The position numbers and the translations under genes are program-made. A DNA stretch of 64,000 bases from positions 128,001 to 192,000 of the forward strand of contig CAXWPJ010000002.1 in the NCBI GenBank assembly GCA_963664115.2, read 5' to 3'. Positions within the stretch are counted from its first letter, which is position 1. The number at the start of each line of letters is the position of its first letter. Shown here piece by piece: positions 1-64,000 of the stretch. Source of the stretch: Terriglobia bacterium. Its GTDB lineage: Bacteria > Acidobacteriota > Terriglobia > 20CM-2-55-15. The notes beneath the pieces are model-generated. The model ran no database searches. It was not told the DNA's origin and saw only the letters and a list, made by a program, of their open reading frames with translations.

Positions 1-316
1 CTCGCAAGCGCTCACCTGCAGCGAACATCGCAGCAAAGATGCCCTTCGTGTCACAAGCACCCCGTCCATACAACGCTTCTTCATCTTCGGAGACATCCAA
101 GACAGGCGGAACGGTGTCGATGTGCGTACAGAAAACGACCCTCGGATCTTCACCGGCATAGGCGAGGACATTGAAGCGATCGTCGCCCACAGACTGGGTT
201 TTTACGCGGTATTCCTGTTTTTCAAGAAAAGAACTGAGGAAGCGGCCAACGTCCCCTTCGGTCCCTGTGACCGAGGAAATTGCCATCAATTGCTTCGTCA
301 ATTCAAAAGGAGTCAT
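1..316 (-). CDS. M20 family metallopeptidase/deacylase (ArgE/DapE-like), 3' part outside window
   Basis: Manual translation MTPFELTKQLMAISSVTGTEG...FCTHIDTVPP...LYGRGACDTKG carries the M20 HxDTVP and GRGxxDxKG motifs; absent from ORF track. Confidence 0.85.
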   Translation of the reverse strand, partial: MTPFELTKQLMAISSVTGTEGDVGRFLSSFLEKQEYRVKTQSVGDDRFNVLAYAGEDPRVVFCTHIDTVPPVLDVSEDEEALYGRGACDTKGIFAAMFAAGERLR

Positions 317-395
317 AGCAGGACAATCGTAAATATCGAATACATTCCCTCGCCCGAGGCGTTCATTATAGATCGGTATCGATTACAATCGGTGC

Positions 396-731
396 GTGAT
401 TACCGAAGCGGAATTTACCCAATCCAGCGATGCAGTCCTCGAAGCGCTCAATCGCTCCATGGACACCATCGCCGACGACCACGACGTCGAAATCCTGTTT
501 CAGAGCGGTGTCCTGTCACTGGAGATCGAAGCGCCGACCGTATCGAAAATAATCGTGAGCCCCAACAGTTCCGCCCGTCAAATCTGGATCTCAGCCCAAT
601 CGACCAGTTTCAAGTTGGACTGGTCTCCGGACAACGCCGCTTTCATCTTCCCTGCCACCGGAGAGCCTCTCGACGTACTCATAGGCCGACTTGTGGGTGA
701 GGAGCTCGGCGTCGGCCCGATACACCTGTAA
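396..731 (+). CDS. cyaY: Frataxin/CyaY-like iron donor protein
   Basis: 111 aa acidic; GVLSLEI...IIVSPNSSARQIWISA matches the CyaY motif region. Confidence 0.7.
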   Translation: MITEAEFTQSSDAVLEALNRSMDTIADDHDVEILFQSGVLSLEIEAPTVSKIIVSPNSSARQIWISAQSTSFKLDWSPDNAAFIFPATGEPLDVLIGRLVGEELGVGPIHL

Positions 732-770
732 CACAACCTCTTCTAACCAGCAGAGAACCTGAGGCATATC

Positions 771-1267
771 TCAAGGGTTTCGATGTATCCAGAATGCGAC
801 AAGGAGGCTCAGGCCCGTTTTGGCAAAGTCCACGAGGGAATAGGCGGCATGAATCAAACCGAAGGTGTTCAGCTCGGGTGGAGGCGGATCGCGCGGAACA
901 AAGTCGAGGGCCCGCCCCACTGAAACAATCGGAGGCGTCAAACCGAGGGTAAGAACCACGGCGAGGATGCACATGGCGCACGCGCCCACACGGACTCGCT
1001 TCGACTCTGAATGCCACACCAACCACAGCAGTAACGCACCCATACCAATCTGGACAATTCCCCAGGCAATGAAAAACAGACGGTTCAATTCGGATGAAAC
1101 GTATCGCATAAACTCCCGCGCCACATCGCTGCCCAGCGACGCGACGACGTCGTTAAACCCCCTGAACCAGTCCCGCTGCCAAAAGGCGATCGATCAGATA
1201 GAAATTCTGCGTGGCCACAACAGCCATGAAGATCGATCCCATGACCCAGGCCCCGATCAGGGCTAGT
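771..1267 (-). pseudogene. DUF4149-like membrane protein, 3' part; interrupted by IS1380 and frameshifted
   Basis: Removing the IS and one CTAGT joins VALGKKRDAA (GTG at ~3148) to LALIGAWVMGSIFMAVVATQNFYLIDRLL; a frameshift near 1155-1180 then joins ...AREFMRY...ELNRLFF. Confidence 0.65.
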
Positions 1268-3114
1268 CCCAAAACAAGCGCATAACCAGTCCGCCGAGGC
1301 CCAGTTCGCGCCGATAGAATTCGAGGCATAGAATCCCGTTCCCGGATGGCCTGTTCCAGGTATCGAGTTTCTGTTGAATCTGTTTCAGTTCAGCCTCGCT
1401 GGTGTTGGACGGTTGACAGAAACCGGGACCTCGATCGCCCGGGCTCAGAGTCATGATCGGGTCAACATCGCAGAGGCTGACGCAACACATCCACCCCGCG
1501 GAACAAGACCGGCAACCACCGGTTCCAGGCCAGGATCCGGAACAGAATGCGCCGCCCGGTGCGCACGAGTTGGCACGGCACAAGCATGAAAGCGTTCAAG
1601 AAGGTTTTGAACTCCATGCGCAGCACGGTTTGCTTCTCAGCCTGATATTTTTGGCCCCAACGTCCGGTTTCGGGAAGCAGCAATGCAAACCACGCTTTCA
1701 GTGTCCAGGCCAGTGACGCGATCACCATGTAGGCCCAGTTGCTGGTCTGATCTCCGACCGGCATCCGCAACGCCTGAACGCCGTTCTTCAACTGCTCAAT
1801 GAGATTCTCCTGATTGCACCGTTGATTGGCACGCATCACAATCTGGTCGGCCGGATCCGAACGGTTGGTAATGTAGAAGAAGTACCGGATGTCGTCAAAC
1901 AACACCTGCTCTCCTTTGGCCACCGACAGATTCTTCCGCACCACGACGACACGGTAGTCCCGATCGCAGGCTCCGGGTCGATACCGAAACTCGGCCACAT
2001 CCTCACCCTGCAAGCGGATATTGTCGAAACCGCGCTGCCGAACGATCTCTTCCTTCACGTTGTCGGGACGTTGGCGCGGTTCGGTCGCCACGTCGTATTT
2101 CGCGGGCCGTTCCAGGCGCTTCCACTGGCGCGGCTCCAGTTCATCGGCCCGGGCCTTCAGGTTCGCCATCGCGTCAATCCCGAATATGAAACCCACCTGC
2201 TGGTCGTCCCATCCGTCCAGATGCCGGGTCTGGCTGAAGTCCGTGTCCCCGCGCAGCAGGATCTGGCGAAACCCCGCATGCCGGCACAATGCGATGGCTT
2301 GGTCGAACCGGACCGCGGCTCCTTCATGCGACGGCCGGTTGCCGCTACGATTGACCAGATACAGCGGTTCGGCGGTGTTGGCCAGCGAGATCATCAGCGG
2401 GTGATATCCCCACGTCCCGTCGTAGGCCACGTCCATCCCTTGCTTGCATTCCCCCGTGGTTTCGGCCAGTGTCCCGTCCGCGTCCAACACCGCTTCTTCG
2501 AAAAACGCCGCCGGTTGCTGTCGCCAGACTCCGAGCCGGACTTGATTGGTTGCCTCCATCAGACACTCCACGTCGTCGGCCTCGAATCTCCGGCAGAAGT
2601 CTCCCGCCGTCGTCGGATCCGGAATCCGTTGCGCTCCCAGCGCATCCAGATACACCGCATCGTTGCGCCGCAGTTCGATGTCTTCCAGGCACGTTCCTCC
2701 GCTCAAGGCGTTGTAGGCGATGTTCAGCACGTGATCCGACTCGTGATACGGCAGGTGCCGCTTCAACACATGCACGCCCTTGTCGATGGCTTCGATCAGC
2801 CCGGTCCGCCGCGCCACCAGTTGCATCGTCCCGATACCACCAACCGATGTGCCCCGCGTCCGCTCTCCCATCTCGTACTGAATGTTGCTCGCCGAAAACA
2901 TCGGCTCTACCTGATCCGTCCAATGCCGGTCCCCAAGCCGACGTTCGATTCGCCGCTTGCGGTTCCTCATGTTCTTGCGCGTATAATCGTTCATCTGAAA
3001 TGCCTCCTTTTCCGAAGAATCTGTTCAAGGTTTTTTTCGCACGGAGAGGGGGCATTTCGGGTACTTCCGCTCTTATTGCACTATCATTTCCTCGTCAATC
3101 ACGCTTGTTCAGGG
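1268..3114 (-). mobile_element. IS1380-family insertion sequence, copy 1 (1847 bp)
   Basis: Imperfect TIRs CCCTGAACAAGCG / CCCAAAACAAGCG; 5-bp duplication CTAGT (1263-1267, 3115-3119); same sequence as 25245-27091. Confidence 0.9.
1462..2994 (-). CDS. IS1380-family DDE transposase
   Basis: 510 aa; LDADGT, GYHPL, LLRGDTDF, NQRCNQENLIEQLK motifs. Confidence 0.92.
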   Translation of the reverse strand: MNDYTRKNMRNRKRRIERRLGDRHWTDQVEPMFSASNIQYEMGERTRGTSVGGIGTMQLVARRTGLIEAIDKGVHVLKRHLPYHESDHVLNIAYNALSGGTCLEDIELRRNDAVYLDALGAQRIPDPTTAGDFCRRFEADDVECLMEATNQVRLGVWRQQPAAFFEEAVLDADGTLAETTGECKQGMDVAYDGTWGYHPLMISLANTAEPLYLVNRSGNRPSHEGAAVRFDQAIALCRHAGFRQILLRGDTDFSQTRHLDGWDDQQVGFIFGIDAMANLKARADELEPRQWKRLERPAKYDVATEPRQRPDNVKEEIVRQRGFDNIRLQGEDVAEFRYRPGACDRDYRVVVVRKNLSVAKGEQVLFDDIRYFFYITNRSDPADQIVMRANQRCNQENLIEQLKNGVQALRMPVGDQTSNWAYMVIASLAWTLKAWFALLLPETGRWGQKYQAEKQTVLRMEFKTFLNAFMLVPCQLVRTGRRILFRILAWNRWLPVLFRGVDVLRQPLRC

Positions 3115-3143
3115 CTAGTGCAGCGTCGCGTTTTTTTCCTAAA

Positions 3144-3240
3144 GCCACAGGCGTTTACTTATTGAAGTCACAGACGAATTTTTGATAAAACCACAGGCGG
3201 TTTTTTACTCGAGCCACGGGCGTTAATGTCGCTTGTGGCT
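3144..3240. repeat. Cluster of GCCACAGGCGTT-like motifs
   Basis: Copies at 3144, ~3190, 3213 and inverted at ~3230. Confidence 0.6.
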
Positions 3241-3247
3241 GACTAAG

Positions 3248-3976
3248 CTAACGGCGGCGTATCAGGCCCTTGGCATTCAAGGCGAATCCGTCGGGGAGAG
3301 TCTCCTCGATTTTCGGACGGAAACCCTTAACAGGCCATTCCTGATCTGAAAAAATCTCTGCGATCTGCCGGCGAATCCGCGGTCTATCCTCGGCCTCAAG
3401 GAACACTTCAAGGAGACGCTCACGGACAGTCTGGCCGAGGCTGGCCAGAGCTTCAATCGCCACGATCCGCACGTCGTCATCAGAATCTACGAGAAAGGTC
3501 TGGAGCGTCGCGCTCATTTCTTCGGTGACATGACCCTGGATGGCCCGAAGCAGGCTGACCCGATGCTCGGACGCCGTGAATTCACTTTCAGCGACAGTCT
3601 CGATAATCTCGATGAGATGGTCAATCAATTCCTTTTCAGGGAGGATCCGCGCCAAAGCCTGCACGGGCCAGTCCACCTGGTGATGAATTTTCATGAAACG
3701 GAGAATAGGCCCGACGGCTTCGGGTCCTTTCTCGACAAGCATCTCGACGACCATCCTCTTTTCTTCGACATCTTGTGTGATGACAAGGCTCGATATCGTG
3801 AATCGCTTGACCAGACCTAGAATGGCCTCGGGAGTTCCCCACTCAAACAGGCGTTCGGCCGCTTCGATCCTGGGACCTTCCTCCCCGTGAGGTTCGGTCA
3901 GCCTTTTAACGGCACGGTCGATTTGCTTTTGCGAGAGACCGCCTCGTCTGAACAGGTCAAACATATTGATGAACAA
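3248..3976 (-). CDS. HEAT-repeat protein
   Basis: Helical repeats such as PRIEAAERL and DSDDDVRIVAIEALASLG. Confidence 0.7.
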   Translation of the reverse strand: MFINMFDLFRRGGLSQKQIDRAVKRLTEPHGEEGPRIEAAERLFEWGTPEAILGLVKRFTISSLVITQDVEEKRMVVEMLVEKGPEAVGPILRFMKIHHQVDWPVQALARILPEKELIDHLIEIIETVAESEFTASEHRVSLLRAIQGHVTEEMSATLQTFLVDSDDDVRIVAIEALASLGQTVRERLLEVFLEAEDRPRIRRQIAEIFSDQEWPVKGFRPKIEETLPDGFALNAKGLIRRR

Positions 3977-3981
3977 TGGCG

Positions 3982-4019
3982 AACGCCTGTGGCCCGAATC
4001 AAAAACGCCTGTGGCTCGA
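3982..4019. repeat. Two tandem AACGCCTGTGGC motifs (inverse of 3144-3240 motif)
   Basis: Exact 12-mers at 3982 and 4004. Confidence 0.6.
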
Positions 4020-4061
4020 ATTAATTATGCTTACTGACGGATGGATCGTCGATCAGTCCAG

Positions 4062-4859
4062 CTAATCCCCTATGCGCGTCAGGGAAAAGGGATCAATCCG
4101 TGCGTTCTGGATACGAAAACCCCAGTGAAGATGGGGTCCGGTAACCCGACCCGTCGCGCCAACCAAACCCACGACCTCGCCCCCCTCGATCATCTGACCG
4201 GGTTCGACGTCAATTTGCGACAAATGAAGGTAAACCGAATATATGCCCAAACCGTGATCGACGACCACCGTATTTCCATTAAAGAAGTAGTCCCCTGTCT
4301 CCACGACCCGCCCACGACTCGTGGAACGAATCGGGGTACCCGCTGCCGCGGAAATGTCGGCACCGGAATGAGGATTCCTGGGCTGGTCGTTAAAAACACG
4401 CCGGTGACCAAAATTACTGCCCTGAGCATTTGGAATCGGGACGACGAAACCGTCATCCCAAAGAATGTCCGGCGTGATCTGAGCAAAAACCTGGCCCAGT
4501 CTCTGGCTCTCTCTCCTGGACCGTTCCAGGTTTTCAGGACTCAACTCGACGAAACGGGGTTCGACTGTGAGGCGGGTTATCGGGAAAGACTTGGGCTCGA
4601 CACGGATCGCTTCATCAAGCACCTCGCGTCTTCCGTCCGAATATCGAAACGTCACCGGTGCCGGGTAGTCTCCGGCACCAAGATCCAGGTCCGCACCGAT
4701 AATCGCTACCCATCCATTGCCCGACCGGATCAATGGGATCGTCCGGTTCCGCCACTGCACTGCGACATGATCCAAGCCATCCTCGTTCGGATATTCCAGC
4801 AGCAGCGCGTCGCCCTGCACCACTGAGAACACCGTCAGCATGAGAGCCAGAAAGGACAT
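4062..4859 (-). CDS. M23 family metallopeptidase
   Basis: HSGADI, YLHLS, GATGRVTGPHLHW motifs; signal peptide. Confidence 0.9.
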   Translation of the reverse strand: MSFLALMLTVFSVVQGDALLLEYPNEDGLDHVAVQWRNRTIPLIRSGNGWVAIIGADLDLGAGDYPAPVTFRYSDGRREVLDEAIRVEPKSFPITRLTVEPRFVELSPENLERSRRESQRLGQVFAQITPDILWDDGFVVPIPNAQGSNFGHRRVFNDQPRNPHSGADISAAAGTPIRSTSRGRVVETGDYFFNGNTVVVDHGLGIYSVYLHLSQIDVEPGQMIEGGEVVGLVGATGRVTGPHLHWGFRIQNARIDPFSLTRIGD

Positions 4860-5017
4860 ATCACCTCCAAACGCATGACCCGGATCGGAAGACAGCTCGT
4901 CCCGGCCGGTCTAGCCTGTAGTTTACGCCCATCCCCGGGAAAGATCAGGTCCCCACCCGTGTCCGGTCAGGAGCCTCGTGTTGAGATCCTGACTCTTTGC
5001 GCACGTTTGTGCTTATT

Positions 5018-7207
5018 ATGGATCTCGTGTCGCGTGCTGAGGAAAACAAACTCCTGACCCTTGAGGACATTTACGATCCCGGCAGGAAGGGGATTTTCGA
5101 GGGCAAATCATCAAGCCTGCGAAAATGGGTCAGCGACGACCACTACCTGGAACTCATCAACCATGAAGACAAGAACGACGAAGAAAATTCACTCTGGAGG
5201 CGCATTGATGCCCGAACGGGTGAGGGCGTCGCACTCTATGACCTCGCCGTCATGCGGGCGGCTATTGAGGAGTCCGCTGGTGTTAGTGCCTCAGACGCGG
5301 CTGAAATGTCCCGGCCGTCGAAGCATCGTTTGAACTCCGACCAGACCGCCGCACTAATCGAACACAATGGCACGCTGGCCTACTACCGGTTCGGGTCCGA
5401 TCGCATCACACGATGCAACACCGACATCGACATGGAGGCAGGCGCGGTTTTCAGCCCGAACGACACCTGGATCAGCTACATCAAGAACGACAACATTCAT
5501 GTCACCAACGTCCTGAACGAAACGACCCATGCACTCACGACCCGTGGCGGTGGTTCAGTTCTCGCCGGCCGCCTGGACTGGGTTTACCAGGAAGAGCTCT
5601 ACGGCCGGGGTAACTTCACCGGTCACTGGTGGAGCCCGGACGCGACACACATCGCGTTTCTGGAGTTGGATACGTCCCAGGTCCGGGAGCATTGGATTCC
5701 CGATCACGTGTCGAACCAGCAGGATCAAAAAATCCACTACCCGAGGGCCGGCGAAGCAAATTCAACGGTCCGTTTGGGTGTGGTGAGTGTTCCAGACGGT
5801 CAAACACGTTGGCTCGACACATCCAAATATGACTCGATCGACCACTTGATTGTCCGCGTCGCCTGGGCAGCGGACGGGTCCTATATCATGTTTCAAGTAC
5901 AGGACAGGGAACAGCAATGGTTGGACCTGGTTAGAGCCGACCCCAAAACGGGTCAGGTCCGTACCATCTTCCGAGAAACGACACCTGCGTGGGTCGAGGT
6001 CCTCGATAACCCACACTGGCTCGATGACGGTTCCTTTGTCTGGCTTTCAGAGCGTTCCGGATGGCGTCACATTTACCACTACAATGAAATCCAGGATTCG
6101 CCGAAACCCGTCACTTCCGGCGATTGGGATGTGCGTAAAATCTATGGAATCGACACGGTTCAGCACTGGATCTATTTTTCGGCCACCGAACACAGCCCCA
6201 TCGCTGCCCACACCTACCGGATTCGTCCCGACGGTACCGGTTTAGAACGGCTCACGGATCGCGACGGCACACACGCGTCCACGTTTTCCCCGACGTTTCG
6301 ATATTTTATCGACTCCTGGTCAAACGCAGTCACACCTCCCGAAGTTCGCCTCCATCGTGTTCTTCACCAGGGCGACGACGAAACGGTAGACGAAGGGGAA
6401 ATTTTAAATACCCATTCGGTCGCCAATCTCAGCATCTATGCCTGGGGCCGAACCGAACTCACAAACGTGTCCGCGCGCGACGGATTCAAACTTCCAGGCA
6501 TCATGATCCGGCCTCCAGACTTTGACCCCAACCGCAAGTATCCCGTCCTGTGCCATGTCTACGGCGGCCCCATGACACCCAAGGTGCAGGACGGGTGGGG
6601 TGGGTCCATCCATGCGTGGCACCACATGCTGGCCCAGAGAGGAGCCATCGTTTGGGTCCTGGACAACCGGTCTTCGAGCGGCCGGGGCGCAGTTGCGTCC
6701 TGGACAATCTATCGCCGTTTCGGAGAGATGGAATTATCGGATCTTGAAGATGGCATCACCTGGCTTAAATCCCAACGTTATGTCGACCCGGAACGTCTGG
6801 GAATATGGGGCTGGAGTTTCGGTGGATACCTCACGGCCTACGCGATGACCCACGGTGCCCTGTTTCGGATGGGCATCGCCGGGGCACCGGTTACAGACTG
6901 GAACCTGTATGACAGCATTTACACCGAGCGCTACATGTCACGACCCTCAAACAATCCGGAAGGGTATAGAAACAGCTCAGTGCTTGAGGCCGCCGACAAA
7001 CTCCATGGCAAACTCCTGATCCTTCATGGCACGATGGACGACAACGTCCACATCGAACATTCCATGCAACTCGTTCATAAACTTCAGAAAGCCGGTAAGG
7101 ATTTCGAGACCATGTTCTATCCACAAGCCAAACACAAGATCGAGGATCGGAAACAGCTGTACCACATGCAGGGGGTGATGACGAATTTCGTGTTGGAGAA
7201 TCTCTGA
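5018..7207 (+). CDS. Dipeptidyl peptidase IV (S9B)
   Basis: DWVYQEE, GWSFGG nucleophile, HGTMDDNVH; start approximate. Confidence 0.92.
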   Translation: MDLVSRAEENKLLTLEDIYDPGRKGIFEGKSSSLRKWVSDDHYLELINHEDKNDEENSLWRRIDARTGEGVALYDLAVMRAAIEESAGVSASDAAEMSRPSKHRLNSDQTAALIEHNGTLAYYRFGSDRITRCNTDIDMEAGAVFSPNDTWISYIKNDNIHVTNVLNETTHALTTRGGGSVLAGRLDWVYQEELYGRGNFTGHWWSPDATHIAFLELDTSQVREHWIPDHVSNQQDQKIHYPRAGEANSTVRLGVVSVPDGQTRWLDTSKYDSIDHLIVRVAWAADGSYIMFQVQDREQQWLDLVRADPKTGQVRTIFRETTPAWVEVLDNPHWLDDGSFVWLSERSGWRHIYHYNEIQDSPKPVTSGDWDVRKIYGIDTVQHWIYFSATEHSPIAAHTYRIRPDGTGLERLTDRDGTHASTFSPTFRYFIDSWSNAVTPPEVRLHRVLHQGDDETVDEGEILNTHSVANLSIYAWGRTELTNVSARDGFKLPGIMIRPPDFDPNRKYPVLCHVYGGPMTPKVQDGWGGSIHAWHHMLAQRGAIVWVLDNRSSSGRGAVASWTIYRRFGEMELSDLEDGITWLKSQRYVDPERLGIWGWSFGGYLTAYAMTHGALFRMGIAGAPVTDWNLYDSIYTERYMSRPSNNPEGYRNSSVLEAADKLHGKLLILHGTMDDNVHIEHSMQLVHKLQKAGKDFETMFYPQAKHKIEDRKQLYHMQGVMTNFVLENL

Positions 7208-7335
7208 GACGTCAAAACATTTATTTTCTTGTGGAATACAGCTCACCATCCCTCCGGACGGGCGTCTCATATACTTTTTGGGCTTGGAATCATTTCAAAC
7301 GACAGACATGGCCTTTTCATGGAATAATTTAGCGT

Positions 7336-8058
7336 ATGGTTAGTGTTTCCGTATTGGGCGCTTTCGCGGCCGGCATCGTTTCGTTTCTTTCACCGTGTGT
7401 CCTCCCTCTGGTTCCCGGCTACATCTCCATCGTCTCCGGCGTTTCGCTGGAACAGTTGCAGGCGGACCGCAGTGCATCGATGACAAAGACGGTGGTGGCA
7501 AACTCTGTTTTCTTTATCCTTGGCTTCTCAACGACGTTCATCGCACTGGGTGCCTCAGCGACGTTCCTGGGCCAGGTCATCATGGGACAGATGGCGATCC
7601 TCTATCGAGTGGCGGGCATTGTCATCATCGTTTTCGGCCTCCACCTCATAGGCATCTTCAAGATCCCTTTCCTCTATCAGGATAAGCGCTTCCACAACGT
7701 CACCAAACCACGCGGCATGTTCGGCGCCTATGTTTTGGGCCTGGCTTTTGCATTTGGCTGGACGCCCTGCATCGGCCCGATTCTGGCAGGCATCCTGACC
7801 TTTGCCAGCACTAGGGAAACGGTTTATCAGGGCATATTTCTTTTGGCGGTCTATTCGGCCGGCCTGGGTTTGCCTTTTCTTCTGACCAGCCTGGGATTGA
7901 ATAAGTTCCTGTCTTTTTATGGCCGATTCAAGCATCATTTCCACACCGTCGAAATCGTCAGCGGCCTCCTTGTTGTTACGGTGGGTGTCCTGATTCTCAC
8001 CAACAACTTCACACGACTCTCGGGCTACCTCGGTTTTCTGAACCGCTTCGCGCTGTAA
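7336..8058 (+). CDS. ccdA: Cytochrome c biogenesis thiol-disulfide transporter CcdA
   Basis: SFLSPCVLPLVPGY and FGWTPCIGPIL motifs. Confidence 0.92.
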   Translation: MVSVSVLGAFAAGIVSFLSPCVLPLVPGYISIVSGVSLEQLQADRSASMTKTVVANSVFFILGFSTTFIALGASATFLGQVIMGQMAILYRVAGIVIIVFGLHLIGIFKIPFLYQDKRFHNVTKPRGMFGAYVLGLAFAFGWTPCIGPILAGILTFASTRETVYQGIFLLAVYSAGLGLPFLLTSLGLNKFLSFYGRFKHHFHTVEIVSGLLVVTVGVLILTNNFTRLSGYLGFLNRFAL

Positions 8059-8139
8059 TCGACACGCACTCTCACCTTCGGCCCTACCCCACCTCTTGTG
8101 ATTCTGGTTGTGATTCTGGTGTGTTAGAATCACGCGCCC

Positions 8140-8289
8140 ATGGACGAAATCCTGGAACGTCTCCTATCCAGCGCCGAAGAAACATTTGGTGCCGAACGCG
8201 TTCTAGCACTCAAGCCATTCCTCGAACAGGCGGCTTCGGACCTTTACGTCCTTTCGCTCTACCCGCTGGACTCCACCGATGACGCCTGA
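8140..8289 (+). CDS. Small 49-aa acidic protein coupled to amidase
   Basis: MDEILERLLSSAEETFGAERVLALKPFLEQAASDLYVLSLYPLDSTDDA; stop overlaps the amidase start; TAGAAT -10 box 9 nt upstream. Confidence 0.55.
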   Translation: MDEILERLLSSAEETFGAERVLALKPFLEQAASDLYVLSLYPLDSTDDA

Positions 8290-9595
8290 CGACTTCTCCC
8301 TGAAAGCGGTATCGGAACGCATACGCGGTGGCCAATCCTCGTCGGGCCAAACCGTGTCTCTTTTCCTGGACCGGATTGCCCGGGCAGAGAGCAGGATACA
8401 GGCATGGACGACCGTGGACTCCGATGGCGCGTTGGGGCAAGCCGAAGTTTTGGACAGAGAGGCCGCCGAGGGCCGCTATCGGGGCCCACTCCACGGTGTG
8501 CCGGTCGGTATCAAGGACATCTTCAGCACTCGCGGACTCCGAACGACGATGGGTTCGCCTCTGTTTAAAAACAATGTGCCCGATCACGATGCAGCCGTCG
8601 TCGAGCGGCTGAGGGAAGCAGGTGCGATTATCCTCGGAAAAACCGCCACAACCGAGTTCGCGGCCCTCGACCCGGGACCCACGCGAAATCCATGGAATCC
8701 GGAGCACACACCGGGGGGGTCGAGCAGCGGCTCCGCAGCGGCCGTAGCGGCCGGAATGTGCCCGGGAGCCACCGGGTCACAAACCGCAGGCTCGATCGGC
8801 CGCCCTGCTGCGTTTTGCGGTATCGTCGGGCTCATGCCCACCGCATCGCGCATATCGCGGGAAGGCGTCTTCCCCAACTCATGGTCTCTCGACCACGTCG
8901 GCGCGTTCGGACGCAGCGTGGACGACGTCGCTATGATGACGTCGGCCATGTCCTCCCGCCCCCTGAGGCATGACCCTGCCATAGCCGCAACTGAGATCCG
9001 GGTCGGCGTCGTCCGCGAATTCTTTCACGAAAACACCGATACGGAAGCATGGGAGCTTCATGAACAACTCATTGACCGGTTGAAGGGGGCTGGTCCCAAG
9101 GTTGAAGAATTGTCACTGCCGGATACGTTTCCTAATGCGATCGCGGCCTTGAGAACGATCATGCGGGTCGAACTCGCCGCCGCCCATGCCGAATTACATG
9201 CCCAACACCGAGCAGACTATGGCCCTATTCTTCGTGGCCTGGTGGAAAGCGGGCTTCTTATTTCTGCGACCCAGTATCTTCGCGCCCGACGATTGCGGCG
9301 CATCTATCAAAAGGAAATGGGGCAGCTGTTCACCCGTTGTGACGTAATCCTTTCACCGGGCGCCCGGGGACCCGCCCCTTCGGGCCTGGGCAGTACCGGG
9401 GATCCAACGATCTCCGCGCCCTGGACACTGGCTGATTTTCCGACACTTTCCTTGCCGATAGCACTTGTCAAGGACGATCTGCCAGTCGGCATTCAACTCA
9501 GCGCGCAGCGGCTGGATGAAGGTCGGCTCCTCAAAATTGGAAGATGGTTCGAACAGTGGGTGGGGTTTGCGGAACTCCCCGAAATCTACCATTGA
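8279..9595 (+). CDS. Amidase signature family enzyme
   Basis: GVPVGIKD, HTPGGSSSGSAAAVA, GSQTAGSIGRPA. Confidence 0.92.
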   Translation: MTPDDFSLKAVSERIRGGQSSSGQTVSLFLDRIARAESRIQAWTTVDSDGALGQAEVLDREAAEGRYRGPLHGVPVGIKDIFSTRGLRTTMGSPLFKNNVPDHDAAVVERLREAGAIILGKTATTEFAALDPGPTRNPWNPEHTPGGSSSGSAAAVAAGMCPGATGSQTAGSIGRPAAFCGIVGLMPTASRISREGVFPNSWSLDHVGAFGRSVDDVAMMTSAMSSRPLRHDPAIAATEIRVGVVREFFHENTDTEAWELHEQLIDRLKGAGPKVEELSLPDTFPNAIAALRTIMRVELAAAHAELHAQHRADYGPILRGLVESGLLISATQYLRARRLRRIYQKEMGQLFTRCDVILSPGARGPAPSGLGSTGDPTISAPWTLADFPTLSLPIALVKDDLPVGIQLSAQRLDEGRLLKIGRWFEQWVGFAELPEIYH

Positions 9596-9629
9596 AAACG
9601 AGCACCTGAACGTCACTATAAAGAACACT

Positions 9630-10496
9630 ATGGTTCGCGCATCTACAGCCCTGGCACTTCTGAAAGTCCTCATCACCGCAGCCTGGGCGGACTCCGAACT
9701 ATCACAATCCGAATTGAACTACATAAAGGAACTGGCCCGGCGTTTCGACCTGGACGACTCGGACTGGTTCGAACTCCAGCCTTACATTGAAGATCCGGTA
9801 TCCGAGGAGGAGCAGATTGCTGTAGTCCAGGATCTGTTATCGAGAATTGGATCGGCGTCGGAGCGGGAAACGGTAATCCGGCATATCGAAGGCGTCATCA
9901 GCGCCGATGACCGCGTAACCACCGAAGAAAAGGAACTCTTACGCCGCTACGAAGACATTCTGAAAGAGCCTTCATCCCTCGACTTGATGATGAGCCGCGT
10001 CAAGTACCTGTTCCAGTCGCCGCCACCCCAATCGAGAGTGGACGTTGACGAGTTCCTCAAAAACAAGATCCTTTTCAAGTTGCGCCGGAAGGTGGGCGAT
10101 GAGCAGATTACCCCCCAGATGCACCGACTGGCTCTGCTGGGCGGTTTGATGGGCATCGTTGCACACGCCGACCACGACATAAACGAACGCGAGTTACAGG
10201 AAATTCGACGGCGATTGTCCGAGCGCGGCAACTTCGACGAGAGCGCGCTCGATTTACTCCTGACAATTATTCACGAAGAAACCGTTCGCGGACTGGATCG
10301 CTACCGGATGATCAACGAGTATACCGGAAACGCGACACTGGAAGAGCGCACTGAGATCCTGGATCTTCTGTTTGCCGTCGCTGCCGCCGACGGTGGCCTG
10401 ACCCACGCCGAACTGGAAGAATTGCGGGCCATTTCTTCGGCCCTTCACCTGAGCCACAAGCAGTACATCAACGCCAAGATTCGCATAAAAGAATAA
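9630..10496 (+). CDS. Tandem TerB-like domain protein
   Basis: Repeated AAWAD..SE, VISAD..E, IVAHAD..E, AVAAADG..E motifs. Confidence 0.75.
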   Translation: MVRASTALALLKVLITAAWADSELSQSELNYIKELARRFDLDDSDWFELQPYIEDPVSEEEQIAVVQDLLSRIGSASERETVIRHIEGVISADDRVTTEEKELLRRYEDILKEPSSLDLMMSRVKYLFQSPPPQSRVDVDEFLKNKILFKLRRKVGDEQITPQMHRLALLGGLMGIVAHADHDINERELQEIRRRLSERGNFDESALDLLLTIIHEETVRGLDRYRMINEYTGNATLEERTEILDLLFAVAAADGGLTHAELEELRAISSALHLSHKQYINAKIRIKE

Positions 10497-10539
10497 CGTC
10501 ATTCCGGACTACCCGGACAATCATTCGCTTACCTCCGGA

Positions 10540-11181
10540 TCACACGATAACTCTCGGCTCGTGCATGGAGAACAGCCCTGCGACGGACCGAAAGGTCCCC
10601 AGGGCGGCCCGCTTGAACTGTGCGGGTTTCATCCGAATGAACTCATCGCAGTCGATACGCCGCCCAATGACGAGGTGACCGTCTTTTCGGCGGGTCACTT
10701 CTTTGCCCAGGCCGGCAAACTTGGTTTCCGACCATCCATTCAAGTCTGCCTCCGGTCGCTCGTCGTGCTCGTCCTTGAACCACGCCAATTTTTTCCCGGA
10801 TCCCAACATCAAGCATATCCCCCGGATGTCTCGTCGCCACTTCAGGGCCCATTCAGCTTTGTCGTAGTATTCCGGGCCAAGTTCAAAAAGCAATCGAACG
10901 CAGTTACGCGAGACCGCTATCTTGAAGTGGACGTCCTTCTTGTAACCCCGTTTGTCCGCGCCTAAAGCAGCCCATGTGTCATCTGGAGGATTGACCGTGC
11001 GGCGCATGTGTTTCGCCACATGCACGTGAAGGGGCCGGTCGACCAGGCTTGCTACACCCGGAGCGAGGGCCGCTCCGATATCAGAGAGTTTGGGTTGGAT
11101 CTCGCTGCGAAGCGCTGCCATCCGTTCTTCGAAATCGGAGATATCGAATACTTTGAAATCGTTTGACGTAAACAGGTTCAT
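10540..11181 (-). CDS. YktB/DUF1054 family protein
   Basis: HVAKHMRRTVNPPDDTWAA...RGYKK..HF. Confidence 0.85.
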   Translation of the reverse strand: MNLFTSNDFKVFDISDFEERMAALRSEIQPKLSDIGAALAPGVASLVDRPLHVHVAKHMRRTVNPPDDTWAALGADKRGYKKDVHFKIAVSRNCVRLLFELGPEYYDKAEWALKWRRDIRGICLMLGSGKKLAWFKDEHDERPEADLNGWSETKFAGLGKEVTRRKDGHLVIGRRIDCDEFIRMKPAQFKRAALGTFRSVAGLFSMHEPRVIV

Positions 11182-11326
11182 GTTCCCTCTTAAGATTTTC
11201 GCTGCCCCGCCTATTCTAAAGCATTGAATCGGACCCGACCCCACCATGTATCCCTGGAAGTCCGTCTTTCCGGGTCTGTCAGAACAATCCGGGACACCGG
11301 CGCTCAGATTCAGTACACTTTTACAG

Positions 11327-13159
11327 ATGTTCCGCGACCGCCGATTCCGACACGATTGCCTGGCACGGCCTTGCCTGGGATTTCTCATTGCGCTGCTGCT
11401 TCTCTCTCCATCTGCCCTTTCAGCGCAGGCGGTCTACGCCGCGAACCAGATCCCGGCCAATGGAGTCCAGATCGAGTGTCGAATTTCCATTGAAGACCCC
11501 CTCGCCCATCTCTATGCAGTAGAAATAGATATTCGGGGTATTCAAGCCGATGACCTCCAACTCGCAATGCCCGCCTGGGCACCGGGTGACCGTCGGATTC
11601 GGGACTTCGCCCGAAACGTCCAGAACTTTCAAGTTCGGTCCCGATCTGGAAATCGTAGCCTGAACTGGGAAAAGACAGACAAGCAAACCTGGGAAATTCT
11701 TAAACGGCCCGACGACGATGTGATCATCACCTACGATGTCTATTCAACGGGACTGACCGCGGAAATGGCAGACATCTCCGGCCCCGCGACATATATGTAC
11801 GTCGTTGGACACAAGCACGTTCCCGTCGCCCTCCGTTACGAGAAACCGCGCCCCTGGGATATTCACACGGGGCTTGAACGTCGCGGCGGCGCCTACCGGG
11901 CGCCCGATTACGATGTCTTCATCGACGCACCGGCCTTTGTCGGAGAGGCCCGAGTCCATGAATTCACGTCTGAGGATGTTCCCTATCGCCTCGTTTTCAG
12001 CGATCCGACTGTGGAGTTCAACGAAGAGCAACTCCTCACGGACATACAAGACATCGTTGAGGCGACCGTGCAACTATTCGGTTCCCCACCGCATAAGAGT
12101 TATACGTTTTTGTTCAAAATCATCCCAACAGCCGGAAGCAGCGGCCTCGAACATCTCAATTCGACGCGCATCACCGTCGGAAGAAACGATTTCGCCAGTG
12201 GGCTCCGGTACGAACGTTTCCTGTTTGTCGTCGCGCACGAATTTGTTCATGTTTGGAACGGAAAGCGTATTCGGCCCTCCTCCGAAAGCACGTTCGACTA
12301 CACGCGTGAAGCACCCACGCGTCTTCTCTGGCTAACGGAGGGCTTGACCAGCTACTACGCACGACTGCTGCTCGCACGTACGCGAATACTGCCGATCCAG
12401 GCCTACCAGGTCCAGCTCGCGCAGGAAATCAATCGGCTCCAGCATGCGCCCGGACGGTTTCTCATGAGCCTGGAGGAAGCCAGCTGGGAAGCCTGGGCCC
12501 CGAGCGACAACAGCGACAACAACAGCATTTCCTACTACACCAAAGGCGAGATCACGGGCTTTCTCCTCGACATCGAAATCCGGGCACGGACCGGAAGCGA
12601 AAAGAGTCTCGACGATGTCATGCGCTATCTCATGGAAACCTATGCCAACCAGGGTGTGGGCGTTCCCGAAGATGGCTTCCTGATGGCCTTGAATACGGTG
12701 GTAGGATCTGATTTTGAGCAGTTCTATGGGTCTGTGATCCAAAGCCGCACGGAGCTCGATTACACAAGCTACGCAGCTCAAGCGGGCTTTCGTGTAAGAG
12801 CCGATCGACAGCTCCCGACTCTATATATGGGAATTCAGTTTGTCGAAGCCGAAGGTGGACTGGCGCGTATTTCGAGAGTGATTCCCGATAGTCCGGCCTC
12901 GGCGGCCGGCCTGGATACCGGGGACATCCTGCTGGCCTTCGCTGACCGCCGCGTTACGTTCAGCAATTTCCAGGGTGAGTTCCGGCGACGGAAACTCGGA
13001 GAGACTATAGACCTGACCATTACGCGTGGAGACCGTATCCTTGTGTTGGAGTTCACACCCAGCGAAATCCAGGAAGAGACCTGGAGCATCGTAGACGAAC
13101 CTAATGCAACCGAGGAACAGATGGAGATCCGGAATCGCTGGATCGGAGAACTCAATTAA
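11327..13159 (+). CDS. M61 glycyl aminopeptidase with C-terminal PDZ domain
   Basis: GLEHLNS, AHEFVHVWN.KRIRP, WLTEGLTSYY, SYYTKG; PDZ SPASAAGLDTGD; start uncertain. Confidence 0.9.
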   Translation: MFRDRRFRHDCLARPCLGFLIALLLLSPSALSAQAVYAANQIPANGVQIECRISIEDPLAHLYAVEIDIRGIQADDLQLAMPAWAPGDRRIRDFARNVQNFQVRSRSGNRSLNWEKTDKQTWEILKRPDDDVIITYDVYSTGLTAEMADISGPATYMYVVGHKHVPVALRYEKPRPWDIHTGLERRGGAYRAPDYDVFIDAPAFVGEARVHEFTSEDVPYRLVFSDPTVEFNEEQLLTDIQDIVEATVQLFGSPPHKSYTFLFKIIPTAGSSGLEHLNSTRITVGRNDFASGLRYERFLFVVAHEFVHVWNGKRIRPSSESTFDYTREAPTRLLWLTEGLTSYYARLLLARTRILPIQAYQVQLAQEINRLQHAPGRFLMSLEEASWEAWAPSDNSDNNSISYYTKGEITGFLLDIEIRARTGSEKSLDDVMRYLMETYANQGVGVPEDGFLMALNTVVGSDFEQFYGSVIQSRTELDYTSYAAQAGFRVRADRQLPTLYMGIQFVEAEGGLARISRVIPDSPASAAGLDTGDILLAFADRRVTFSNFQGEFRRRKLGETIDLTITRGDRILVLEFTPSEIQEETWSIVDEPNATEEQMEIRNRWIGELN

Positions 13160-13169
13160 CCGGGGGCAA

Positions 13170-13400
13170 ATGATGGAAATCGAACTCATATACTGTCAGT
13201 CCTGAAACTATGAGCCTCAGGCGGTCAGCCTGATCGAGAAGCTCATCACGGAGTTCAAATCCAAAATCAAACGCTTTGTATTGGTGCCGTCCGACGGGGG
13301 GCGCTTCGAAGTGAGTGTGAACGGATCGCTCATATACTCGAAACTTGAAACCGGACGTTTTCCCGAGTACGACGAGATCCACCAGAAACTCCCAACCTAA
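13170..13400 (+). CDS. SelW/SelT/Rdx-family selenoprotein (CxxU)
   Basis: MMEIELIYCQS[TGA]NYEPQAVSL...LVPSDGGRFEVSVNGSLIYSKLETGRFPEYDEI; Rdx similarity continues after the TGA at 13203; SECIS-like hairpin. Confidence 0.88.
13217..13233 (+). promoter_or_regulatory. Putative bacterial SECIS element
   Basis: TCAGGC-GGTCA-GCCTGA stem-loop beginning 11 nt after the in-frame TGA. Confidence 0.75.
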
Positions 13401-13404
13401 GAAG

Positions 13405-13430
13405 GAAGGGCGGCCCGGAAGCCGCCCTTC
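13405..13430. terminator. Hairpin between convergent genes
   Basis: GAAGGGCGGC-ccggaa-GCCGCCCTTC. Confidence 0.7.
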
Positions 13431-13481
13431 AAACATTCATGTACAACTAGATATTTTATTTCTTATCCTTAAGTCCTGTCA

Positions 13482-16400
13482 CTAGTTGTTTCCATTTCCG
13501 CGGCCCGGATTGTCGTTTCCACCACCACCCTGGCCACTGTTCCCACCACCTTGGTTGTCCTTGTCTTGGCCTGGCGGCGTCTTGTCGTCACCCTTATCAG
13601 CGGGCGGATCCTCTTCTCCTCCCTGACCGCCGCCTCCTCGGCGGAATTGCGGTGGCAACTTGTCTTCGCCCTCATTCCGGCCCGGCGGCGTCTTGTCATC
13701 ATCCCCATCCTGGCCTGGCGGTGTCCGGTCGTCATCCCCATCCTGGCCTGGCGGTCTCCGGTCGTCGTTTTTACCCGGCCCACCCTTCCTGCCCGCGACC
13801 GACAAAATCTCTACGTTGGAACGGAGACTCCCGTTTTCAACGTGAACTCCGATATCCAAGGCTTCAGGAGGAGTCTCCGTCAACAGAACGACCAATGTCT
13901 TGTCGTCCACAAACTCCGGTATAAACACCCGGCTCTCGACTCTCCCTTCAAACGTTGCCGACATGACGACGATCGATTCCGCCGTAAACCCCTCTCCACG
14001 CACAGTAACGGAAATGTTTTCGCTTCCGGCCCCGATTGTCTTGGGATTCAGGGATCGAATGAGGGGAACCGCACCTTCGATCGTCAAGGACAAGGTTTCT
14101 TCCGACAGGCCTCCTCCCCCGGGATTACTTACCTGAACCGACTTCTGACCCCGAGCACTCAATATTTCGCGATCAAGGATTCCTACCAGTTCTTCCGTCG
14201 AATTAAAGAGGGTTTTGATCGCCATTCCATCAACAAGGATCTCCGAATTGCCTACAAAGCCCCCGCCCGCTACGGCGATAATCACGCGGCCTTTCGTGGG
14301 TGACAGCGTGGACGGGGTCAGTGAATCCAGAATGGGAGTCGTCGCGCGTATGACGAATGGGAGCCTGGCTTCATCGGATCCACCCCCGGGAGATGGACTG
14401 ACAACCCCGATTTGAAACGATCCAGCCCGTTTTAGAATGCCCCGATTAACGCGACCGATCAGCTCAGAATTGCTCACGAATTCTGTCGGAATACGCGTTC
14501 CGTCCACAGTGACAGCCGTGCGGCTCTCGAAGTTGGAACCCGTCACCGTCAGCGATATAGAAATGGAGTTAACAACTGCTTCCGTTGGAGAAAATCCATC
14601 GATCGCAGGCGGAACACCGGTGACTTGAATCGCAAACGGTGCGGAACCACCGCCCGGAGCGGGATTGGAAATCAAACCATTCAAACGCCCGGAACGTTCG
14701 ATGGCAGCCGGATCCAGTTTCAAGCTGATCGTATCGGCAGCCACCGCCACATCCATGGCGCCGTCAAGACGAACGCTTGTCAGCTCGGGTAGAAAGCCGC
14801 TTCCAGTTATCGTGATTTCGACCGGGCTGTCCGTACCCGCAGACACCTCGGACGGCGAGACGGCATCGACACGAGGTGGAGAGTGCCTCCGTTCAACGAC
14901 GGTAAAGATCAGTGATCCGGATACCTGGGATCCCGGGTTTTCGACAAAGACCGTCTTTTCTCCTGCAATTACGGCACTGGCAGGAACCCGGACAGTGAGC
15001 GTCTGTTGGGACAGGGCACCGGGAACCAAGAGCAGTCCATCGAAAGACACGACGGATGTCCGGTTGAAGTTATTACCTCTCAGCGTCAATACAACGTCCT
15101 TGTCCGCGATCGATTCGTCAGGAGACATACTGATCAGGACCGGGTCGGGACTCTCGACTTCGATATTCGTCACTTCCGGATCGGGCACGGAGCTGCCACC
15201 GCCCGGGCCGGGATTGGTGACGCCAATGTTGAAATTGATCGGCGCGAGTTGAGGGCTAATGAAAGCATTGCCATCGCCCTCGGTGATGGCCTGAGTCGAT
15301 GACCCAACTGCAAGCAGCGAATCGAGCAGGGACCCGAAAACAACAGCCGTCAACTCAGTTGAACTGATGAACGTCGTCGGTAAGGTTGCTCCGTTCAGGT
15401 TGACAACCGATGTGGGGAGGAACCCGGTTCCCCGAATCGTGAGCGTAACGCTGGTCACACCCAAGGGAAATGTTTTCGGCTCGATTTCTGTGATTTGGGG
15501 CTCGGGATTCGGAAGTCGGACGAAGGTGGCATCATTGCTTCCGAAGTTGGCGACAACCGCCAACTGCGCCCCGGGATCCACATCGACGCCAAACGCTGTA
15601 CTTCCGACAGGGACCTCGGCCAAAATCTGCAATTGCCCCAGGTTGATCACCGTCACTGTCGTGATCGCGCCGAGGCTTCCCTGCCCCCGAACAAACCCAC
15701 TGTTGCTGACGACCGCGTTGTTGGAGATCGGATCCACCGCCACTGCAGTCGGACCGTCCCCGACTTCCAGCGTGGCGATCACTGTCAACGACTCAAGGTC
15801 GATTACGGTGACCGTTCCGCCGTTGGCATTCGCGACCACAGCAACGTTCGTCGTCGGGTTGATTGCCACTGCACGTGGAAATTCTCCCGTTGGAACCTGC
15901 CCCACAATGGTTCCCTGCGCCAGATCGATGACTGAGACCTGCATTCCCGCACGTTGGGTGACGAGGGCACGCCCCGTCACCGGATTGACCGCGATACCTC
16001 CGGGCCGATTCTGAACGGGGATCGTGCCGGTAACCGCAAAGGTATTCAGATCGATCACGGCCACGCTGTCGTCCTCGCCGTTGACGACCAGAGCCTGGGC
16101 CTCACCGGGCACGATGGCAACACCGGCCGGAAATCTCCCGACTGCGACCGTCGCTACGACACTCCGGGATCCGATGTCGATAATGGACACATCGTTACTG
16201 CCAACGTTAGCTACGACCGCGAGGCCCAAATCGGGATCGACGTCGAGTTCTGTCGGACTGCGACCCACTTTCACCTGTCCCACGACCTGAAGTTCGTCGA
16301 CGTCAATGAAGAAGACACTGTCCGCCGATTCGCTGGCGACCAAAGCCAATCGTGACAGGGGATCGATCGCAACACCGGCGGGAAATCCTCCGACCCCCAC

Positions 16401-18416
16401 GCGCCCCACGATCAAGGGATTGTCCAGCGCTGGATTCACCTGGAAGTCCAACGAAGACGAGGTTCCTCCGCCTGGAGGTCCGGTAACGACACTGATCGCA
16501 AGCGTTGCCGTTTCGAATAAAGCTGCGGCCGGAAGCACCGCCTGGACCTCGACCGCGCTAACGAAAGTCGTCTGAACAGGTACCCCGTCGAGTTGGACAA
16601 CCGAAGTCGGGCTGAAGTTGGCCCCACCCACGCGCAGATTCAAGGTACTGCTGCCGGCGAAAGTCGCCGACGGCGTGACGAATAATAACGTCGGCGCCGC
16701 GGCTGCAACGACGCCGCCGCTTTCGAAACGGACTCCATCAACGTTCTCTAAAGCCAACTCTATCGTTTGTGTATCCGGGGAAAACTGAGCACCCGGAGCA
16801 CTCGGCCTGAGTGTGTAGGTTCCAGCCGGAAGTTGAGAAAACACGAATGCCCCAAAGCTATCGGTCGTTTCGCTCGTGTTCACCGGGCCTTCCAACGACA
16901 CAGTCACCCCGGAGACGCCCAGACCTGCCTGGGTCACGCTTCCCGTTATCGCCGAGGTCGTCTGCGCAGGCGGAACGAATGCGCCACCGGGAATCTGAGG
17001 GTTTACGTTGGCTAAGGAAAGTCCGTTCGTAGATCCCATCAATGCTGAAGCAATGAGCGCTTGGCTTGATGTGAGGTATGCCCAGACACGAGATTCGGCG
17101 GAGCTGGCCGGCACAAAGGAACTGAAAAGCCCTGATTCCGTTTGTCGAGGAGGAATCGTAATTGTTTCCCTGCCAACAGTGGTTCCATCGTCCCGAAGGA
17201 TAAACAGATCGACAACTGCTTCCTCGGTTCCCACATTGTTCAGGGTCAGACCCGTGAAGAACAGGTCGCTGTCGGCAAAGTGCGCGAAGACCAAATCTCG
17301 CGAGGCAGACACCACGTCAGTGCCCGACACCAGAGCAAACGATGAAGCCGTGAGGTTCCCTAAGCCGATGAACGTCGCCACCTGGCCCAAATCCGACTCA
17401 ACTTCTATCCAGCCCAGACGCAGCTCACCGGAGGGAAAACCGAACAATTCCTCGGCACTCAATCGGAACGATTCGTTGGGTTTGAGCGGTATACGGGCAG
17501 GGTTCGTTTCGCCACTCCATAGGGCTCCACCGGTCTGGTAGGCCGTCAACGTCACTTCCTGACCAATGCCTCCGGCATTCACAATACCGACGTGTGATAT
17601 CCACCCCGCGCCCGTAATAAATTGGGAAAGAATCGCCGTCGTCGAATTCTCTAAGGATTGGCCCGCCAGCATCACCGATTCCCTGCGCAGGGCGGGCGCT
17701 TCCGGAACCTGAAAATCCGCCACTAACTCTAAACCGGCAAGGGGACGATCAGACGTCACTCGCACATGCGATGCTTCGCTGAGGTCGATCGATTCGAACA
17801 CGTCCGTCAGTGTCTGACGGAGAAGCCCACGTGAGGGCACGACGAGTGATGCGGACCCAAGAGTTGATCCATCGCGAGCAAACAAAGTCGCCGACGCGTT
17901 GGCAAGCTCGGGGCTCGGATTTACAAGGGATAATTCCGTCGCCCCGATTCCGTCTTCAGAAACGAGCGGGAACAGAAATTCCGTTAGCGGTTCCGCGACC
18001 GCGGCGCCATCGAGGTCGGTCAGCGCGGAGTTACCATTGAGGAAGAAACCGGTCAATCCGGAAGTCGCACTTGCAGCCTCGACCCAGCCATTGAAGGGCG
18101 TATCGGTACCAAATATTTCCGGATAGATCCGCGTATACTGACCTCCCGCCGGAATTGCAATCGATACAGGATTCTCGACTCCGGACTCCGTTACCAATGA
18201 ACCGTCGGGATTCAGTGCCGTAAAAGTTACTGTGACCGATGAAGGTGTAGGATTGCTGATCGCGAGACCGGTAAAGACCCCGTCAGAAGTGATCACGCGT
18301 GGAAAATGAAGGACGCTCTGGGCCCGTGCTTCGCCTTCCACAGCCAGGGAAAGGCCACACACGGCCAAGCTCAGCAAGCAATATTTGAGTGGGTGCAACC
18401 TGCGAACGAAAGACAT
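13482..18416 (-). CDS. Large exported multidomain protein (carboxypeptidase-regulatory-like, IPT/TIG repeats, YVTN beta-propeller, PPGQD tail)
   Basis: Signal peptide; VANVGSNDVSIID/VGRFPAGVA YVTN repeats; multiple GxNF...NPxPGGGxS IPT units. Confidence 0.85.
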   Translation of the reverse strand: MSFVRRLHPLKYCLLSLAVCGLSLAVEGEARAQSVLHFPRVITSDGVFTGLAISNPTPSSVTVTFTALNPDGSLVTESGVENPVSIAIPAGGQYTRIYPEIFGTDTPFNGWVEAASATSGLTGFFLNGNSALTDLDGAAVAEPLTEFLFPLVSEDGIGATELSLVNPSPELANASATLFARDGSTLGSASLVVPSRGLLRQTLTDVFESIDLSEASHVRVTSDRPLAGLELVADFQVPEAPALRRESVMLAGQSLENSTTAILSQFITGAGWISHVGIVNAGGIGQEVTLTAYQTGGALWSGETNPARIPLKPNESFRLSAEELFGFPSGELRLGWIEVESDLGQVATFIGLGNLTASSFALVSGTDVVSASRDLVFAHFADSDLFFTGLTLNNVGTEEAVVDLFILRDDGTTVGRETITIPPRQTESGLFSSFVPASSAESRVWAYLTSSQALIASALMGSTNGLSLANVNPQIPGGAFVPPAQTTSAITGSVTQAGLGVSGVTVSLEGPVNTSETTDSFGAFVFSQLPAGTYTLRPSAPGAQFSPDTQTIELALENVDGVRFESGGVVAAAAPTLLFVTPSATFAGSSTLNLRVGGANFSPTSVVQLDGVPVQTTFVSAVEVQAVLPAAALFETATLAISVVTGPPGGGTSSSLDFQVNPALDNPLIVGRVGVGGFPAGVAIDPLSRLALVASESADSVFFIDVDELQVVGQVKVGRSPTELDVDPDLGLAVVANVGSNDVSIIDIGSRSVVATVAVGRFPAGVAIVPGEAQALVVNGEDDSVAVIDLNTFAVTGTIPVQNRPGGIAVNPVTGRALVTQRAGMQVSVIDLAQGTIVGQVPTGEFPRAVAINPTTNVAVVANANGGTVTVIDLESLTVIATLEVGDGPTAVAVDPISNNAVVSNSGFVRGQGSLGAITTVTVINLGQLQILAEVPVGSTAFGVDVDPGAQLAVVANFGSNDATFVRLPNPEPQITEIEPKTFPLGVTSVTLTIRGTGFLPTSVVNLNGATLPTTFISSTELTAVVFGSLLDSLLAVGSSTQAITEGDGNAFISPQLAPINFNIGVTNPGPGGGSSVPDPEVTNIEVESPDPVLISMSPDESIADKDVVLTLRGNNFNRTSVVSFDGLLLVPGALSQQTLTVRVPASAVIAGEKTVFVENPGSQVSGSLIFTVVERRHSPPRVDAVSPSEVSAGTDSPVEITITGSGFLPELTSVRLDGAMDVAVAADTISLKLDPAAIERSGRLNGLISNPAPGGGSAPFAIQVTGVPPAIDGFSPTEAVVNSISISLTVTGSNFESRTAVTVDGTRIPTEFVSNSELIGRVNRGILKRAGSFQIGVVSPSPGGGSDEARLPFVIRATTPILDSLTPSTLSPTKGRVIIAVAGGGFVGNSEILVDGMAIKTLFNSTEELVGILDREILSARGQKSVQVSNPGGGGLSEETLSLTIEGAVPLIRSLNPKTIGAGSENISVTVRGEGFTAESIVVMSATFEGRVESRVFIPEFVDDKTLVVLLTETPPEALDIGVHVENGSLRSNVEILSVAGRKGGPGKNDDRRPPGQDGDDDRTPPGQDGDDDKTPPGRNEGEDKLPPQFRRGGGGQGGEEDPPADKGDDKTPPGQDKDNQGGGNSGQGGGGNDNPGRGNGNN
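13557..13770 (-). repeat. Coding repeats DD(K/R)xPPGQD
   Basis: Repeated GGCCTGGCGG...GTCGTC units encoding PPGQ/PPGR. Confidence 0.75.
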
Positions 18417-18544
18417 GAGTGCTAACTACCCTATCCTCTGGACTCTTCAGTTTAGGCTGATGACGGGTAGGCTATAACGGGGCCCGAGGGATGTCAAAAG
18501 GCGATTCCTAGGAAGGAGGCTGAAGCGGCCACGGCCGGTCTGTT

Positions 18545-19336
18545 TCAAGCCCCGCCCAGATTGAGGGGATCACAGGGACCCGGGCCACGACCCAGACCGA
18601 GCCTGTTTCGAATGGCATCCGCGGTAAATACTTTCCCATCTTTGACGGCATCCGATAGAGCCTGCCCGCGCGCAAGATAAGCTGCAATTGCTGCGGATAG
18701 GACACATCCTGTCCCGTGCGACTCCGCGTGGTCGATGTGCTCGCCTGAGAGCCGCGCCATGGTCTGGCCATCGAAAAACACGTCCAGAGCCGTCACACCC
18801 TCCAGATGCCCGCCCGTAACCAGAACGCTCGCCCCGCTCAATTCGTAAATCCCTCGCGCCGCAGTTTCCATCTCGGACGGCGTCCGGACCCTCTGGCCCG
18901 ATAAAGCTTCAGCCTCGTTCAGATTGGGTGTCACAAGGGTGCACAGCGGAAGCAATTGTGTACACAAGACTCCTAGTGCATCGGAATCAAGCAAGGTCGC
19001 CCCTGAACTGGAGGTGATGACGGGATCCAGGATCACCAGACGGCAGTCGTATTGAGCTAAGGTCTGTTGAACGATTTCCACGTTGTCTCGAGAGGACAAC
19101 ATGCCGATCTTGACGGTGGTGGGCGGAATGTCGCCGAGCACGGCGTCGAGTTGCCCGGCCAATGCCCCGTCGGGCAGGGGGAACACTTCACGTACGCCCT
19201 CAGTGTTCTGAGCTGTAAGCGCTGTAACCACTGCCATTCCGTAGACACGCAAAGCGGAAAAGACTTTCAGATCCGCCTGAATCCCGGCACCTCCACTCGG
19301 GTCGGATCCCGCGATCGTCAAGACCGTCGGTATCAC
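18545..19336 (-). CDS. thiD: Hydroxymethylpyrimidine/phosphomethylpyrimidine kinase
   Basis: LTIAGSDPSGGAGIQADLK, TPNLNEA, HGTGC. Confidence 0.95.
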   Translation of the reverse strand: MIPTVLTIAGSDPSGGAGIQADLKVFSALRVYGMAVVTALTAQNTEGVREVFPLPDGALAGQLDAVLGDIPPTTVKIGMLSSRDNVEIVQQTLAQYDCRLVILDPVITSSSGATLLDSDALGVLCTQLLPLCTLVTPNLNEAEALSGQRVRTPSEMETAARGIYELSGASVLVTGGHLEGVTALDVFFDGQTMARLSGEHIDHAESHGTGCVLSAAIAAYLARGQALSDAVKDGKVFTADAIRNRLGLGRGPGPCDPLNLGGA

Positions 19337-19486
19337 GACAACTCCCCGAAGCCGCTTCGACCGTACTGAAAGATACCGGGCCCCATCACGGCATTATATC
19401 GTTGGATAGATAGGAGGGCAGACAGGCGTCGGGCTGAACCGGCTGGTTTCGGGGCTACTTGAGCCGAGGACTGATACAATATCCGG

Positions 19487-20104
19487 GTGTTACCGAGAAC
19501 ATTCATGACGTTCATATGTTTGCTGTTTATCACGGCTTTCGGGTTCTCTCAGGTTCCTGCCGGCCCCCCTTTTGATAGCGCCACGCATCCCAATCCGATC
19601 GTAACCTTCGCAGAGAACGCTGACTTCATGCCCACAACATACGAGGTGGCAGTCGAGGATGCCGGCATTGAGATTCTCGGGCTCTCCTCTAATGAAGGCA
19701 CTCGGGAGAGTATTGAAATTGCGGCGGGTAGAGTCGACGAAGTAAAGATTCTCGGCCGAGACAGGGAGACCCTTTTCTACCCCGTTGTGCGCCAGCATTT
19801 CCAGTTGCATGACGGCGGTGTCCTCACCCTCTATTCGTTCAGAAACCCGAAACCGGACATTCCGGATCGTTTTCTGGTCTCGACGCTCAACCAACATGCC
19901 TTCGCGAGGGAAGACGATCCCGAAAAAAACCGCTTTGGAGCCAGTGCCCGGCCCGCTCAACTCGCTGTCCTCGGAGCACCGGCACTCTTATTCGACAACG
20001 AGGGTAAACTGACTTTATTCTGGCAGGATTCGAACGTCTCACACGTGGTCGATTCCACGATCGAACGCGGGGCTCTCCTGCGCCTTGTCGAAGACCTTCT
20101 CTAA
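19487..20104 (+). CDS. Exported hypothetical protein
   Basis: Signal-peptide-like N-terminus; fills the gap before lptFG. Confidence 0.6.
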   Translation: MLPRTFMTFICLLFITAFGFSQVPAGPPFDSATHPNPIVTFAENADFMPTTYEVAVEDAGIEILGLSSNEGTRESIEIAAGRVDEVKILGRDRETLFYPVVRQHFQLHDGGVLTLYSFRNPKPDIPDRFLVSTLNQHAFAREDDPEKNRFGASARPAQLAVLGAPALLFDNEGKLTLFWQDSNVSHVVDSTIERGALLRLVEDLL

Positions 20105-20143
20105 ACGGAAATCACACTGAAACTCTATTAACTGAGTGAACAT

Positions 20144-22441
20144 GTGAATCGCCTCGACAGGTACATCTTTCGCGAAATCCTCACTCCGGCGCTGATCGCG
20201 TTGATCGCACTGACGTTCGTCTTGGTGGGCCGCGAACTGAGCGCTTTACTTGAGCTCGTCGTTCGTCGTTCGGCGACCGGACACGAACTCTTTTCGATAA
20301 TTGCGGCAATCGTTCCGGGAGCGTTGATCTTTACGATCCCCACGGCCGTTCTGGTGGGCGTGCTCACCGGTTTCGGGCGCTTGTCCTCCGACAGCGAAAG
20401 CGTCGCTTTCAGGGCCGCCGGCCTGTCGATGGCCACGATCCTCCGTCCCGTGCTGGCCCTCGGAGTTCTGGCGTGGGGCGTGAACATGGTCCTGTCGGTG
20501 TGGATCGCGCCGACGGCGGCTGCCAATCTCCGTCAACTCACGCGATCGATCGGAATTCGCCAGCTGGCTTTGGAGCTTCAACCCCGTGTATTCAACGAAG
20601 ACGTCGAGGATCTGGTGCTTTATGTTCAGGATATATCTCCAGATGGCAGTGAGTGGCGCGGGATTCTCCTGGCAAACCTTGAAGATCCGGATGAGCCTAA
20701 GGTCATCTTTGCTCGATCGGGCCAGCTCGTCAGTGACCCTGACAACGAACAGTACCAAGTCACTCTGTCAGCCGGTAGCAGGCACGTGGTTTCGCCTCTG
20801 GCTCCAGACCGCTATTCCTCGACTCAGTTCGACACATTGACGCTGCCCGTCCCGATTTCTACCGAACCCACGGATACAACTGAATCGACCCCTGTTGAAC
20901 TATCGACGCGGGACCTCTGGACGGCCGTCCGGGCAGACGAGGCCACGTACGGGGAACAGGTCGAGTTCCACCGCCGGCTGGCGTTGCCGTTTGCCAGTCT
21001 GGCCTTCGCCCTGATCGGATTCCCTCTCGGCTTGTCGACGAAGAGAGGGGGCCGCTCACTGGGACTCGTCGTGAGCGCCGCACTGATGTTGATCTATTAC
21101 ATGGTTTTCATCGGAGGGACACAGATCGCAGGTAACGCTCAAATGTCGCCCTTCCTGGGAACCTGGGGGGCCAACCTCGGATTCACCCTGTTGGGGGTGG
21201 GCTTGCTCCTGCGGTCGGAACGCGAACGTAGCAATCGCGCAATGGAGCTCCTGCTTGATACCGGTGCGTGGATTCGGAAACGATTTGCGTCCGTTCGCGG
21301 AGGGCCCAATAGATTCAGCCAATGGGCGTATTCCCTGACGCACCACCCCACCTGGTTCCGCACGCTGGACCTGTATGTTCTAAAGAGCTTCTCGTTTTTC
21401 TTTCTACTCGTGCTCGTAGTCTTCGTGTCGATGTTCGTCATCGTGACACTTTTCGAACTATTGCCCGATATCGTTCAGAACAACGCCAGCTTTGGCGTCG
21501 TCGCCAGCTACTTTTTCTATCTTTTGCCACAGATTCTGTACTGGGTGATTCCTCTCGCAGTGCTGGTTGCCGTCCTGGTCAACCTGGGAACCCTGACGAA
21601 AGCCAATGAAACCCTGGCCGTCAAAGCGGGTGCGATCAGCCTGTACCGCCTGTCAGCGCCCCTCCTGCTGACAGGCCTCGTGCTGTCAACAGGCATCTAT
21701 GTCATGCAGGACTTTCTACTGCCTTACACCAATCAACGTCAGGATGAGTTTCGGAACCAAATCAAGGGCAGACCCCCCCAGACATATCGCGATCCCTTAC
21801 GCAAGTGGATGGCGGGATCGGACAACCGTATTTATTACTACAACTATTTTGACCCGGTGCAGAACTCCTTCCCCGGCATTTCGGTGTTCGAATTCGATCC
21901 CGACTCGTTTTCACTTCTGCGCTGGACATTCGCCGAACAGGCGCGCTGGAACGGTCAATCCTGGGCGTTCTTGAAAGGCTGGACGGCTTCGATCGACGGT
22001 AGCGGCCAGATGGATGCCTATGATTCTTTCGAGCAGTTTGCCTACTCACAGATGAGTGACGATCCCGACTACTTCAAAAAAGAAGTGCTTACTGCGTCTC
22101 AGATGAACTATCCGGAATTGAACCGCTACATCGACGACTTGAGCCGGAGTGGTTTTGACGTCAGCGGCCTGACGGTTGATCTGTATCGGAAGCTGTCGTT
22201 CCCCCTGGTATCGGTCATCATGGTCATCATCGCCATACCGTTTTCGTTTACCACGGGGCGCCGCGGAAGCTTTTACGGTATCGGATTATCCATTGTGATC
22301 GGAATCAGCTACTGGGCCGCCTTCGAACTCTTCGACAAGCTGGGGGGAATAAACCAACTCTCCCCTTTGATTGCCGCGTGGTTTCCAAACCTCATATTCG
22401 GCTTCAGCGGCTTTTGGCTGCTATTAAAGGTCCGGACATAG
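20144..22441 (+). CDS. lptF: Fused LptF/LptG LPS export permease
   Basis: Two YjgP/Q halves (RLDRYIFRE...RLSSDSE..A; TLDLYVLK...KANETLAVKAG; AWFPN). Confidence 0.9.
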   Translation: MNRLDRYIFREILTPALIALIALTFVLVGRELSALLELVVRRSATGHELFSIIAAIVPGALIFTIPTAVLVGVLTGFGRLSSDSESVAFRAAGLSMATILRPVLALGVLAWGVNMVLSVWIAPTAAANLRQLTRSIGIRQLALELQPRVFNEDVEDLVLYVQDISPDGSEWRGILLANLEDPDEPKVIFARSGQLVSDPDNEQYQVTLSAGSRHVVSPLAPDRYSSTQFDTLTLPVPISTEPTDTTESTPVELSTRDLWTAVRADEATYGEQVEFHRRLALPFASLAFALIGFPLGLSTKRGGRSLGLVVSAALMLIYYMVFIGGTQIAGNAQMSPFLGTWGANLGFTLLGVGLLLRSERERSNRAMELLLDTGAWIRKRFASVRGGPNRFSQWAYSLTHHPTWFRTLDLYVLKSFSFFFLLVLVVFVSMFVIVTLFELLPDIVQNNASFGVVASYFFYLLPQILYWVIPLAVLVAVLVNLGTLTKANETLAVKAGAISLYRLSAPLLLTGLVLSTGIYVMQDFLLPYTNQRQDEFRNQIKGRPPQTYRDPLRKWMAGSDNRIYYYNYFDPVQNSFPGISVFEFDPDSFSLLRWTFAEQARWNGQSWAFLKGWTASIDGSGQMDAYDSFEQFAYSQMSDDPDYFKKEVLTASQMNYPELNRYIDDLSRSGFDVSGLTVDLYRKLSFPLVSVIMVIIAIPFSFTTGRRGSFYGIGLSIVIGISYWAAFELFDKLGGINQLSPLIAAWFPNLIFGFSGFWLLLKVRT

Positions 22442-22454
22442 CAGTCCGTATCCG

Positions 22455-23351
22455 TCATGCACGCGGGTGGTGATCCTGATAAATCTGTTTTAGTCTTTCC
22501 CGAATAACGTGGGTATAAATCTGAGTGGTCGAGATGTCTGCGTGTCCCAGCATCATCTGGACGGAGCGCAGGTCAGCGCCCCGTTCCAGCAAATGTGTTG
22601 CGAAAGAATGCCGCAGCATGTGCGGCGTGACCTTCTTTTCGATCTTGGCGCGTTTCCCGTGCCCCCGCAATATCAGCCAGAAGCCTCCCCGCGTGAGGGC
22701 TTGGCCTCTATAGTTAAGAAAAAGACTCGGGCTCGTCTTCTTGGGACGTCCGCGATCGATGTAATCACGAACGGCCTCTGCGGCGGTCTCCCCTAAGGGA
22801 ACTATTCTTTCCTTGCTCCCTTTTCCCATCGAGCGGACAAAACCGTTTTCCAAATCGACGGAATCCATGGTCAGGGCAACAAGTTCGGAAACTCGAAGTC
22901 CCGTGGCGTAGAGCACTTCGAGCATCGCTCGATCTCTAAGCCCCCTAGGTCCGGAAACGTCAGGCGCTCCCAGGAGACGGTCGACTTCGTCAAAAGTCAG
23001 AAAGTGAGGGAGGGGTTTCCAGGCTTTGGGTACATCGACTGCCGAGGTCGGATTTTCTTCGGTAGCGCCATCGAGGATCAGGAATCGATACAGTCCGCGA
23101 ACCGCGCTCAGAGCGCGGGCGGCCGAACGGGCTTTTAATCCATGATCGTACAGAAAGCTTAGAAACGCGGAAACACCCGTTGCCCCCACACCGAGCACAT
23201 CGCGCTTATCCAAGTACTCTAAGTACAGCGTAAGATCGCGGCTGTAGGCACCGACCGTGTTCGCGGACAGCCCTTTCTCAATTCGAATGTACTGGATGAA
23301 ACGGTCGACCCACTGATCGTTCGTCACCGAATGATTCGCGGCGGATGTCAT
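22455..23351 (-). CDS. xerD: Tyrosine recombinase XerD
   Basis: EKGLSANTV.AY, LYATGLRVSEL, TPHMLRHSFATHLL, LGHADISTTQIYTHV...HHPRA. Confidence 0.92.
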   Translation of the reverse strand: MTSAANHSVTNDQWVDRFIQYIRIEKGLSANTVGAYSRDLTLYLEYLDKRDVLGVGATGVSAFLSFLYDHGLKARSAARALSAVRGLYRFLILDGATEENPTSAVDVPKAWKPLPHFLTFDEVDRLLGAPDVSGPRGLRDRAMLEVLYATGLRVSELVALTMDSVDLENGFVRSMGKGSKERIVPLGETAAEAVRDYIDRGRPKKTSPSLFLNYRGQALTRGGFWLILRGHGKRAKIEKKVTPHMLRHSFATHLLERGADLRSVQMMLGHADISTTQIYTHVIRERLKQIYQDHHPRA

Positions 23352-23361
23352 TTCATAACTA

Positions 23362-23451
23362 CCTAAATCTAATATATTTATATGTTAAACAGATCAGACC
23401 CGCTTCCGTATCCGTGCCGTCGCGGTTAACACGAGGGTAACATTCGGGTAA
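23362..23451. promoter_or_regulatory. dif/att-like site plus GGGTAA direct repeats
   Basis: CTAAATCTAATATATTTATATGTTAAAC resembles dif with one extra base; GGGTAA at 23435 and 23446. Confidence 0.4.
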
Positions 23452-23530
23452 AACGCTTGAAAAGGGTCATCCGGGAATGACGGGGTCGCGTTTAGACGAG
23501 ATAGACGAGCATTCACTACAAAGCTCACTG

Positions 23531-23675
23531 ACAGTACTTCCCTAAAAAGGACGGGCTTGTCGGCACGCTCACAGGGGCATCTGGATACGATCCCAAGCAA
23601 GCTTGACGATCAACTCCGTGAGACGCTGGAGTTCACAACTCCAGCAGAAACATTAAACGCAGGTGTTCAATCGAG
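23531..23675 (+). pseudogene. IS30-family transposase C-terminal remnant
   Basis: QYFPK-TGLSARSQGHLDTIPSKLDDQLRETLEFTTPAETLN resembles IS30 RQYFPKGTDL...LNxRPRKTLGxxTPAE. Confidence 0.7.
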
Positions 23676-23894
23676 GGAGGTCCTGCCGACTGCAAGAACT
23701 CGAGGCTGAATTTCTTCTGGACTAACAGCCACCCGCAGGGCAGAGTGTCGGTGTGACATTGACTGCGATTACCTTCTTAGGTCTCGCCGCCTGTTTCATG
23801 AGTCCGCAAATGTGTCTCCCGTGGGTTTAGTCCCCAGCCATACGAGTCTAGACAACGTAAGATTTACCCATCCTCCCAGCGTTTTGCATTACAG

Positions 23895-24347
23895 GTGTTC
23901 TCAATGTCGCGATTAGTCCTCCTACTGTTCCTCCTCGCCGTTTTTGGTGTGTTGATCACGGACTTGGTGCTCGTCATCCGAAGCGCAGTCGGAAAGATTC
24001 CGATTCCCGATGACAACAAGGCCCTAGGTTGGTGGGGGGACGTACAGATTCTGATCGCATCCAGCGTAAATGCAATAAACGCTGTCAGCCAACCGACGGC
24101 TTCGTTTACTGATATTCGATACTGGACTCAACTGGCTGTTGCCACCTCCGTATTCTTTGGGTGGCCCGCCTTGGTCGCATACCTCATGTACGGTAGAAAG
24201 AAACACAGGAATTACCGCAAATTCGCCAGACTGTTCTTATGGCTGAGCGTTTTCCACCCAATCATTATTTTTCGTTCAGCAGCCGCGATAAGCTCAGCCA
24301 CTCTCTTGCCAGCGATGAAGCGCCGATGTAAAAAAGTTTGGGAATAA
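23895..24347 (+). CDS. Hypothetical membrane protein
   Basis: Hydrophobic segments, lower GC. Confidence 0.4.
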   Translation: MFSMSRLVLLLFLLAVFGVLITDLVLVIRSAVGKIPIPDDNKALGWWGDVQILIASSVNAINAVSQPTASFTDIRYWTQLAVATSVFFGWPALVAYLMYGRKKHRNYRKFARLFLWLSVFHPIIIFRSAAAISSATLLPAMKRRCKKVWE

Positions 24348-24578
24348 AAGCGTTTAGTGAGTCGAGAGAATCTCCTTCTAGCGAGGCACTTCTGTTCGAT
24401 TGTTCTGGCGACGTATCCCCACCCGACGCTCTAACTATCTATTCACCCGATATTTCGGAAGTTGAGATTTCATTGCCTGCTGTCCCACTCTTTTATAGAC
24501 TGCCCCCAGCCTTCTAAGCATCGACCCTTATCAGTGACTCAAGTAACCGGCAAATCCAGCCTGCAAGTGAGATTCAGT

Positions 24579-25136
24579 ATGATCAGGACTGTCTGTATCT
24601 TGGCGTTAATCTTTGCCTTGTTGCCTGCGATAGCAAATGCCCAGACACAGGACAATGCCGCGTCCCGGCCGCTTGGCGAACTATTCGTCGGATATTCTTA
24701 CTCTGCACAGGGAAGGCCGACGATGCACGGTTGGCACAGCTCCCTGCTGTCTCAATTGACTGATAGGGTGGGGATATTGGTGGATTTGTCCGGACATTAC
24801 TGGTCGCCGGATGTCCCCGTATTCGGGCTACCACTTGATGTGAACGCAGGGTTGCACGCGTACCGGTTTGGTCCTCAGATAAAGATGGTCACCGGTCGGA
24901 CTGTGACTACGTTCGTCCATGTCCTCGTGGGCGGCAATTACTTACACGTGTTTGGTGGGGGCGATATTGCGGGATTGCACGGATTTGCCGCAGCTGTCGG
25001 GGGCGGTGCCGATTGGCACCTGAACGATACGATCTCCCTGCGTATTCCACAATACGATTACAGCCTAATGTGGATATCGGGTGGAAACTCGTCCGGATTC
25101 CGGATATCGACAGGACTGGTCTTCAAGCTCAGATAA
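24579..25136 (+). CDS. Small outer-membrane beta-barrel protein
   Basis: Signal peptide, ELFVGYSY, GGGADW, C-terminal FRISTGLVFK. Confidence 0.75.
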   Translation: MIRTVCILALIFALLPAIANAQTQDNAASRPLGELFVGYSYSAQGRPTMHGWHSSLLSQLTDRVGILVDLSGHYWSPDVPVFGLPLDVNAGLHAYRFGPQIKMVTGRTVTTFVHVLVGGNYLHVFGGGDIAGLHGFAAAVGGGADWHLNDTISLRIPQYDYSLMWISGGNSSGFRISTGLVFKLR

Positions 25137-25244
25137 AAAAACGGCCTTTTGTCCGAATCATTCTGACGACGTACAAGCGGGAACGTCGCGTTTTCATCCC
25201 GTTAGTCTGCGTTCGGGAGACTTAAGCTGACAATGCCCACTAGT

Positions 25245-27091
25245 CCCTGAACAAGCGTGATTGACGAGGAAATGATAGTGCAATAAGAGCGGAAGTACCC
25301 GAAATGCCCCCTCTCCGTGCGAAAAAAACCTTGAACAGATTCTTCGGAAAAGGAGGCATTTCAGATGAACGATTATACGCGCAAGAACATGAGGAACCGC
25401 AAGCGGCGAATCGAACGTCGGCTTGGGGACCGGCATTGGACGGATCAGGTAGAGCCGATGTTTTCGGCGAGCAACATTCAGTACGAGATGGGAGAGCGGA
25501 CGCGGGGCACATCGGTTGGTGGTATCGGGACGATGCAACTGGTGGCGCGGCGGACCGGGCTGATCGAAGCCATCGACAAGGGCGTGCATGTGTTGAAGCG
25601 GCACCTGCCGTATCACGAGTCGGATCACGTGCTGAACATCGCCTACAACGCCTTGAGCGGAGGAACGTGCCTGGAAGACATCGAACTGCGGCGCAACGAT
25701 GCGGTGTATCTGGATGCGCTGGGAGCGCAACGGATTCCGGATCCGACGACGGCGGGAGACTTCTGCCGGAGATTCGAGGCCGACGACGTGGAGTGTCTGA
25801 TGGAGGCAACCAATCAAGTCCGGCTCGGAGTCTGGCGACAGCAACCGGCGGCGTTTTTCGAAGAAGCGGTGTTGGACGCGGACGGGACACTGGCCGAAAC
25901 CACGGGGGAATGCAAGCAAGGGATGGACGTGGCCTACGACGGGACGTGGGGATATCACCCGCTGATGATCTCGCTGGCCAACACCGCCGAACCGCTGTAT
26001 CTGGTCAATCGTAGCGGCAACCGGCCGTCGCATGAAGGAGCCGCGGTCCGGTTCGACCAAGCCATCGCATTGTGCCGGCATGCGGGGTTTCGCCAGATCC
26101 TGCTGCGCGGGGACACGGACTTCAGCCAGACCCGGCATCTGGACGGATGGGACGACCAGCAGGTGGGTTTCATATTCGGGATTGACGCGATGGCGAACCT
26201 GAAGGCCCGGGCCGATGAACTGGAGCCGCGCCAGTGGAAGCGCCTGGAACGGCCCGCGAAATACGACGTGGCGACCGAACCGCGCCAACGTCCCGACAAC
26301 GTGAAGGAAGAGATCGTTCGGCAGCGCGGTTTCGACAATATCCGCTTGCAGGGTGAGGATGTGGCCGAGTTTCGGTATCGACCCGGAGCCTGCGATCGGG
26401 ACTACCGTGTCGTCGTGGTGCGGAAGAATCTGTCGGTGGCCAAAGGAGAGCAGGTGTTGTTTGACGACATCCGGTACTTCTTCTACATTACCAACCGTTC
26501 GGATCCGGCCGACCAGATTGTGATGCGTGCCAATCAACGGTGCAATCAGGAGAATCTCATTGAGCAGTTGAAGAACGGCGTTCAGGCGTTGCGGATGCCG
26601 GTCGGAGATCAGACCAGCAACTGGGCCTACATGGTGATCGCGTCACTGGCCTGGACACTGAAAGCGTGGTTTGCATTGCTGCTTCCCGAAACCGGACGTT
26701 GGGGCCAAAAATATCAGGCTGAGAAGCAAACCGTGCTGCGCATGGAGTTCAAAACCTTCTTGAACGCTTTCATGCTTGTGCCGTGCCAACTCGTGCGCAC
26801 CGGGCGGCGCATTCTGTTCCGGATCCTGGCCTGGAACCGGTGGTTGCCGGTCTTGTTCCGCGGGGTGGATGTGTTGCGTCAGCCTCTGCGATGTTGACCC
26901 GATCATGACTCTGAGCCCGGGCGATCGAGGTCCCGGTTTCTGTCAACCGTCCAACACCAGCGAGGCTGAACTGAAACAGATTCAACAGAAACTCGATACC
27001 TGGAACAGGCCATCCGGGAACGGGATTCTATGCCTCGAATTCTATCGGCGCGAACTGGGCCTCGGCGGACTGGTTATGCGCTTGTTTTGGG
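25245..27091 (+). mobile_element. IS1380-family insertion sequence, copy 2
   Basis: Same 1847 bp element as 1268-3114; 6-bp duplication ACTAGT (25239-25244, 27092-27097). Confidence 0.9.
25365..26897 (+). CDS. IS1380-family DDE transposase
   Basis: Protein identical to 1462-2994. Confidence 0.92.
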   Translation: MNDYTRKNMRNRKRRIERRLGDRHWTDQVEPMFSASNIQYEMGERTRGTSVGGIGTMQLVARRTGLIEAIDKGVHVLKRHLPYHESDHVLNIAYNALSGGTCLEDIELRRNDAVYLDALGAQRIPDPTTAGDFCRRFEADDVECLMEATNQVRLGVWRQQPAAFFEEAVLDADGTLAETTGECKQGMDVAYDGTWGYHPLMISLANTAEPLYLVNRSGNRPSHEGAAVRFDQAIALCRHAGFRQILLRGDTDFSQTRHLDGWDDQQVGFIFGIDAMANLKARADELEPRQWKRLERPAKYDVATEPRQRPDNVKEEIVRQRGFDNIRLQGEDVAEFRYRPGACDRDYRVVVVRKNLSVAKGEQVLFDDIRYFFYITNRSDPADQIVMRANQRCNQENLIEQLKNGVQALRMPVGDQTSNWAYMVIASLAWTLKAWFALLLPETGRWGQKYQAEKQTVLRMEFKTFLNAFMLVPCQLVRTGRRILFRILAWNRWLPVLFRGVDVLRQPLRC

Positions 27092-27226
27092 ACTAGTGGC
27101 CTTGGCCTCCATCTCAAGCACTACAAACGAACGTGAATCCGGCCGCTGTATTGTGTATGCTGCAGTGAGATGTTCCGAAATGAGGATGCAGCGAGGAATT
27201 CCCTCGCACGACAAGAGGAGATTCAC

Positions 27227-27727
27227 ATGAAGTGGATGCGCACACTAGCTATTTTCGTCGCCGGGTCCGCAGTCGGCGCCGTTGCGATGCAGACGGTTGC
27301 CGCTCAGGAAAGCAGCAACACAGGCCTCCGCCTGAACCACGTCGGAATCGCCGTGGAAGACGTGGGTGAGGCCATAGAGTTTTACACCAAGGTGATGGGT
27401 TTTCGGGTGGCGTTCGAGTTTCCGAGCCCGGATGGCCGACCGACGACCACGTATCTCCAGATCAATCGTGACACGTTCCTGGAAGTGGCGCCGGCCAATG
27501 CAGATAGAGCCGCAGGCACCATCACCCACATCGGCATTCAATCCGAAAACGCGGACGCCACGGTCGCCCGGCTTCGCCAAGGCAGGGCAACAGTGACCGA
27601 CCCTCGCGTCAGTTCGAACAGTAGGGCCAAACTCGCCAACGTCACCGATCCTAACGGGATCCGATTGGAGTTGAATGAACTGGTTCCCGGCTCGCTCACG
27701 AGGCAAGCGGTAGAATCCTGGAGGTAG
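27227..27727 (+). CDS. Exported VOC/glyoxalase-family protein
   Basis: LNHVGIAV, FLEV, THIGI, DPNGIRLELNE; signal peptide; GAGGAG RBS. Confidence 0.85.
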   Translation: MKWMRTLAIFVAGSAVGAVAMQTVAAQESSNTGLRLNHVGIAVEDVGEAIEFYTKVMGFRVAFEFPSPDGRPTTTYLQINRDTFLEVAPANADRAAGTITHIGIQSENADATVARLRQGRATVTDPRVSSNSRAKLANVTDPNGIRLELNELVPGSLTRQAVESWR

Positions 27728-27808
27728 TTGCCTGGTCATGCTATGTTGGCCCAATGGCATACATCGTTTGGTAATACCGCGAACATGCTTTTAGATTGGA
27801 GGTGCCCT

Positions 27809-28180
27809 GTGAGATATCGGCTCATGACGGTTGCCGCGGTGGCGGCCGGCCTTCTGATAGTTTCAGTCCCGCTGGTAGCGCACCACAGTAACGTCAACTT
27901 CGATACCGGAAAGGAAATTACGATGCAGGGGACCGTCACGGAATGGGTTTGGGCCAATCCCCACTGCTTCTTAATATTCGATGTGCGGGACGACAATGGC
28001 AGCGTCGTTCACTGGATTGCTGAAAGTAGTAATCCTCCCGGCATGGCCCGGAAGGGCTGGAGCAACCAGTCACTGAAGCCCGGCGATGAAGTTACTGTGA
28101 CAGTGGAGCCCGTCAAGAACGGCAGCCCACTCGGGCGTATGCTGCAAGTCGTACTCCCGAATGGTCAGACATTAGATTAG
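27809..28180 (+). CDS. DUF6152-family exported protein
   Basis: Signal ending LVA|HHS...FD...GTVTEWVWANPH...W.AE...LKPGDEVTV. Confidence 0.8.
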   Translation: MRYRLMTVAAVAAGLLIVSVPLVAHHSNVNFDTGKEITMQGTVTEWVWANPHCFLIFDVRDDNGSVVHWIAESSNPPGMARKGWSNQSLKPGDEVTVTVEPVKNGSPLGRMLQVVLPNGQTLD

Positions 28181-28343
28181 GCACCCAGGGGGCCGGAAAT
28201 GTGGCCGCCCCGCCTTCGAGATAGGATGGAACCGTCGGCGCTTGAAGCAAGTCTGCTTTGATTGCAGGTCGATCATACAGTTTACGAGTGCGGCTCTTGT
28301 TGAGTTGCGACGAAATATGGATTTCGGGTAAGGAGTTACACGT

Positions 28344-29195
28344 ATGCCGAATCGACGCATAGTCTGGATCATCATCCTTGCTGTAGTACCGGCCTTTTCC
28401 CTCCTCGCTTTGGCTCAGACGCCTCAACCCATCTGGAATTCAATGGCACCGCCTGCCGAGTCGGATACGGTGCGAAACCGAGCGCCCGCCCCACGGCGTG
28501 ACCTGTCTGGGATTTGGGACCCGGCCGTCAACGCCATCGGGGCAGATGGTGCGCAAAACATGCCATCAGACGGCAGACCTGAGCATACTCTGCCTTATAC
28601 GTCGTTGGGGGAGGAAGCGTTCGATGCCAACAAGCCGGCATGGGGCGTTACCGGCGTTCCGTCGGCGCTTTCCAATGATCCAGTGCCTCTTTGTGATCCA
28701 CAGGGATTTCCGCGCATCGTTCTTCATAATTTCAGAACAAGCCAGATCTTTCAGACGGCGAACCAGGTGATCATCCTGTACGAATTTAACAAGAAATGGC
28801 GTGTCATTTGGACTGACGGACGAGAACTGCCCGAGTTGGATGAACTGGAGCCAAGATGGTGGGGGTACTCGGTTGGCAGGTGGGAGGACGACACCACGTT
28901 TGTCGCTGAGACGGTCGGGCTCAATGAAAGTACCTGGCTTGATAATGCAGGGCGTCCACACAGCAGCGATCTGCGCGTAGTGGAACGATACCGCCGCCTG
29001 GACCACGATCGCTTGGAAATGACAATTACGATTGACGACCCGACATTCTACACCCAACCTTGGATAGCACTCGACAAGCTACCTCTGGCGTTACAGCCGT
29101 CCGATTTCGATATTAGGGAGATGGAGTGCTCACCGTCAGAAACGGAGAGATATAACAGGCTGTTTGGTGACCCTGCCGCTGGTGTGGAACGATAG
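28344..29195 (+). CDS. Exported hypothetical protein (DUF6152 partner type)
   Basis: DLSGIW, DP...CDPQGFPR, GYSVGRWEDD..VAET, PHS..L.VVERY, TIDDP..YT.PW, EMEC. Confidence 0.75.
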   Translation: MPNRRIVWIIILAVVPAFSLLALAQTPQPIWNSMAPPAESDTVRNRAPAPRRDLSGIWDPAVNAIGADGAQNMPSDGRPEHTLPYTSLGEEAFDANKPAWGVTGVPSALSNDPVPLCDPQGFPRIVLHNFRTSQIFQTANQVIILYEFNKKWRVIWTDGRELPELDELEPRWWGYSVGRWEDDTTFVAETVGLNESTWLDNAGRPHSSDLRVVERYRRLDHDRLEMTITIDDPTFYTQPWIALDKLPLALQPSDFDIREMECSPSETERYNRLFGDPAAGVER

Positions 29196-29260
29196 CAAGA
29201 GCCGCGAATGACACCGTATCAGGCGGCAAGCATCAACGCGCTGCTGCCACTAGCTGACTT

Positions 29261-29674
29261 TGGCATTCCCGCAAGGTTCTGGCCTGGCGACTCTCAAACA
29301 CGCAGGATACGGCGATGTGTGTCGAAGCTTTGGAAGAAGCCATCGAACGCTACGGCTGTCCGGAAATCTTCAACACCGATCAGGGCAGCCAGTTCACCAG
29401 CACCGCCTGGACCGATGTTCTAAAGCATCACAACGTTCGGATCTCGATGGACGGCAAAGGCCAGTGGATGGACAACGTGTTCATCGAGCGTCTCTGGCGC
29501 TCACTGAAATACGAATGCGTCTACCTGAACGCCTTCGAGGATTTCAAAGATGCGGATATTCATATAAGGGATTGGATGGAGTACTACAATGACCATCGGC
29601 CCCATTCCACCCTCGGCGATCTCACCCCGGGCGAGGTCTACGACGGAATCACAACGGTATCTTCGGCAGCATGA
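29261..29674 (+). pseudogene. IS3-family transposase, 5'-truncated
   Basis: WHSRKVLAWRLSNT, FNTDQGSQFTS, DNVFIERLWRSLKYE, YNDHRPHSTL. Confidence 0.88.
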
Positions 29675-29679
29675 TTAAC

Positions 29680-31064
29680 GAGTTATAACCGAATCTGGTG
29701 TTTGAGGGATTGAATAAGAGCGGCGTATCTGGTTGATTTGTTGTGACAAAACTTCAAAGCAACCATAGGAGATACGCCACTGTGAGCAAGAGTAACGTGA
29801 ATGGACCGGAAGGTCGAGAAACGATTGAGGATCCAGTAACAGAACTACTACGAGTTGGGGCACAGCAACTGATCCAACGCGCAGTGGAAGCCGAATTGGC
29901 AGAGCTGCTATCCCAGCACGGTGGCCGGCGAACTGAGACAGGAAACGCCGGGGTGGTACGCAACGGTTATCTGCCGGAACGCGAACTGCAGACGGGATTG
30001 GGTCCGGTAACAGTCCAAATCCCGAAGGTCCGTGCCAAGACGGGCGAAGCTGTGACGTTCCGATCGGCCCTGGTACCACCGTACATTCGGAAGACGAAGT
30101 CGCTGGAAGCAGCGGTGCCGTGGTTGTATTTGAAAGGCGTTTCCAGCGGCGAGATGGGTGAGGCCCTAAAAGTTCTTGTCGGTCCCCAGGCGCAGGGTCT
30201 GTCGGCGAGCACGGTATCGCGGTTGAAACAGGTTTGGGGCGAACAGTACCGCCTCGGATGCGAGGAGCGTTTGGATGCAGATCGCTGGGTCTATGTCTGG
30301 GCCGACGGCATCTACAGCGGACTTCGGGCGGAACAAACCAAGTTGTGTGCATTGGTCGTGATCGGCGTGAATGAACGCGGAGAGAAGCGTTTCCTGGCGA
30401 TCGAAGACGGTGTACGGGAATCGACACAGAGTTGGCGCGAGGTCTTGTTGAAGCTGAAGTCCCGTGGGATGAATGTTCCGAAGTTGGCCATCGGTGACGG
30501 TGCGATGGGGTTCTGGGCCGCACTGGAGGAAATCTATCCCGAGACACGTCAACAACGTTGCTGGATGCACAAAGTCATGAACGTCCTCAACTGCCTGCCC
30601 AAGTCGGTCCAGGCGAAGGCGAAACAGGCCCTGCACTCGATCTGGCAGGCCGAGACGAAGGCAGACGCCGAGAAGGCATTCGACTTGTTCATTGAAACCT
30701 ATGAACCGAAGTATCCGAAAGCCACACTCTGCCTGCAGAAAGACAGAGAGGAACTGCTGGCCTTTTACGACTTTCCGGCCAAGCACTGGCAGAGCATCAG
30801 AACGACGAATCCCATTGAGTCGACCTTTGCCACCATTCGACACCGAACGAAGCGATCCAGAGGTTGCCTGACACGGGATGGCATGCTGCACATGATGTTC
30901 AAACTGGGCCAGTGCGCTGAGAACAATTGGCGACGATTACGAGGATTCGATGATCTGAGCAAGGTAATCATCGGAGTGAAATTCAACGATGGTGTCGAAG
31001 CGACACAAGTCGATCAGGCCGCCGCTTGAATCAATCTCCTAAACACCACTTTTGACAATAACTC
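29680..31064 (+). mobile_element. IS256-family element inserted in IS3 remnant
   Basis: TIRs GAGTTAT...GGTGTTT / AAACACC...ATAACTC; 9-bp duplication ATGATTAAC (29671-29679, 31065-31073). Confidence 0.9.
29782..31029 (+). CDS. IS256-family transposase
   Basis: RNGY, YVWADG, IGDGAMGFW, QRCWMHK, RTTNPIES. Confidence 0.93.
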   Translation: MSKSNVNGPEGRETIEDPVTELLRVGAQQLIQRAVEAELAELLSQHGGRRTETGNAGVVRNGYLPERELQTGLGPVTVQIPKVRAKTGEAVTFRSALVPPYIRKTKSLEAAVPWLYLKGVSSGEMGEALKVLVGPQAQGLSASTVSRLKQVWGEQYRLGCEERLDADRWVYVWADGIYSGLRAEQTKLCALVVIGVNERGEKRFLAIEDGVRESTQSWREVLLKLKSRGMNVPKLAIGDGAMGFWAALEEIYPETRQQRCWMHKVMNVLNCLPKSVQAKAKQALHSIWQAETKADAEKAFDLFIETYEPKYPKATLCLQKDREELLAFYDFPAKHWQSIRTTNPIESTFATIRHRTKRSRGCLTRDGMLHMMFKLGQCAENNWRRLRGFDDLSKVIIGVKFNDGVEATQVDQAAA

Positions 31065-31073
31065 ATGATTAAC

Positions 31074-31128
31074 CGTGGAATCCACCTTAAAATGGCTGCC
31101 AAGCTGTCCAACCGATGGGGTCCACTTC
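31074..31128 (+). mobile_element. IS3-family right end resumed after IS256
   Basis: CTGTCCAACCGATGGGGTCCACTTC, typical of IS3-family IRR. Confidence 0.7.
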
Positions 31129-31169
31129 TCTTAGCAACTGCCGCAGTCATTCTTGGAACGTAAGCGCTG

Positions 31170-31682
31170 CTACGGACCCGTCGCGGGGGCCCCCGCGTGC
31201 AGGTAATAGCGAATCCTCTCGAAAACTTCGTCCTCCAGCTCTAGGATTTCGCGAATCTGTTGTTGTGAGGCCAACAGGCCGTTAGATTCGCGGTACGCGA
31301 GCAGCCGGGCGGCCTGCTCACGGGTAATTCCGGGGATCTCGACTAGTTCGTCCTCTGATGCCGCATTCACATCGACGAGTGGAGGCACCTCTGGGCCGAA
31401 CACGTCAGTCAGGTAAACGATAATCTCTTCGGCTTCGTCAAGGAAGATCGGAGCGCCTCGCCCGATCATGTCGTAAACCGTCGCTTCCCATCTTTCTCGC
31501 GGCTTTCGCTCCCGCACCGTGCGCTCGAGATTGTGGCAGCTCTGACCGCAATACTGGGCCGTGAGTTCCTGCCCCTGTCCCGGCGGCAGGTATTCTGTCC
31601 ACTCTTCTTCGCGTTCTTGGCCTAATAACACCAAAGTTACACACATGCACCCGACCAATCCCACCGCTAGCCACTTATACAC
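31170..31682 (-). CDS. Cytochrome c-like domain plus ComEA-type helix-hairpin-helix
   Basis: LPPGQG.ELT...CGQSCH...W...V.DM..RGA; VDVNAAS.DEL..IPGI...A. Confidence 0.7.
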   Translation of the reverse strand: MYKWLAVGLVGCMCVTLVLLGQEREEEWTEYLPPGQGQELTAQYCGQSCHNLERTVRERKPRERWEATVYDMIGRGAPIFLDEAEEIIVYLTDVFGPEVPPLVDVNAASEDELVEIPGITREQAARLLAYRESNGLLASQQQIREILELEDEVFERIRYYLHAGAPATGP

Positions 31683-31765
31683 GTCCCTCCTCCCAATAAA
31701 TCCTCTCTCACCTGCCGCGGATGCTCAGTTCCTATCCCTGATGGCACAAGGCCAGTCAATCCGAG

Positions 31766-33679
31766 TTACACGAGTCTTGTCCGGGCTGCGGCAACCGAGT
31801 ACGCTGGGTACGAGCCCGCCTGTTCTGCACCGGAACCCGAGTTCTCGATACGGGCATCGATCAAGTACGGCCGCCCCTCACGCGTTGTTCTGATGGCCCG
31901 TGACATTGCCTCTCGAACTTGCTCGCGACTTTGCACCTGTTCGCCGCGGATGCCGAAGGCCTCGGCCACGCGAACGAAATCGACGTTCGGATCACCCAGG
32001 TAGGACAGCATGTCTTTTCCTACTTCGGCCTGGCGTCCGCCTCGCGAGAACATCCGGGCCCGGGTCTCGTTGTAGGAACGGTTGTTGAAAATGACGACGA
32101 TGACGGGAACGTCGTAACGAGACATGCTCCAGAGCGCCTCGATTTGGCCGAACAGAAAACCCCCGTCCCCTTGCAAACACACCACCTGATTGTCGGGCCG
32201 TGCGAGCTTGACCCCGACGGACGCCGCAACACCCCATCCCAGCGCATATCCGATGGTCCGGCCGATCTTCGTCTTCTCTTCCTCGGCAAAATTAAACCAT
32301 CGGAGCGCCTTCGGACCTTGCGTTCCAAACTCTTCCACGATGTAAGCATCGCGGTCTAGGGCAGCGTTGACTTCATACCCCACGCACTCGAACGTCAGGG
32401 GAACCTCATCAAATCGGCGCTGGGCGACGAATTCGAAAGACTCACGCATCCTTTGCGTAAATTCTGCTGTTGCTTCCTGGCGGGGCTGCCGGATCCGCTC
32501 CAGACGTTCGTTAGTCGCCAGACTCCTGATACTTTCCACCAGGGCCGTGGCCGTCTCGTTGACGCTTCCGGCCAAGGGGACGTGAACCGGATAAGCCGTT
32601 CCGATATGATCCGTTTCGACACGGCCGTGTATGATCTTTGCGTTCCGGAGCCGATCGTTTTCGAGCGACGCCGCGCCCGACATATGCGCGCCTAAATTCA
32701 AGTACACGTCGATGCTTTCAGGAAAGCGGCCACCGGAGACTTCAAGAAACAGCGGATGTTTGGTTGGGAAGTCGGCGGCCCAGCTCCGCGCCTGGGTCAC
32801 TGGAATTGCCAACAGTTCCGCAAGCTCGACAACGGATGCCCCAGCGCCAGATGCGGTAACCTCCGGGCCCACGTATAGAAGAGGGCTTTCGGCCTCGAGC
32901 AGCATCCGGGCCGCCTCGTCCACGTCTTGCGGGTGGGGTTGCAGAGTCGTGGGTACGCTGAACGTACGGGACGGGTAGATGCCCGCCCGCATATTACTTG
33001 TGTAGAGCACATCGCGGGGAAAACGAAGATACACCGGTCCTCCCGGCATAGTCGTAGCCAGCTTCAAGGCTTTCGTGGTCCACTCGGGAATTCGATCGGG
33101 CTCAGACACAAGCCAGCGGAACTTCGTGAACTGCTCGACGGTTTCCAGCCAGTCCTCGACGTCTTCATGTCCGTCCCGTCCAGCGCGATCGGTCTCGGAG
33201 TGATCTGAAGTCACGATGATCGGGCTACGATCCTTCATCGCGTTGTACATGTTTGACGTCGCGTTGGGCGATCCCACACGACTGATCATCACGAAGCCGG
33301 GGTTTCCCGACGCTTTCGCGTAGCCGTCCGCCATTGCGACACAGTGGCCCTCATGGGTAGCGAGAATTGGTTGCATGTCGGGGCGATCGACGAGCGCATC
33401 ACACAGTGGGCCGAGCCCCGAGCCATTTCCGAGGAACAGGAACTTAATGCCAGCGGCCCGCAATTGTTCCGCCAAGACCTCTCCGGCATTCCCTTCGAAC
33501 GGAGTCAGCAGTTCGGCTGGGGCGTCCCCCGCCTGAGCGCTCTGAGCCTGGACGAACGGTTCCAGCGATTTCAAGACGGATGCGACCGCGGTCACTCCGA
33601 ACCCAGCCTGCGACATCCGTTTCACGAAAGACCGGCGTGGAATCGTCTGCTCGATGTAGTCTCTAACGATATCTCTCAT
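31766..33679 (-). CDS. ThDP-dependent enzyme (benzoylformate decarboxylase/ALS-like) with Tat signal
   Basis: RRSFVK; HEGHCVAMADGYAK; GDGGF...NNRSY ThDP motif. Confidence 0.85.
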   Translation of the reverse strand: MRDIVRDYIEQTIPRRSFVKRMSQAGFGVTAVASVLKSLEPFVQAQSAQAGDAPAELLTPFEGNAGEVLAEQLRAAGIKFLFLGNGSGLGPLCDALVDRPDMQPILATHEGHCVAMADGYAKASGNPGFVMISRVGSPNATSNMYNAMKDRSPIIVTSDHSETDRAGRDGHEDVEDWLETVEQFTKFRWLVSEPDRIPEWTTKALKLATTMPGGPVYLRFPRDVLYTSNMRAGIYPSRTFSVPTTLQPHPQDVDEAARMLLEAESPLLYVGPEVTASGAGASVVELAELLAIPVTQARSWAADFPTKHPLFLEVSGGRFPESIDVYLNLGAHMSGAASLENDRLRNAKIIHGRVETDHIGTAYPVHVPLAGSVNETATALVESIRSLATNERLERIRQPRQEATAEFTQRMRESFEFVAQRRFDEVPLTFECVGYEVNAALDRDAYIVEEFGTQGPKALRWFNFAEEEKTKIGRTIGYALGWGVAASVGVKLARPDNQVVCLQGDGGFLFGQIEALWSMSRYDVPVIVVIFNNRSYNETRARMFSRGGRQAEVGKDMLSYLGDPNVDFVRVAEAFGIRGEQVQSREQVREAMSRAIRTTREGRPYLIDARIENSGSGAEQAGSYPAYSVAAARTRLV

Positions 33680-33759
33680 GATTTCGCCTCCTGGCGTGCT
33701 AAGGATTCCTCTCCTCGAAGAGCTCGACGAAGAGAGAACCTCCATTGCCGTTCGTCGGT

Positions 33760-34108
33760 TTTAGCGGGCCGCTCTACGGAACTGTTTTCTTCGATAGGCC
33801 TCTTCAGATTTGACCCCAACCGAACTATATATGATATCCGTCCGGATGACGCCGTTTCGTCATGGTGAATCCCAGGGGCGGCCTGCAAGCGGCTTCGGGG
33901 CTCCAACAGATAGTCGAGATCCAAAATTGGTTTGAAGAACTGAAGGAACGGGCTCCTGTACCGTAACTTTCAAGCTCAAGTTCTGAGAAATCATCTTCTC
34001 GGAGATTGAGAAATGGTCGAAAGTCGGGCATCGACGCATTCCTTGCCAATAACCCTCCCATGTAGATAGACTTACCAGAATTTGGGCGCTCTCTTTGGCG
34101 GCAAACCT
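33760..34108 (+). repeat. Kinase-TolB 3' remnant plus conserved promoter-like tail, copy 1
   Basis: LF...YDIRPDD/RFVMV...QNWFEELKERAPVP* (TAA 33964), then TTGCCA-N18-TAGACT. Confidence 0.8.
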
Positions 34109-34192
34109 GGGCTGGCCCGACGGCAACGGACATGATTGCGGCGGCTGGAGAGACTACGGCCGCGGATAAGAAATCTCTTCGGGGAGGCAATA

Positions 34193-35128
34193 ATGAACAC
34201 AAAGACAATCAGCGTCGGCTTATTGATTCTGGGTGCCGGCTTCGTATTTTCCCAGATGGCGGGTGCGCAGGGCGCGGGCGCCAATGTCGATACGATCACC
34301 CAGTTGACGGATAACGTCTATCGGCGCGGCCCCACCTCGAACGTCTTCATGGTGACGGACGAGGGCATCATCATGGTCGATGCCACTTGCGATGGGGGAG
34401 GTATGGAGTGGCTCAAGGAAGAGTTAGATCGCCGGTTTGGCGTCCCGGTGAAGTACGTCATCCTGAGTCACGACCACGAGATGCACATCTGCGGGCTGCA
34501 AGTCTTCGATGACACAGCGGTGACGATCGGCCACAAGAACATCAGAGAGCACATTATTAGAGAAGGCCGGAATACATCCGTACCCGATGTCGTCTTCGAG
34601 GGGGATAACCTGGAGATCTATCTCGGTGGCCAGAGGGCGATCGTGTACTATTTCGGTCCCCTCCACAGCGACAACCTGGTCCAGGTTCACTTCCCAGACG
34701 AAGGCGTGATGGTCGCGACGGATCTGGTTCGCGCCGGCAAGTCGATCGGACTGCCCGACTACCGCGACTCGAACGTGAACAACATGATCGAGGCGCTCTG
34801 GAAATTATCTAAACTGGATAACATCGATATCGTGGTTCCCGGTCACGCGGGCCTCGCCGATCAGCAATCGTTTACCTTTTATCGTGAGTATCTGATCGCT
34901 CTCAGGGAGCGGGTGCTGGACGAGATGGTGGAGGGCGCCTCAATCGAGGAGATTCTGGAGCGGGTCACCATGGAGGATTTCTCCGACTACGGCAACTACG
35001 ACAACTGGCTTCGCGCCAATATCATCTCCATGTGGGATTATCTCTATCGCTACAGGGAGCCGAGCCAGGGCGTGGGGGACTACCAGAATGTGTATCCCAT
35101 CGGTTTCCCGATCGGCGCTCCGGAGTAA
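34193..35128 (+). CDS. Exported MBL-fold metallohydrolase
   Basis: SHDHEMH, LHSDN, ATD, VPGH; signal peptide. Confidence 0.85.
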   Translation: MNTKTISVGLLILGAGFVFSQMAGAQGAGANVDTITQLTDNVYRRGPTSNVFMVTDEGIIMVDATCDGGGMEWLKEELDRRFGVPVKYVILSHDHEMHICGLQVFDDTAVTIGHKNIREHIIREGRNTSVPDVVFEGDNLEIYLGGQRAIVYYFGPLHSDNLVQVHFPDEGVMVATDLVRAGKSIGLPDYRDSNVNNMIEALWKLSKLDNIDIVVPGHAGLADQQSFTFYREYLIALRERVLDEMVEGASIEEILERVTMEDFSDYGNYDNWLRANIISMWDYLYRYREPSQGVGDYQNVYPIGFPIGAPE

Positions 35129-35234
35129 GCGCGAGCGAGGACTACACGACGCATGCATAGGACCCCTGGCCCGATCGCCGCGCTGGCACTCACCGGCCGG
35201 GCCGGAATTCGGCTCAAGCTATTGGCTGGTCCGG

Positions 35235-35400
35235 CGATCCGAATCAACATCGTCCTAAACTGGTTTGAAGAACTGAAGGAATGGGTGCCTGTGCCCTGAT
35301 TTTCGAGGTCAAGGCCTGAGCAATCATCTTCCCGGACCTTGAGAATCGCCCGAATTACAGGCGCTGACAGTTTTCTTGCTTATAAGTCCCGCCTGTAGAT
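35235..35400 (+). repeat. Kinase-TolB 3' remnant plus tail, copy 2
   Basis: RINIVLNWFEELKEWVPVP* (TGA 35297); tail similar to copies 1 and 3. Confidence 0.8.
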
Positions 35401-35407
35401 GGTGATC

Positions 35408-36280
35408 CTACCGGCCCGGTCCCCCCTCCGCCTCCCGGAGCATCGCTTCGAATCTGGCTTCGACATCCGGCACGAAACTCCTCCACCCTTCCGCGTCAAT
35501 GCAGGTCACACACCTCGGGTCGACGGGAAGAGCCGGGTCCAACTCGCGGGGCGGATCCTGCGGATGATTGTGGAGGAAGAGGTCGGGGGGTTCGAGCTCC
35601 TTCAGCCTTTGAAGAGTCCTCTGCGTGTCGGCGACAACCGTCGGGTGCCTGGGATTGTTGAAGAGCTGAGCCCCCGCGTTCGGAATTTCGCCGCCACGGA
35701 AGGCGATGGAATAAGTATTCCCACCCTCCTCGACGGTTGTCATCCACATCGTTGCTCCTTGCGTGTGGCCCCCCGTCCAGAGGGCGCGCAACGTCACTGC
35801 GCCGAGCGTGACTGTGTCACCGTCCTCGACCACGCGATCCACCGTGACAGGCTCAAAGTTCCGGGCCCCGATAGCCGAGTTGTCCTGGCCTGATTGGAGC
35901 GCCACGGCGTCGCCGCCGAGCGCAACAACCTGCGCACCGGTCACTCGCTTCATGGCCGCGTGCCCCTCGACGTGGTCCCAATGTGCATGGCTCGAGATCA
36001 TGATCCGGATGTCCCGAACGTTGAATCCGAGTTTCTCGACGTTCGATACGATGAGCTCGTGCATATCGGCACTGCCCGTGTCGTGGAGAATGTGGCCCTC
36101 CGGCGTGGTGATGAGATAGGAGCCATATTGGCCGCCCACATAGTAGATATTGCCTATGACGCGGAACGGTTCCACGGTTTCGTTCGCCGCCTGAATTCGC
36201 TCTCTTCGTTCCGCCCCACCATACGGCGACATCGATACCATCGCTGCACTCAGCACCACCAGTGCACATATCAGACGCAT
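35408..36280 (-). CDS. Subclass B3-like metallo-beta-lactamase fold protein
   Basis: PFRVIGNIYYVG, SYLITTPEGHIL, SHAHWDH, GGHTQG. Confidence 0.85.
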   Translation of the reverse strand: MRLICALVVLSAAMVSMSPYGGAERRERIQAANETVEPFRVIGNIYYVGGQYGSYLITTPEGHILHDTGSADMHELIVSNVEKLGFNVRDIRIMISSHAHWDHVEGHAAMKRVTGAQVVALGGDAVALQSGQDNSAIGARNFEPVTVDRVVEDGDTVTLGAVTLRALWTGGHTQGATMWMTTVEEGGNTYSIAFRGGEIPNAGAQLFNNPRHPTVVADTQRTLQRLKELEPPDLFLHNHPQDPPRELDPALPVDPRCVTCIDAEGWRSFVPDVEARFEAMLREAEGGPGR

Positions 36281-36440
36281 ACGGCCTCCTTACAAAAGTT
36301 GTGGATGTCAGACGCGTTTTCAGGTTTTCAACACCGCATCGTGGGTCGGCGTAAGATACATCATTTTCGAATTACTCAAGTTTCAGTATCCGAGGACTTC
36401 ACCGGATGAGACCTCCGGCAGTCGGGCGGCACCGGCTGGA

Positions 36441-37394
36441 TCAATATTCCCCACGCGCCACATCTGCACTCAGGCACTCGATCTGCCACCCGGCAAATTG
36501 CTGGAAACCCTCCACACCAATAAGGAATGGATTCGGCTGGCCCGGTTGACGCGTCCGCGCTGCTTCGATCGTCGGCAGGGAATCGTCGATGTAGGAGTGG
36601 TTGTTGAGTTCGACGTCCACCCCGGCCGCTTTGGCGAGCGTCGCCATCCGCTGGGTCGATTCCATCATCTCGCGAGAAGTCGCCAGCGAAACGGTCCGTG
36701 GTCCGTTCAGGAAAAAGGCGAGGTGAGGCTGCCCACCTTCCATCACGGGCACCATCGTAGACAACGCTCCGTCAGTATGCCCCGGCGTGGAGTAAAACGT
36801 CAGGGTCGTGCCCCCGAGGGTCAGTGTGTCACCGTCGGCTACCACCATGTCGCGCTCCGGCGGTGCCGCGCGGCCCGATTCGGTACTCGCTTCCATCGTA
36901 CGCCAGGCCAGTTCGGTCGCCACCACTCGCGCGCCAAAACGTTCCTGAAGGTAGCGGGCGCCTCCATAGTGATCGCCATGTTCGTGGCTGATCACCACGT
37001 ACTGGATACGTGAGGGATCGAGGCCGAGCTGTTCCATGCCCCCGACAATCTTCACCTCCGCATCCTGGGCATCGTTCAAAGAATCGAGAAGAATAATCCC
37101 GTCGGGTGTGTCCACCGCCCACGAATAGACCCTGGGGAGACCCAGGAAGTAGAGGTTGTCGAAGACACGGACGGGCGCCACCGTTTCGGGAAGCTCGGGC
37201 CGGGGGCGGCCGTTGCGGGGCAAGCATAGCCGCGTCATTGCTCGCTCGTAACGCGTACCGGCAAGTTCTATGGCTTTATCGACGTGCATCTGCACCGCCG
37301 GTGCTTCCTGCGCATGCGCGGGAACGGCGGTGGCCAGGTTCGAAACGACAACGGCGACTACGAGCATGAATTTTACTGTCTGCATTGTTTTCAT
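36441..37394 (-). CDS. B3-like MBL-fold hydrolase
   Basis: VFDNLYFLG, SHEHGDHYGG, TPGHT, NNH; N- and C-terminal Cys. Confidence 0.85.
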   Translation of the reverse strand: MKTMQTVKFMLVVAVVVSNLATAVPAHAQEAPAVQMHVDKAIELAGTRYERAMTRLCLPRNGRPRPELPETVAPVRVFDNLYFLGLPRVYSWAVDTPDGIILLDSLNDAQDAEVKIVGGMEQLGLDPSRIQYVVISHEHGDHYGGARYLQERFGARVVATELAWRTMEASTESGRAAPPERDMVVADGDTLTLGGTTLTFYSTPGHTDGALSTMVPVMEGGQPHLAFFLNGPRTVSLATSREMMESTQRMATLAKAAGVDVELNNHSYIDDSLPTIEAARTRQPGQPNPFLIGVEGFQQFAGWQIECLSADVARGEY

Positions 37395-37751
37395 TGTCCT
37401 ATTCTCATGTTCAATTCAAAGGAAAACGCGCGCGAATACCGGCGTCACGGCCAAACTTCCCCAATACTTTGCACCCGCTGCCGGGCAAACGTCTAGATAA
37501 TTCTCATCAGCTAGACCCCCGGCTATGCCGGCGTGACTCGCAGAAGTTTGTCCCTACTTCCTTCATTTCCTGGGCATACACTGCACCTGTCCGTTCACGT
37601 AAAGTGTTCGATTGACCGCCTGCGGTCACCCGTCTAGTCGAAAGTTGAGAATCGAATCTACCACCGAGGGCGCGTATTTCACCTATACTTCACCGACACT
37701 AGCTTGCGCCCGCTGACAGTATCGTCCGTCCAGACTTATAAACACCGCCGC

Positions 37752-38603
37752 CTAAGCAGATTCAGGCCGATGCGCCCGGAGGAAGGAACGAATCTGGCGC
37801 ACTGCCAGGGGAATTAGCTCGGGAGGCTCCTTCCATGGGTACATGCTCAGTTCGGCTTTCGGCGCGAGCATCGCAGACTCCATGGCGACGGCGTAGGGGT
37901 GCGCCGGGCTATCATCGGGCAGGATCAGTACGGGCGTCTGGCAATTGCGCACGAAATCGCGTGTCACGGTGATGACGAAGTCGATGTTGCGATACATCTT
38001 GGTCAGGTATGCGTCGACCGTCTCCATCGTGATCTCGGGCCGGCTCTCCACTATCTCGGAGCCCCAGCCGCTCATGTTGCCCTCGTAGAAGCGGTCGGGC
38101 GCTTCCGGGCGGAACCCAAGGGGCTGCGCCAGCACGGCGGCGGCGACACGATCCGGAGCCCGCTCCAGCAGGTTCCAGATTAAAGGGCCGGCGATGCAGA
38201 AGCCCAGCACCATGAACTTGTCGATGCCCAGGTGATCCATCAGACCGAGATGGTCATCGGTATATGCATCCCACGGCCGGTCGATCTCGAGTGGGCCGGT
38301 GGATTGGCCGGGAATGGCATTGCGCAAGTCCGATCCGATGCAGCGGTATTCTCCGCTGAACTCCTCGATCGTGTTAAAGGGGCCTCGGAACAATCCGGAC
38401 ATCGTCGAGTTCAATCCCCCGCCGGCGATGAGCAACAACGGGAAGCCGGAACCGAACTCTTCATAGTGGATGCGAACGGGGCCTCTTTCGTAGAAGGAGC
38501 CAGTGCCCCCCTGCCCCGTCTGTTGAGCGAACAAGCGCGGCGCTGCGGCCATCGCCGTCGCCGCGGCTCCCGCCGCCAGTATTTTGCGTCTGATTGGATC
38601 CAT
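37752..38603 (-). CDS. Alpha/beta hydrolase with Cys nucleophile and Tat signal
   Basis: IRRKIL signal; GFCIAG elbow; GGGLNS. Confidence 0.82.
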   Translation of the reverse strand: MDPIRRKILAAGAAATAMAAAPRLFAQQTGQGGTGSFYERGPVRIHYEEFGSGFPLLLIAGGGLNSTMSGLFRGPFNTIEEFSGEYRCIGSDLRNAIPGQSTGPLEIDRPWDAYTDDHLGLMDHLGIDKFMVLGFCIAGPLIWNLLERAPDRVAAAVLAQPLGFRPEAPDRFYEGNMSGWGSEIVESRPEITMETVDAYLTKMYRNIDFVITVTRDFVRNCQTPVLILPDDSPAHPYAVAMESAMLAPKAELSMYPWKEPPELIPLAVRQIRSFLRAHRPESA

Positions 38604-38724
38604 AGTCGACGTCCTCCTCAAATTGTTGCGTCCCGTGGGTGCGGGTCAAATCGCCAGAGCGTTGTCCTCTAGAGCTTCGAAAATATATCATGGTCTTCTT
38701 GAAAGAGCGGACCGAATTGGAAGA

Positions 38725-38940
38725 AGCCGAGCGCCCATGAATCAACATCGTCCTGATCTGGTATGAAGAACTGAAAGAACGGGTGCCGGTGCCCTAGAAA
38801 AATGATTCTCGAGTCCTGATAATTCCCGTTCCCGGACCTTGGGAATTGGCAAATTTTAGGGACTTGACCCTGTCCTTGCCAATAACCTTCCCTTGTCGAT
38901 AGACTTAGCAGAATTTCGGTGTCCCGTTTGGCGACACACT
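38725..38940 (+). repeat. Kinase-TolB 3' remnant plus tail, copy 3
   Basis: *INIVLIWYEELKERVPVP* (TAG 38795); TTGCCA-N18-TAGACT at 38876-38905. Confidence 0.8.
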
Positions 38941-39182
38941 AAATCATCAATCCGGAATGGGACTTGTGTGCATTCTCGTCCAAACGTAGATCTCTATGGA
39001 GGCGCTGGAAGCACGTATGAGGCTATGACTGTTGCCTACAGCTATGTAGGATTGATGGATCAGGACTTGGCACCCGGCCCGACCTGCTCCTGTGTGAAGC
39101 TGCTAGCCGGGTGAGTGCCTAGAGCACTTCGGTCCAGGCAATCACCTGTCCGGTTGGCCGGATGCCAAGTAAGGAGGACGCC

Positions 39183-40241
39183 ATGCATGCTGCTGTCCCT
39201 AGATGCGTATCGAGTGCTGCACTGATGCTGGCCTTAGTCCCGAGCGCCACAGTCAATCGGATGGCGGCCCAAGAGGCACAGCCACAACGGCCACTGGTTA
39301 AGATCGTCGCCACCGGCGGCACTATTGCCAACTCGCCCGAGGGTCGCATGGCCGTGGATACGGTGCTGGCGCAGATTCCTGAAATTGCCGAACACGCGCG
39401 AATCGAGGTGGTGGATTATAGCCGCATAGGCTCGTCGGCAATCACAGTACAGAACTGGATCGACGTCGGAGCTATCGTCAACCAGATCTTTGAAACCGAA
39501 CCACAGGTGGCCGGCATCGTCGTCACGCACGGCTCGAATACCTCTGAGGAGACCGCATACTTCCTGTCACTCACCGTGAACCACACCAAGCCTGTTGTGG
39601 TGACCGCCGCCCAGCGCCAACAGAGCACTCTGGGCGAAGAAGGTACCCGCAACCTTTTCGACGCCATCCGCGTCGCCGCCTATCCGGGGGCAGCGGGCAA
39701 GGGCGCGATGCTCGTAGTGAACGAAAAGATTCATCCTGCTCGTGACGTGACCAAGCGGATGACGGTGCGCGTGGAAACTTGGGAGTCGGGCGATGTGGGC
39801 GCACTGGGTGTTGTAGATGTCGATGCGGTCACCTTTTACAATCAGCCGGTCTACAAGCACACCACCGGTTCCGACGTGCGACTTCCTGCCGGCATTACCC
39901 GGGCGGGCGAGTTACCCCGGGTAGATATTATCTACGCCTATGCCGACGCCGACGGTGCGCTGGCCGAGGCAGCCGTTCAGGCCGGAGCGCAGGCGATCGT
40001 GGTCGCTGGCTTTCCGACAGGTGCGGCCACGCCGGCCCAGTATGAGACGCTGGACCGGCTGCGCGATCAGGGCACCATCGTGATCATGTCGAACCGCGGC
40101 GGACTGGGCCGGATCAACACCAACAACCGGTATATCTCGGCCGATAATTTGACCCCGCAGAAGGCACGCATCCTGGCCATGCTGGCGCTGACGCGCGATC
40201 CGTCGGCCGCATTCGTTAAGGAAGTGATGGACTCACACTGA
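39183..40241 (+). CDS. Asparaginase/glutaminase family, exported
   Basis: ATGGTIA, THGSNTSEETAY, RDVTK, NLTPQKARIL; AAGGAGG RBS. Confidence 0.88.
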   Translation: MHAAVPRCVSSAALMLALVPSATVNRMAAQEAQPQRPLVKIVATGGTIANSPEGRMAVDTVLAQIPEIAEHARIEVVDYSRIGSSAITVQNWIDVGAIVNQIFETEPQVAGIVVTHGSNTSEETAYFLSLTVNHTKPVVVTAAQRQQSTLGEEGTRNLFDAIRVAAYPGAAGKGAMLVVNEKIHPARDVTKRMTVRVETWESGDVGALGVVDVDAVTFYNQPVYKHTTGSDVRLPAGITRAGELPRVDIIYAYADADGALAEAAVQAGAQAIVVAGFPTGAATPAQYETLDRLRDQGTIVIMSNRGGLGRINTNNRYISADNLTPQKARILAMLALTRDPSAAFVKEVMDSH

Positions 40242-40337
40242 AAGAAAGGAGTGCCGGTCCCGTGAAGCTGGTTCTGCCCACTATGAGGTTGAAACGCCCT
40301 CCCGTTAGTAGTACGTTCTTTTTTGCAAGGGGGAGGT

Positions 40338-41399
40338 ATGCAGACATTCCCGCTCGAGCCTCGAAGACGCCACATCTTCATTAAAGCAATGGCACCTGCC
40401 CTTCTGGGTCTGGTTGCCATCGTCACCGCGACTGTAGCTTCGGGACACCATGCCGCCCAGGTTACCTACTTCACGGATCAGGTCATTGAGGTCGAAGGTG
40501 AAATTACCGGTCTTCTCTGGAGAAACCCGCATCTGCGTTTCACCATCAATGCAACTGATGCGCAAGGCGGGACGGTGCTATGGAATGTTGAGAGTATCCC
40601 GGTGACCCGACTCGCACGGGTTGGTATATCGGCCGACCTGGTCGGTGTGGGACAGACGGTCAGGGTGGCAGGATTTCCTTCAAGACGTTCTACGAATGCA
40701 GTCTATGCCATCAATATGTTACTTCCCGATGGCCGGGAAGTTCTCCTCGACACCCCCGTCGCGCGCTGGACCGATAACACACTCGGCACAGGCCGCGATG
40801 AGACCCCGGGGACCCCGAGCGCTGATACCTCTTTAGGCATTTTCCGCGTGTGGAGCACCGACGGCGTGCCTCTGCCTCTGAACCGCAACGAAAGCTACCA
40901 ATTAACTGAAGAGGCCCGCATCGCTCAAGCTCGGTGGGACCCCCTATCGCCCGACAACCCATTTTTCACGTGCACGGCCAAGGGCATGCCGATGATCATG
41001 ACGCAACCCAACCCGATGGAGTTCGTGGATCAAGGAGACCAGATTCTCCTTCGACTCGAGGAATACGATACCGTTCGGGTGATCTCCATGCGCAGTGAAG
41101 GGTCGGATGAAGCGATCGAGGCGACGCTTCTCGGCCACTCAGTTGGCCGATGGGAAGGACGCACTCTTGTGGTGATGACCGACCGGATAAACTGGCGTTA
41201 CTTCGGTCAGAACGGACTGCTTCAAAGTGAGGCGATCGAGCTCGTCGAGCGCTTCACCCCGAGCGTGGACGGGGCTCGCCTCGACTACGAGCTGACAATC
41301 ACGGATCCAGCGCTTTTTACCGAGCCAACGGTCCTGACGAAGTCTTGGCAATGGGTGCCCGGAGATCAGGTCTTGCCGTTCGACTGTACGGAAGGTTAG
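40338..41399 (+). CDS. DUF6152 domain fused to partner domain
   Basis: ASG|HH...WRNPH then NPFFTCTAKGMP...GHSVGRWEG.TLVV.T...ITDP..FT.P...FDC. Confidence 0.78.
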   Translation: MQTFPLEPRRRHIFIKAMAPALLGLVAIVTATVASGHHAAQVTYFTDQVIEVEGEITGLLWRNPHLRFTINATDAQGGTVLWNVESIPVTRLARVGISADLVGVGQTVRVAGFPSRRSTNAVYAINMLLPDGREVLLDTPVARWTDNTLGTGRDETPGTPSADTSLGIFRVWSTDGVPLPLNRNESYQLTEEARIAQARWDPLSPDNPFFTCTAKGMPMIMTQPNPMEFVDQGDQILLRLEEYDTVRVISMRSEGSDEAIEATLLGHSVGRWEGRTLVVMTDRINWRYFGQNGLLQSEAIELVERFTPSVDGARLDYELTITDPALFTEPTVLTKSWQWVPGDQVLPFDCTEG

Positions 41400-41510
41400 T
41401 CACCGGCGGCGAGCGCTATCCCAGGTGCGCTCATCGGCCACCGACGCGTTGAGACCAACGCGCTTTTTGCCCATCGCAATCATCGGCGCAAGCCGACGAC
41501 CCCGTTGTCC

Positions 41511-42833
41511 TCAACCGTCATATTGCAGCACGTTCAAGCCGGCATTCCAGTCACTGGCATAAATCACGCCATCCGGCCTGACGTGAACATCGGCAGTCTT
41601 GGGCGCCAGCGTGACGTTCGGACGGGGATCGATCATCCGCTGCGGCAGTGGTGGCACCCAGTAGGCGATTTCCCGGGGCGCGAACGCGTTGCCGATATCG
41701 AACACACGGACGCCCGCGTTGTTGTAGGTTGCGAAAAGGATCTCCTCGCTCTGAAAGCTGCCGGGCCTGTTCTCGTGCAGGTTGTGCGGCCCGAATGTTC
41801 CGAGTGAACAGAAATCACGCTCGTTCGGGGTCGGTAGCGTTGAGATCGGTACCGGATTCCCGGGGTCACGAACATCGACGACGAAGGTATAGAACGTCCC
41901 CTTGGCACACAGTTCAGCGTTTGCTTCGTCGGCCACAACGACGAGATCGCGACCGGGCAATGGCAATGCGGTGTGGGTGCCGCCGGGAAAGGGCGGAGAC
42001 CAGTTGATGTGTGAGAGAAGCTCCGGCTCGGAGGGATTGCTGATGTCGTGGATCGTGAGACCGCCATCGCGCCAGCAGGCATAGCCGCGCTCGCCGGCGG
42101 TGATCATGTGGTGCATGGCGACCCGGCGGCCCTCGACTTCGGCCGCCGGTTCGCCAGCCCCCCGATTCATGCCGGGTAGCCACCAACGCGAGATGATCTC
42201 CGGATTGGTGATGTCGTTCAGATCGACGATGGCGAGAATGTGGTCCGTAAAACCATCGAAATGCGCCGCAACATAGGCATAGCGTCCGCCCGCCCACCAC
42301 AGCCGGTTGATACCGAAGCCCGGCATCTCGAGAAAAGCGATCTCGCGCATCGCATCAGGCTGGGAGATGTCGTGAATGCTCAGGCCTGAGCGAAATTCCC
42401 TGCGGTCGGTGATAGTGTCGACAAGCGCGTTCTCGAAATAGCTGCGCATGTCGTCATACGACTGCATCGCAACGACGTTCGCACCATTGGCGAGCAGCAG
42501 CAGGTCTTCCCCTACCTGCAGATGATGCGTGCGTGTGTAACCGCCGGCCGTAAAGAAGCCGACGGGCCTCAATTGACGCGGATCTTCGGCATTGAGTATC
42601 GTCACGCCGTCACTGAACATATGGCCGACGTATAGGTGGTTGCGGTTGAACATCACCTGGACGCTGTCGGGACGACCGCCAATATCGCAATACGAGAGGT
42701 GGCGCATACCCTGGCCAATGCCTTCGGGCGGAATCACGCTCTGGGTAGGAGCCATAACGTCGTCTGAAACGCACGACGCCGCTCCGGCGCCGAGCAGACC
42801 CACCATCCATTCACGGCGATTCATTTTGCTCAT
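41511..42833 (-). CDS. LVIVD-repeat beta-propeller Tat lipoprotein
   Basis: NRREWM...AASC lipobox; DISNP.EP repeats; THT, ADE, GPHN, YASDWNAGL. Confidence 0.8.
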   Translation of the reverse strand: MSKMNRREWMVGLLGAGAASCVSDDVMAPTQSVIPPEGIGQGMRHLSYCDIGGRPDSVQVMFNRNHLYVGHMFSDGVTILNAEDPRQLRPVGFFTAGGYTRTHHLQVGEDLLLLANGANVVAMQSYDDMRSYFENALVDTITDRREFRSGLSIHDISQPDAMREIAFLEMPGFGINRLWWAGGRYAYVAAHFDGFTDHILAIVDLNDITNPEIISRWWLPGMNRGAGEPAAEVEGRRVAMHHMITAGERGYACWRDGGLTIHDISNPSEPELLSHINWSPPFPGGTHTALPLPGRDLVVVADEANAELCAKGTFYTFVVDVRDPGNPVPISTLPTPNERDFCSLGTFGPHNLHENRPGSFQSEEILFATYNNAGVRVFDIGNAFAPREIAYWVPPLPQRMIDPRPNVTLAPKTADVHVRPDGVIYASDWNAGLNVLQYDG

Positions 42834-43031
42834 AGTTGACTTATAACACCGGCTTCGAGCATTGCCTAGTCAAGACCTGGCGGGGGGGATGGCAAATTCG
42901 ACGGGGCCGGTTTCGTTTGCAAGGGGGGCCGGGTGTATGGGTCTTTTCGGCCTCCGGTTCCCGCGCCAATCAGTACGAAAAGGCCCACCATAGAGGCGCG
43001 TCGGCGTTCGTCCCGGAAACGCTTTTAATCT

Positions 43032-44588
43032 TTATTGACGCTTTAGAAAAATCTCGCGAAACTCTCCCAGTTCCCTACACCGGAGCAAATAGGACGCGAA
43101 AAAGTAAACAAGGCCTGCCGATCCAATCGTGATTGCCAGAGCGAAAATGCGCTGTCCCAGAGCTTCGCCGAAATAGAAACCGGGCCAATGGATCATCAGC
43201 ACAGCCACCATACCCATGGGAACGGAGGCCACGACGAATCGCGTCAGCGAATCCAAGATCGATGTGATATCGATCGAGCCTTCTCTCCGGTTGAAAATGA
43301 CCATCAGGGCCACGGCATTGAACACTCCCGCGAGTGTGGTTGCCAGTGCGGGTCCCCCGACTTGAAACGGTCGAAAGAATGCAATGTTGAACACGACATT
43401 CAAGAACATGGCTCCAAAGGCAATTTTCACAGGTGTCCGGGTGTCGTGTAGCGCATAGAACGCAGGCACGATCACTTTTACCATTGCAAACGCCGACAGA
43501 CCCAGCGCGAAGAACAGCAGTGGCAAGGTGGTCAACGCAGTGGAAGCTTGGTCGAACTCCCCGTGTTCGAAAAGGACCTGAATAATCGGCGTGCGCAGGA
43601 GAACCAGTCCAACAGTCGATGGCACGGTGACGAAAAGAATGATTCGGGAAGCAAAGTTCAGTGTGGACCGCATCTGGTCGATGTCTCCGGATGCGGCATT
43701 TCTCGACAGCATCGGCAGAACGACCGTTGCGATCGCAATGGCGTACCCTCCCAATACCAACTCCATGACCCGGTCTGAAAGGTACAGCGCCATCTGTGGG
43801 CCGTCGCCAAGAAACGAGGCGAACTGACCGCCGACAACGATATTGATTTGCACGACACCGACGCCTACAACGACCGGCCCCATGAGCTTTGCCGCGCGAC
43901 GGACACCCGGATTGGAAAAATTGAGACCGGGGCGGAATCGCCAGCCATTCCGAATGAGTTGAGGTACTTGAATAACAATCTGCGCGATGCCGCCGATGAC
44001 CACTCCGACCGCCAGAGCACGCTCGGGGCTCTCGAAAAATCCTGTGACAAACGAGCACCCGATGATGCTCATGTTCAGGAGGACGGGGGCAAAGGCGGGA
44101 GCGGCAAACTTGTGGAAGCTGTTGAGAACACCCATGGCCAGCGCGGACAGGCTGACCAGAAAAATGTAGGGGAACATGATCCGGGTCAGAAGCGCCGTGA
44201 GTTCGATTTTGCCGGGAGTATCGACAAACCCGTAGGCAATCGCCCGTACCAACAGCGGTGCGGCGACAATTCCGATGACAGTCACACCCGACATCACAAG
44301 CGTGACAATGGTCAGCATCGAATTCGCGAATTCCCAGGCGTCCTTGCGGTTCTCTCGACTGAGGTAGTTCGAGAAAATCGGGATGAAGGCTGCGCTTACG
44401 GCGCCCTCGCCGACAAGCCGTCGGAGAAGGTTGGGAATCCGGTAGGCAATCGTGTAGGCATCAGCTTCGATTCCTGCGCCCAGAAGGAATGCGACCCGCT
44501 GGTCTCGGAAATAGCCAAAAACACGGCTTACAAGCGTGATAGCGGTGATCAGTGAGGCGGAGCGCAGCAGCTTGCCTTGTTCACTCAT
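43032..44588 (-). CDS. murJ: Lipid II flippase MurJ
   Basis: SRVFGYFRD, RIPNLLRRLVGEGA.SAAFIP, FYALHDTRTPV. Confidence 0.95.
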   Translation of the reverse strand: MSEQGKLLRSASLITAITLVSRVFGYFRDQRVAFLLGAGIEADAYTIAYRIPNLLRRLVGEGAVSAAFIPIFSNYLSRENRKDAWEFANSMLTIVTLVMSGVTVIGIVAAPLLVRAIAYGFVDTPGKIELTALLTRIMFPYIFLVSLSALAMGVLNSFHKFAAPAFAPVLLNMSIIGCSFVTGFFESPERALAVGVVIGGIAQIVIQVPQLIRNGWRFRPGLNFSNPGVRRAAKLMGPVVVGVGVVQINIVVGGQFASFLGDGPQMALYLSDRVMELVLGGYAIAIATVVLPMLSRNAASGDIDQMRSTLNFASRIILFVTVPSTVGLVLLRTPIIQVLFEHGEFDQASTALTTLPLLFFALGLSAFAMVKVIVPAFYALHDTRTPVKIAFGAMFLNVVFNIAFFRPFQVGGPALATTLAGVFNAVALMVIFNRREGSIDITSILDSLTRFVVASVPMGMVAVLMIHWPGFYFGEALGQRIFALAITIGSAGLVYFFASYLLRCRELGEFREIFLKRQ

Positions 44589-44676
44589 CTAGGCTGCTAT
44601 ACTAGCAGTCTGTACATGTAAAAGGAACGGGCACAGTATCTTAGGGCGGTGACGAAATTGAGGAGACAGGGCGCAG

Positions 44677-45684
44677 GTGAAGCTCGATACAATCGCAGAG
44701 AAATTAGGATGCGCTCTTAAGGGCGATCCGAATACGGAAATCACAGGCGTGTCCGGGATTGAAGAAGCCGGGCCCAGCCAACTGACCTTCGTCTCGAACC
44801 GCAAGTACGCCGCCAGCGCCCGAACGGCCCGAGCCGGAGCTATTCTCGTTACGGAAGACTTCCCCGAGCTGTCGACCCCGACGCTCAGGACATCGAACCC
44901 ATATCTGGCGTTTGCGCGATCGATCGAGCTGTTCTACACGCCGCCACAAAGCTCAGCGCATATCGACGCGACTGCCCGGATCGCAGCATCGGCTCAAATT
45001 GGCCCCAACGCCTCGATCGGCCCCTATGTGGTCATCGAAGAAAACGTCACGATCGGGGACAACGCGATCATCGGGTCGTTCACCTTTATTGGCACAGGCA
45101 CACGCATCGGCACAGGTTTTCGGAGCCATACCCACGTCTCCGTTCGCGAGTACTGCGTGATCGGTAGCAACGTGATTCTTCACGATGGGGCCCGAATCGG
45201 ATCCGACGGGTACGGCTACGCGAAGCAGGATGACGGGAGTTACTACAAGATCGTCCAGTCCGGCATTGTCGTCATCGAAGACGATGTGGAAGTCGGAGCG
45301 AATGCCACGATCGATCGAGCCACAGTGGGTGAAACCCGCATCCGCCGCGGCGCCAAGATAGACAATCTTGTCCAGGTCGGCCACGCGTCCATCGTGGGAG
45401 AGAACACCTTGCTCTGCGCGCAGGTCGGACTGGGGGGCAGTTCCAAGATCGGCCGGGACGTCGTCTTGACGGGCCAGGTCGGTGTCGCGGGTCATCTGGA
45501 AGTCGGTGACGGCGTGATCGCCACAGCGCAAACCGGTATCCCCAACTCGGTTGAAGCGGGAACGATGATATCCGGATATCCGGGCATCGAAAACCGCCTC
45601 TGGCTGAAGTGCTCCGCAGTGTTCAAACGGCTCCCGGAACTCCTCAAGCGGATCGAAGCCCTCGAAAAATCCAAATCCCGCTAA
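44677..45684 (+). CDS. lpxD: UDP-3-O-acylglucosamine N-acyltransferase
   Basis: Hexapeptide repeats; IGSDGYGY, DDVEVGANATIDR, KIDNLVQVGH. Confidence 0.95.
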   Translation: MKLDTIAEKLGCALKGDPNTEITGVSGIEEAGPSQLTFVSNRKYAASARTARAGAILVTEDFPELSTPTLRTSNPYLAFARSIELFYTPPQSSAHIDATARIAASAQIGPNASIGPYVVIEENVTIGDNAIIGSFTFIGTGTRIGTGFRSHTHVSVREYCVIGSNVILHDGARIGSDGYGYAKQDDGSYYKIVQSGIVVIEDDVEVGANATIDRATVGETRIRRGAKIDNLVQVGHASIVGENTLLCAQVGLGGSSKIGRDVVLTGQVGVAGHLEVGDGVIATAQTGIPNSVEAGTMISGYPGIENRLWLKCSAVFKRLPELLKRIEALEKSKSR

Positions 45685-45688
45685 CAGC

Positions 45689-45843
45689 AGATTTTTCACC
45701 GCAAAGGCGCAAAGACGCAAAGGGTAAGACCTTGCAGTCTTTCTGTGTCAGGGAATGTACCGTTGTCAACTCTCGCCGAAAACGTTCGGTGAGCAGGAAT
45801 AAATTGTCTTTCTTTGCGCCTTCGCGCCTTTGCGGTGAAATCT
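45689..45843. repeat. Intergenic inverted-repeat element (CACCGCAAAGGCGCAAAG type)
   Basis: TTTCACCGCAAAGGCGCAAAGACGCAAAG ... CTTTGCGCCTTCGCGCCTTTGCGGTGAAA. Confidence 0.8.
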
Positions 45844-45865
45844 TTTCTTAGTCACTGATGCCCGG

Positions 45866-47929
45866 TTAATTGGAGACGACGACTTCGGAGATGTCGGCGA
45901 TTTGAAGAAAGGTATCGAAGAGGCGTTTCAGGAGGCTGATCCGGCGTTCCCGGATTGCGGCGTCGTCGTGCATGACCAGGATTTTTTCGAAGAAGTCGTC
46001 CACTGTCGATCGGAGCTCTGCCAGTGCCTCAAGCGCCTGGGAGTATTCGCCTGCCTGGGCCCAAAGCTCTACCTGGGGCTCGATCGCGGCTATCCGTTCG
46101 GCCAGAACCGACTCTTCCGGCTCCATCGCGGCGGTATCGGCCGCAGCTTCGGAAGATGCGCCCGAATCGTCCGACTGTTTCAATATGTTTTTGATCCGTT
46201 TGAATGCCGCGGCGATGAGAAGAAAATCAGGGCTCTCCCGAATTGCATGCAAGGCCTCGACGCGATCCAGAACGTTCGCTGGATTGTCGGAGTCCGTCGC
46301 CATTACGGCGTTGATTTCGTCATAAGCAAATCCCATGCGGCCCAGGACGTGCCGCATTCTATCCCCGTAGAACGTCTCTAGGGAATCCGCTACATCTCCG
46401 GCCATTCGGCCATCGGCTTCTATTGCTGCCCGGAGTGAAAATCCCAGGCGATGGTCCAGCAGTATCTTGATGACGCCCTGCGTGTGGCGTCGCAAGCCAA
46501 GAGGATCCTCCGAGCCGGTCGGAATCAGCCCGACTGAAAAACAGCCGAACACGGTATCCAATCTGTCGGTCAATGCCAGGACGATTCCGGAACCCGATGC
46601 GGGAGAGCTATCGTCGAGTCCTTGAGGACGATATTGATCGTAGATCGCGCTCGAAATTTCTTCTGAGGCGCCTTCCCGGCGCGCGTAGAGTCCACCCACA
46701 ACGCCCTGAAGACCCGGAAATTCTCCAACAAGATCTGTCGTCAGGTCGGTTTTGGCCCACCGGACGATGCGCTCGAGCACTTCGGCGTCCACACCTGCCC
46801 CAGTGAGTTCATTCACGGATGCAGCGAGAGACACCATCCGATCGACCTTGTCTTTGTATGTTCCCAGTGCCTTGTGAAAGACGATGGCTTCAAGCATCCC
46901 GACTCGCTCTTCCAGGGTCTGCTTGCCATCCACGTCCCAGAAAAACAGAGCATCGCTGAGCCGGGCGCGTAGCACTCGTTCGTGTCCCTTACGGATCAAT
47001 CCCTTCTGATCACCGCGCGTATTTATGACAGCCAGGAAATTGGCGAGGAGAACGCCCTCTGAACTCTCTAGAGCGAAATACTTCTGGTGTTCCCGCATCA
47101 CCGTAATCAGAACTTCCCGGGGCAGAAGGAGAAAACGCTCTTCGAATGTTCCGGCGATTACGGTTGGATATTCATTGATGTACAAAACCTCTTGCAGCAT
47201 TGCATCGTCCGCGATGATCTGTCCGTTCAAGTTCTTCGCAGCGGCCTCAAGTTCGGCCTCCACCTTCTCCTGTCGTTTCGTTTGTGAAACGAGGACGCCG
47301 TTTGCCTCGAGCTTTTCCAGATAGTCCTCGAAACCGGTCACAGGGACGGACTGGCCGCCGATCACGCGATGTCCTGCGGTTTCCGAACCGGATCGGATAC
47401 CGTACAACTCCAGCTCTACGATGGTGGACCCGTGGAGAGCGACCACCCAGCGAATGGGACGCGCGAATCTTTGGTTGGATTGGGCCCAAAACATTGTCTT
47501 GTGAAATGTCAGGGACCGCACAAGATCAGGAATCGCGCCCGCTAAGACCTCTGCTGCCGGCTTGCCTTCGACTTCAGACCGAAAGCCCATGTACTTTCCA
47601 CGTTCGGTCTCGAACACCTCCAAGGCATCTAAGACGACACGGGATTTTTTTGCGAATCCTTTCAGGGCAGGTGAGGGATCGCCGTCCTTAAAAGCGATTT
47701 TCTCAGGCGGCCCAAGCGTCGTCACGGTCTCGGTCGTCTGCATATCGGCCAGGTCGTCCACGTGCACAACCAGCCGACGGGCCGATCCGAGTGTCTCTAC
47801 GTTTCCGAAGTCCAGCTTGGAAGCGTCCAGCAACTCTTCGAATTTCCGTTTCAGTTCCTCGAGCACGGGACCCATCGATCGCGCAGGAATTTCTTCGCAT
47901 CCGACTTCGAGGAGGAATTCCTTACTCAT
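45866..47929 (-). CDS. glyS: Glycine--tRNA ligase beta subunit
   Basis: [36 protein letters not shown]. Confidence 0.95.
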
Positions 47930-48818
47930 CGGAAATCTCCGCCTCACGATTCCCATCCAGCAACGGGAACCCTGCCTTTTCGCGGCTTTCCAGGTAGGAT
48001 AGCGCCACTCGACTGAGCAACTTCCGGACACGCGCGATGATGTGGACGCGTTCGGTTGCACTGACGGCACCCCGCGCATCGAGAATGTTGAATATGTGCG
48101 AGCACTTCAGACAGTTTTCATAAGCCGGAAGAACGAGGTCCGCGGCCATCAATCGCTGTACCTCAGCTTCAAACTCATCGAACAGTCGAAAGTAACGTTC
48201 GATATCGGCTATTTCGAAGTAGTACTTCGAAAACTCAAACTCGTCACGATGCCGCACTTCCCCGTAACTGATGTGGTCGTTCCATGGAACGTCAAAAACG
48301 TTTTCGACATCGTTCAGATACATCGCAATACGTTCGAGGCCGTAGGTAATTTCCCCGGAAATGGGCATTAATTCCAGGCCTCCAATCTGTTGGAAGTACG
48401 TAAACTGCGTGATCTCCTGACCGTCGAGCATGACCTGCCAACCAACGCCGGTAGCGCCCCCCATGGGCCACTCCCAGTTGTCCTCTTCGAACTTTATGTC
48501 GTGTTCGTCCAGGCGAATGCCCATCGCCGTCAACGATTCGAGGTAGACCATCTGAATGTCGGCCGGCGGCGGTTTAAGGATGACCTGGAGCTGATGATGT
48601 TTTTCGAGGCGGTTGGGATTTTCTCCGTAGCGTCCATCGACAGGGCGTCTGGAAGGCTGGATATATGCCACGCGATACGGTTCCGGCCCCAAAGCCCTGA
48701 GAAAAGTCTCCGGGTGCATCGTTCCAGCACCCACCTCCACATCGTAGGGCTGTTGCAAGATGCATCCCTGGCGTCCCCAGAAATCCATCAACGATTGAAT
48801 GAGCTCTTGAAAATTCAT
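47922..48818 (-). CDS. glyQ: Glycine--tRNA ligase alpha subunit
   Basis: [33 protein letters not shown]. Confidence 0.97.
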
Positions 48819-49522
48819 CTCTCGAAATATTGCTCGATCCAGATCTTATTGAGTTGCCCGAGGTGTTGGAGGCCCGCTCCCCGGGGACGCTGGTCTTCAG
48901 CATTCAATGGCCGTGTCATGATCCAGTTCAGCGCATCGATCGTATCGGGCGGTACCTCGGTGCCCCGACCATGCCCGCAACTGTGACAGGCCATGCGGGT
49001 CAGGCCCGGGAGAAACACTCTCGATTCCTCAGTTCCCAATCGTTTCCCGCACACCGAACATCTAAAGAATTCGGGAAAGACACCTGCCAGCCGTAACATC
49101 CAGACCTCGAAGTAGCACCGCGTCAGCTCCAGGGGGCAATCGGTCACAAGGCTCTGGCGCGCCAGACCAAAGAGGCGAAAGACCGCATCCTGAACTTCAT
49201 GGTCCGGAAGAAAGCGGTCTACGAGGTCCGCCACATGCGACGCCAGTATGGCCCGGTCGTAGTCCTCAAAAAGTTTCATCGGAGAGTCGATCAGCTCACA
49301 CGAACGTATCCGGACCAACTCGACGGTTTCTTTTTGAAAGAACGTCACCTTGGAAAGGGCCAGCGGTTCCAGGGACGCGCCGAAGCGGCTCTTCAGCCGT
49401 CGCACACCGTTGGCCACGCCACGAATCTTTCCGTAGTCGCGACTGAAGAAAACGACGATGCGGTCGGCCTCTGCGAGGGGATACGTCTTTAGTATGATGG
49501 AATCGCTCTCGTGCAAAGGCAT
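48815..49522 (-). CDS. recO: DNA repair protein RecO
   Basis: EADRIV.FFS..GKI.GVA.G..R..SRF; CSVC/CHSC zinc finger; overlaps glyQ start. Confidence 0.9.
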
Positions 49523-49566
49523 AGCCGTCCAAAGCCCTCGGCTACCGATGAACATTTGATTTAAAC

Positions 49567-50532
49567 ATGTCCAACCAATCCAGCGCTACCACGATTCCCC
49601 GTTTCGATGTCGTTGGGCTCGGATTGAATGCGATGGACTACATCACGGTCCTACCGCGGTTCCCCGAACCCCGGAGCAAGGTTCCGATCCAAGAAGTCCG
49701 TCTCGAGCCTGGGGGGCAGGTGGCCACTGCCCTAGCAACGTGCTGCCGGCTGGGTTTGACCGGAAGCTACATCGGATCTGTGGGTTCGGACCACCTGGGG
49801 ACGATACAGATGGAAAGTCTCCGTCAGGAAGGCATCGATACATCCCTCGTTCGGTCTGTCGCCGGCGCCACGAGCCAGCTGGCTTTCGCTCTCGTCGAAG
49901 CAGGTGTCGGCGAACGAACAATCCTATGGCACCGTGATGCAAAGCTGATTTTCCCACCCTCGGCCCTCACCAGGAACATGGTCACGGCCGGCCGTATCCT
50001 GCATCTGGACGGGCGCGACAGTGGGGCCGCGCTCCAGGCAGCCCGGTGGGCGCGGGAGGCCGGCATTCCGATCGTGATCGATATCGACCAGATATACGAC
50101 CCGACGACGCACGAACTCCTGGCCCGGGTGGATTACCTGATCGCGGCGGAGGATTTTGCCGCGGATCTCACCGGATACGATGACGAAGAACTCGCAGTCA
50201 AAGAACTGGCAGCGCGCTTTCCACAGGCCATGACGGGAATCACACTTGGCATGCGTGGAGCGATATTCCTGGACGGAGACCGCATCCTGCGTTCCCCGGC
50301 CTTCGACGTTACAGTTCGGGACACGACCGGCGCTGGCGACGTTTTCCACGGCGCCTTCATTTACGGAGTGCTCCAAGGCTGGCAGCTCCCCGAGACCATT
50401 CGTTTTGCCAACGCAACGGCCGCAATGAAATGCAGGGAACTCGGTGCCCGAACCGGAATACCACGATTCGGTGAAGTCGAGGAATTTTTGAAAACGGCTC
50501 GGGAAAGAATAGACAGCCAAGCCACGAAGTGA
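49567..50532 (+). CDS. PfkB family carbohydrate kinase
   Basis: PGGQVATA, DTTGAGDVFHG. Confidence 0.9.
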   Translation: MSNQSSATTIPRFDVVGLGLNAMDYITVLPRFPEPRSKVPIQEVRLEPGGQVATALATCCRLGLTGSYIGSVGSDHLGTIQMESLRQEGIDTSLVRSVAGATSQLAFALVEAGVGERTILWHRDAKLIFPPSALTRNMVTAGRILHLDGRDSGAALQAARWAREAGIPIVIDIDQIYDPTTHELLARVDYLIAAEDFAADLTGYDDEELAVKELAARFPQAMTGITLGMRGAIFLDGDRILRSPAFDVTVRDTTGAGDVFHGAFIYGVLQGWQLPETIRFANATAAMKCRELGARTGIPRFGEVEEFLKTARERIDSQATK

Positions 50533-50588
50533 GGGGCTGGCAGTAACACCTTCGTTGAACCGGGCGGGTCACGCGTCACTGAATTGAG

Positions 50589-51812
50589 CTATTCACTGCG
50601 ATAGGGTTGCCGCTTGAAGTCCCGCGCCTCGTCTCTCAGGTTTTCGGCACAATCGAGCGAGAGGACGATATCGTATTCTTCGATGGCACGGTCGCGCTCG
50701 CCCATCGCATCGTAAACCTTGCCGATCCAGAGATGGGCACGGCCCTGCACGTCCAGGATTTCGCTGTCGGTGAGGGTCGCGAAGGTATCCAGCGCAAGAA
50801 CTAACTCGGATCGACGGAGGTTTGCCTCGCCGATCTTGAACACGATCGGCTCGAAATCCATACGGTCATAGCCATCTTCACCGGTCACGACCTTGGCCAG
50901 AACCGTTTCATAGGTCCGGACAGCATCTTCCCATGACCGGAGCCGCTGGTAGACCGAAGCCTTAGCCGTTTCCAGCAGGAAGTTTCGCGGATACTGGGAG
51001 TGGAGATCCTCCAGTACCGCAAGGGATTTTTCGAACTCTCTTTCGCGGTTGTAGACGACGACCAGAACCATCTTCGCATTGGTCCGGCCACGTTCGCCCA
51101 GTTCCGCCGCGTACTCCAGTTCCCGGATCCCCGCCTCCTTGTCGCCGCGGATGCCGAATACGCCCAGCACGAAGCGAACAATTCCCGGGAGGACGCTGAG
51201 CGCATAGTCGTAGGTTCCTATTGTCAAGCGCGCGTCATTATAAGAAGGATCTAGATCGAGAACGTGCAGGTGGTCTTCACGGGCCTTCTTTGCAGCACTG
51301 TTCGCTGCCAGATAGGCGCGCTTCACCGTCGCTTCAAAGCTAGCCAGCATTCCGTAGGCCACACCCCGATTGTAGAGTGCTTCGATGTTGTCCGGGTCTT
51401 CTTCGAGCGTCGTGTCGGAGATTTGGATTGCCTGGTCGAGAACGTCCCGGAGGCGGGTTTCCCTCTCTCGGTTCACCCTGTCGTTGGAACTGTCGCCGCC
51501 AAGACGGTTTCCCATATAACTGTCCAGACCGAGCTTTTCCTGTTCGAAGACGATCTTCAGCCAGATCGAGGAGGCCAGAAGATTCCACATCCGGGCGCTT
51601 TCCGGGGCGCCATCGACCAGGGCTTCTAACTTTTGCTCGGCCACGTCAAAATCGAGGCTGTACAATGCATCAAGAACCTGCGGATCGACCTGATCCAATT
51701 CAGTCCGGGCAACCTGAGCTCTGAGGGGACCCGCATGAACCAGAACGAATGACACAACGAGAACACTCGCCAGGGCCCAACGCGTTGCAATGATCCCTTT
51801 TCGAGACAACAT
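50589..51812 (-). CDS. Exported TPR protein
   Basis: TPR-like helices (EALYNRGVAYG, AHLWIGKVYD); start uncertain. Confidence 0.75.
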   Translation of the reverse strand: MLSRKGIIATRWALASVLVVSFVLVHAGPLRAQVARTELDQVDPQVLDALYSLDFDVAEQKLEALVDGAPESARMWNLLASSIWLKIVFEQEKLGLDSYMGNRLGGDSSNDRVNRERETRLRDVLDQAIQISDTTLEEDPDNIEALYNRGVAYGMLASFEATVKRAYLAANSAAKKAREDHLHVLDLDPSYNDARLTIGTYDYALSVLPGIVRFVLGVFGIRGDKEAGIRELEYAAELGERGRTNAKMVLVVVYNREREFEKSLAVLEDLHSQYPRNFLLETAKASVYQRLRSWEDAVRTYETVLAKVVTGEDGYDRMDFEPIVFKIGEANLRRSELVLALDTFATLTDSEILDVQGRAHLWIGKVYDAMGERDRAIEEYDIVLSLDCAENLRDEARDFKRQPYRSE

Positions 51813-52473
51813 TCGCTCTGAAACCGTGCCGTTCGTTACGCTGTCTCTCATTGTCGTCAATTCAATCATCTTCCTTTACGAACTCTCCCTCGGATCGGAT
51901 CTCCAAGCCTTTATTTTCAGCTACGGCCTTATTCCAAACAATGTATTCCAATGGCCCACCTCAGGGCAATCTTTTGCGTCAATCACTGCTCCCTACCTCA
52001 CGTCCATGTTCCTGCACGGCGGCTGGCTGCATCTGATCGGTAACATGTGGTACCTCTGGATCTTCGGTGATAATGTGGAAGACCGCCTGGGACACGGCCG
52101 GTTCCTGGTGTTCTACCTGCTGGCCGGCCTCGGAGCCGGGTTCATCCACACCGGTGTCAATTACTACGTCGTAATCCCCAGCGTCGGCGCGAGTGGAGCC
52201 ATCGCCGGTGTCCTGGGAGCCTACCTTCTGCTCTACCCCTTTGCCCGTGTCACGACACTCATTCCCATATTCTTTTTCTGGCCAATCGTCGAAATTCCGG
52301 CTGTGATCGTCCTCGGCCTCTGGTTCCTCATGCAGTTTCTCTCCGGAACGAGTGCCCTCTCCGTTGCCGATGCCACAGCTGGAGGTGTCGCCTGGTGGGC
52401 CCACATTGGTGGTTTCCTCGTGGGCATGGTCCTGCTCGTCGTGTTCCGGGGCCCGAAGCGGGGCCGCGCTTAA
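51790..52473 (+). CDS. Rhomboid intramembrane serine protease
   Basis: FLHGGWLHLIGNM, GASGAIAG, AHIGG. Confidence 0.93.
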   Translation: MIPFRDNIRSETVPFVTLSLIVVNSIIFLYELSLGSDLQAFIFSYGLIPNNVFQWPTSGQSFASITAPYLTSMFLHGGWLHLIGNMWYLWIFGDNVEDRLGHGRFLVFYLLAGLGAGFIHTGVNYYVVIPSVGASGAIAGVLGAYLLLYPFARVTTLIPIFFFWPIVEIPAVIVLGLWFLMQFLSGTSALSVADATAGGVAWWAHIGGFLVGMVLLVVFRGPKRGRA

Positions 52474-52533
52474 GGATTTAGACGCCGGTCGGCCTTTTTG
52501 GACACCAAGCCATGGAGAAGGACTGGGGTTGCA

Positions 52534-53864
52534 TCAGCCGACGACAAGGTATCGGGCCAGAATCAAGATCGTGAATATCCAGATCAGCCAGTGCAGATTC
52601 CGGTACCGTCCGGATACGAGGCTCAAGAGCGCATAGCTGATCAAGCCGAAAGCGATGCCATCGGTGATCGAGAACGTGAACGGAATGACGGTAATCGTAA
52701 TAAACGCCGGGATGTATTCGTGAGGATTGTCCCAGGCGATCTGTCCAACATTTCGCATCATGAACGCGCCCACGATGATCAGGGCCGGCGCAACAGTCGG
52801 ATACAGAGTCAGACCCGACGCATCCGTGTGTCCGGCGCCTATCATCCGGGCGAGCGGCGCGAAGAACAGGGCGAGGAGAAACATGCCTGCCGTCACGATA
52901 TTCGCCAGACCCGTGCGTGCCCCTTCCGCGACACCGGTCGCGCTCTCGATATAGCTGACGATCGTTGAATTCCCGATGAGGCCGGATGCCGTCGTACCAA
53001 TGGCATCCGCCATCAGCGCCTCTTTTGCGCGTGGCAAATCCTCACCTTTCATAAAATTGCCCTGATGCGCGATGCCGATAAGCGAACCGATACTGTCGAA
53101 TAGATCCAGGAAAAACAAAATGAAGATCACTGGAAGCGCTCCGATGCTGAGGGCACCGGCGATATCCAGTTGAAGAGCAACAGGAGCGATGGACGGGGGC
53201 GGCGCGAACACCCCTTCGAAGCGGACCACCCCCAGAAACAGCCCCAGTGCCGTACTCGTAAAAATACCTGCGAGTATCGCGCCACGTTGACGTCTCACCA
53301 AAAGGATCATCGTCACGGCTAGCCCTGCCGTCGACATCCAGACCGCAGGCGCTCCGAGGTCTCCCAGCGCGACCAGGGTCGCGGGATTGGCCCCGACAAA
53401 GCCGCCCCACTCCAGCCCCACAAGCGTAATCAGCAAACCGATACCGACAGCGATTCCGTATTTCAACGACCCGGGTATTGCATGCACAAGGGCTTCCCTT
53501 AGCCCCCAGAGCGATATCACCAGGAACAGAACGCCGGATATGAAGACGGCCCCAACGCAACCTGCCAGGTGAAACCCATAGCGCCCACAACCGTGAATAC
53601 AAAGAAGAAGTTGTGACCCATCGCTGGAGCCAGAGCGATGGGATAGTTCGCAAGGAAGGCCATCAGCAGGGTGGAAAAGGCACTGATGAGACAGGTCGCC
53701 GCGAGGACGGCATCGAAGTCCATCCCTGTCGTACTCATCACAGCCGGCTGAACGAAGACGATGTAGGACATCGTCATGAAAGTCGTCGCGCCACCCAGCA
53801 ACTCGGTCCGGTAGCTTGAACCGGCAGCGGCGACACCAAAGGTCCGCTCAAGTCACTCGGACAT
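52534..53864 (-). pseudogene. NCS2/AzgA-type purine permease, disrupted
   Basis: In-frame TGA at codon 4 (53853-53855) and a 1-nt loss in the G-run near 53550; ELLGGATTFMTMSYI, APAMGHNFFF, YIESATGV.EG.RTGL. Confidence 0.8.
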
Positions 53865-53865
53865 G

Positions 53866-56800
53866 CTAGAACCGAAGACGCAGACCCAATTGAATTTGGC
53901 GGGGCGCGAAGGCTGAGGTAAAACCGAGTGGGTCTGTCGCCGCCCGCGAGGGATCCCCTTGCACGTCAAACGCACTTAGAGACGTTCCGACAACGTTATT
54001 CACGCCGGAATAATTGACTCGGTTAAAGAGGTTGAACGCTTCGGCCATGACTTCGATCCGCGAGTTGCGATTCCGGAAAATAAAAGCTTTGGTCACGCGT
54101 AGATCCAAACTTGCAAAACCGGGACCGCGACCCGTATTGCGTCCGGCGAAGGGCGGGCGGTCGGTATTCGCATTCGTGTCTCCGTTAGCGTCAAAACCCA
54201 TCAGCAGGTTGAAGGGATGGCCGCTCGCAATCGTCAGGATTGGAGACATGGTGAGATCGGCGAGTACCTTGCCAATGCCGAAGCCGCGTTCAAACGGAGA
54301 CGTGAATACACCACTCATGACGAAACGATGGCGTTGATCATAGGCCGATAGCGAGCGTTCAGCCTGAAGATCCAACTGGTTCGCAGCCTGGAGGTCGGTT
54401 ATGAAATCGACCGTGTCGTCGATGCCTTTCGACCAGGTGTAGGATGCCTGAAACTCGTAAAAGTCACTGAATCGTTTGCGTGCCGTTGCGGTCATCCCGT
54501 GATAGATGGAATTCCCGGACGATTCGACTTGGTTGTCCTGTAACACTCCAGGGTCGCGGGGTCCGAAGGTCGGCCCGAATGCGTTACTCCCCGTAACTCT
54601 AAGATTCGCGTTCCGGGAACGAAGCAGCTTCGTCCCACGGTTCATCAGGTAACCGACACTCGCCGCCATGTCGGTTCCAAACTCCCGTTCCACTGCGAAA
54701 CTGACTTGTTGGCTGTACGGATTTACCAGATCGGGAGCTGAACGCAACAACACCGGGGGCGTGGTGCCGGGATCGAGACCGAGCGGTGCGATGTCGGCCG
54801 CGGTGATTTGACGGGATCCAATAATTCCCTGCTGCTTCAACGATCCCCATATCTGGGCTGAAGTTGCAGTAATCCCTAGCTGAGGCAAGCCCGTCAAAGG
54901 CACGAACAGCTGGGATATTTGGGTCCCGTTAAGCACTCTTTCGATGAACACCACCGCCTGATAGACCGAGGCATAGTAAATTCCATAACCGCCCCGAATG
55001 ACTGTGCGCTGATCGGGACTGTATGCGAACCCGATTCGGGGCGCGATGTTATTCATGTCCCGATTCAAAGGCGTCGGTTGGAGTTCCACGTCGTAGCGCA
55101 GACCCAGATTCAGCGTCAGGGATGGAGACACCCGGAATTTGTCCTGAACGTAAGCGGCAACGAGTTTGTTCTCAAGGTCCGCGACCGGATCTCCGAAGCC
55201 CTGCTGATACGCCAGCGGCAGACCCAGATTGAATGCCTGAAGAGAGTTGATCGGTGCCGACAACGCGGGTAAGAGGTCCGCACGTCCCAAACTCGCCAAT
55301 CCGGCCCCAACGACAGCGGCGGTACCGAAACCGCCCACCTTGTCAATCAACGAATACAGAGGAATAGCCTCTCCAAAAATGAAGCGGCTGCCAAAAAATA
55401 TTTCAGTTCTCGTATCCAGGAGCAGGTAGTGAAAATCCCCGCCGAACTTCAGCTCGTGATCTCCCGACACGAGCGTAAAGTTATCGACCCACTGAAACCG
55501 TTTTTCTGTTCGAAACGAAGGCAGGAAAAAATCACGCCCCAGAAGCGCCGTCCCGTTGATGTTGATCTCAGGTCCGAACGCGTCGGCAGGTATCGAATTA
55601 AACTCTCTCTGCGCAAACTGAAAGCGGAATTCGTTCACGCGATTGGAGTCGAAGAAATGCGAATCTCCAAACACCACGCCAAAATCCTGAATCTGGTGAT
55701 TGACTCCTCTGGAAGGTCCTTTCAGGCCGCCAAACGATCCGCCGATCGTATCAACATCGGAGAAATTCGTCCGCAGGAACAGTTGGTTACTGCCTGTCGC
55801 CTGGTGATCGATCCGTAAGGATGTGCGATTGTCGCTGTTTCGGAAGGGAAACACGCCGCTGTTTTCCCGTAAGAGCTGAATCGTTTCCGGGTATGCCACT
55901 TCGGAAGTCGTCAAAACGCCGCGCAGCGCAGAACCGAGCGCCTGGAAGGATGGAACCGGAGCAGAGACAAGTGCCTGGATCAACGATTCCTGAGACGGCG
56001 TGGGCTGGAACAATTCTTCGCTTTCGAGGAAGGTCGAGAAATTCGATTCCCTCTGGCGCAACCCTTCGTAAGACAAAAAGAAAAAACTGCGGTTGGGGAC
56101 AATCGGCCCACCGAGGCTGAAACCACTTTGGAGTCTGGAAAACGGCGGATCGATATTGGTTCCCCCGGGTCCAAATGCAAAGGGGTTCCGCGCATCCAGG
56201 GCCTGATCCCGAAGAAAAGCGAATATCGTTCCCGACAGATCGTTGGCCCCGGAACGTGAAACGATATTGATCAACCCGCCGGCTGCCCTGCCGAACTCCG
56301 CCGAGTAGTTCGAACGATTGATCTGAAATTCCTGGACAGCTTCCTGGCTGAGGGTTGACCGGACGGTCGCCACGGCGTTGTCGTTGTTGTCCACACCGTC
56401 AATGGTCACGCTGTTGGAACGGCCGCTCTGACCCGCAAACGAGAGCCCCGAATCGGGTGCCTGAGGCAGCGAGAAAGAGATCAATGCGTCTGAATCGGTG
56501 ACGCCGGGCGTCAGCAGGGAAAAATCCAGAAAATCCCGCCGATTGATGGGCAGGTTATCGATTCGGAATTCGCTGATGGTGTCCGCCTGCTGCGTCTTTT
56601 CCAGTTCAAGCAAAGGGGCCTGACCGATCACCAGTATCTCCTCCTGGAGTTCGGCCGGTGTTAATCGTATGTCGATGTTGAGGCTTTGCCCCACCTGGAG
56701 TTGAATCGGGCGCCGGGTCTGGATGGCGAATCCCTCAACCTCGAAGCGCAGTTGGTAGGAACCGGGGGTTAAAATGAAAAAGCGGTAGGTCCCATCGTTA

Positions 56801-56982
56801 CCGGTCGTGGTGCGACGGCTCACACCGGTATTACTGTGGGTGATCGTAACGGAAACGCCCGTTACGAGGGCTCCATCCGGATCGAGAACCCTCCCGCGGA
56901 TGTCTCCCGACGACATCTGGGCCTGCGAACCACCGCTCACGGCGATTGCGCATATCAGGCAGATGCTACCGATAATCTTCAT
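53866..56982 (-). CDS. TonB-dependent receptor (Oar-like, N-terminal carboxypeptidase-regulatory domain)
   Basis: LPINRRDF, DGVDNND, EFQINRSNYSAEFG, LGLRYD, PRQIQLGLRLRF. Confidence 0.92.
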   Translation of the reverse strand: MKIIGSICLICAIAVSGGSQAQMSSGDIRGRVLDPDGALVTGVSVTITHSNTGVSRRTTTGNDGTYRFFILTPGSYQLRFEVEGFAIQTRRPIQLQVGQSLNIDIRLTPAELQEEILVIGQAPLLELEKTQQADTISEFRIDNLPINRRDFLDFSLLTPGVTDSDALISFSLPQAPDSGLSFAGQSGRSNSVTIDGVDNNDNAVATVRSTLSQEAVQEFQINRSNYSAEFGRAAGGLINIVSRSGANDLSGTIFAFLRDQALDARNPFAFGPGGTNIDPPFSRLQSGFSLGGPIVPNRSFFFLSYEGLRQRESNFSTFLESEELFQPTPSQESLIQALVSAPVPSFQALGSALRGVLTTSEVAYPETIQLLRENSGVFPFRNSDNRTSLRIDHQATGSNQLFLRTNFSDVDTIGGSFGGLKGPSRGVNHQIQDFGVVFGDSHFFDSNRVNEFRFQFAQREFNSIPADAFGPEININGTALLGRDFFLPSFRTEKRFQWVDNFTLVSGDHELKFGGDFHYLLLDTRTEIFFGSRFIFGEAIPLYSLIDKVGGFGTAAVVGAGLASLGRADLLPALSAPINSLQAFNLGLPLAYQQGFGDPVADLENKLVAAYVQDKFRVSPSLTLNLGLRYDVELQPTPLNRDMNNIAPRIGFAYSPDQRTVIRGGYGIYYASVYQAVVFIERVLNGTQISQLFVPLTGLPQLGITATSAQIWGSLKQQGIIGSRQITAADIAPLGLDPGTTPPVLLRSAPDLVNPYSQQVSFAVEREFGTDMAASVGYLMNRGTKLLRSRNANLRVTGSNAFGPTFGPRDPGVLQDNQVESSGNSIYHGMTATARKRFSDFYEFQASYTWSKGIDDTVDFITDLQAANQLDLQAERSLSAYDQRHRFVMSGVFTSPFERGFGIGKVLADLTMSPILTIASGHPFNLLMGFDANGDTNANTDRPPFAGRNTGRGPGFASLDLRVTKAFIFRNRNSRIEVMAEAFNLFNRVNYSGVNNVVGTSLSAFDVQGDPSRAATDPLGFTSAFAPRQIQLGLRLRF

Positions 56983-57950
56983 CGCCCTTCCCCGGGTTCA
57001 GAAAGTTTTTCCTTCTTCTTCAGCTTCTTGTGCTCGTTTCGGAGATTCTCAAGGTGCACCCGTTCTTCGTCGGCGAAATCGCGAAACATTTTTCGTCCGC
57101 GAGGGTCGTCCATCTGCTTTGCAAATTCAGTGAAAAACCGATGCGACTTCCGTTCGAGGTCAATCGCAATTTCGAGGGCCTCCAGGTGCGTCGTTCTATC
57201 CCGAACATTAACGTTAAGCAGTTCTCGTTCCGGAAAAATCTGATCGGCAATTTTCCGGCTCACTGGAAGGCGAGTCGGTTCCCGTCGAAGCCACCCATGC
57301 GCTTCGATCAGGGCCCGGTATTCGTGCTGCAGCTTGTCCAGATGTTCGGATTCCTCTGCTGCCAAATCCTGGAACATCCGTCTGCCGCGGGGGTTTTGGG
57401 TCTTCTTTGAGGCGTTTATGTAGAAGCTGTAGCCTCGCCGCTCCACTGCCAATGTCAATTCGAGTGCATCCCGGGCGAATATTTTCTGCTGCCTGTCTTT
57501 CGTGTCCAGACCCACCTCGCGAAGCTCCTGGGCGACACACTCCCGACAGAATCCGAAGATCGCGTAGCGGCTATAGACGGCCTGAAAATCGTTTTTGTCG
57601 GTTTCTTCCCGAATAAGATGTTCGATACGACGGGAAGGAAATTCCTGAGTATTGCCACATTGGTTGCATATGAAGTGAATATGGTTGGGCTGGTTGACCA
57701 GGGCCTCGTAGCGCGTCGTATCCGCAGTCTTAGACTGCCGGATCATTCCGGATTCGAGCAGGATCTTCAAGGTCCGATAGATCGTGGATAAGCCGATCCG
57801 ATGACCCTGCTCGAGAAGACGCTCCCGCATGTCCTCGACCGAGGGATGGTCCTCAGCCTTGAGTAAAGTTTCCCAGACCAGGGCCCGCTGGGAGGTCTTC
57901 TTGAGCTTGTTCTCCGACAGGAATTCCTGGAAGCGTTTTTTCTGCTTCAT
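56979..57950 (-). CDS. Fur-family regulator fused to ferritin-like/rubrerythrin domain
   Basis: TSQR, HPS, STIYRTL, HIHFICNQCG, GFCREC; then E..GY.FY...EESEH...E..SH.FF...EERVH. Confidence 0.85.
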   Translation of the reverse strand: MKQKKRFQEFLSENKLKKTSQRALVWETLLKAEDHPSVEDMRERLLEQGHRIGLSTIYRTLKILLESGMIRQSKTADTTRYEALVNQPNHIHFICNQCGNTQEFPSRRIEHLIREETDKNDFQAVYSRYAIFGFCRECVAQELREVGLDTKDRQQKIFARDALELTLAVERRGYSFYINASKKTQNPRGRRMFQDLAAEESEHLDKLQHEYRALIEAHGWLRREPTRLPVSRKIADQIFPERELLNVNVRDRTTHLEALEIAIDLERKSHRFFTEFAKQMDDPRGRKMFRDFADEERVHLENLRNEHKKLKKKEKLSEPGEGR

Positions 57951-58050
57951 CGGTCACGAATTATACAAGCACCGCGATTGAAGAACGAGGGAATCGCACC
58001 CCCACCGGTAAGCCGTCTTACGTTTGCCCAATATCCCTGTATGCTATAGT

Positions 58051-58070
58051 TTATGGATATAAATCCACAA
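58051..58070. promoter_or_regulatory. Imperfect palindrome after extended -10 box, candidate operator
   Basis: TTATGGAT-ATAA-ATCCACAA directly after TGCTATAGT. Confidence 0.35.
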
Positions 58071-58081
58071 GAGGATGACAC

Positions 58082-58645
58082 ATGAAAAACATTCTGCTTT
58101 TGACTCTTTTTTCTGTCGGCCTGGGAGCATGCACTTTCGAGATGCCGGAATCGGCCCTCGATGGTTCATCGGCTGCCGGAGGTCCCGGTTCCACAGCAAA
58201 TCTGCGGTCCGCACCGGAATTCGATCTTGCATCATTCGCAGGCGGAACGCTGAATTCCGAAGAACTCAAAGGCAAGGTATTGGTGGTGGATTTCTGGGCA
58301 ACCTGGTGCAGTCCCTGTATCGAAGAGATACCGAACTTCAACACCCTGCACGCTGAACAAGACAACGACAAGTTCGTTATGTTGGGCATCACGGTTGAAT
58401 CCGGATCCTATGAAGACGTCGAGCCCTATATCGAGCGTTTCGAAATCGAGTATCCCGTTGTCATGGGTGATGAGGATGTCGTGACCGGGTTCGGAGGCCT
58501 CATCGGCTTCCCGACGACATTCGTTGTCAGTCCGGATTGGAAGATCTATAAGAAGTACCTGGGCATGAAGACAGGAAAGAAGGAATTGATCGAGCAGGAC
58601 GTGATCGACTTGATTGGTTCCGAGGAAGTCGCGGAAATCTTTTAA
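58082..58645 (+). CDS. TlpA/ResA-like thiol-disulfide oxidoreductase lipoprotein
   Basis: LGAC lipobox; DFWATWCSPC; FPTTF. Confidence 0.9.
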   Translation: MKNILLLTLFSVGLGACTFEMPESALDGSSAAGGPGSTANLRSAPEFDLASFAGGTLNSEELKGKVLVVDFWATWCSPCIEEIPNFNTLHAEQDNDKFVMLGITVESGSYEDVEPYIERFEIEYPVVMGDEDVVTGFGGLIGFPTTFVVSPDWKIYKKYLGMKTGKKELIEQDVIDLIGSEEVAEIF

Positions 58646-58670
58646 CTGAATTCATCCCTGCAGGAACACG

Positions 58671-58699
58671 AAAAAGGCGGCCTGGCAGCCGCCTTTTTT
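58671..58699. terminator. Bidirectional intrinsic terminator
   Basis: AAAAAGGCGGC-ctggca-GCCGCCTTTTTT. Confidence 0.85.
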
Positions 58700-58721
58700 A
58701 TTGCTTCCTGTGCGGGTCAAC

Positions 58722-59531
58722 TTACAGAGGGAGGCTTAGAGAAAAAAGCAGAAACTTGGAGAAAAACTCCCCAAAGAGGACAGCCACGACCGCAACGTAC
58801 AGCAAACCCGTCGCCGCCTGCGTATGCCCGAGCTTCAAGGTACTCCATATCATGGCGCCAAGCACGATCGGCACAACAACACCAAACATCACACGGGGCC
58901 AAAAGAACAATCCCTGACGCACAAACAGCTCCGAGGCGATATTTACAAGGGTGACATCCTGCTGTATTTCGAGCACGACCAGACTCAAGACAATAGTCAC
59001 GACGCGAAACGCGATCGCACCGATATACACCTTCGTCAAGAGCTTTAACGGATCGATTGGCAGCTTGGGCACGATCAGATACCAGTGTCCAAAAACCATT
59101 GCGAGCATGACCGATCCGAGCAATGCTGTCGCACCCAGGTGGTTCAACACCAAAACCCAGTGCTCCCACCCCCCGAGCTCCAGCAACAGGGTGAAGGCGA
59201 GCGAATCCATCGTGATAGAGACCAACCCGATCGCTGTGGCCAGGGCCAGTAAAACCAGCGCAGGCCGATATTTTTCAACGTGGACGGTGCGGTTGTACAT
59301 ACCGGCCAGAATCCCGGAAGCCAGAAGAAGTATGGCCGGCCACGCGCTCTCCCGCACGGGTGAAGCGAATAAAAAATCAAATCCGAGCGTGACACCTATC
59401 AACACGCCCGCCGTTTGGCTGGCAAACTTGAAAAAACTATTCCCGATCACCCGGGGAGAAATAAACAGCAGCGTCCACAGCATGCCAACGGCCAACTGGG
59501 AAAATAAAAAGAAAAACGTCGAGGAAATCAT
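58722..59531 (-). CDS. Multi-pass membrane protein (GHWYL motif)
   Basis: About 8 TM segments; MVFGHWYL; TQAATGLLY. Confidence 0.75.
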   Translation of the reverse strand: MISSTFFFLFSQLAVGMLWTLLFISPRVIGNSFFKFASQTAGVLIGVTLGFDFLFASPVRESAWPAILLLASGILAGMYNRTVHVEKYRPALVLLALATAIGLVSITMDSLAFTLLLELGGWEHWVLVLNHLGATALLGSVMLAMVFGHWYLIVPKLPIDPLKLLTKVYIGAIAFRVVTIVLSLVVLEIQQDVTLVNIASELFVRQGLFFWPRVMFGVVVPIVLGAMIWSTLKLGHTQAATGLLYVAVVAVLFGEFFSKFLLFSLSLPL

Positions 59532-59578
59532 GATCTAAACTTCGGAGCCAACCCAATATAGCATTCATCGAAGCGGAC

Positions 59579-60829
59579 TCACTCCCCGGCGACACCGAAG
59601 TACTCTGCCGACGCTGACCGTACGGCCTCGCTCGAATCCCAGGCCGACCGGTCGATCAGTACCAGAAATTTCCAGAGAGCCCTGTGTTTCTCCTTGAGAA
59701 TCCGTATCTCGGCGTTGTTCGCTCCTGAGAGCGGCTGAATTTCGCCGCTGTCGAGCCGGGCAGGAACTTCAGCTTCGGGAAGGGACATCCCGAGCGACGG
59801 ACAATAAACGATCACCTGGTGGGGATTGAGACCCGCGGCCTCCGCAATCGCACCCTCGGCTGTTTCTCGTTCTGAAGGACTGAAATGAAAGCGCTGCTCA
59901 AGACCCTTCTGTTTTTCTTCACCCACAGACACCGTCAGCATGTAGCAGGGCTTGTACAGCTTCCGGGCTTCAAACCGGTCCAGGATGTGGCCGATTCCCG
60001 CATGGTTGGAATAATCCTCACGCAACAACCACAGTAAGGTGTCGTCTTTGAGCGTCCTCAGTCGCACCGCGTCCAGGCCCGCGGCCAGGGCCAGTTCGAC
60101 CGCTTTCGAAATCATCGCTCCGGATGCGAGTTTCGTGTGATGAAAGTAGACACGCTCTGAAAGCGTGTAACGGATCCTCAACAGGTTGACCAGTTCCGAA
60201 AGTGCGTCCCGGCGCAAGAGGCCGTGCTTTTCCAGTCGCACGATCAGATGCCCGTCTTCTTCGTCGAAAGTCTGAAAGATGCGGTCGTCGTAGTACTGCG
60301 ACAGCCCACAAAAATAATTATCGCGGCGAAGATAGTCCAGTAGATCGGCGCTGATCGCCCCACTGACGATGTCGGAAGCAAAGCCCGCCGTTCCGGAGAG
60401 AATCGCGATCACCGCGTCACTCACGCCGTGCCTGTCGAGAACGTCTCCGACCGAAGAGTTCTTCATAAAATAGGTAAAGCGGTCCGCGTCCTGATCATGA
60501 CGGGGCAGAACACGCCGTTCGTCCTCCAGCGTGTGGCCAAAAGGAATGTGCGTGATGTCGTGAAGTAAAGCTGCAGCACGAATGACGCTCTCCTCGGCCT
60601 CAGAAACGGAGACGTTCCGGCGGATTGCATCGACCAGGCGGTGGGCCATCCAGGCCGTACCGACGGAGTGTTCAAACCGCGTGTGCATCGCCGACGGATA
60701 GATCAGGTAGGCCGTGCCCAACTGCTTGATCCCCCGGAGACGCTGGAATTCGGGAGTATCGATCAACTCCATTTCCAGCGCACCCAGTTCGATGTCGCCG
60801 TGGACAGCGTCTCGAATCAATTTTCGCAT
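59579..60829 (-). CDS. HD-domain phosphohydrolase (dNTP triphosphohydrolase-like)
   Basis: FQRLRGIKQLG, HTRFEHSVG, LLHDITH.PFGH, DLLDYLRRD. Confidence 0.9.
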   Translation of the reverse strand: MRKLIRDAVHGDIELGALEMELIDTPEFQRLRGIKQLGTAYLIYPSAMHTRFEHSVGTAWMAHRLVDAIRRNVSVSEAEESVIRAAALLHDITHIPFGHTLEDERRVLPRHDQDADRFTYFMKNSSVGDVLDRHGVSDAVIAILSGTAGFASDIVSGAISADLLDYLRRDNYFCGLSQYYDDRIFQTFDEEDGHLIVRLEKHGLLRRDALSELVNLLRIRYTLSERVYFHHTKLASGAMISKAVELALAAGLDAVRLRTLKDDTLLWLLREDYSNHAGIGHILDRFEARKLYKPCYMLTVSVGEEKQKGLEQRFHFSPSERETAEGAIAEAAGLNPHQVIVYCPSLGMSLPEAEVPARLDSGEIQPLSGANNAEIRILKEKHRALWKFLVLIDRSAWDSSEAVRSASAEYFGVAGE

Positions 60830-61019
60830 GGCGTATTCTGACTCCCCAGCTTGGGCCTCCATTTCCCGGGCCACTGCCGATCACCCGGACTTGCGACCGG
60901 GCCCATCGGTAACCGAAACAGGCACCATCGAATTATGCAGCATATGATCGATATGCCGAAAAACGCTCCGAACACCAAACACGCTATAATGCCGAGCGAT
61001 TCAACACTGGAGGTGTTTC

Positions 61020-61406
61020 TTGAAGTTTCTAGCGTTCGCGATTTTTTCTGTGGCTCTGGTGGTCTCCTGTGCGCCGGCCGAACCCGAACCGGCCGCCACG
61101 GCCGAAACCCCAACTGAGGCTCCCGCCGCGGCACCGAACGGGACTCGCGAAAGCCCATTCATGGGGCACGGCGTCATTCAGGAAGTCGGCGAAACCCAAC
61201 TCGTCATCCAGCACGATACGATCCCTGGCTTCATGGCCGGCATGACAATGGCTTTCCCCATAACCGCAGAGGCCTTGAGCGACGACCTGGAAGTCGGCGA
61301 CGAGATCATGTTCGATATCGAGCTGCTCACGGAGGGCTACCAGATTTTTAATGTCTCCGAGGTCGAGGCTGGGGACGACGATAGCGAAGAAGAAGACGAA
61401 GAGTAG
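61020..61406 (+). CDS. CusF-like copper-binding lipoprotein
   Basis: VVSC lipobox; IQHDTIPGFMAGMTMAF...LEVGDEI.F. Confidence 0.82.
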   Translation: MKFLAFAIFSVALVVSCAPAEPEPAATAETPTEAPAAAPNGTRESPFMGHGVIQEVGETQLVIQHDTIPGFMAGMTMAFPITAEALSDDLEVGDEIMFDIELLTEGYQIFNVSEVEAGDDDSEEEDEE

Positions 61407-61498
61407 TTGCACAGCCGGCCGAGCCCCGGACCACTATCCGGCGGCTTGAAAAGAGTTTTCTCCGGGTGCTACGATGCTCGAACGGCTTCAGTAAGCCC

Positions 61499-61569
61499 TG
61501 GGAGGTCGTCTAATGGTAGGACTGCAGACTCTGACTCTGCCTGTCGGGGTTCGAATCCCTGCCTCCCAG
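61499..61569 (+). tRNA. tRNA-Gln(CTG); CCA not encoded
   Basis: TGGGAGG/CCTCCCA acceptor stem; GCAGA-CTCTGAC-TCTGC anticodon arm; GGTTCGAATCC T-loop. Confidence 0.95.
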
Positions 61570-61821
61570 TTACTCATTTAAAAAGACTTACGGCACCGAT
61601 GGAGCTTCCGCTAATTCCCCTTGTGGGGACTTTTGGGGGGACCTCCGGTCTTTTCTGGCGCCACATTACTCAATCCCGTGGCCTCTACTGCTAAACAATT
61701 TGACCACACACTGTCAGTCGTAGGAGAATGGCCTATGAGTTCCTGCATGTCCCGCAACAAAGCGGTAGTTGCCTTGCCTGGAACGACTGCTTACCGTCCC
61801 AAACGGAGGTTTAAGAATCAA

Positions 61822-62961
61822 ATGGCCAGACTCATCTGGAGTGTTGCAATCGGATTCGTTCTTCTTGCAGCCACCCCACAAACTCTGTTCAGCCAAGTCC
61901 GCTTAGCGAGCGGGTTCGGTCAATCAAACATCGGAGGCCAACAGGTTTTCGTACATGTGACAGTGGCGGTCCCACCCGGTTTAGACGGACCCAGCGTTGT
62001 CGAAGATGCCGTCCGGGGTCAGGGGGCACGTCCGATCCAATCCGCAGCGTTTTCATTGACGGGATTGGATTGGAAGAACAATTCGCCTGAGGGGGCGCAG
62101 AATGTGCTTCAGTCCCAGAACTTTTCAGACCTCCCAGACGCCCTAACCGACCCGGCGGTACTGGCATTGAAAGCCTCTCAGGAGACGTGGAAAGAGGACT
62201 GGCAAGAGAACAACAATGTCTCCGATACTTCAGAATTCAGCTTTTTAGACGGTGGATTTACCGACCAATGTCCATCATTGGCGAAGCAGTGTCCTGGAAG
62301 GCAGTTTGCTGACCAACTCAATGATGTCGGCTTTATCTCCATTGGCGGATGCTGCACTCTGGCGGCTACATGGTTTCTAAGAGGCAGCTCGGACAGCACC
62401 TCCGCTGCGGACGAACCCGAGGCTGACATCGTCGTGAACAGTCGCGTGAATTGGAACAGCTTCGATCTCGAGACCGTGCTTTTGCACGAGCTTGGACACG
62501 CTCTCGGCTTGGGACATTCTTCGGTTGCCGGAGCTGTAATGGCAGCCACTTATACTGTCCCGATACCAGACCTGCAGGAGGACGATGTGCGCGGCGTTAC
62601 GTATCTCTATCCTCGACAGGGATGGGTCGGATTGATTAGCGGTACGGTCGTCGAAGATGGGTCCACACCTGAACTGGCTATCGAAGGTGCCACGGTCTCT
62701 ATCGCCGATTTTCCCGTATCCGACACGACCGAATCGGACGGGAGCTACTCTCTCACAGGTGTGCCGGACATTGGAGAGTACGCTGTGACGGTGAGTGCGA
62801 AAGGCTATCTGAGTCAAACGATAGCTAACATCGACGTGCCAACAAATCTCCCCACCATTAAACTCGTCAAAGAATCCGACGATGGCGGCGGTGGCAATGG
62901 CGGCGGCAATGGCGGTGGCAAGGACAAATGCAAGAAGAACGGCCCCTTCGCTTGCCCTTAG
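61822..62961 (+). CDS. Matrixin (M10) metalloprotease with carboxypeptidase-regulatory-like domain
   Basis: HELGHALGLGHS plus AVM Met-turn; signal peptide; GGAGG RBS. Confidence 0.88.
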   Translation: MARLIWSVAIGFVLLAATPQTLFSQVRLASGFGQSNIGGQQVFVHVTVAVPPGLDGPSVVEDAVRGQGARPIQSAAFSLTGLDWKNNSPEGAQNVLQSQNFSDLPDALTDPAVLALKASQETWKEDWQENNNVSDTSEFSFLDGGFTDQCPSLAKQCPGRQFADQLNDVGFISIGGCCTLAATWFLRGSSDSTSAADEPEADIVVNSRVNWNSFDLETVLLHELGHALGLGHSSVAGAVMAATYTVPIPDLQEDDVRGVTYLYPRQGWVGLISGTVVEDGSTPELAIEGATVSIADFPVSDTTESDGSYSLTGVPDIGEYAVTVSAKGYLSQTIANIDVPTNLPTIKLVKESDDGGGGNGGGNGGGKDKCKKNGPFACP

Positions 62962-63010
62962 AGATTGAGTTTTTACGTGAGTCGAAGCGCGGTTAACCCC
63001 TTGTGGCCTT

Positions 63011-63040
63011 AGGGCCCGTCTTCATGGCGGGCCTTTTCTC
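63011..63040 (+). terminator. Intrinsic terminator
   Basis: AGGGCCCGTC-ttcat-GGCGGGCCTTTTCTCT. Confidence 0.7.
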
Positions 63041-63053
63041 TTTCTACTCAAAC

Positions 63054-64000
63054 TCAACCAACAGTGCCGGCCGTCGCAGTTTTCGTCTTTTCCAATAGCG
63101 ACGATTCCAGCCTATTTGCTGCCGCCCTGTTCGCTCCGGGAATCAAGTGTCCGTATAGATCGACTGTGATCTGGATAGAGTGGTGCCTCATCTGCTCTTT
63201 GACGTAGGTGATGCTCTCGCCCTGCTGGAGCATGAGGCTGGCATACGTGTGTCTCAGATCATGGAAACGGACTCGCCGAACCTCTGCCGCCTTCAGAAGC
63301 GGAAAGAACTGGCGCTGCCTGAGATTCTGTTCATCGAGGAACTGGCCCGCTTGATTGGAAAACACCCAATTTGGCAGACGTTCACCCTTCCCAAAGCACT
63401 CTTCCCTCTTTCGACGCTTTAGCTCTTCGAACACCAGGCTAAGCTCGTCCGGAAGATCAATCCGGCGCTGCAGGTGACTCTTCGGGGTTTCCAACCGACG
63501 ACGCGATACGGCACACTTTACGTGAATGCACCCATTCTGAGAATCGATGTCATCCCAGTGCAGACCGATCAACTCGCCCAGTCGCATCCCTGTAAGCACT
63601 GCGGTCAGCACGAAGGCGTACAGCTGAAAATCACCGTCTCGCGCCTTGACGAGTAACTTTTGAACCTCCTTGGTCGTGTACGGAACAACCTTCATCGCGT
63701 TCGCCTTTGACGAAGTCTCCTTCCTGAAGCCACCCAAGCGATTTGCTGGATTCGCCAGGATGATCCCTTCGTCAACAGCTTGGTTCAGCATTTGCCGTAA
63801 CGGAGCGATGATGTTCCGCACCGTCGCCTTGCTCAGGCCCTCCCCTATTTTCTTGGCGATCAGGTTCTTAATGTCATCCCGGGTGATCTCGTCGAGACGT
63901 TTCGATTCGATCGCCTTCAGGTGTTGATCGACGGTCTGTTTGTAGAGTCTGTGAGTCGCGTGTTTACAGTGAACCTTGACGTACTTGTCCAGCCAGGTAG
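63054..64000 (-). CDS. Phage-type tyrosine integrase (5' end outside window)
   Basis: TGMRLGEL, TPKS, RFHDLRHTYAS, HHSIQITVDLY. Confidence 0.9.
   Translation of the reverse strand, partial: TWLDKYVKVHCKHATHRLYKQTVDQHLKAIESKRLDEITRDDIKNLIAKKIGEGLSKATVRNIIAPLRQMLNQAVDEGIILANPANRLGGFRKETSSKANAMKVVPYTTKEVQKLLVKARDGDFQLYAFVLTAVLTGMRLGELIGLHWDDIDSQNGCIHVKCAVSRRRLETPKSHLQRRIDLPDELSLVFEELKRRKREECFGKGERLPNWVFSNQAGQFLDEQNLRQRQFFPLLKAAEVRRVRFHDLRHTYASLMLQQGESITYVKEQMRHHSIQITVDLYGHLIPGANRAAANRLESSLLEKTKTATAGTVG

Follow-up and report, generated by a model that had tools for sequence, protein, structure and literature searches.

SelW-like proteins with a CxxU motif are described as a high-confidence prokaryotic selenoprotein family (PMC13188914), and bacterial SelW-like selenoproteins had already been counted in 2006 (PMC1794560). 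For the SelW homolog of Campylobacter jejuni, translation past the UGA codon was demonstrated by Ribo-seq and proteomics (PMC11955535). As for the signal that directs Sec insertion, a bacterial SECIS model calls for a loop of 3-9 nt with a G in its first two positions, a stem of 4-16 bp, a distance of 16-37 nt between the UGA and the loop, and an energy of -7.5 kcal/mol or lower (PMC13188914). The E. coli element is reported to need a bulged U on the 5' side of its upper stem (PMC8659212).

Here, we describe a SelW-like (Rdx family) selenoprotein gene located on the + strand at positions 13170-13400 of a 64,000-nucleotide stretch of Terriglobia DNA (hereafter, the window). We consider it highly probable that the TGA codon of this SelW-like gene is read as Sec by means of a hairpin predicted 11 bases downstream, and that the product is a likely cytoplasmic CxxU thiol-disulfide oxidoreductase, probably not acting on the protease encoded next to it. 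The window protein resembles the bacterial SelW-like (SELENOW-like) family in its CxxU motif, its single Sec residue and its size (~75-80 aa), and it passes both family cut-offs; it differs in being a Terriglobia-type member, in being encoded behind an M61 peptidase gene in one clade, and in having a predicted SECIS element shifted by 5 nt relative to most homologs. C. jejuni SelW (CJnc60) is likewise encoded by a small, unannotated selW ORF with an in-frame UGA; however, it comes from another phylum and another gene context, and the window gene is known from sequence alone. The gene is a further member of the long-known SelW/Rdx family, ordinary except for the predicted position of its SECIS element.

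The SelW-like gene and its in-frame TGA

The open frame begins with two consecutive ATG codons (13170 and 13173) and continues as E-I-E-L-I-Y-C-Q-S up to the TGA at 13203-13205, with YCQS encoded at 13191-13202 and the complete C-Q-S-U redox motif at 13194-13205 (+ strand). It is followed by 64 codons, which include GGRFEV and IYSKLETGRFP, and is closed by TAA at 13398-13400. The original prediction had pointed to YCQS-TGA, the 64 in-frame codons and these Rdx hallmarks, and the window sequence bears out all of them. When the TGA was read as Sec, the protein scored 74.7 bits with Pfam family PF10262 (Rdx; cut-off 22.6) and 65.9 bits with TIGR02174 (CXXU_selWTH; cut-off 34.2), in agreement with the proposed Rdx/SelW-like CxxU identity, whereas a score of 85.8 bits with NCBIfam NF041051 (SelTWH_Campy), just under the cut-off of 88, left it outside that equivalog. 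This was the only Rdx match in the whole genome, and the closest named records were Terriglobia (Acidobacteriota) assemblies.

Eight solved SelW-related sequences matched the protein, among them the Cys-type Rdx proteins 2p0g, 2fa8, 3dex, 2obk, 2oka and 2ojl and mouse SelW 2npb (E values from 1e-10 to 2e-4). Alignment to Rdx homologs, proposed as a check along with the gene itself, placed the TGA opposite a Cys of solved CxxC homologs in all three alignments examined. The solved bacterial Rdx structures are of the CxxC type, whereas the window protein is of the CxxU type. A single-sequence structure model (pLDDT 68) showed the expected strand-helix order, a predicted feature shared with the solved Cys-type Rdx proteins and mouse SelW, and in a fold search with this model SelW-related chains occupied the top 12 ranks, all with E values of 0.006 or weaker and none at 0.001.

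Translation from 13170 would yield a protein of 76 aa, and from 13173, one of 75 aa with Sec at position 11. The latter is the likelier start because the homologs compared begin where the second ATG lies, in most of them after a purine-rich site. In the window, a Shine-Dalgarno-like GGGGG is located at 13162-13166 (+ strand), 6 nt 5' of the second ATG; its assignment is based on the purine-rich sites before the equivalent ATG of relatives and on the 3' end of the 16S rRNA of this genome. The gap to the stop codon of the M61 gene (13157-13159) is therefore 10-13 nt, and the spacing of 10 nt originally given for the Rdx start holds for the first ATG but not for the likelier second one.

The Rdx ORF was also expected to escape standard gene callers. 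It was indeed absent from the plain ORF list, and an exact look-up of the truncated window product gave no match. Among the protein matches listed, 116 of 120 database homologs were pieces of 50-66 aa devoid of the active site, so that what the Rdx gene itself offers is a correction of annotation. The remaining 4 of these 120 were full-length, with W at the TGA position.

Sequence comparisons make it very likely that the in-frame TGA encodes Sec. The organism had been expected to possess Sec machinery, and the search of its genome (97% complete) detected selC (71.6 bits), selA (522.6 bits), selB (383.6 bits) and selD (359.8 bits), all above cut-off; the selD gene has an in-frame TGA of its own. 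When 41 genomes were searched, 20 gave Rdx matches, and the TGA lay in an open frame in 22 of the 23 matches, the other one being a degraded extra copy. The TGA was kept in all 80 GTDB loci retained. In a survey of the class, 54 of 401 genomes matched Rdx; 16 class loci with no stop at this position were fetched, of which 15 had TGC and one gave no local match, and a SECIS-type hairpin was found in none of these 15 distant TGC homologs. selA was above cut-off in 34 of 40 relatives, and one relative (G015, 81% complete) had the TGA gene and no selA match.

The TGA could instead be a true stop codon, a sequencing error, a pseudogene lesion, or a codon for Trp or Gly throughout the genome. The four database homologs with W at this site point in that direction, and they are most simply explained as gene calls made under a table in which TGA encodes Trp. 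Against a genome-wide reassignment, TGA is a normal stop codon here, since it ends 400 of the 788 open frames of at least 500 codons. A TGC or TGT in sequencing reads had been named as the observation that would speak against Sec; in public run X4, the one run in which the codon could be checked, three contigs span the TGA, and over the whole stretch they show just one difference, C>T (run X23 gave no match). Finally, the same in-frame TGA is present across several phyla, and this conservation refutes the non-Sec readings, which we find hardly credible.

Two overlapping hairpins downstream of the TGA

The hairpin TCAGGC-GGTCA-GCCTGA noted in the original prediction was located at 13217-13233 (+ strand) and begins 11 nt after the TGA. 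This hairpin (hairpin A) pairs +12 to +17 with +23 to +28 and presents a GGUCA loop at +18 to +22. It agrees with all four constraints of the bacterial SECIS consensus (a 5-nt loop at +18, 6 bp, -9.4 kcal/mol). In the fold of 13206-13270 (z -2.33), a lower stem was predicted beneath it (13210-13215 with 13243-13248, + strand), which is not kept in all relatives. The element had been called canonical-looking; hairpin A does fit the consensus, but it is the likely SECIS element in this genus only, and the family-wide one is a hairpin 5 nt downstream. The proposed likeness to the E. coli fdhF element also stands in part. Both have an 11-nt spacer and G-G-U-C in the loop, whereas the fdhF loop starts one position further out (+19 compared to +18), and the bulge of the fdhF fold, including a bulged U of the fdhF type, is absent from the unbroken 6-bp stem of hairpin A. 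Unlike the fdhF element, hairpin A overlaps a second, mutually exclusive hairpin.

By itself, hairpin A is modest evidence because, among 34,359 TGA candidates in the genome, 219 have a hairpin as strong (798 have a consensus hairpin, and 9 of the 219 are CxxU candidates, window included). When the same 15 residues were recoded synonymously 2000 times, only 6 of the recoded versions did as well as hairpin A. Across the homologs, a consensus hairpin was found in 58 of 87, compared to 5.9 expected after synonymous recoding.

The second hairpin (hairpin B, 13222-13236, + strand) is the predicted family-wide SECIS element. In the family, it pairs +17 to +22 with +26 to +31 around a loop, GUY, that begins at +23; in the window, the loop (+23 to +25) is GCC and the element is weakened. 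Folding of the 87 distinct homologs (102 sequences before duplicates were merged, which left 87 at 48 nt and 84 at 39 nt; degraded copy L044 left out) showed hairpin B to be more stable in 73 and hairpin A in 14. Over the alignment, 92.5% of the cells of hairpin B were paired and four of its six pairs had changed on both sides, including one that joins two synonymous positions (C-G in 57, G-C in 15 and U-A in 5 sequences). For hairpin A, 84.7% of cells were paired, a score above all shuffles that arises in part because the encoded residues force its pairs.

A different picture emerged in the genus of the window. All five genomes favor hairpin A (predicted pair probability 0.87 in the window and 0.98-1.00 in the four others) and have lost the GU of the hairpin B loop; hairpin B has mismatches in two of the five, and in the window its six pairs are all still possible at a predicted probability of 0.12. 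Across all sequences, with the reservation that kin are not independent, the outer position of hairpin A was paired in 10 of the 11 sequences that lack GU at +23/+24, compared to 18 of the 76 others, and the synonymous pair of hairpin B was broken in 4 of these 11 compared to 2 of 76. Mutual exclusion of GU loss (both sites lost in 0 of 87) was dropped as evidence, as less than one case is expected by chance.

In a protein tree (93 rows, 79 columns, unrooted and with many open forks; 9 GTDB loci that duplicate loci of the relatives' genomes were left out), the A/B label requires five changes, at least four of which are forced by well-supported branches, and the window genus is a single, supported A clade surrounded by B relatives. 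Folding and comparison thus suggest that hairpin A is likely the SECIS element in the window genus, and hairpin B in most relatives.

It is also conceivable that the gene encodes a selenoprotein in which hairpin B is still the working element of the window, with hairpin A a by-product of the residues and of high G+C codon choice. Hairpin B is the better-supported structure in the family, keeps all six pairs possible in the window, and has a loop whose first base, G, is at +23, the spacing most often seen in the other candidates of this genome; in addition, most pairs of hairpin A are forced by the Gln-Ala-Val-Ser-Leu codons. However, its predicted probability is at most 0.12 in all five genomes of the genus, two of which carry the mismatches, and its GCC loop lacks the G-G or G-U that all 12 of the other hairpins in this genome have. 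The outer pair of hairpin A, on the other hand, is restored where GU at +23/+24 has been lost. We regard continued use of hairpin B in the window as unlikely and favor hairpin A.

As in known bacterial recoding, SelB with Sec-tRNA would bind an apical loop bearing G/U and bring Sec to the UGA. Folding and comparison predict that the window genus reads the loop of hairpin A, with GU at +19/+20, and that the ancestral-looking hairpin B (GU at +23/+24) decayed by the synonymous changes AGT to AGC and TTG to CTG, which would also have strengthened hairpin A. We lean, if only slightly, toward a more general reading, in which the position of a bacterial SECIS element inside the coding sequence can change: SelW-like genes would have a pair of overlapping hairpins, and a small number of changes, most of them synonymous, would shift the SelB-binding GU loop from +23 to +19 with the protein unchanged, at least four such switches (in this Terriglobia genus, a planctomycete, Acidimicrobiia and Chloroflexi) having passed through intermediates that fold both ways. 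Our literature search, which lay mostly outside subscription journals and was partly off-topic, found no report of shifting bacterial SECIS hairpins.

The M61 peptidase gene and its relationship to Rdx

Upstream of the Rdx gene, an M61 glycyl-aminopeptidase with a C-terminal PDZ domain is encoded at 11246-13159 (+ strand; Pfam PF17899, PF05299 and PF13180 above cut-off). Its HEFVH zinc motif is intact (residues 331-335), and its signal-peptide-like N-terminus, with a hydrophobic core at residues 43-53, was seen in the window and in all 10 relatives examined, as judged by eye and hydropathy. By the same means, the N-terminus of Rdx is not hydrophobic and lacks a signal peptide. The M61 open frames contain 0-5 Cys each.

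The M61 gene directly precedes Rdx in 20 of the 21 family genomes with a close ortholog, which represent 7 genera; in the exception (G013), the two genes are ~4 kb apart. This short-gap adjacency persists although M61 identity drops to ~50% and downstream genes vary, and it could indicate that Rdx and M61-PDZ work together as a module in which redox sensing is tied to proteolytic quality control, as the original prediction had proposed. In addition, genus g3 lacks both genes in the genomes searched, and one contig in an RNA library (which may be DNA) covers, in a relative, both the stop codon of M61 and the start of Rdx. However, the pairing is confined to one clade of one family. M61 was not found near Rdx in any of 69 GTDB loci outside the family (3 kb flanks; 61 of them with at least 1.9 kb upstream) or in any of 12 loci that belong to other families of the class (flanks of 1.5 kb), and recurrence in independent lineages was thus seen in 0 of 81 outside loci. 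Conversely, 12 other M61 loci, some of them cut by contig ends, show no Rdx, and an M61 ortholog with 51% identity (G042) has no Rdx within 1.5 kb downstream. Second Rdx copies in G013 and G021 are not accompanied by M61, nor is the first copy of G013 any closer than 4 kb. In 8 of 11 family loci, the block also retains a divergent DUF1054 gene, which is what plain synteny would produce, and the single origin means that the 20 cases are not independent.

With this distribution, the signal peptide and few Cys residues of the peptidase, and an Rdx without a signal peptide, the proposed redox-proteolysis link is not sustained, and we judge a functional module to be quite improbable. Inherited gene order is likely the better reading of the M61 adjacency because the pairing has one origin and the likely compartments differ. 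Our search, which left most subscription journals outside, found no literature that joins M61 aminopeptidases and selenoproteins.

The M61 gene may thus be an inherited neighbor, plausibly co-transcribed with Rdx given the gap of 10-13 nt. The RNA-library contig is 196 nt long and cannot show a single transcript, and two public RNA runs contained only short pieces of relatives, as contigs, from which RNA ends, strand and level are unreadable. No promoter-like site was found on the + strand in a scan of 11000-13700. A terminator shared by the two genes had also been suggested. A G+C-rich 10-bp hairpin is present at 13405-13430, between the convergent Rdx and TIG-domain genes (-21.5 kcal/mol, z -4.5, with 0 of 200 shuffles as good), and is a possible terminator of either strand; on the + strand it has no U tract, a terminator scan of 11000-13700 gave 0 sites, and only some relatives have a similar hairpin, so that the shared terminator was not confirmed.

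Several other features of the neighborhood were observed. The upstream region (7336-11388) contains genes for a CcdA/DsbD transmembrane-domain protein, an amidase and a double TerB-domain protein as well as the divergent DUF1054 gene. Downstream, the - strand (13482-18416) encodes a 1644-aa protein in which a signal-peptide-like start is combined with TIG domains, a YNCE-like propeller and C-terminal G/D/P-rich repeats; among the 23 loci compared, only 3 have it at this position. The ~4 kb between M61 and Rdx in G013 contain transposase-like ORFs (by eye), ORFs of this kind also adjoin the second Rdx copies of G013 and G021, and a degraded copy is present in G001, which suggests that the small Rdx gene moves with insertion elements.

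Other selenoprotein candidates and SelW function

The genome appears to be selenoprotein-rich, with at least 15 candidates including Rdx. This count is a minimum rather than a full inventory, as it is based on 20 read-through candidates picked by hand from the rest of the genome; 14 of these matched selenoprotein-type families across the TGA, several of them below curated cut-offs. The 14 candidates were SelD, three deiodinase-like and three AhpC/TSA-like proteins, DUF3179, OsmC, a PrdB/GrdB-like protein, two ArsC-like proteins, a rhodanese and a MerB-like protein. The other 6 were rejected, five because they had no family match and one because it matched only downstream of the TGA. Of the 14, 12 had a hairpin whose loop carries G-G or G-U and begins between +18 and +27; one of these was the rhodanese, with a loop at +18 as in hairpin A. 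The other two had no consensus hairpin.

Some candidates had unusual architectures: one deiodinase-like protein is fused to EF-hand repeats and another has a long N-terminal extension, and in one candidate an AhpC domain is fused to a DsbD N-terminal-like domain. An AhpC/TSA-like UxxC candidate (C2:298780-299202) ends early after the motif, has no consensus hairpin and may be frameshifted or decaying. Sec-containing formate dehydrogenase was not detected, as none of the six molybdopterin oxidoreductase matches genome-wide had a stop inside the matched part. In addition, an identical sequence around a TGA occurs at ~19 places in the genome (e.g., C5:61568) and is probably a multicopy insertion element.

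The motif and fold suggest that the Rdx protein is likely a cytoplasmic CxxU thiol-disulfide oxidoreductase. Its Sec would attack an oxidized thiol or a disulfide in a cytoplasmic substrate protein, and the Cys located three residues before the Sec would resolve the intermediate; attack by Sec and resolution by Cys is the chemistry generally known for thioredoxin-like selenoproteins.

In 19 of the 80 GTDB loci, all of them among the 69 outside the family, selD lies on the same strand and starts ~200-400 nt downstream of the TGA, and selD was found downstream of a SelW-like gene in one further case, a Terriglobia genome from another family. The SelW-selD loci are mostly planctomycete records (e.g., L078:2964-3983), which points to few origins of this adjacency; most of these selD genes have an in-frame TGA of their own. 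The arrangement hints at a role near selenium supply or selenoprotein upkeep, or at mere clustering of selenoprotein genes. A SelW-like gene before selD in many planctomycete genomes is thus a lead on the function of bacterial SelW.

The predicted shift of the SECIS element within this family would be an example of a recoding signal that moves under protein-coding constraint. If the shift is true, the paired variants that occur naturally would allow a direct test of how much change in spacing SelB proteins other than that of E. coli tolerate.

Follow-up and report, generated by a model that had tools for sequence, protein, structure and literature searches.

We examined a cluster of three genes in a 64,000-nucleotide stretch of DNA from a Terriglobia bacterium, the whole of which is referred to below as the window. 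The three open reading frames lie in the same direction on the plus strand and encode, in order, a protein of the VOC superfamily, a DUF6152 protein (hereafter A) and a partner protein (hereafter B). The features that are discussed are as follows.

25365..26897, plus strand: IS1380-like transposase upstream of the cluster; context
27227..27727, plus strand: VOC (glyoxalase-fold) protein of 166 aa, likely exported; Pfam Glyoxalase, E 1.8e-15; hydrophobic leader; accessory gene
27809..28180, plus strand: DUF6152 protein A, 123 aa from a GTG start; PF19649, E 4.9e-29; leader followed by a 99-residue domain with an OB-fold model
27881..27886, plus strand: His1-His2, the predicted mature N-terminus of A (mature start at 27881)
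27962..27964, plus strand: His28 of A, in the NPH motif; touches Tyr270 of B in the model
28022..28024, plus strand: Glu48 of A (WxxE), candidate fourth ligand or second-shell residue; 98/125 paralogs
28344..29195, plus strand: partner B, 283 aa, likely exported; calycin-like beta-barrel model; conserved G56/W58, R153, G174, E214 and D232
28692..28694, plus strand: Cys117 of B, 139/141 paralogs; putative disulfide with Cys262
29127..29129, plus strand: Cys262 of B, 138/141 paralogs
29139..29183, plus strand: C-terminal helix of B, residues 266-280, through which B chiefly contacts the A OB fold in the model
29315..31029, plus strand: IS3-type integrase fragment and Mutator/IS256 transposase downstream of the cluster; context
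40389..41399, plus strand: paralog in which A and B form one chain, 11 kb downstream of the cluster; leader, HHAAQ..., then barrel

The cluster is flanked by insertion sequences on both sides. The genome as a whole is heavily loaded with such elements, with about 78 IS1380-like, 60 IS256-like and 38 IS3-like genes by crude clustering. Window positions 25240-39331 form a 14,093-base repeat that begins at the IS1380-like element and recurs at the end of the same contig (G000:C2:14093-1) with 99.95% identity; it is either a recent duplication or an assembly artefact. Three adjacent MBL-fold genes with leader peptides are located at 34136-37385, and MBL-fold proteins, numbering 83-86 in the genome, constitute a second large expansion that clusters with A and B. 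A small protein encoded on the minus strand at 31170-31682, next to a TPP enzyme gene, has a helix-hairpin-helix domain and the sequence CGQSCH (Cys-X3-Cys-His, as opposed to the usual CxxCH), with a weak match to a quinohaemoprotein haem domain (E 0.014). Contigs from RNA libraries of three studies span parts of the VOC, A and B genes, which we do not take as proof of expression.

Protein A scored 100.7 bits against the Pfam DUF6152 profile (PF19649), for which the curated cut-off is 27, and is a member of that family. Its leader ends in PLVA, and the predicted mature protein begins HHSNVNFD and contains W24-A-N26-P27-H28, just as the first-pass annotation had read when it described a His-His start and a W.NPH motif. 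The three histidines H1, H2 and H28 occur jointly in 123/125 A paralogs of the genome, at a mean identity of 33%, and this was counted in favour of the redox enzyme discussed below; the same pattern is found in 117/119 closer homologs. The two exceptions in the genome are a fragment and a truncated copy that starts Tyr-His. This truncated copy, and another A with a short internal duplication, are found at G000:C2:991476-991892 and C12:439511-440074. The residue preceding His1 is Ala in 113/124 A, and a hydrophobic stretch precedes His1 in 124/124. Only two further predicted genes match a leader-like pattern followed by HH, neither with a convincing signal peptide. This pattern suggests that A is cleaved directly before His1, in which case a histidine at position 1, as in a histidine brace, would be present in 123/125 paralogs. 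The conserved H1, H2 and H28 thus form a computationally supported candidate three-His site, and they strongly suggest that A binds a metal.

The structural model of A was predicted with a pLDDT of 94 overall and 79 for residues 1-10. Its best fold matches were SSB and PriB OB folds (Z 9.1, rmsd 2.9, 85 residues aligned; Z 9.4, rmsd 2.6, 81 residues aligned). No His-brace protein was seen among the fold matches listed for A, and OB folds of the CusF, SilF and YgiW type were absent from the 50 matches listed. A sequence search of the PDB with A alone gave no match, and Foldseek found none for the models of A and B at E 0.001. The A profile hit the adhesin 6xi3 at E 1e-4, in which no stretch passed by itself, and this hit was set aside. 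The closest named relatives of A come from Terriglobia and other Acidobacteriota.

Partner B belongs to a family that is very large, with 8,455 clusters or representatives at 50% identity (E up to 0.001), yet it has no match in Pfam or NCBIfam. Its matches in the ESM Atlas were unnamed clusters only, and sequence searches of the PDB gave three chance matches at E 0.2 with B and nothing with the B profile. The motifs CDPQGFPR (residues 117-124), GRWE (178-181) and PHS (205-207) are present as previously described, whereas the cysteine that had been called terminal is C262, 21 residues from the end. The histidine of PHS (H206) is kept in only 34/141 paralogs and in 101/132 closer relatives, and it is not supported as a core feature. 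Positions that are conserved among the 141 paralogs are C117 (139), R153 (136), G174 (141), E214 (135), D232 (139) and C262 (138), together with an N-terminal GxW motif consisting of G56 (126/141) and W58 (120/141). C117 and C262 are the sole cysteines of B and probably form a disulfide, judging from their joint retention. Among 34 long B matches, 22 are tandem B-B proteins and seven carry B behind an MBL-fold hydrolase.

The model of B (pLDDT 92.6) is a beta-barrel whose top fold matches were all calycins, namely nanoKAZ (Z 8.2, rmsd 3.6, 122 aligned), LBP-8 (Z 8.2) and a nitrobindin domain (Z 7.3), with rmsd of 3.2-3.6 for the best, although a Z of about 8 is near the level of common beta arrangements. 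B resembles the calycins (FABP, nitrobindin, nanoKAZ luciferase and bilin lyases; Z 8.2-6.2) also in its N-terminal GxW. It differs from them in having only 8-15% identity and in its own long lid-like insertion, its Cys pair and its docking helix.

Linkage of the two genes was assessed by gene-neighbourhood statistics, a check that the first-pass annotation had proposed. An A gene lies within 1 kb of a B gene on the same strand in 98/125 cases; 200 random trials gave 4.8 such cases on average and never more than 11. Fusions in the order A-B account for 40/56 long A matches and 3/150 B representatives, and none was in the order B-A; that A is N-terminal in every fusion seen fits a need for its free amine. 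Eight in-frame reading frames in this genome hold both A and B domains.

When A and B were modelled together with Zn included, the complex scored 0.71, and the best of three controls scored 0.00. The score mark is reached by 116/157 solved complexes and 2/215 mismatched pairs, a calibration that is rough for A+B (own alignments, Zn included). Separate model runs share at least 86% of their contacts, with a partner pLDDT of at least 88, and since sequence searches found no solved relative of A or B, the score is unlikely to reflect a memorised structure. In the model the B helix of residues 266-280 lies on A, and H28 of A touches Y270. Further interface residues are H2 and E48 of A and residues 99-107, 115, 131, 147 and 258-263 of B, of which 99-107, 115 and 131 belong to the lid-like insertion and E147 is at a barrel turn. 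This turn presumably corresponds to the ligand portal of FABPs. Whether H1, H2 and the NPH histidine cluster at the A-B interface had been posed as a check; H2 and H28, as well as E48, are among the interface residues, and the residues predicted there with confidence do not include H1. The docking helix is variable and is near-absent in several B and in most fusions, an indication that subfamilies dock in different ways.

Covariation between the chains was analyzed in 93 pairs. The predicted interface accounted for none of the 30 strongest couplings, for 7 of the 100 strongest (2.6 expected) and for 17 of the 300 strongest (7.9 expected), in an alignment that is too shallow and is confounded by kinship. 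The distances of 61 paired A and B gave a Mantel r of 0.62 (null maximum 0.20), which we rejected as proof of contact since it reflects co-duplication of A and B. Overall, the prediction is that A and B associate as an exported heterodimer. The earlier proposal stands in part: a two-subunit exported unit with a candidate three-His site and a Cys-paired partner is backed computationally by the conservation of H1/H2/H28 and of C117 (139/141) and C262 (138/141), by the A-first fusions and by the model score of 0.71.

A steadier companion of A than the VOC gene is a membrane protein of the DUF6644 family, which the first-pass annotation had missed, as it had the second partner family and the roughly 100-fold expansion described below. 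The genome has 21 DUF6644 genes, 15 of which are within two genes of an A or B. Of 151 genomes of the phylum, 14 contained A, 14 contained B, 15 contained DUF6644 and 13 contained the complete set; in this comparison kin are not independent, and 19-30 candidates were scored per genome. The odd genomes are one with A and DUF6644 only (G167), one with B only (G174) and one with a single weak DUF6644 (G086). Genomes with a single A have 2-10 B matches and two DUF6644. The arrangement PQQ-propeller, B, B, A, DUF6644 pair is found in 6/12 low-copy loci, which come from related genomes and are not independent, and the heading PQQ propeller carries a cytochrome c domain in three of the five scanned.

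In the class to which G181 belongs, A is present in 20/151 genomes. Fifteen of 16 weak matches at divergent single-copy A loci were examined, the one below the cut-off being left out. All 15 A start HHGW and keep the PH motif, with an acidic residue at position 48 in seven, and all 15 are directly upstream of one DUF6644-like gene. No B was found beside these 15 units within up to about 3 kb per side, nor in the whole genomes of 10 that carry the unit, searched with the same profile that detects B in 14 genomes elsewhere. A two-gene unit of an HHGW-type A and a single DUF6644 also occurs in the genome studied here (G000:C9:1273367-1276294), where one copy is split by an IS1380 element.

His33 and Lys103 are invariant in 27/27 DUF6644 proteins. 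The weak Pfam matches of these 27 were to DUF2214 (10), to the HemJ family (2, best E 0.14) and to CopD (1, E 0.003), and the ESM Atlas returned DUF6644 only. HemJ ligates its haem by a His and a Lys. The match of DUF6644 to the HemJ profile was weak (probability 8%, E 0.004), and in it the invariant His of the first helix and the invariant Lys of the third helix align. DUF6644 differs from HemJ (PgdH2) and DUF2214 in consisting mostly of two divergent tandem genes, which in the loci seen showed no link to the synthesis of haem. HemJ itself contains b-type haem (PMC13564367), and DUF6644 may likewise carry haem b. In some DUF6644, for example at L159, G000:C2:349875 and C12:259658, an additional membrane domain at the N-terminus has several conserved His (HxHxxxNHxP...H...HPEI) and is possibly haem-binding.

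The second partner of A is F20, an unnamed leader-bearing family of about 215 aa with 13 copies in this genome. It matched nothing in Pfam, NCBIfam or the PDB. Eleven A follow an F20 gene, and in 10 of these, which make up a single clade (support 0.992), the fourth residue is a His; only 3/93 B-linked A have this His. Among the relatives, the best 18 of about 77 F20 matches all directly precede an A, and 17 of those A start HHSH. F20 is present in 11/31 genomes, this one included, all of which belong to one family. It is the partner that goes with the His-His-Ser-His clade, and A thus has the look of a metal domain that can be plugged into three contexts or more. Among the families neighbouring A or B, the counts are 26/83 for the MBL fold, 12/28 for NHL, 8/19 for amidohydrolase and 7/20 for PQQ proteins, which are mostly leader-bearing and catabolic or redox. 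Also observed were the unnamed family F68, 5/6 of whose members adjoin A or B, and a 27-member family without Pfam match.

Iterated profiles detected 125 A and 145 B reading frames in the 4.9 Mb genome, amounting to about 3.4% of the sequence. The A copies still make up 48 clusters when grouped at 50% identity (117 at 95%), which indicates that the expansion is old and divergent. Matches to DUF6152 were found in 15/18 genomes of the same family, with at least 45 in 12 of them (these are matches, not copy numbers, and at most 112 were scored), and in only 1/12 genomes from other families of the class. Outside this group, cultured sphingomonads carry A, B and DUF6644, and Azospirillum replicons carry weak A-only matches.

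We compared the system with known metalloproteins. NiSOD has a His-Cys-X-X-Pro-Cys hook and a helical bundle, whereas mature A starts HHSN, lacks Cys in its first 28 residues and is mostly beta in the model. The OB-fold chaperones CusF and SilF bind Cu(I) at a His-Met-Met-Trp site, in contrast to A, whose alignment has no invariant or near-invariant Met. LPMO-type brace enzymes, which have cytochrome electron donors, share with A the N-terminal His, a second His and, if A is an enzyme, an external source of electrons; A differs in its modelled fold, in its likely periplasmic location and in a substrate pocket predicted on a separate chain, and had no match to polysaccharide-active families. 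CopC is an Ig-like sandwich. A had no match to the CopC profile at E 0.1, and PF04234 found nothing in the genome. The pairs CopC-CopD and YcnI-YcnJ resemble the system in placing an exported protein with an N-terminal His after cleavage beside a membrane protein, DUF6644 having weak CopD-like matches, and differ from it in the His-His start, the barrel partner and the more than 100 paralogs of A. YcnI is cupredoxin-like as opposed to the OB-fold model of A (PMC12154828). In another study, four families of secreted N-terminal-His proteins, to this extent like A, were found to bind metals, with DUF4198 and DUF6702 stabilised most by Ni and the anglerases Ang-1 and Ang-2 tied to permeases (PMC12537917). 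DUF6702 and the anglerases are beta-sandwiches that go with HupE/UreJ or TonB/Nik genes (PMC12537917), in contrast to the calycin and DUF6644 partners of A. A search of the main text of openly available articles found no paper for DUF6152, DUF6644 or their Pfam accessions, in agreement with the earlier remark that no function had been described. Literature on sponge and Acidobacteria expansions and on OB-fold periplasmic proteins yielded nothing on the A family. We regard the system as real and undescribed, in outline like the known N-terminal-His metal proteins and a member of none.

The reading that we favour, with a rough probability of 0.4, is a periplasmic metal-dependent redox enzyme fed through DUF6644. 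A would hold a transition metal, copper in the first place and possibly nickel, through its free N-terminus, His1, His2 and His28, and this site would sit beside the likely mouth of the barrel of B. Supplied with electrons via the DUF6644 membrane proteins, A-B would work in the periplasm as a redox enzyme specific for its substrate. A with DUF6644 would form the basic unit, to which B or F20 is added as an interchangeable module for the substrate, and a broader range of substrates would have arisen as A-B pairs were duplicated. The VOC protein would belong to a local pathway as one of its enzymes. B may bind an organic ligand, and A-B may be catalytic. That the best fold matches of B are ligand-binding or catalytic calycins was counted in favour of the redox enzyme, and 125 A in 48 clusters against 21 DUF6644 are in keeping with many substrates served by a common hub. 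That the substrates are organic is suggested by how numerous and divergent the pairs are, by the small set of DUF6644 that they share, by neighbours that are catabolic or bear cytochromes, and by the MBL-B fusions. A more specific form of this proposal, which we put forward tentatively, is that DUF6152 is the metal subunit of a so far undescribed superfamily of periplasmic copper redox enzymes that are modular, with a brace on an OB fold, exchangeable partners (thousands of calycins, and F20) and quinone electrons delivered through a DUF6644 dimer with His/Lys-ligated haem b.

Several results weigh against the redox enzyme. The closeness of the B fold scores to background weakens the calycin argument, no set of conserved catalytic residues was located in the barrel, and the docking helix through which B would meet A is not constant. 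The HemJ match of DUF6644 is weak (8%), and with its weak CopD match a copper importer fits equally well. The A-DUF6644 units without B (15/15) resemble CopC-CopD, and A can evidently work barrel-free. The strongest competitor is a CopC/CopD-like uptake system, which we consider possible if somewhat doubtful. In it, A would capture Cu(II) or Ni(II) and pass the metal to DUF6644 for import, and B would bind metal chelates arriving from TonB-dependent receptors, from which A strips the metal. The minimal unit of A followed by DUF6644 mirrors the CopC/YcnI plus CopD layout (PMC12154828). Uptake is also favoured by the failure to find CopC and CopD in this 97% complete genome, and by TonB-dependent receptors near A/B in 3/4 sphingomonad plasmid loci and 10/35 related loci. 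On the other hand, 125 divergent copies are hardly needed for metal uptake. Among 57 neighbour proteins of the minimal loci, none matched copper or nickel homeostasis families at E 1e-8, and the A/B nearest to the one multicopper oxidase is 8 kb away, that nearest to a P-type ATPase 36 kb, and those nearest to SCO proteins 35 and 243 kb. The redox enzyme and metal uptake may both be true, in different subfamilies.

We regard as improbable that the system merely captures and imports organic solutes without catalysis. In that scheme, B would be a barrel that binds ligands in the periplasm, with A as a metal-bearing lid or adaptor, and the DUF6644 pair would serve as a small carrier in the inner membrane. 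The calycin fold of B, the excess of B over A, the B-B and MBL-B fusions and the receptors and catabolic genes near A/B would all be accommodated, but the A-DUF6644 units that lack B and the strictly kept three-His N-terminus would be left unexplained.

The VOC gene bears on a further alternative. Its product scored 57.8 bits against the Glyoxalase HMM (cut-off 20.6), which places it in the VOC superfamily. Among the named subfamilies in NCBIfam (glyoxalase I, MMCE, Fos and extradiol dioxygenase) it gave 23 weak matches, none near the cut-off. Its candidate ligands H38/E86/H101/E148, which we take to be the ligand pattern of VOC enzymes, are kept in 4/4 aligned paralogs. An exported VOC enzyme had been annotated as preceding A and B, and a gene with a leader does lie there; its standing as a core component is not supported, as VOC occurs in 6/35 related loci, in none of the four plasmid loci and in 0/12 low-copy loci. 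At E<1e-15, it was found in 2/151 genomes of the phylum, both rich in A and B. VOC is a recurring accessory gene. It would nevertheless be the client if A and B were a metallochaperone for adjoining exported metalloenzymes (VOC, MBL fold, amidohydrolase), which we think quite unlikely. In keeping with this, the gene immediately before A is VOC both here and in five of the 35 related loci, VOC comes directly after a B-A pair in another genome (G146), and a mismatch-free RNA-library contig, which may be DNA carry-over, bridges VOC and A. Against it, VOC is missing from all the low-copy loci, and among the five close VOC paralogs in this genome two have no A/B nearer than 4 kb and 86 kb, respectively, and two represent copies of a single locus. 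An apparent enrichment of VOC near A/B (3/5, p 0.012) was rejected because two of the three belong to that duplicated locus. Finally, that the histidines of A are structural or bind an organic ligand, with no metal at all, is very improbable: the fold matches of A are indeed SSB/PriB-type OB folds and include no His-brace protein, but the three invariant histidines with a protected free N-terminus fit the rule by which four metal-binding families were found (PMC12537917).

Three histidines forming a site at the N-terminus of an OB fold would provide histidine-brace chemistry with a new scaffold. The fusion at window positions 40389-41399 is a convenient construct for biochemistry, and carriers among cultured sphingomonads and Azospirillum make the question open to ordinary genetics and biochemistry. 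Under the tentative copper-enzyme proposal, some Acidobacteriota would spend about 3% of their genome on these enzymes, as other bacteria do on P450s or glycoside hydrolases. The system may account for the way in which uncultured Acidobacteriota deal with a variety of organic compounds.

Follow-up and report, generated by a model that had tools for sequence, protein, structure and literature searches.

A 39-bp dif-like core, a likely Xer-family site, borders reassorting gene modules in a Terriglobia bacterium genome

A 39-bp core lying just 3′ of a kinase stop codon is likely a Xer-family site in this Terriglobia bacterium, and its ~180 mostly co-oriented copies likely divide the variable parts of the chromosome into mobile gene modules; we assign this reading a probability of about 0.58. 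The core resembles dif and borders modules whose neighbors differ between species, suggesting that integron-like shuffling is likely genome-wide and likely of the Xer type. Judging from the sequence comparisons described here, the modules would most likely be excised, moved, and reintegrated by the host XerC and XerD recombinases, with a helper or at a low rate; we infer the identity of these enzymes.

Between positions 33,760 and 38,940 of the window (the whole 64,000-nucleotide stretch of DNA that was analysed), a sequence-only reading had described three decayed units, each consisting of a kinase C-terminus and homologous noncoding DNA. All three units were present on the plus strand, with tails ending at 33966, 35299, and 38797, and the noncoding homology 3′ of the tails covered 148 nt (74%) for copies 1 and 2 and 132 nt (72%) for copies 1 and 3. 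The tails ended in IQNWFEELKERAPVP, INIVLNWFEELKEWVPVP, and INIVLIWYEELKERVPVP, each followed by the stop codon and each one or two residues off the motif given earlier. The element TTGCCA-N18-TAGACT was found, as described, at 34043–34072 and 38876–38905, upstream of co-oriented genes for an MBL-fold hydrolase (34193–35128) and an asparaginase (39162–40241). The kinase family had been named correctly, since an intact relative elsewhere in the genome contained Pkinase and PD40 domains, and no intact kinase was seen among the listed window ORFs or the genome-wide kinase matches falling inside the window. A profile search for the unit gave 269 matches genome-wide and 0 in the reversed genome, indicating that the unit is not due to chance. 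The earlier reading had overlooked the 39-bp core (33976–34014, 35309–35347, and 38809–38847), which is the sole invariant part of the three units. An Rfam covariance-model search of 33600–39300 returned 0 matches at E ≤ 1.

Copy 1 opens with a frameshifted C-terminus of ~70 codons from a Ser/Thr kinase–PD40 gene (33760–33966, start approximate, plus strand), whose ortholog in the congener G002 matches kinase residues 817 to 889. Its core, read like the other two on the minus strand, comprises outer palindromic bases, a XerC-like arm (33996–34006), a 6-bp spacer (33990–33995), and a degenerate XerD-like arm (33979–33989). The predicted σ70-like promoter at 34043–34072 (plus strand; −35, 18 nt, −10) comes from the lost kinase gene, and a deletion has since joined it to the MBL module. 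A plus-strand relic of the kinase catalytic domain (34097–34146, end approximate), longer in three congeners (kinase residues 1–233 in G002), lies upstream of the MBL-fold gene, which is itself on the plus strand and is flanked by this kinase head relic and a kinase tail. The tail of copy 2 (35243–35299, plus strand) retains the last 18 codons and the stop codon. Homology to G002 ends at the right end of its core, and the truncated kinase promoter region beyond (35348–35400, plus strand) retains a −35-like box alone, with a convergent gene opposite. Cargo on the minus strand includes two MBL-fold hydrolase genes (35408–36280 and 36441–37394), which occupy two separate loci in G002, and an alpha/beta hydrolase gene (37752–38621), which in G002 lies between a tail with an IS-broken half-site and a tail with a site. 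Copy 3 has a C-terminal relic of ~38 codons (38681–38797, plus strand), a core with a diverged spacer and a lower score, and the predicted kinase promoter with its 5′ leader (38876–38945, end approximate, plus strand), which stops just before the lost start codon. The asparaginase gene (plus strand) has a different locus in G002, where it is preceded by a tail, a kinase promoter, and the first codons of the kinase. The cargo of the module that copy 1 closes (31134–33759, minus strand) consists of a small HhH-domain gene (31170–31682) and a gene for a TPP-dependent enzyme (31766–33745); in G002, a kinase head (residues 1–25) precedes this cargo.

Genome-wide, we detected 179 full cores, compared with 0 in the reversed control. 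Core clusters span ~22% of the genome, and the core is restricted to the lineage. Conservation was high across the 39 core columns and reached the background level within 2 to 3 bases on the right side. Most cores share one 6-bp spacer (154 common-spacer sites), and at these sites the tail was absent in 69 cases and kept to some extent in 85. Neighboring cores within 8 kb lay on the same strand in 112 cases versus on opposite strands in 6, and an inverted partner within 150 bp was present at only 14 of 146 sites; strict C/D alternation of sites was therefore rejected. Sites with other spacers were inverted in 24 of 26 cases, and inverted copies with the second spacer face the kinase promoter from the opposite side. 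Inverted doublets of the core at 15 or 105 bp spacing also occur, and a variant site with a different dominant spacer is present in the genome G004.

Read on the minus strand, the core has the 11-6-11 geometry of dif, in agreement with the two 11-bp arms around a 6- to 8-bp center expected of a Xer site. We scored it with a dif matrix built from the dif-like loci of eight relatives, which had been located with a pattern from published predictions. With this matrix, 90 of 179 cores scored at least 8 bits, in one register only; the mean in this register was 6.0 bits (next register, −5.9), a value reached in 16 of 20,000 column shuffles. The XerC-like arm, with a mean of 8.2 bits (reached by 3 of 20,000 random 11-mers), resembles the dif of the host lineage, matching class-level acidobacterial dif arms at 10 of 11 positions but that of this genome's own dif at only 8. 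Conversely, the XerD-like arm is not near-canonical: it averaged −2.2 bits versus 19 for dif, matched at 7 of 11 positions at best, and its score was equaled by random 11-mers at p ~0.015. Its fifth inner base also differs from the one that matters for FtsK-driven recombination in Vibrio (PMC9226527). The core is longer than the 28-bp dif because of its conserved outer bases, and the forward arm is also slightly XerC-like by score. At one variable inner pair, compensatory changes numbered 46 versus 43.8 in shuffles; the lack of compensatory change is as expected of a double-stranded binding site. The best candidate for the dif of this genome, one 35.9-bit site (C2:108118-108145), lies where the GC skew flips sign; the matrix recovered it, and narrower pattern searches had missed it. 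This genome and the congeners checked all have genes for XerC and XerD; the xerC-like gene (C9:863627) was assigned by similarity, and the host xerD (22455–23351, minus strand, over the TIGR02225 cut-off) lies in the window outside the array and encodes a candidate recombinase subunit.

The flanks of the sites were reassorted both within and between genomes. Among 96 pairs of sites with a common right flank in this genome, 73 had unrelated left flanks and 17 were common on both sides, and tail-less cores had reassorted flanks as well. Thirty-one of the 92 sites in G002 have one flank in common with a site here, and none has both in common with the same site. The ends of homology blocks with G002 fell within 30 bp of a site in 29 of 165 cases (shifted control: mean 3.2, maximum 10), the other 136 lying away from any site, and 2 of 87 blocks crossed a site. 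Modules thus occur in differing contexts with borders at sites, as in Acinetobacter dif modules. Several window genes occupy other places in G002, and no site was detected at their borders; at copy 1, homology is lost within the final codons of the tail, short of the spacer. In an arm-linkage comparison, whose pairs are not independent, only half of the prediction was borne out: the left half of the core tracked the left flank (0.85 versus 2.44 differences) and not the right (2.52), but the right half differed less than random pairs whichever flank was considered (1.78 and 2.35 versus 4.19). In the two of four public runs with contigs spanning copy 1, one of them possibly the source sample, its neighbors were unchanged; elsewhere the contigs of the public runs stop at repeats, and the joints found there, short-sided and equally compatible with other copies, are neutral as to within-species shuffling. 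The weak XerD arm and the unchanged neighbors across samples argue for slow activity. Together, the reassorted flanks and the module borders at the core support the earlier proposal of an attachment site with cassette-like shuffling in the absence of an integron, as far as this can be read from sequence.

Several IS110 and IS30 elements also find a natural target in the core. Copies of one IS30 and two IS110 types lay no more than 400 bp from a site or half-site in 8 of 8, 7 of 7, and 6 of 7 cases (21 of 22 at the core), compared with 5 of 75 for IS1380 and 10 of 53 for IS256, and the IS30 and IS110 breaks were located in or beside the spacer.

Only 4 intact kinases are present in the genome versus 148 tails and 118 head or promoter matches, 39 of which have no adjoining site. 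About 40 modules consist of a kinase head or promoter, unrelated genes, and a kinase tail; such modules are conserved between species. Cargo lies in both orientations (the same in 51 cases, opposite in 31). The promoter pattern was found in 76 of the 118 head or promoter matches versus 2.9 in shuffles, an excess that is overstated because the pattern was written after the sequences were seen. A conserved predicted σ70-like promoter thus travels along, as the notion of a portable promoter had it, but the unit is the 39-bp site and not a tail plus promoter. The kinase tail and promoter are passengers; they belong to the two ends of a kinase gene, which are being eroded and between which cargo often lies.

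Several integron-type identities were rejected. The R boxes RYYYAAC and GTTRRRY were both present in 0 of 179 cores, the core folded no better than shuffles (z-scores −1.3 to +1.5) and lacked covariation, and no linked intI or attI was found, the single intI lying ~190 kb from the nearest site, though it might conceivably act in trans. The tyrosine recombinase of the window is a plain XerD and not an integron integrase.

A related possibility, which keeps the same cassette logic, is that the core serves a dedicated tyrosine recombinase, Xer-related and element-borne or now lost, in place of the host XerCD. The longer palindrome (~17-6-17), the weak XerD arm, and the slightly XerC-like forward arm are consistent with this, and candidate enzymes exist: a 316-aa recombinase between two inverted sites at C5, several elements with an IS91-type integrase and a Y2 transposase in or within ~45 bp of a site, and the integron integrase (C9:714608-715549). 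The 316-aa enzyme, however, was not found in the site-rich genomes G002 and G003 (80 and 33 sites), the five IS91-type copies sampled in G001 had inserted at a short motif away from sites, the integron integrase is distant, as noted, and in five relatives the enzymes that recurred among 30 of ~100 recombinase loci were XerC, XerD, and those of IS91 type only. We regard a dedicated enzyme as unlikely. It is quite unlikely, too, that the core is an operator or other nonrecombination site of an amplified kinase whose modules reassort by homologous recombination in ~100-bp tail-plus-core repeats. The 85 tail-bearing sites offer enough homology, the switch at copy 1 falls in the tail, kinase genes of other genera occur in tandem, the stop codon of one overlapping the start codon of the next, and a conserved spacer would also be expected of an operator; yet flanks are reassorted all the same at the 69 tail-less sites, block ends concentrate at the core, the match in the dif register is improbable by chance, 4 intact kinases stand against 179 cores, and the inverted second-spacer copies approach the promoter from the other side.

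A selfish nonautonomous repeat (REP/REPIN or MITE) inserted beside kinase ends in variable regions would fit an imperfect palindrome that is multicopy, lineage-restricted, IS110-targeted, and sometimes arranged in the inverted doublets described above, and one of two Y1 (RAYT-like) genes in the genome lies ~300 bp from a site. We consider this highly improbable: target-site duplications were not in excess (2 observed versus 3.3 shuffled), a GTAG/GGAG foot was present at 11 of 179 cores, that one site near the two Y1 genes has no flanking cluster, neither covariation nor a hairpin was detected, strand polarity is strong, and insertion predicts unique flank pairs, whereas the flanks here are common and reassorted. 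That tandem kinase arrays simply eroded, without any special site, is barely credible. The sequence-only reading had named random breakpoints and no excess conservation of the noncoding part as the signs of such erosion; kinase breakpoints were indeed scattered (tail lengths of 7 to 57+ nt, ruling out a fixed 5′ breakpoint at the tail, and head fragments of greatly varying length), at least 27 of 148 tails have further kinase sequence upstream (a lower bound, since the longer-tail profile was built on 9 proteins), and other genera have eroded tails without such a site. But the noncoding core is conserved far above its flanks, sharply bounded and independent of the tail, and flanks switch at the core, so that simple erosion fails.

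Under the Xer-site reading, an ancestor may have gained a dif-derived site just 3′ of the stop codon of a tandemly repeated kinase–PD40 gene, which, together with the site, would have become a mobile module that spread. Foreign genes may then have landed in kinase modules, or adjacent modules may have been fused by deletion, so that cargo would have acquired a promoter on one side and a tail and site on the other, and the kinase relics would have eroded randomly while the site was retained. Direct-repeat sites with a matching spacer would recombine, excising and inserting modules, with homogenization of the spacer within a species; the minority of inverted other-spacer sites may form pdif-like C/D pairs. 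If XerCD acted efficiently, however, so many direct repeats of a site with a single spacer would be expected to be unstable, which counts against the Xer-site reading.

The Xer-site reading would account for the lack of a conserved order of accessory enzymes in these genomes. If it holds, ~22% of an acidobacterial chromosome is organized by Xer chemistry, in direct repeats laid out much as in an integron, and the making and decay of cassettes can be read from the kinase relics. More tentatively, this may be a superintegron-scale cassette system arising from the housekeeping Xer machinery in an Acidobacteriota lineage, in which hundreds of polarised dif-derived sites with homogenized spacers control a fifth of the chromosome. 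New cassettes would arise when a selfish kinase–PD40 module is gutted, its promoter, tail, and site then serving as a chassis. If true, this would make visible a route of cassette formation, a step that to our knowledge is unexplained for integrons. In the literature searched for this idea and for the kinase expansion, mostly outside subscription journals, we found no description of such a system in Acidobacteriota.

Sedentary chromosomal integrons contain hundreds of polarised, species-homogenized sites separating small variable genes, and these sites are parasitized by IS110-family elements and group II introns. The sites described here are alike in their polarity, their homogenization within species, their position between small variable genes, and their parasitism by IS110, and differ in that they form many separate arrays with cargo in both orientations, often behind a kinase-derived promoter. 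Acidobacterial Ser/Thr kinase–PD40 (TolB-like) proteins (PF00069 and PF07676) are the source of the tails and heads, their genes being mostly relics here. As described in the accessible part of PMC9226527, IMEX/TLC-type attP sites also have a good XerC arm and a poor XerD arm and need an activator in place of FtsK. These, however, are single phage attachment sites integrating at dif, whereas the core, with a similarly good XerC arm and degenerate XerD arm, is present in many chromosomal copies. Most of what is known of Xer-dependent gene modules comes from Acinetobacter plasmids, where sites number in the tens. In the parts of the reports available (PMC13141974; PMC12907356; bioRxiv 10.1101/2022.12.17.520857), Acinetobacter dif modules are rows of dif-like 11-6-11 sites separated by one or a few accessory genes; they are shuffled between genomes, a spacer match is expected for recombination, and the sites are IS-targeted. 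The same portions describe alternating C/D and D/C sites whose XerD arms are near-canonical and whose spacers vary, and a chromosome with 22 sites. Compared with those accounts, the rows of sites, the accessory-gene modules, the shuffling between genomes, and the IS targeting are alike here; the differences lie in the 179 full cores, the 112:6 excess of direct repeats, the one dominant spacer, the degenerate XerD arm, the conserved outer bases, the frequent framing by kinase relics, and, among the IS families compared (IS30, IS110, IS1380, and IS256), targeting by IS30 and IS110 where those accounts have the IS1202 family. Inversely oriented alternating sites of the Acinetobacter type were not the arrangement found here, the inverted second-spacer sites being the exception. 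Together, these comparisons suggest that the system is likely a chromosomal Xer-type cassette array that is related to the Acinetobacter dif modules, mostly of direct-repeat layout, and far larger.

The sequence-only reading had described three kinase-tail units on the plus strand of the window, and all three were recovered with their tail peptides and about 130–150 nt of common non-coding DNA after the tails; copies 1 and 3 also had TTGCCA-N18-TAGACT. The genes around them encode a TPP enzyme, three MBL-fold proteins, an alpha/beta hydrolase, an asparaginase, and a DUF6152 protein. A genome-wide search returned 269 DNA-profile matches in the source genome (G000, in which the window is C2:128001-192000), in strand-biased clusters, versus 0 in the reversed genome; when anchored, 68 had a tail and the full 39-bp core that follows the kinase stop codon, 86 the full core without a tail, 44 a tail only, and 71 were partial or unclassified. 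The units are real, and the phenomenon is far larger than the window shows. The 14-kb stretch carrying all three units (window 25240-39331) is repeated in reverse at 99.95% at the contig start (G000:C2:1-14093); this repeat begins at an IS1380 end and represents a real duplication or an assembly join, read depths being ambiguous.

An intact family member is an 889-aa protein with Pkinase and PD40 domains. Four full-length genes are left in G000, plus one truncated gene and one distant relative, versus 148 tail and 118 head/promoter matches (controls, 0 and 0); the kinase parts of the units are relics. Tails beside sites measure from 7 to 57 nt or more and are missing altogether at 69 of 154 sites. 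Among 55 head-to-tail intervals without an internal site, 44 contained non-kinase ORFs, 8 only kinase sequence, and 3 were short; judged from ORF starts, about 39 of the 44 remain as cargo intervals after removal of four transposase-only cases and one duplicate. Since several kinase tails in two other genera run into the beginning of the following kinase gene and have no core site, tandem kinases were probably the ancestral state. At two loci (L148 in G021 and L153 in G013), GTAG-type REP-like doublets follow kinase tails in place of the Xer-like site. The intact kinase at L002:5477-8146 varied more between samples (as many as 20 differences in one contig, indels among them) than did the adjoining cargo (0–4), possibly through a paralog mix-up.

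Among 133 distinct cores, 39 columns were highly conserved, with background reached within 2–3 bases on the right side; one 6-bp spacer was common to 111 and a second occurred in a minority. A matrix search found 179 non-overlapping full cores in G000, copies within duplicated segments included, versus 0 in the control, and 21.8% of the genome lies no more than 5 kb from a site or half-site. Common-spacer neighbors at most 8 kb apart were co-oriented in 112 cases versus 6 opposed. Second-spacer sites were inverted relative to the nearest common-spacer site in 24 of 26 cases, and 19 lay directly ahead of a kinase promoter. The variable inner pair of the core showed no covariation, and core folding was unremarkable. 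The core sites carried neither attC boxes nor REP feet, and target duplications were absent.

A pattern derived from published acidobacterial dif predictions (three rows in supplement 2 of PMC3025954) matched in 19 of 41 genomes, most of which had a single dif-like site, and 8 of these loci were used to build a dif matrix. The top G000 candidate, C2:108118-108145, scored 35.9 bits (runner-up, 22.9); GC skew becomes negative at this site, and the window begins 20 kb to its right. On its minus strand, the core comprises a XerC-like arm (most often ACGTCCGAGAA, with a mean of 8.2 bits that 3 of 20,000 random 11-mers reach), a 6-bp spacer identical in 136 of 179 cores, and a weak XerD-like arm (most often TTCTCAGGACT, with p about 0.015). 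In the dif register 90 of 179 cores scored at least 8 bits, with other registers far below and 16 of 20,000 column shuffles equaling it, in a test built after the likeness had been noticed. By its sequence, the core resembles a Xer site. In a second family of dif-like sites the XerD arm is good and the XerC arm weak; most of these sites precede a GC-rich hairpin, and many lie within the same arrays (G000:C2:776048(-), C2:260077(-), C2:986636(+), C10:408527(+), C12:154255(+), and C3:222(-)); a few further sites reproduce the main dif's XerC arm and spacer.

Flanks switch at the sites. Left flanks were unrelated in 73 of 96 G000 pairs with a common right flank. The genes at window 31134-43000 align to the congener G002 as separate blocks of 85–96% identity dispersed across both G002 contigs. 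There, the counterpart of the module ending at copy 1 consists of a kinase head (aa 1–25), cargo, and tail, its site broken at the spacer by sequence resembling the IS30 ends of G000. Kinase catalytic-domain sequence precedes the MBL module in the congeners G001, G002, and G004; in G000, a deletion fused the kinase promoter to a catalytic-domain relic. G000/G002 homology stops at the right edge of copy 2 for the MBL module and 14 bp beyond copy 3 for the hydrolase module. Across 436,527 G002 bases picked because they contain sites, 31 of 92 sites had a flank in common with a G000 site (the right flank alone in 18, the left alone in 12, and both in 1, with two different G000 sites), some of them resting on multi-copy promoter flanks, and none matched a single G000 site on both sides. 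Homology blocks crossed a site in 2 of 87 cases and ended within 30 bp of one at 29 of 165 ends versus 3.2 in shifted controls; because the other 136 ends lie away from sites, deletions and IS activity also shape these regions. Contigs bridged copy 1 in two of four runs with neighbors unchanged, and among the runs examined no rearrangement was distinguishable from repeat artefacts. The arm-linkage test was supportive in half.

With up to two mismatches, the core occurred 120 times in G000, 80 in G002, 33 in the congener G003, 9 in G001, and 0 in G004, once in each of two genomes of another genus, and in none of the other 34 of the 41 genomes searched. A looser pattern matched in 9 of 35 genomes of the family and 2 of 11 genera; the exact pattern found only 9 stretches across the genome collection, in records titled Terriglobia (G000 and near relatives possibly omitted). 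G004 has 43 tails; its variant site, whose dominant spacer differs, is likewise broken by IS30-like ends, and more diverged 11-6-11-like motifs follow some tails in another genome, G007, as judged by eye. Two runs labeled seawater metagenome (X12 and X14) contained 49% and 35% of sampled words.

Certain elements target the core nearly exclusively: one IS30 type (G000:C12:23351-24610; 8 of 8 copies at sites) and two IS110 types (C10:417483-419032 and C5:47886-49028; 7 of 7 and 6 of 7), which split it in or beside the spacer and are natural cases for the study of target choice. IS1380 and IS256 do not; they are expanded in G000 (75 and 53 copies; window 1263-3120, 25240-27097, and 29680-31064). 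Two IS91-type elements also interrupt the core, as do three 5′ ends that, from their motif, we take to be group II intron-like. Six identical IS91-type elements in G000 (C1:93280, C1:107753, C2:196805, C12:35428, C12:158276, and C12:487341) combine a tyrosine recombinase with a Y2-like transposase, and about 20 related copies occur in G001. Elsewhere in the window, lpxD is followed by an inverted repeat of 29 bp whose loop measures 89 nt (45694-45840), and a secreted protein of 1644 aa (13482-18416) has repeated domains and a C-terminus of low complexity built of 33-bp repeats.

When use of the core by host XerC/XerD and by a dedicated recombinase are counted together, a site-specific cassette system is quite likely. 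The tyrosine recombinase in the window is XerD, and in a sample of 30 recombinase loci the sole recurring enzymes are XerC, XerD, and the IS91 type; we infer host Xer to be the simplest candidate and give it a probability of about 0.58 as the enzyme of the core arrays. It is weakened because the XerD arm of the core is without the inner bases needed in Vibrio for FtsK-driven recombination, sites without them needing an activator according to PMC9226527, and because arrays of direct repeats would collapse if recombination were efficient. Recombination probably occurs rarely or under regulation. A dedicated enzyme would have a candidate in a 316-aa recombinase located between two inverted sites in G000, which was not found in G002 or G003. 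IS91-type integrase elements lie near sites in G000 and away from sites in the five G001 copies examined. The lone integron integrase (G000:C9:714608-715549) has no core site within about 190 kb, and a simple scan of 14 kb around it found no attC-like site.

A literature search of titles and abstract openings found no published account of the element. According to bioRxiv 2022.12.17.520857, whose text names Acidobacteria once, IS1202-family elements target dif-module sites. A chromosomal dif island is described with 10 clustered sites, 22 in all (PMC12907356). According to PMC13141974, dif modules of Acinetobacter depend on alternating sites of inverse orientation, and their excision needs direct orientation and matching spacers; in contrast, an inverted partner lies within 150 bp of only 14 of 146 G000 sites. 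The core arrays fall outside strict membership of both classes, yet work like a dif-module or superintegron array.

Follow-up and report, generated by a model that had tools for sequence, protein, structure and literature searches.

The known Fur and PerR regulators sense through one mononuclear metal site, which in PerR is damaged when peroxide is sensed. A di-iron four-helix bundle serves as an iron or oxygen sensor in the hemerythrin domains of FBXL5 and of bacterial signalling enzymes. In delta-proteobacteria, PerR and rubrerythrin are encoded by neighbouring genes in perR-rubrerythrin operons, and the Fur regulon has a published box, WTGAAAATNATTTTCAW (PMC545781). The vast majority of rubrerythrins carry a rubredoxin-like domain (PMC5114695), and the di-iron centre of E. 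coli Bfr has a symmetric ligand set (PMC7762939). Here we describe a gene from a Terriglobia bacterium, found within a stretch of 64,000 nucleotides (the window), that encodes a Fur domain followed by a ferritin-like four-helix bundle in one protein.

Results

A Fur domain and a ferritin-like bundle on one intact chain

Both domains lie on a single open reading frame (Table 1), and the architecture proposed in the initial annotation, FUR plus Rubrerythrin, is recovered by Pfam. FUR matches residues 14-125 (E 5e-26; 91.6 bits against a cut-off of 23.1) and Rubrerythrin also matches over its cut-off (E 1e-14). A frameshift at the junction had been considered; contigs from three runs of three studies, one of which may be the source of the window DNA, span the Fur/bundle junction with zero insertions or deletions. 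A protein search with the fusion returned 472 matches at E<=0.001, and the best 120 of the 472 all cover 95-100% of the query. Thus, the domains are joined in these relatives and the reads show no stop between them. The fusion of Fur with a di-iron-type domain is genuine and conserved. Our literature search, which left most subscription journals outside its reach, found no study of a Fur/ferritin-like fusion, in agreement with the initial annotation, in which no characterised example was known.

Table 1. Features of the fusion locus (positions in the window).
Feature	Positions	Strand	Evidence and remarks
TonB-dependent-receptor-like outer-membrane barrel, 1038 aa	53866..56982	-	CarboxypepD_reg, weak Plug, OMP_b-brl_4; likely co-transcribed with the fusion
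Fur + ferritin-like fusion gene	56979..57950	-	323 aa ORF; Pfam; homologue coverage; read contigs
Ferritin-like four-helix bundle, residues 150-316	57003..57503	-	predicted di-iron ligands E170, E200, H203, E266, E296, H299; Y177; R160-D161; no rubredoxin
Fur domain, residues 1-141	57528..57950	-	winged helix T56, Y58, R59; site 2; Cys4 site; site 3 replaced
TATAAT, likely -10 box of a leaderless fusion transcript	57960..57965	-	9 bases before the start codon; 7-10 bases before ATG in 30/30 family loci; transcript would begin at about 57951-57953
Likely extended -10 box of the divergent tlpA promoter	58042..58050	+	core at fixed distance in 25/30 family loci
Palindrome of the initial annotation	58051..58070	.	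8/10 pairs; chance-level, unconserved; one base differs between strains
TlpA/ResA-like thioredoxin	58082..58645	+	divergent neighbour in 30/30 family loci

The Fur domain keeps two metal sites and has lost a third

The protein has a winged-helix DNA-binding domain and a Fur dimerisation domain, and its top Foldseek matches are all Fur/PerR. Site 2 has the predicted ligands H35, E82, H90, H92 and E103, of which H90 and H92 form the HxH motif, and the Cys4 site consists of two CxxC motifs (C95/C98 and C135/C138). Among 104 homologues (approximately 29-89% identity), site 2 is intact in 103 and all four cysteines are present in every one. Two features separate the fusion from Zur: E82 stands where Zur has cysteine, and H35, the equivalent of His37, is present. 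All 104 homologues also have the Fur-like pair E82 and E103 instead of the Asp85/Asp104 pair of PerR, and NCBIfam PerR models all score far below cut-off against the fusion. Glutamate at the position of PerR D104 is a criterion for distinguishing Fur from PerR (PMC4866751). Because E103 rather than aspartate occupies this position, the sequence suggests that the Fur site itself is poorly sensitive to peroxide, a role that would be left to the bundle.

At the site-3 ligand positions the window's fusion has N89, I91 and S127. The description of a complete Fur domain (HTH, HxH, two CxxC) therefore stands for the named motifs but not for completeness. Site 3 is intact in 32 of the 104 fusions overall, in none of the 28 from the window's family and in none of the 24 from a second, separate clade, compared to approximately 14 of 17 stand-alone Fur relatives in an alignment judged by eye. 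Both site 3 and the di-iron ligands are found in 26 of 28 copies of one clade (f3-type). The ligands of site 3 are less conserved and are not required in all iron-sensing Fur members.

The bundle resembles bacterioferritin more than rubrerythrin

Predicted models place the four helices at residues 150-183, 187-217, 255-279 and 283-316. The two ligand sets recognised previously (E170, E200, H203 and E266, E296, H299) are borne out: 99 of the 104 homologues, and 28/28 copies from the window's family, retain the full set of six predicted di-iron ligands, Y177 is present in 102/104, and R160-D161, at the domain boundary, is invariant (104/104). In family f53 the ligands are lost in four of five copies, so the di-iron site is dispensable in one lineage. 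The best structural matches of the bundle are 2vzb (Z 15.2, rmsd 3.4, 156 aligned residues) and 2oh3 (Z 15.0, rmsd 2.6, 136 aligned). In two structure models a helix runs from the Cys4 site into the bundle. However, the full-protein models have a pTM of 0.53-0.54, which is too low to fix the domain arrangement.

Classical rubrerythrins have an extra glutamate three residues past the third-helix ligand. In all 104 homologues the corresponding position, 269, is Ser, Ala or Thr, and none has a rubredoxin or any CxxC within its last 165 residues. The name rubrerythrin is therefore too strong for a bundle that resembles the six-ligand bacterioferritin/COG1633 type. A search for stand-alone bundles gave 45 matches with lengths of 91-293 aa; most come from short contigs, and many include a partial FUR domain. 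We read these as fragments, and true stand-alone copies may still exist.

The fusion is often the only Fur in Acidobacteriota

Full-length homologues occur in 24 families of Acidobacteriota. Of 78 genomes outside the window's family that carry the fusion, 42 have no other Fur-domain match; within that family the fusion coexists with an ordinary stand-alone Fur. In a Fur-domain tree the fusions of the window's family sit on a long branch apart from stand-alone Fur, and the deep forks are left open, such that a single origin and several origins of the fusion are not separated (the full-length fusion tree is a quick version). Other Fur/ferritin fusions also exist, one in the reverse domain order (P0237) and a Bacillota cluster with rubredoxin. 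Sequencing runs labelled as sponge metagenomes share 20-25% of words, from which we infer no habitat.

The receptor is a neighbour and no operator is apparent

As first annotated, the fusion stop codon overlaps the receptor start (ATGA, 56979-56982) and the tlpA gene is divergent. Fusion and receptor are probably co-transcribed. ATGA overlaps are common in the window's genome (130 of 888 close same-strand gene pairs, using crude gene calls), and we rejected the overlap as the mark of a dedicated fusion-receptor module. In the window's family, 29 of 34 genomes have a receptor homologue; the receptor directly follows the fusion in 22 of 29 other loci, with the ATGA overlap in seven. In seven loci a dehydrogenase gene follows the fusion instead, once with an ATGA overlap. 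Outside the family, none of 48 loci has such a receptor within 4 kb downstream. The window's genome contains 77 matched pieces of the receptor's barrel family. In one metatranscriptome, a 326-base contig maps to tlpA and none to the fusion or receptor, which is uninformative on expression of these two genes.

As a regulatory signal, the palindrome does not survive closer inspection. When the 131-base intergenic region is shuffled with its dinucleotides preserved, 221 of 2000 shuffles contain a palindrome with eight or more pairs, and in 29 relatives the sequence drifts, differing at 3 to 13 of its 20 positions (one region is too short for it), so we rejected it as an operator. A sigma-70 scan found no full promoter in the intergenic region, where the best Fur-box score is 2.0, compared to 18.0 at feoA. 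No Fur-type box lies upstream of the fusion gene in any of 109 loci, and we likewise rejected autoregulation through a Fur box. Six receptor homologues located away from the fusion, which may be close paralogues, have no upstream Fur-type box or shared motif (best score 11.0). The suggested control of the adjacent receptor by the fusion is not upheld by these data.

Fur-type boxes precede feoAB where the fusion is the only Fur

In fusion genomes with no other Fur, a WTGAAAATNATTTTCAW box with up to four mismatches precedes 12 of 26 full feoAB loci (seven of the 12 from one genus), compared to 2.5 (maximum 4) in block shuffles. The same box also precedes a stand-alone fur gene in one genome (G108). 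In the clade outside the window's family that has no site 3, the fusion is often the sole Fur and a palindromic box precedes feoAB. Judging from sequence, the fusion is therefore likely to be the iron repressor of the sole-Fur genomes, which are many and in which Fur-type boxes are found upstream of feoAB.

In the window's genome, Fur-type boxes precede feoA and a porin-like operon; a dispersed repeat accounting for 98 of 306 matches in the genome-wide scan was removed before the list was read. These two boxes, near 220398 on C2 and near 535539 on C10 respectively, could be read by the stand-alone Fur instead. Regulators of the Rrf2 type are another candidate reader of a box of the form TGA-N9-TCA; two Rrf2 genes are present in the window's genome. 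A PerR-like regulon was also considered and rejected: the regions upstream of 30 peroxiredoxin and 18 katG genes of the window's family appear, by eye, to have ordinary promoters and no shared palindrome. Upstream of the window genome's own peroxiredoxin gene there is a box scoring 16.2 that relatives do not share.

Discussion

We propose that the fusion is a Fur-family regulator, with winged helix, site 2 and Cys4 site, whose predicted di-iron bundle is a second site that tunes DNA binding by its iron load and oxidation state, a reading we hold to be about evenly balanced between right and wrong. The one-component sensor of the initial annotation is a fair reading to this extent, since the fusion is conserved and its DNA-binding and metal ligands are intact; the part that made receptor uptake the output is not supported. 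The scheme begins with what the sequence shows, a single chain with conserved predicted ligands. By analogy with Fur biology, the protein would be a dimeric repressor with Fe(II) or Mn(II) bound at site 2, and the sole-Fur genomes indicate that it may read the 17-base Fur box before feoAB. The bundle is predicted to hold a bacterioferritin-like di-iron cofactor that would be oxidised by O2 or H2O2. More speculatively, the long first bundle helix, which is predicted to start about 12 residues past the last cysteine and carries E170, could relay a change at the di-iron centre to the Fur dimer. Because an ordinary Fur is also present in the window's family, the fusion there is likely a redox-weighted second Fur.

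The bundle might instead be a local shield or buffer that binds and oxidises Fe(II), consumes H2O2 near DNA-bound Fur or passes iron to site 2, leaving the conformation of Fur unchanged. That the fusion is the only Rubrerythrin-family match in the window's genome, that this genome has no katG match, and that Y177 lies at the position of the Bfr electron-relay tyrosine, seven residues past the first ligand, would all fit. However, in all 104 homologues the bundle is followed by neither a rubredoxin nor a CxxC, so that turnover would lack an internal electron donor, and the invariant R160-D161 at the domain boundary suggests a fixed contact. Furthermore, regulators are usually too scarce for a bulk peroxidase role. 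We consider a shield doubtful. A metal-stabilised dimerisation or oligomerisation module that replaces site 3 and senses nothing is unlikely. Site 3 of Fur sits at the dimer interface (PMC3130269), and its absence from two clades of fusions while most stand-alone relatives keep it (alignment judged by eye) is what such a module would predict; the f3-type copies, however, mostly have both site 3 and the di-iron ligands, and a conserved tyrosine with an exact six-ligand set is more in keeping with a redox centre than with a structural metal.

The version of the initial annotation, in which the fusion would act on the palindrome as repressor of its own operon and thereby govern metal uptake by the adjacent receptor, is quite improbable. 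The arrangement of receptor and tlpA is well kept within the window's family, which speaks for this, but the palindrome is at chance level and unconserved, the intergenic region scores far below feoA as a Fur box, a dehydrogenase gene can take the receptor's place, receptor homologues elsewhere share no upstream motif, and neither proximity to the fusion outside the family nor rarity of the barrel type in the genome marks the receptor out. We think it very unlikely that the fusion of the window's family is a PerR-like or manganese-selective regulator acting through site 2 alone, with the bundle as a passenger. The lack of a third site as in PerR, the finding that PerR site-3 mutants become Mn-selective (PMC3130269) and the long branch of the Fur domain are consistent with it. 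Yet both site-2 carboxylates are Fur-like in every homologue, the di-iron ligands are kept by every family copy, and the other clade that lacks site 3 is often the sole Fur, with a palindromic box before feoAB.

Extending the proposal of di-iron tuning, we tentatively suggest, while doubting that all of it will hold, that the main iron repressor of much of the Acidobacteriota may be a two-input switch, in which the mononuclear site would read free Fe(II) and the di-iron centre O2 or peroxide, with DNA binding set by both inputs jointly. The copy in the window's family, freed by a second, ordinary Fur, would have dispensed with site 3 and would now serve as a specialised di-iron redox sensor that has a regulon to itself, and the Fur/ferritin fusions of other domain order or phylum would be repeated inventions of this device. 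With a di-iron centre tethered to it, a Fur could respond to oxidants in a reversible way, and a single protein could couple oxygen status to the uptake of iron, in an abundant and mostly uncultured phylum where it is the only Fur of many genomes. With a candidate target box in hand, the idea is testable using one purified protein and one short DNA, and the window's family provides a natural comparison, since its cells contain both an ordinary Fur and a fusion that lacks site 3.

Compared to Fur proper (C. jejuni 6d57/4ets, M. gryphiswaldense 4raz/4rb1, H. pylori 2xig), the fusion has the same winged helix and dimerisation domain, glutamate at both site-2 carboxylates and the Cys4 site, but adds a ferritin-like extension of 170 residues, has site 3 replaced in the window's family and lacks a box at its own gene. 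The box before feoAB in sole-Fur relatives matches that of the delta-proteobacterial Fur regulon (PMC545781). PerR (B. subtilis 2fe3/3f8n) likewise has a Cys4 site, site 2 and no third site, but has aspartate at positions 85 and 104 where the fusion has glutamate. Unlike the delta-proteobacterial perR-rubrerythrin operons, the fusion is one chain rather than two genes and has no rubredoxin. The closest solved sequence relatives of the bundle are rubredoxin-less COG1633-type proteins (TM1526 1vjx, 2oh3, 2fzf), and the model of the ferritin-like domain of the iron exporter MbfA matches it at E 8e-9, below cut-off; those proteins stand alone or are tied to a transporter, whereas this bundle is tied to a DNA-binding domain. 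E. coli Bfr (PMC7762939) has the same E, ExxH, E, ExxH ligands and a tyrosine seven residues past the first, but in the fusion the ligands are spaced by 30 rather than 33 residues, identity to Bfr chains is below 20%, and neither a cage nor haem is indicated. The hemerythrin sensors differ from the fusion in fold family and in output, and none of them is a Fur.

The Fur/ferritin-like fusion is a single gene

The initial annotation proposed a single chain joining a Fur domain to a ferritin-like bundle, and this was borne out. The gene is one open reading frame whose product passes the Pfam cut-offs for both FUR (residues 14–125) and Rubrerythrin, while no NCBIfam model attains its own cut-off on it. 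The domain junction is spanned without gaps by contigs from three runs in three studies, one possibly the source of this DNA, and all five members of its 90% cluster are 323 aa long. The fusion is not an artefact. Database names for such proteins are Fur family, rubrerythrin or transcriptional repressor.

Features of the fusion locus in the window
Feature	Positions	Strand	Remarks
NCS2-type permease	52534–53801	-	two ORFs (94 and 328 aa) versus one of ~442 aa in relatives
TonB-dependent-receptor-like barrel (receptor)	53866–56982	-	1038 residues; start overlaps fusion stop (ATGA)
Fusion ORF	56979–57950	-	323 residues
Fusion–tlpA intergenic region	57951–58081		back-to-back -10 boxes
Proposed palindrome	58051–58070		rejected as an operator
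tlpA	58082–58645	+	TlpA/ResA-like; divergent from fusion
Conserved neighbours in the window's family	58722–61406		269-aa membrane protein (no Pfam match), HD-domain protein, CusF-like protein
tRNA-Gln gene, then peptidase-like and integrase-like ORFs leaving the window	61498–64000		ORFs named by eye; likely edge of an inserted element

The fusion is concentrated in Acidobacteria

A word-index search returned 472 matches, the best 120 of which span 95–100% of the query and contain both Pfam families; all 23 fusion loci in named genomes are Acidobacteria records. The class was surveyed through 300 other genomes, counting full-length or contig-split copies. The window's family (f1) has copies in 30/34 genomes, one interrupted by a stop, and family f3 in 28/31 (two broken, one cut at a contig end); f11 has 2/7 and f6 1/50, and the other nine families have none among the matches listed. 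A similar survey across the phylum, again of 300 other genomes, gave 47 with a full-length match, spanning 20 further families. In a quick tree of full-length fusions, sequences group by family. The f11 and f6 copies (L075–L077, in G026, G035 and G132) nest within an f3 genus, which suggests transfer or binning error. In one clade (L109–L133), the fusion sits in a gene run in which it is preceded by a class I fumarase gene and followed by PHP, ABC-like and HAD genes.

Four Atlas clusters have the FUR-Rubrerythrin layout, most commonly from Acidobacteriota; at a weak score (0.82), a Bacillota cluster combines FUR, Rubrerythrin and rubredoxin. A search of 1.8 billion sequences added more distant fusions (P0178, P0184, P0201), as well as one whose ferritin-like domain comes before Fur (P0237). 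P0201 is a separate Fur-ferritin fusion, and P0237, P0201, P0177, P0188 and P0207 represent other Fur architectures, including tandem Fur-Fur proteins.

Site 2, the four cysteines and the predicted di-iron ligands are conserved

Conservation was scored in an alignment of 104 genome-derived homologues, from which a frameshifted sequence and three of under 250 aa were left out. The regulatory metal site 2 (H35, E82, H90, H92, E103) is intact in 103, and the four-cysteine (Cys4) site, T56 and R59 are kept in all 104. Under the criteria of PMC4866751, site 2 falls with Fur rather than with PerR or Zur. Site 3, as defined in PMC3130269 and transferred via the M. tuberculosis Zur alignment, is replaced in the window's fusion (N89, I91, S127) and in 120/120 close homologues. 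Overall it is intact in 32/104 homologues (f1, 0/28; f3-type, 26/28; a third clade, 0/24).

Two predicted models place four long helices at residues 150–317 (mean pLDDT 80 and 83, pTM 0.54 and 0.53). The bundle resembles ferritin-like chains (Z 15.2 and 15.0), although such scores are common for helical bundles generally; the nearest solved sequences are TM1526, 2fzf and 2oh3. R160 and D161, which sit where the two domains meet, never vary, and all six predicted di-iron ligands are present in 99/104 homologues. Family f53 supplies four of the five exceptions: in 4/5 of its copies (L105–L108, L131) the ligands are decaying while the Fur sites are retained. Genomes of f53 hold 2–5 Fur matches each.

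The fusion is often the sole Fur match, and Fur-type boxes precede some feoAB loci

We searched 80 genomes, 78 of them fusion-bearing, with the FUR model. The fusion is the sole match in 42/78, single-contig genomes included, and 32 of these 42 have FeoB matches. We examined 50 of 55 FeoB-matched loci and separated the 24 that scored highest, most of them with short frames, from the other 26. One of the 24 was inspected and adjoins DtxR-family genes. The delta-proteobacterial Fur box WTGAAAATNATTTTCAW, published in PMC545781, occurs at ≤4 mismatches in 12/26 of the others (shuffles 2.5, maximum 4) and in 3/24 top-scoring loci (shuffles 1.2). Seven of the 12 come from one genus, so independent lineages number about five. 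A variant, TGAGA-N5-TCTCA, occurs at five further loci in another clade. Within one genus, the ferritin, DinB and feoAB genes form a run headed by the published box, which also precedes a stand-alone fur gene in genome G108. In sole-Fur genomes, the fusion is most simply taken to be the iron repressor; an Rrf2-type regulator may instead read the feoAB box.

The window's locus has no Fur box

Besides the fusion, the window's genome contains one other Fur match, a stand-alone protein of 145 residues (38% identical, all sites intact). Either of the two could read the genome's Fur-type boxes, which lie upstream of feoA and of a porin-like/FMN-binding-protein operon. The genome's strongest unique box, with two more nearby, is at L216 (G000:C10:533000-536200), preceding genes for a 436-aa porin-like protein, an FMN-binding protein and a membrane protein. 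A dispersed repeat with a near-perfect Fur-box-like core occurs on many contigs, but not in the window (61 copies of an 11-base word, 98/306 box hits), often near transposase-like genes.

No Fur box was found at the window's fusion locus (score 2.0) or at any of 109 fusion promoters. TATAAT lies 7–10 bases upstream of the fusion start in 30/30 f1 loci; tlpA likewise has its own conserved -10-like box. In the window and L043–L053, the two genes apparently use back-to-back boxes. The intergenic region is only 15–59 bases long in twelve relatives; both genes would be leaderless in several with 28–36 bases.

The initial annotation linked the fusion to the receptor. The ATGA overlap is real and co-transcription in f1 is likely, but such overlaps occur in 130/888 close gene pairs of this genome and regulation of the receptor by the fusion is unsupported. 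The receptor is the next gene in 22/29 other f1 loci, with ATGA overlap in 7; the 7 loci lacking the receptor form one clade in the tree. Its barrel family has 77 matched pieces in the window's genome. In genus g6, a homologue (58–63%) is present elsewhere in six genomes, with no common motif upstream. Neighbours of f3-type fusions vary, a different receptor lying tail to tail in 16/31, and in the rest of the phylum 0/48 loci have an f1-type receptor within 4 kb downstream. The permease break seems real because contigs of three runs have identical letters.

A candidate redox-tuned iron repressor

The sequences establish one chain, conserved ligands, sole-Fur status in many genomes and boxes upstream of feoAB. 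The reading we favour, which we consider evenly balanced between right and wrong, is a Fur-type repressor that would adjust its hold on DNA to iron load and redox state through a predicted di-iron bundle. The fusion would dimerise, repress and hold a di-iron cofactor; more speculatively, coupling might run through the helix connecting the Cys4 site with E170.

Alternatively, the bundle could be a local shield or buffer, which we think rather unlikely. A scaffold role in place of site 3 fits its replacement in f1, while most f3-type fusions have both site and bundle; this is less probable still. Control of the receptor via the palindrome is improbable: gene order in f1 suits it, but the palindrome is no better than chance and unconserved. 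Least probable is a PerR- or Mn-like role, given the Fur-like site 2.

Comparison with known systems

A targeted literature search found no study of a Fur/ferritin-like fusion. New here are the feoAB boxes, a copy lacking site 3 in a genome that also has an ordinary Fur, and negative outcomes for the palindrome and the receptor. The fusion is a Fur-family member bearing a putative new sensing module. Most rubrerythrins have rubredoxin, according to PMC5114695, whereas 0/104 fusion homologues do. The six-ligand pattern and Y177 match the symmetric centre of bacterioferritin, described in PMC7762939 as a stable cofactor in E. coli.
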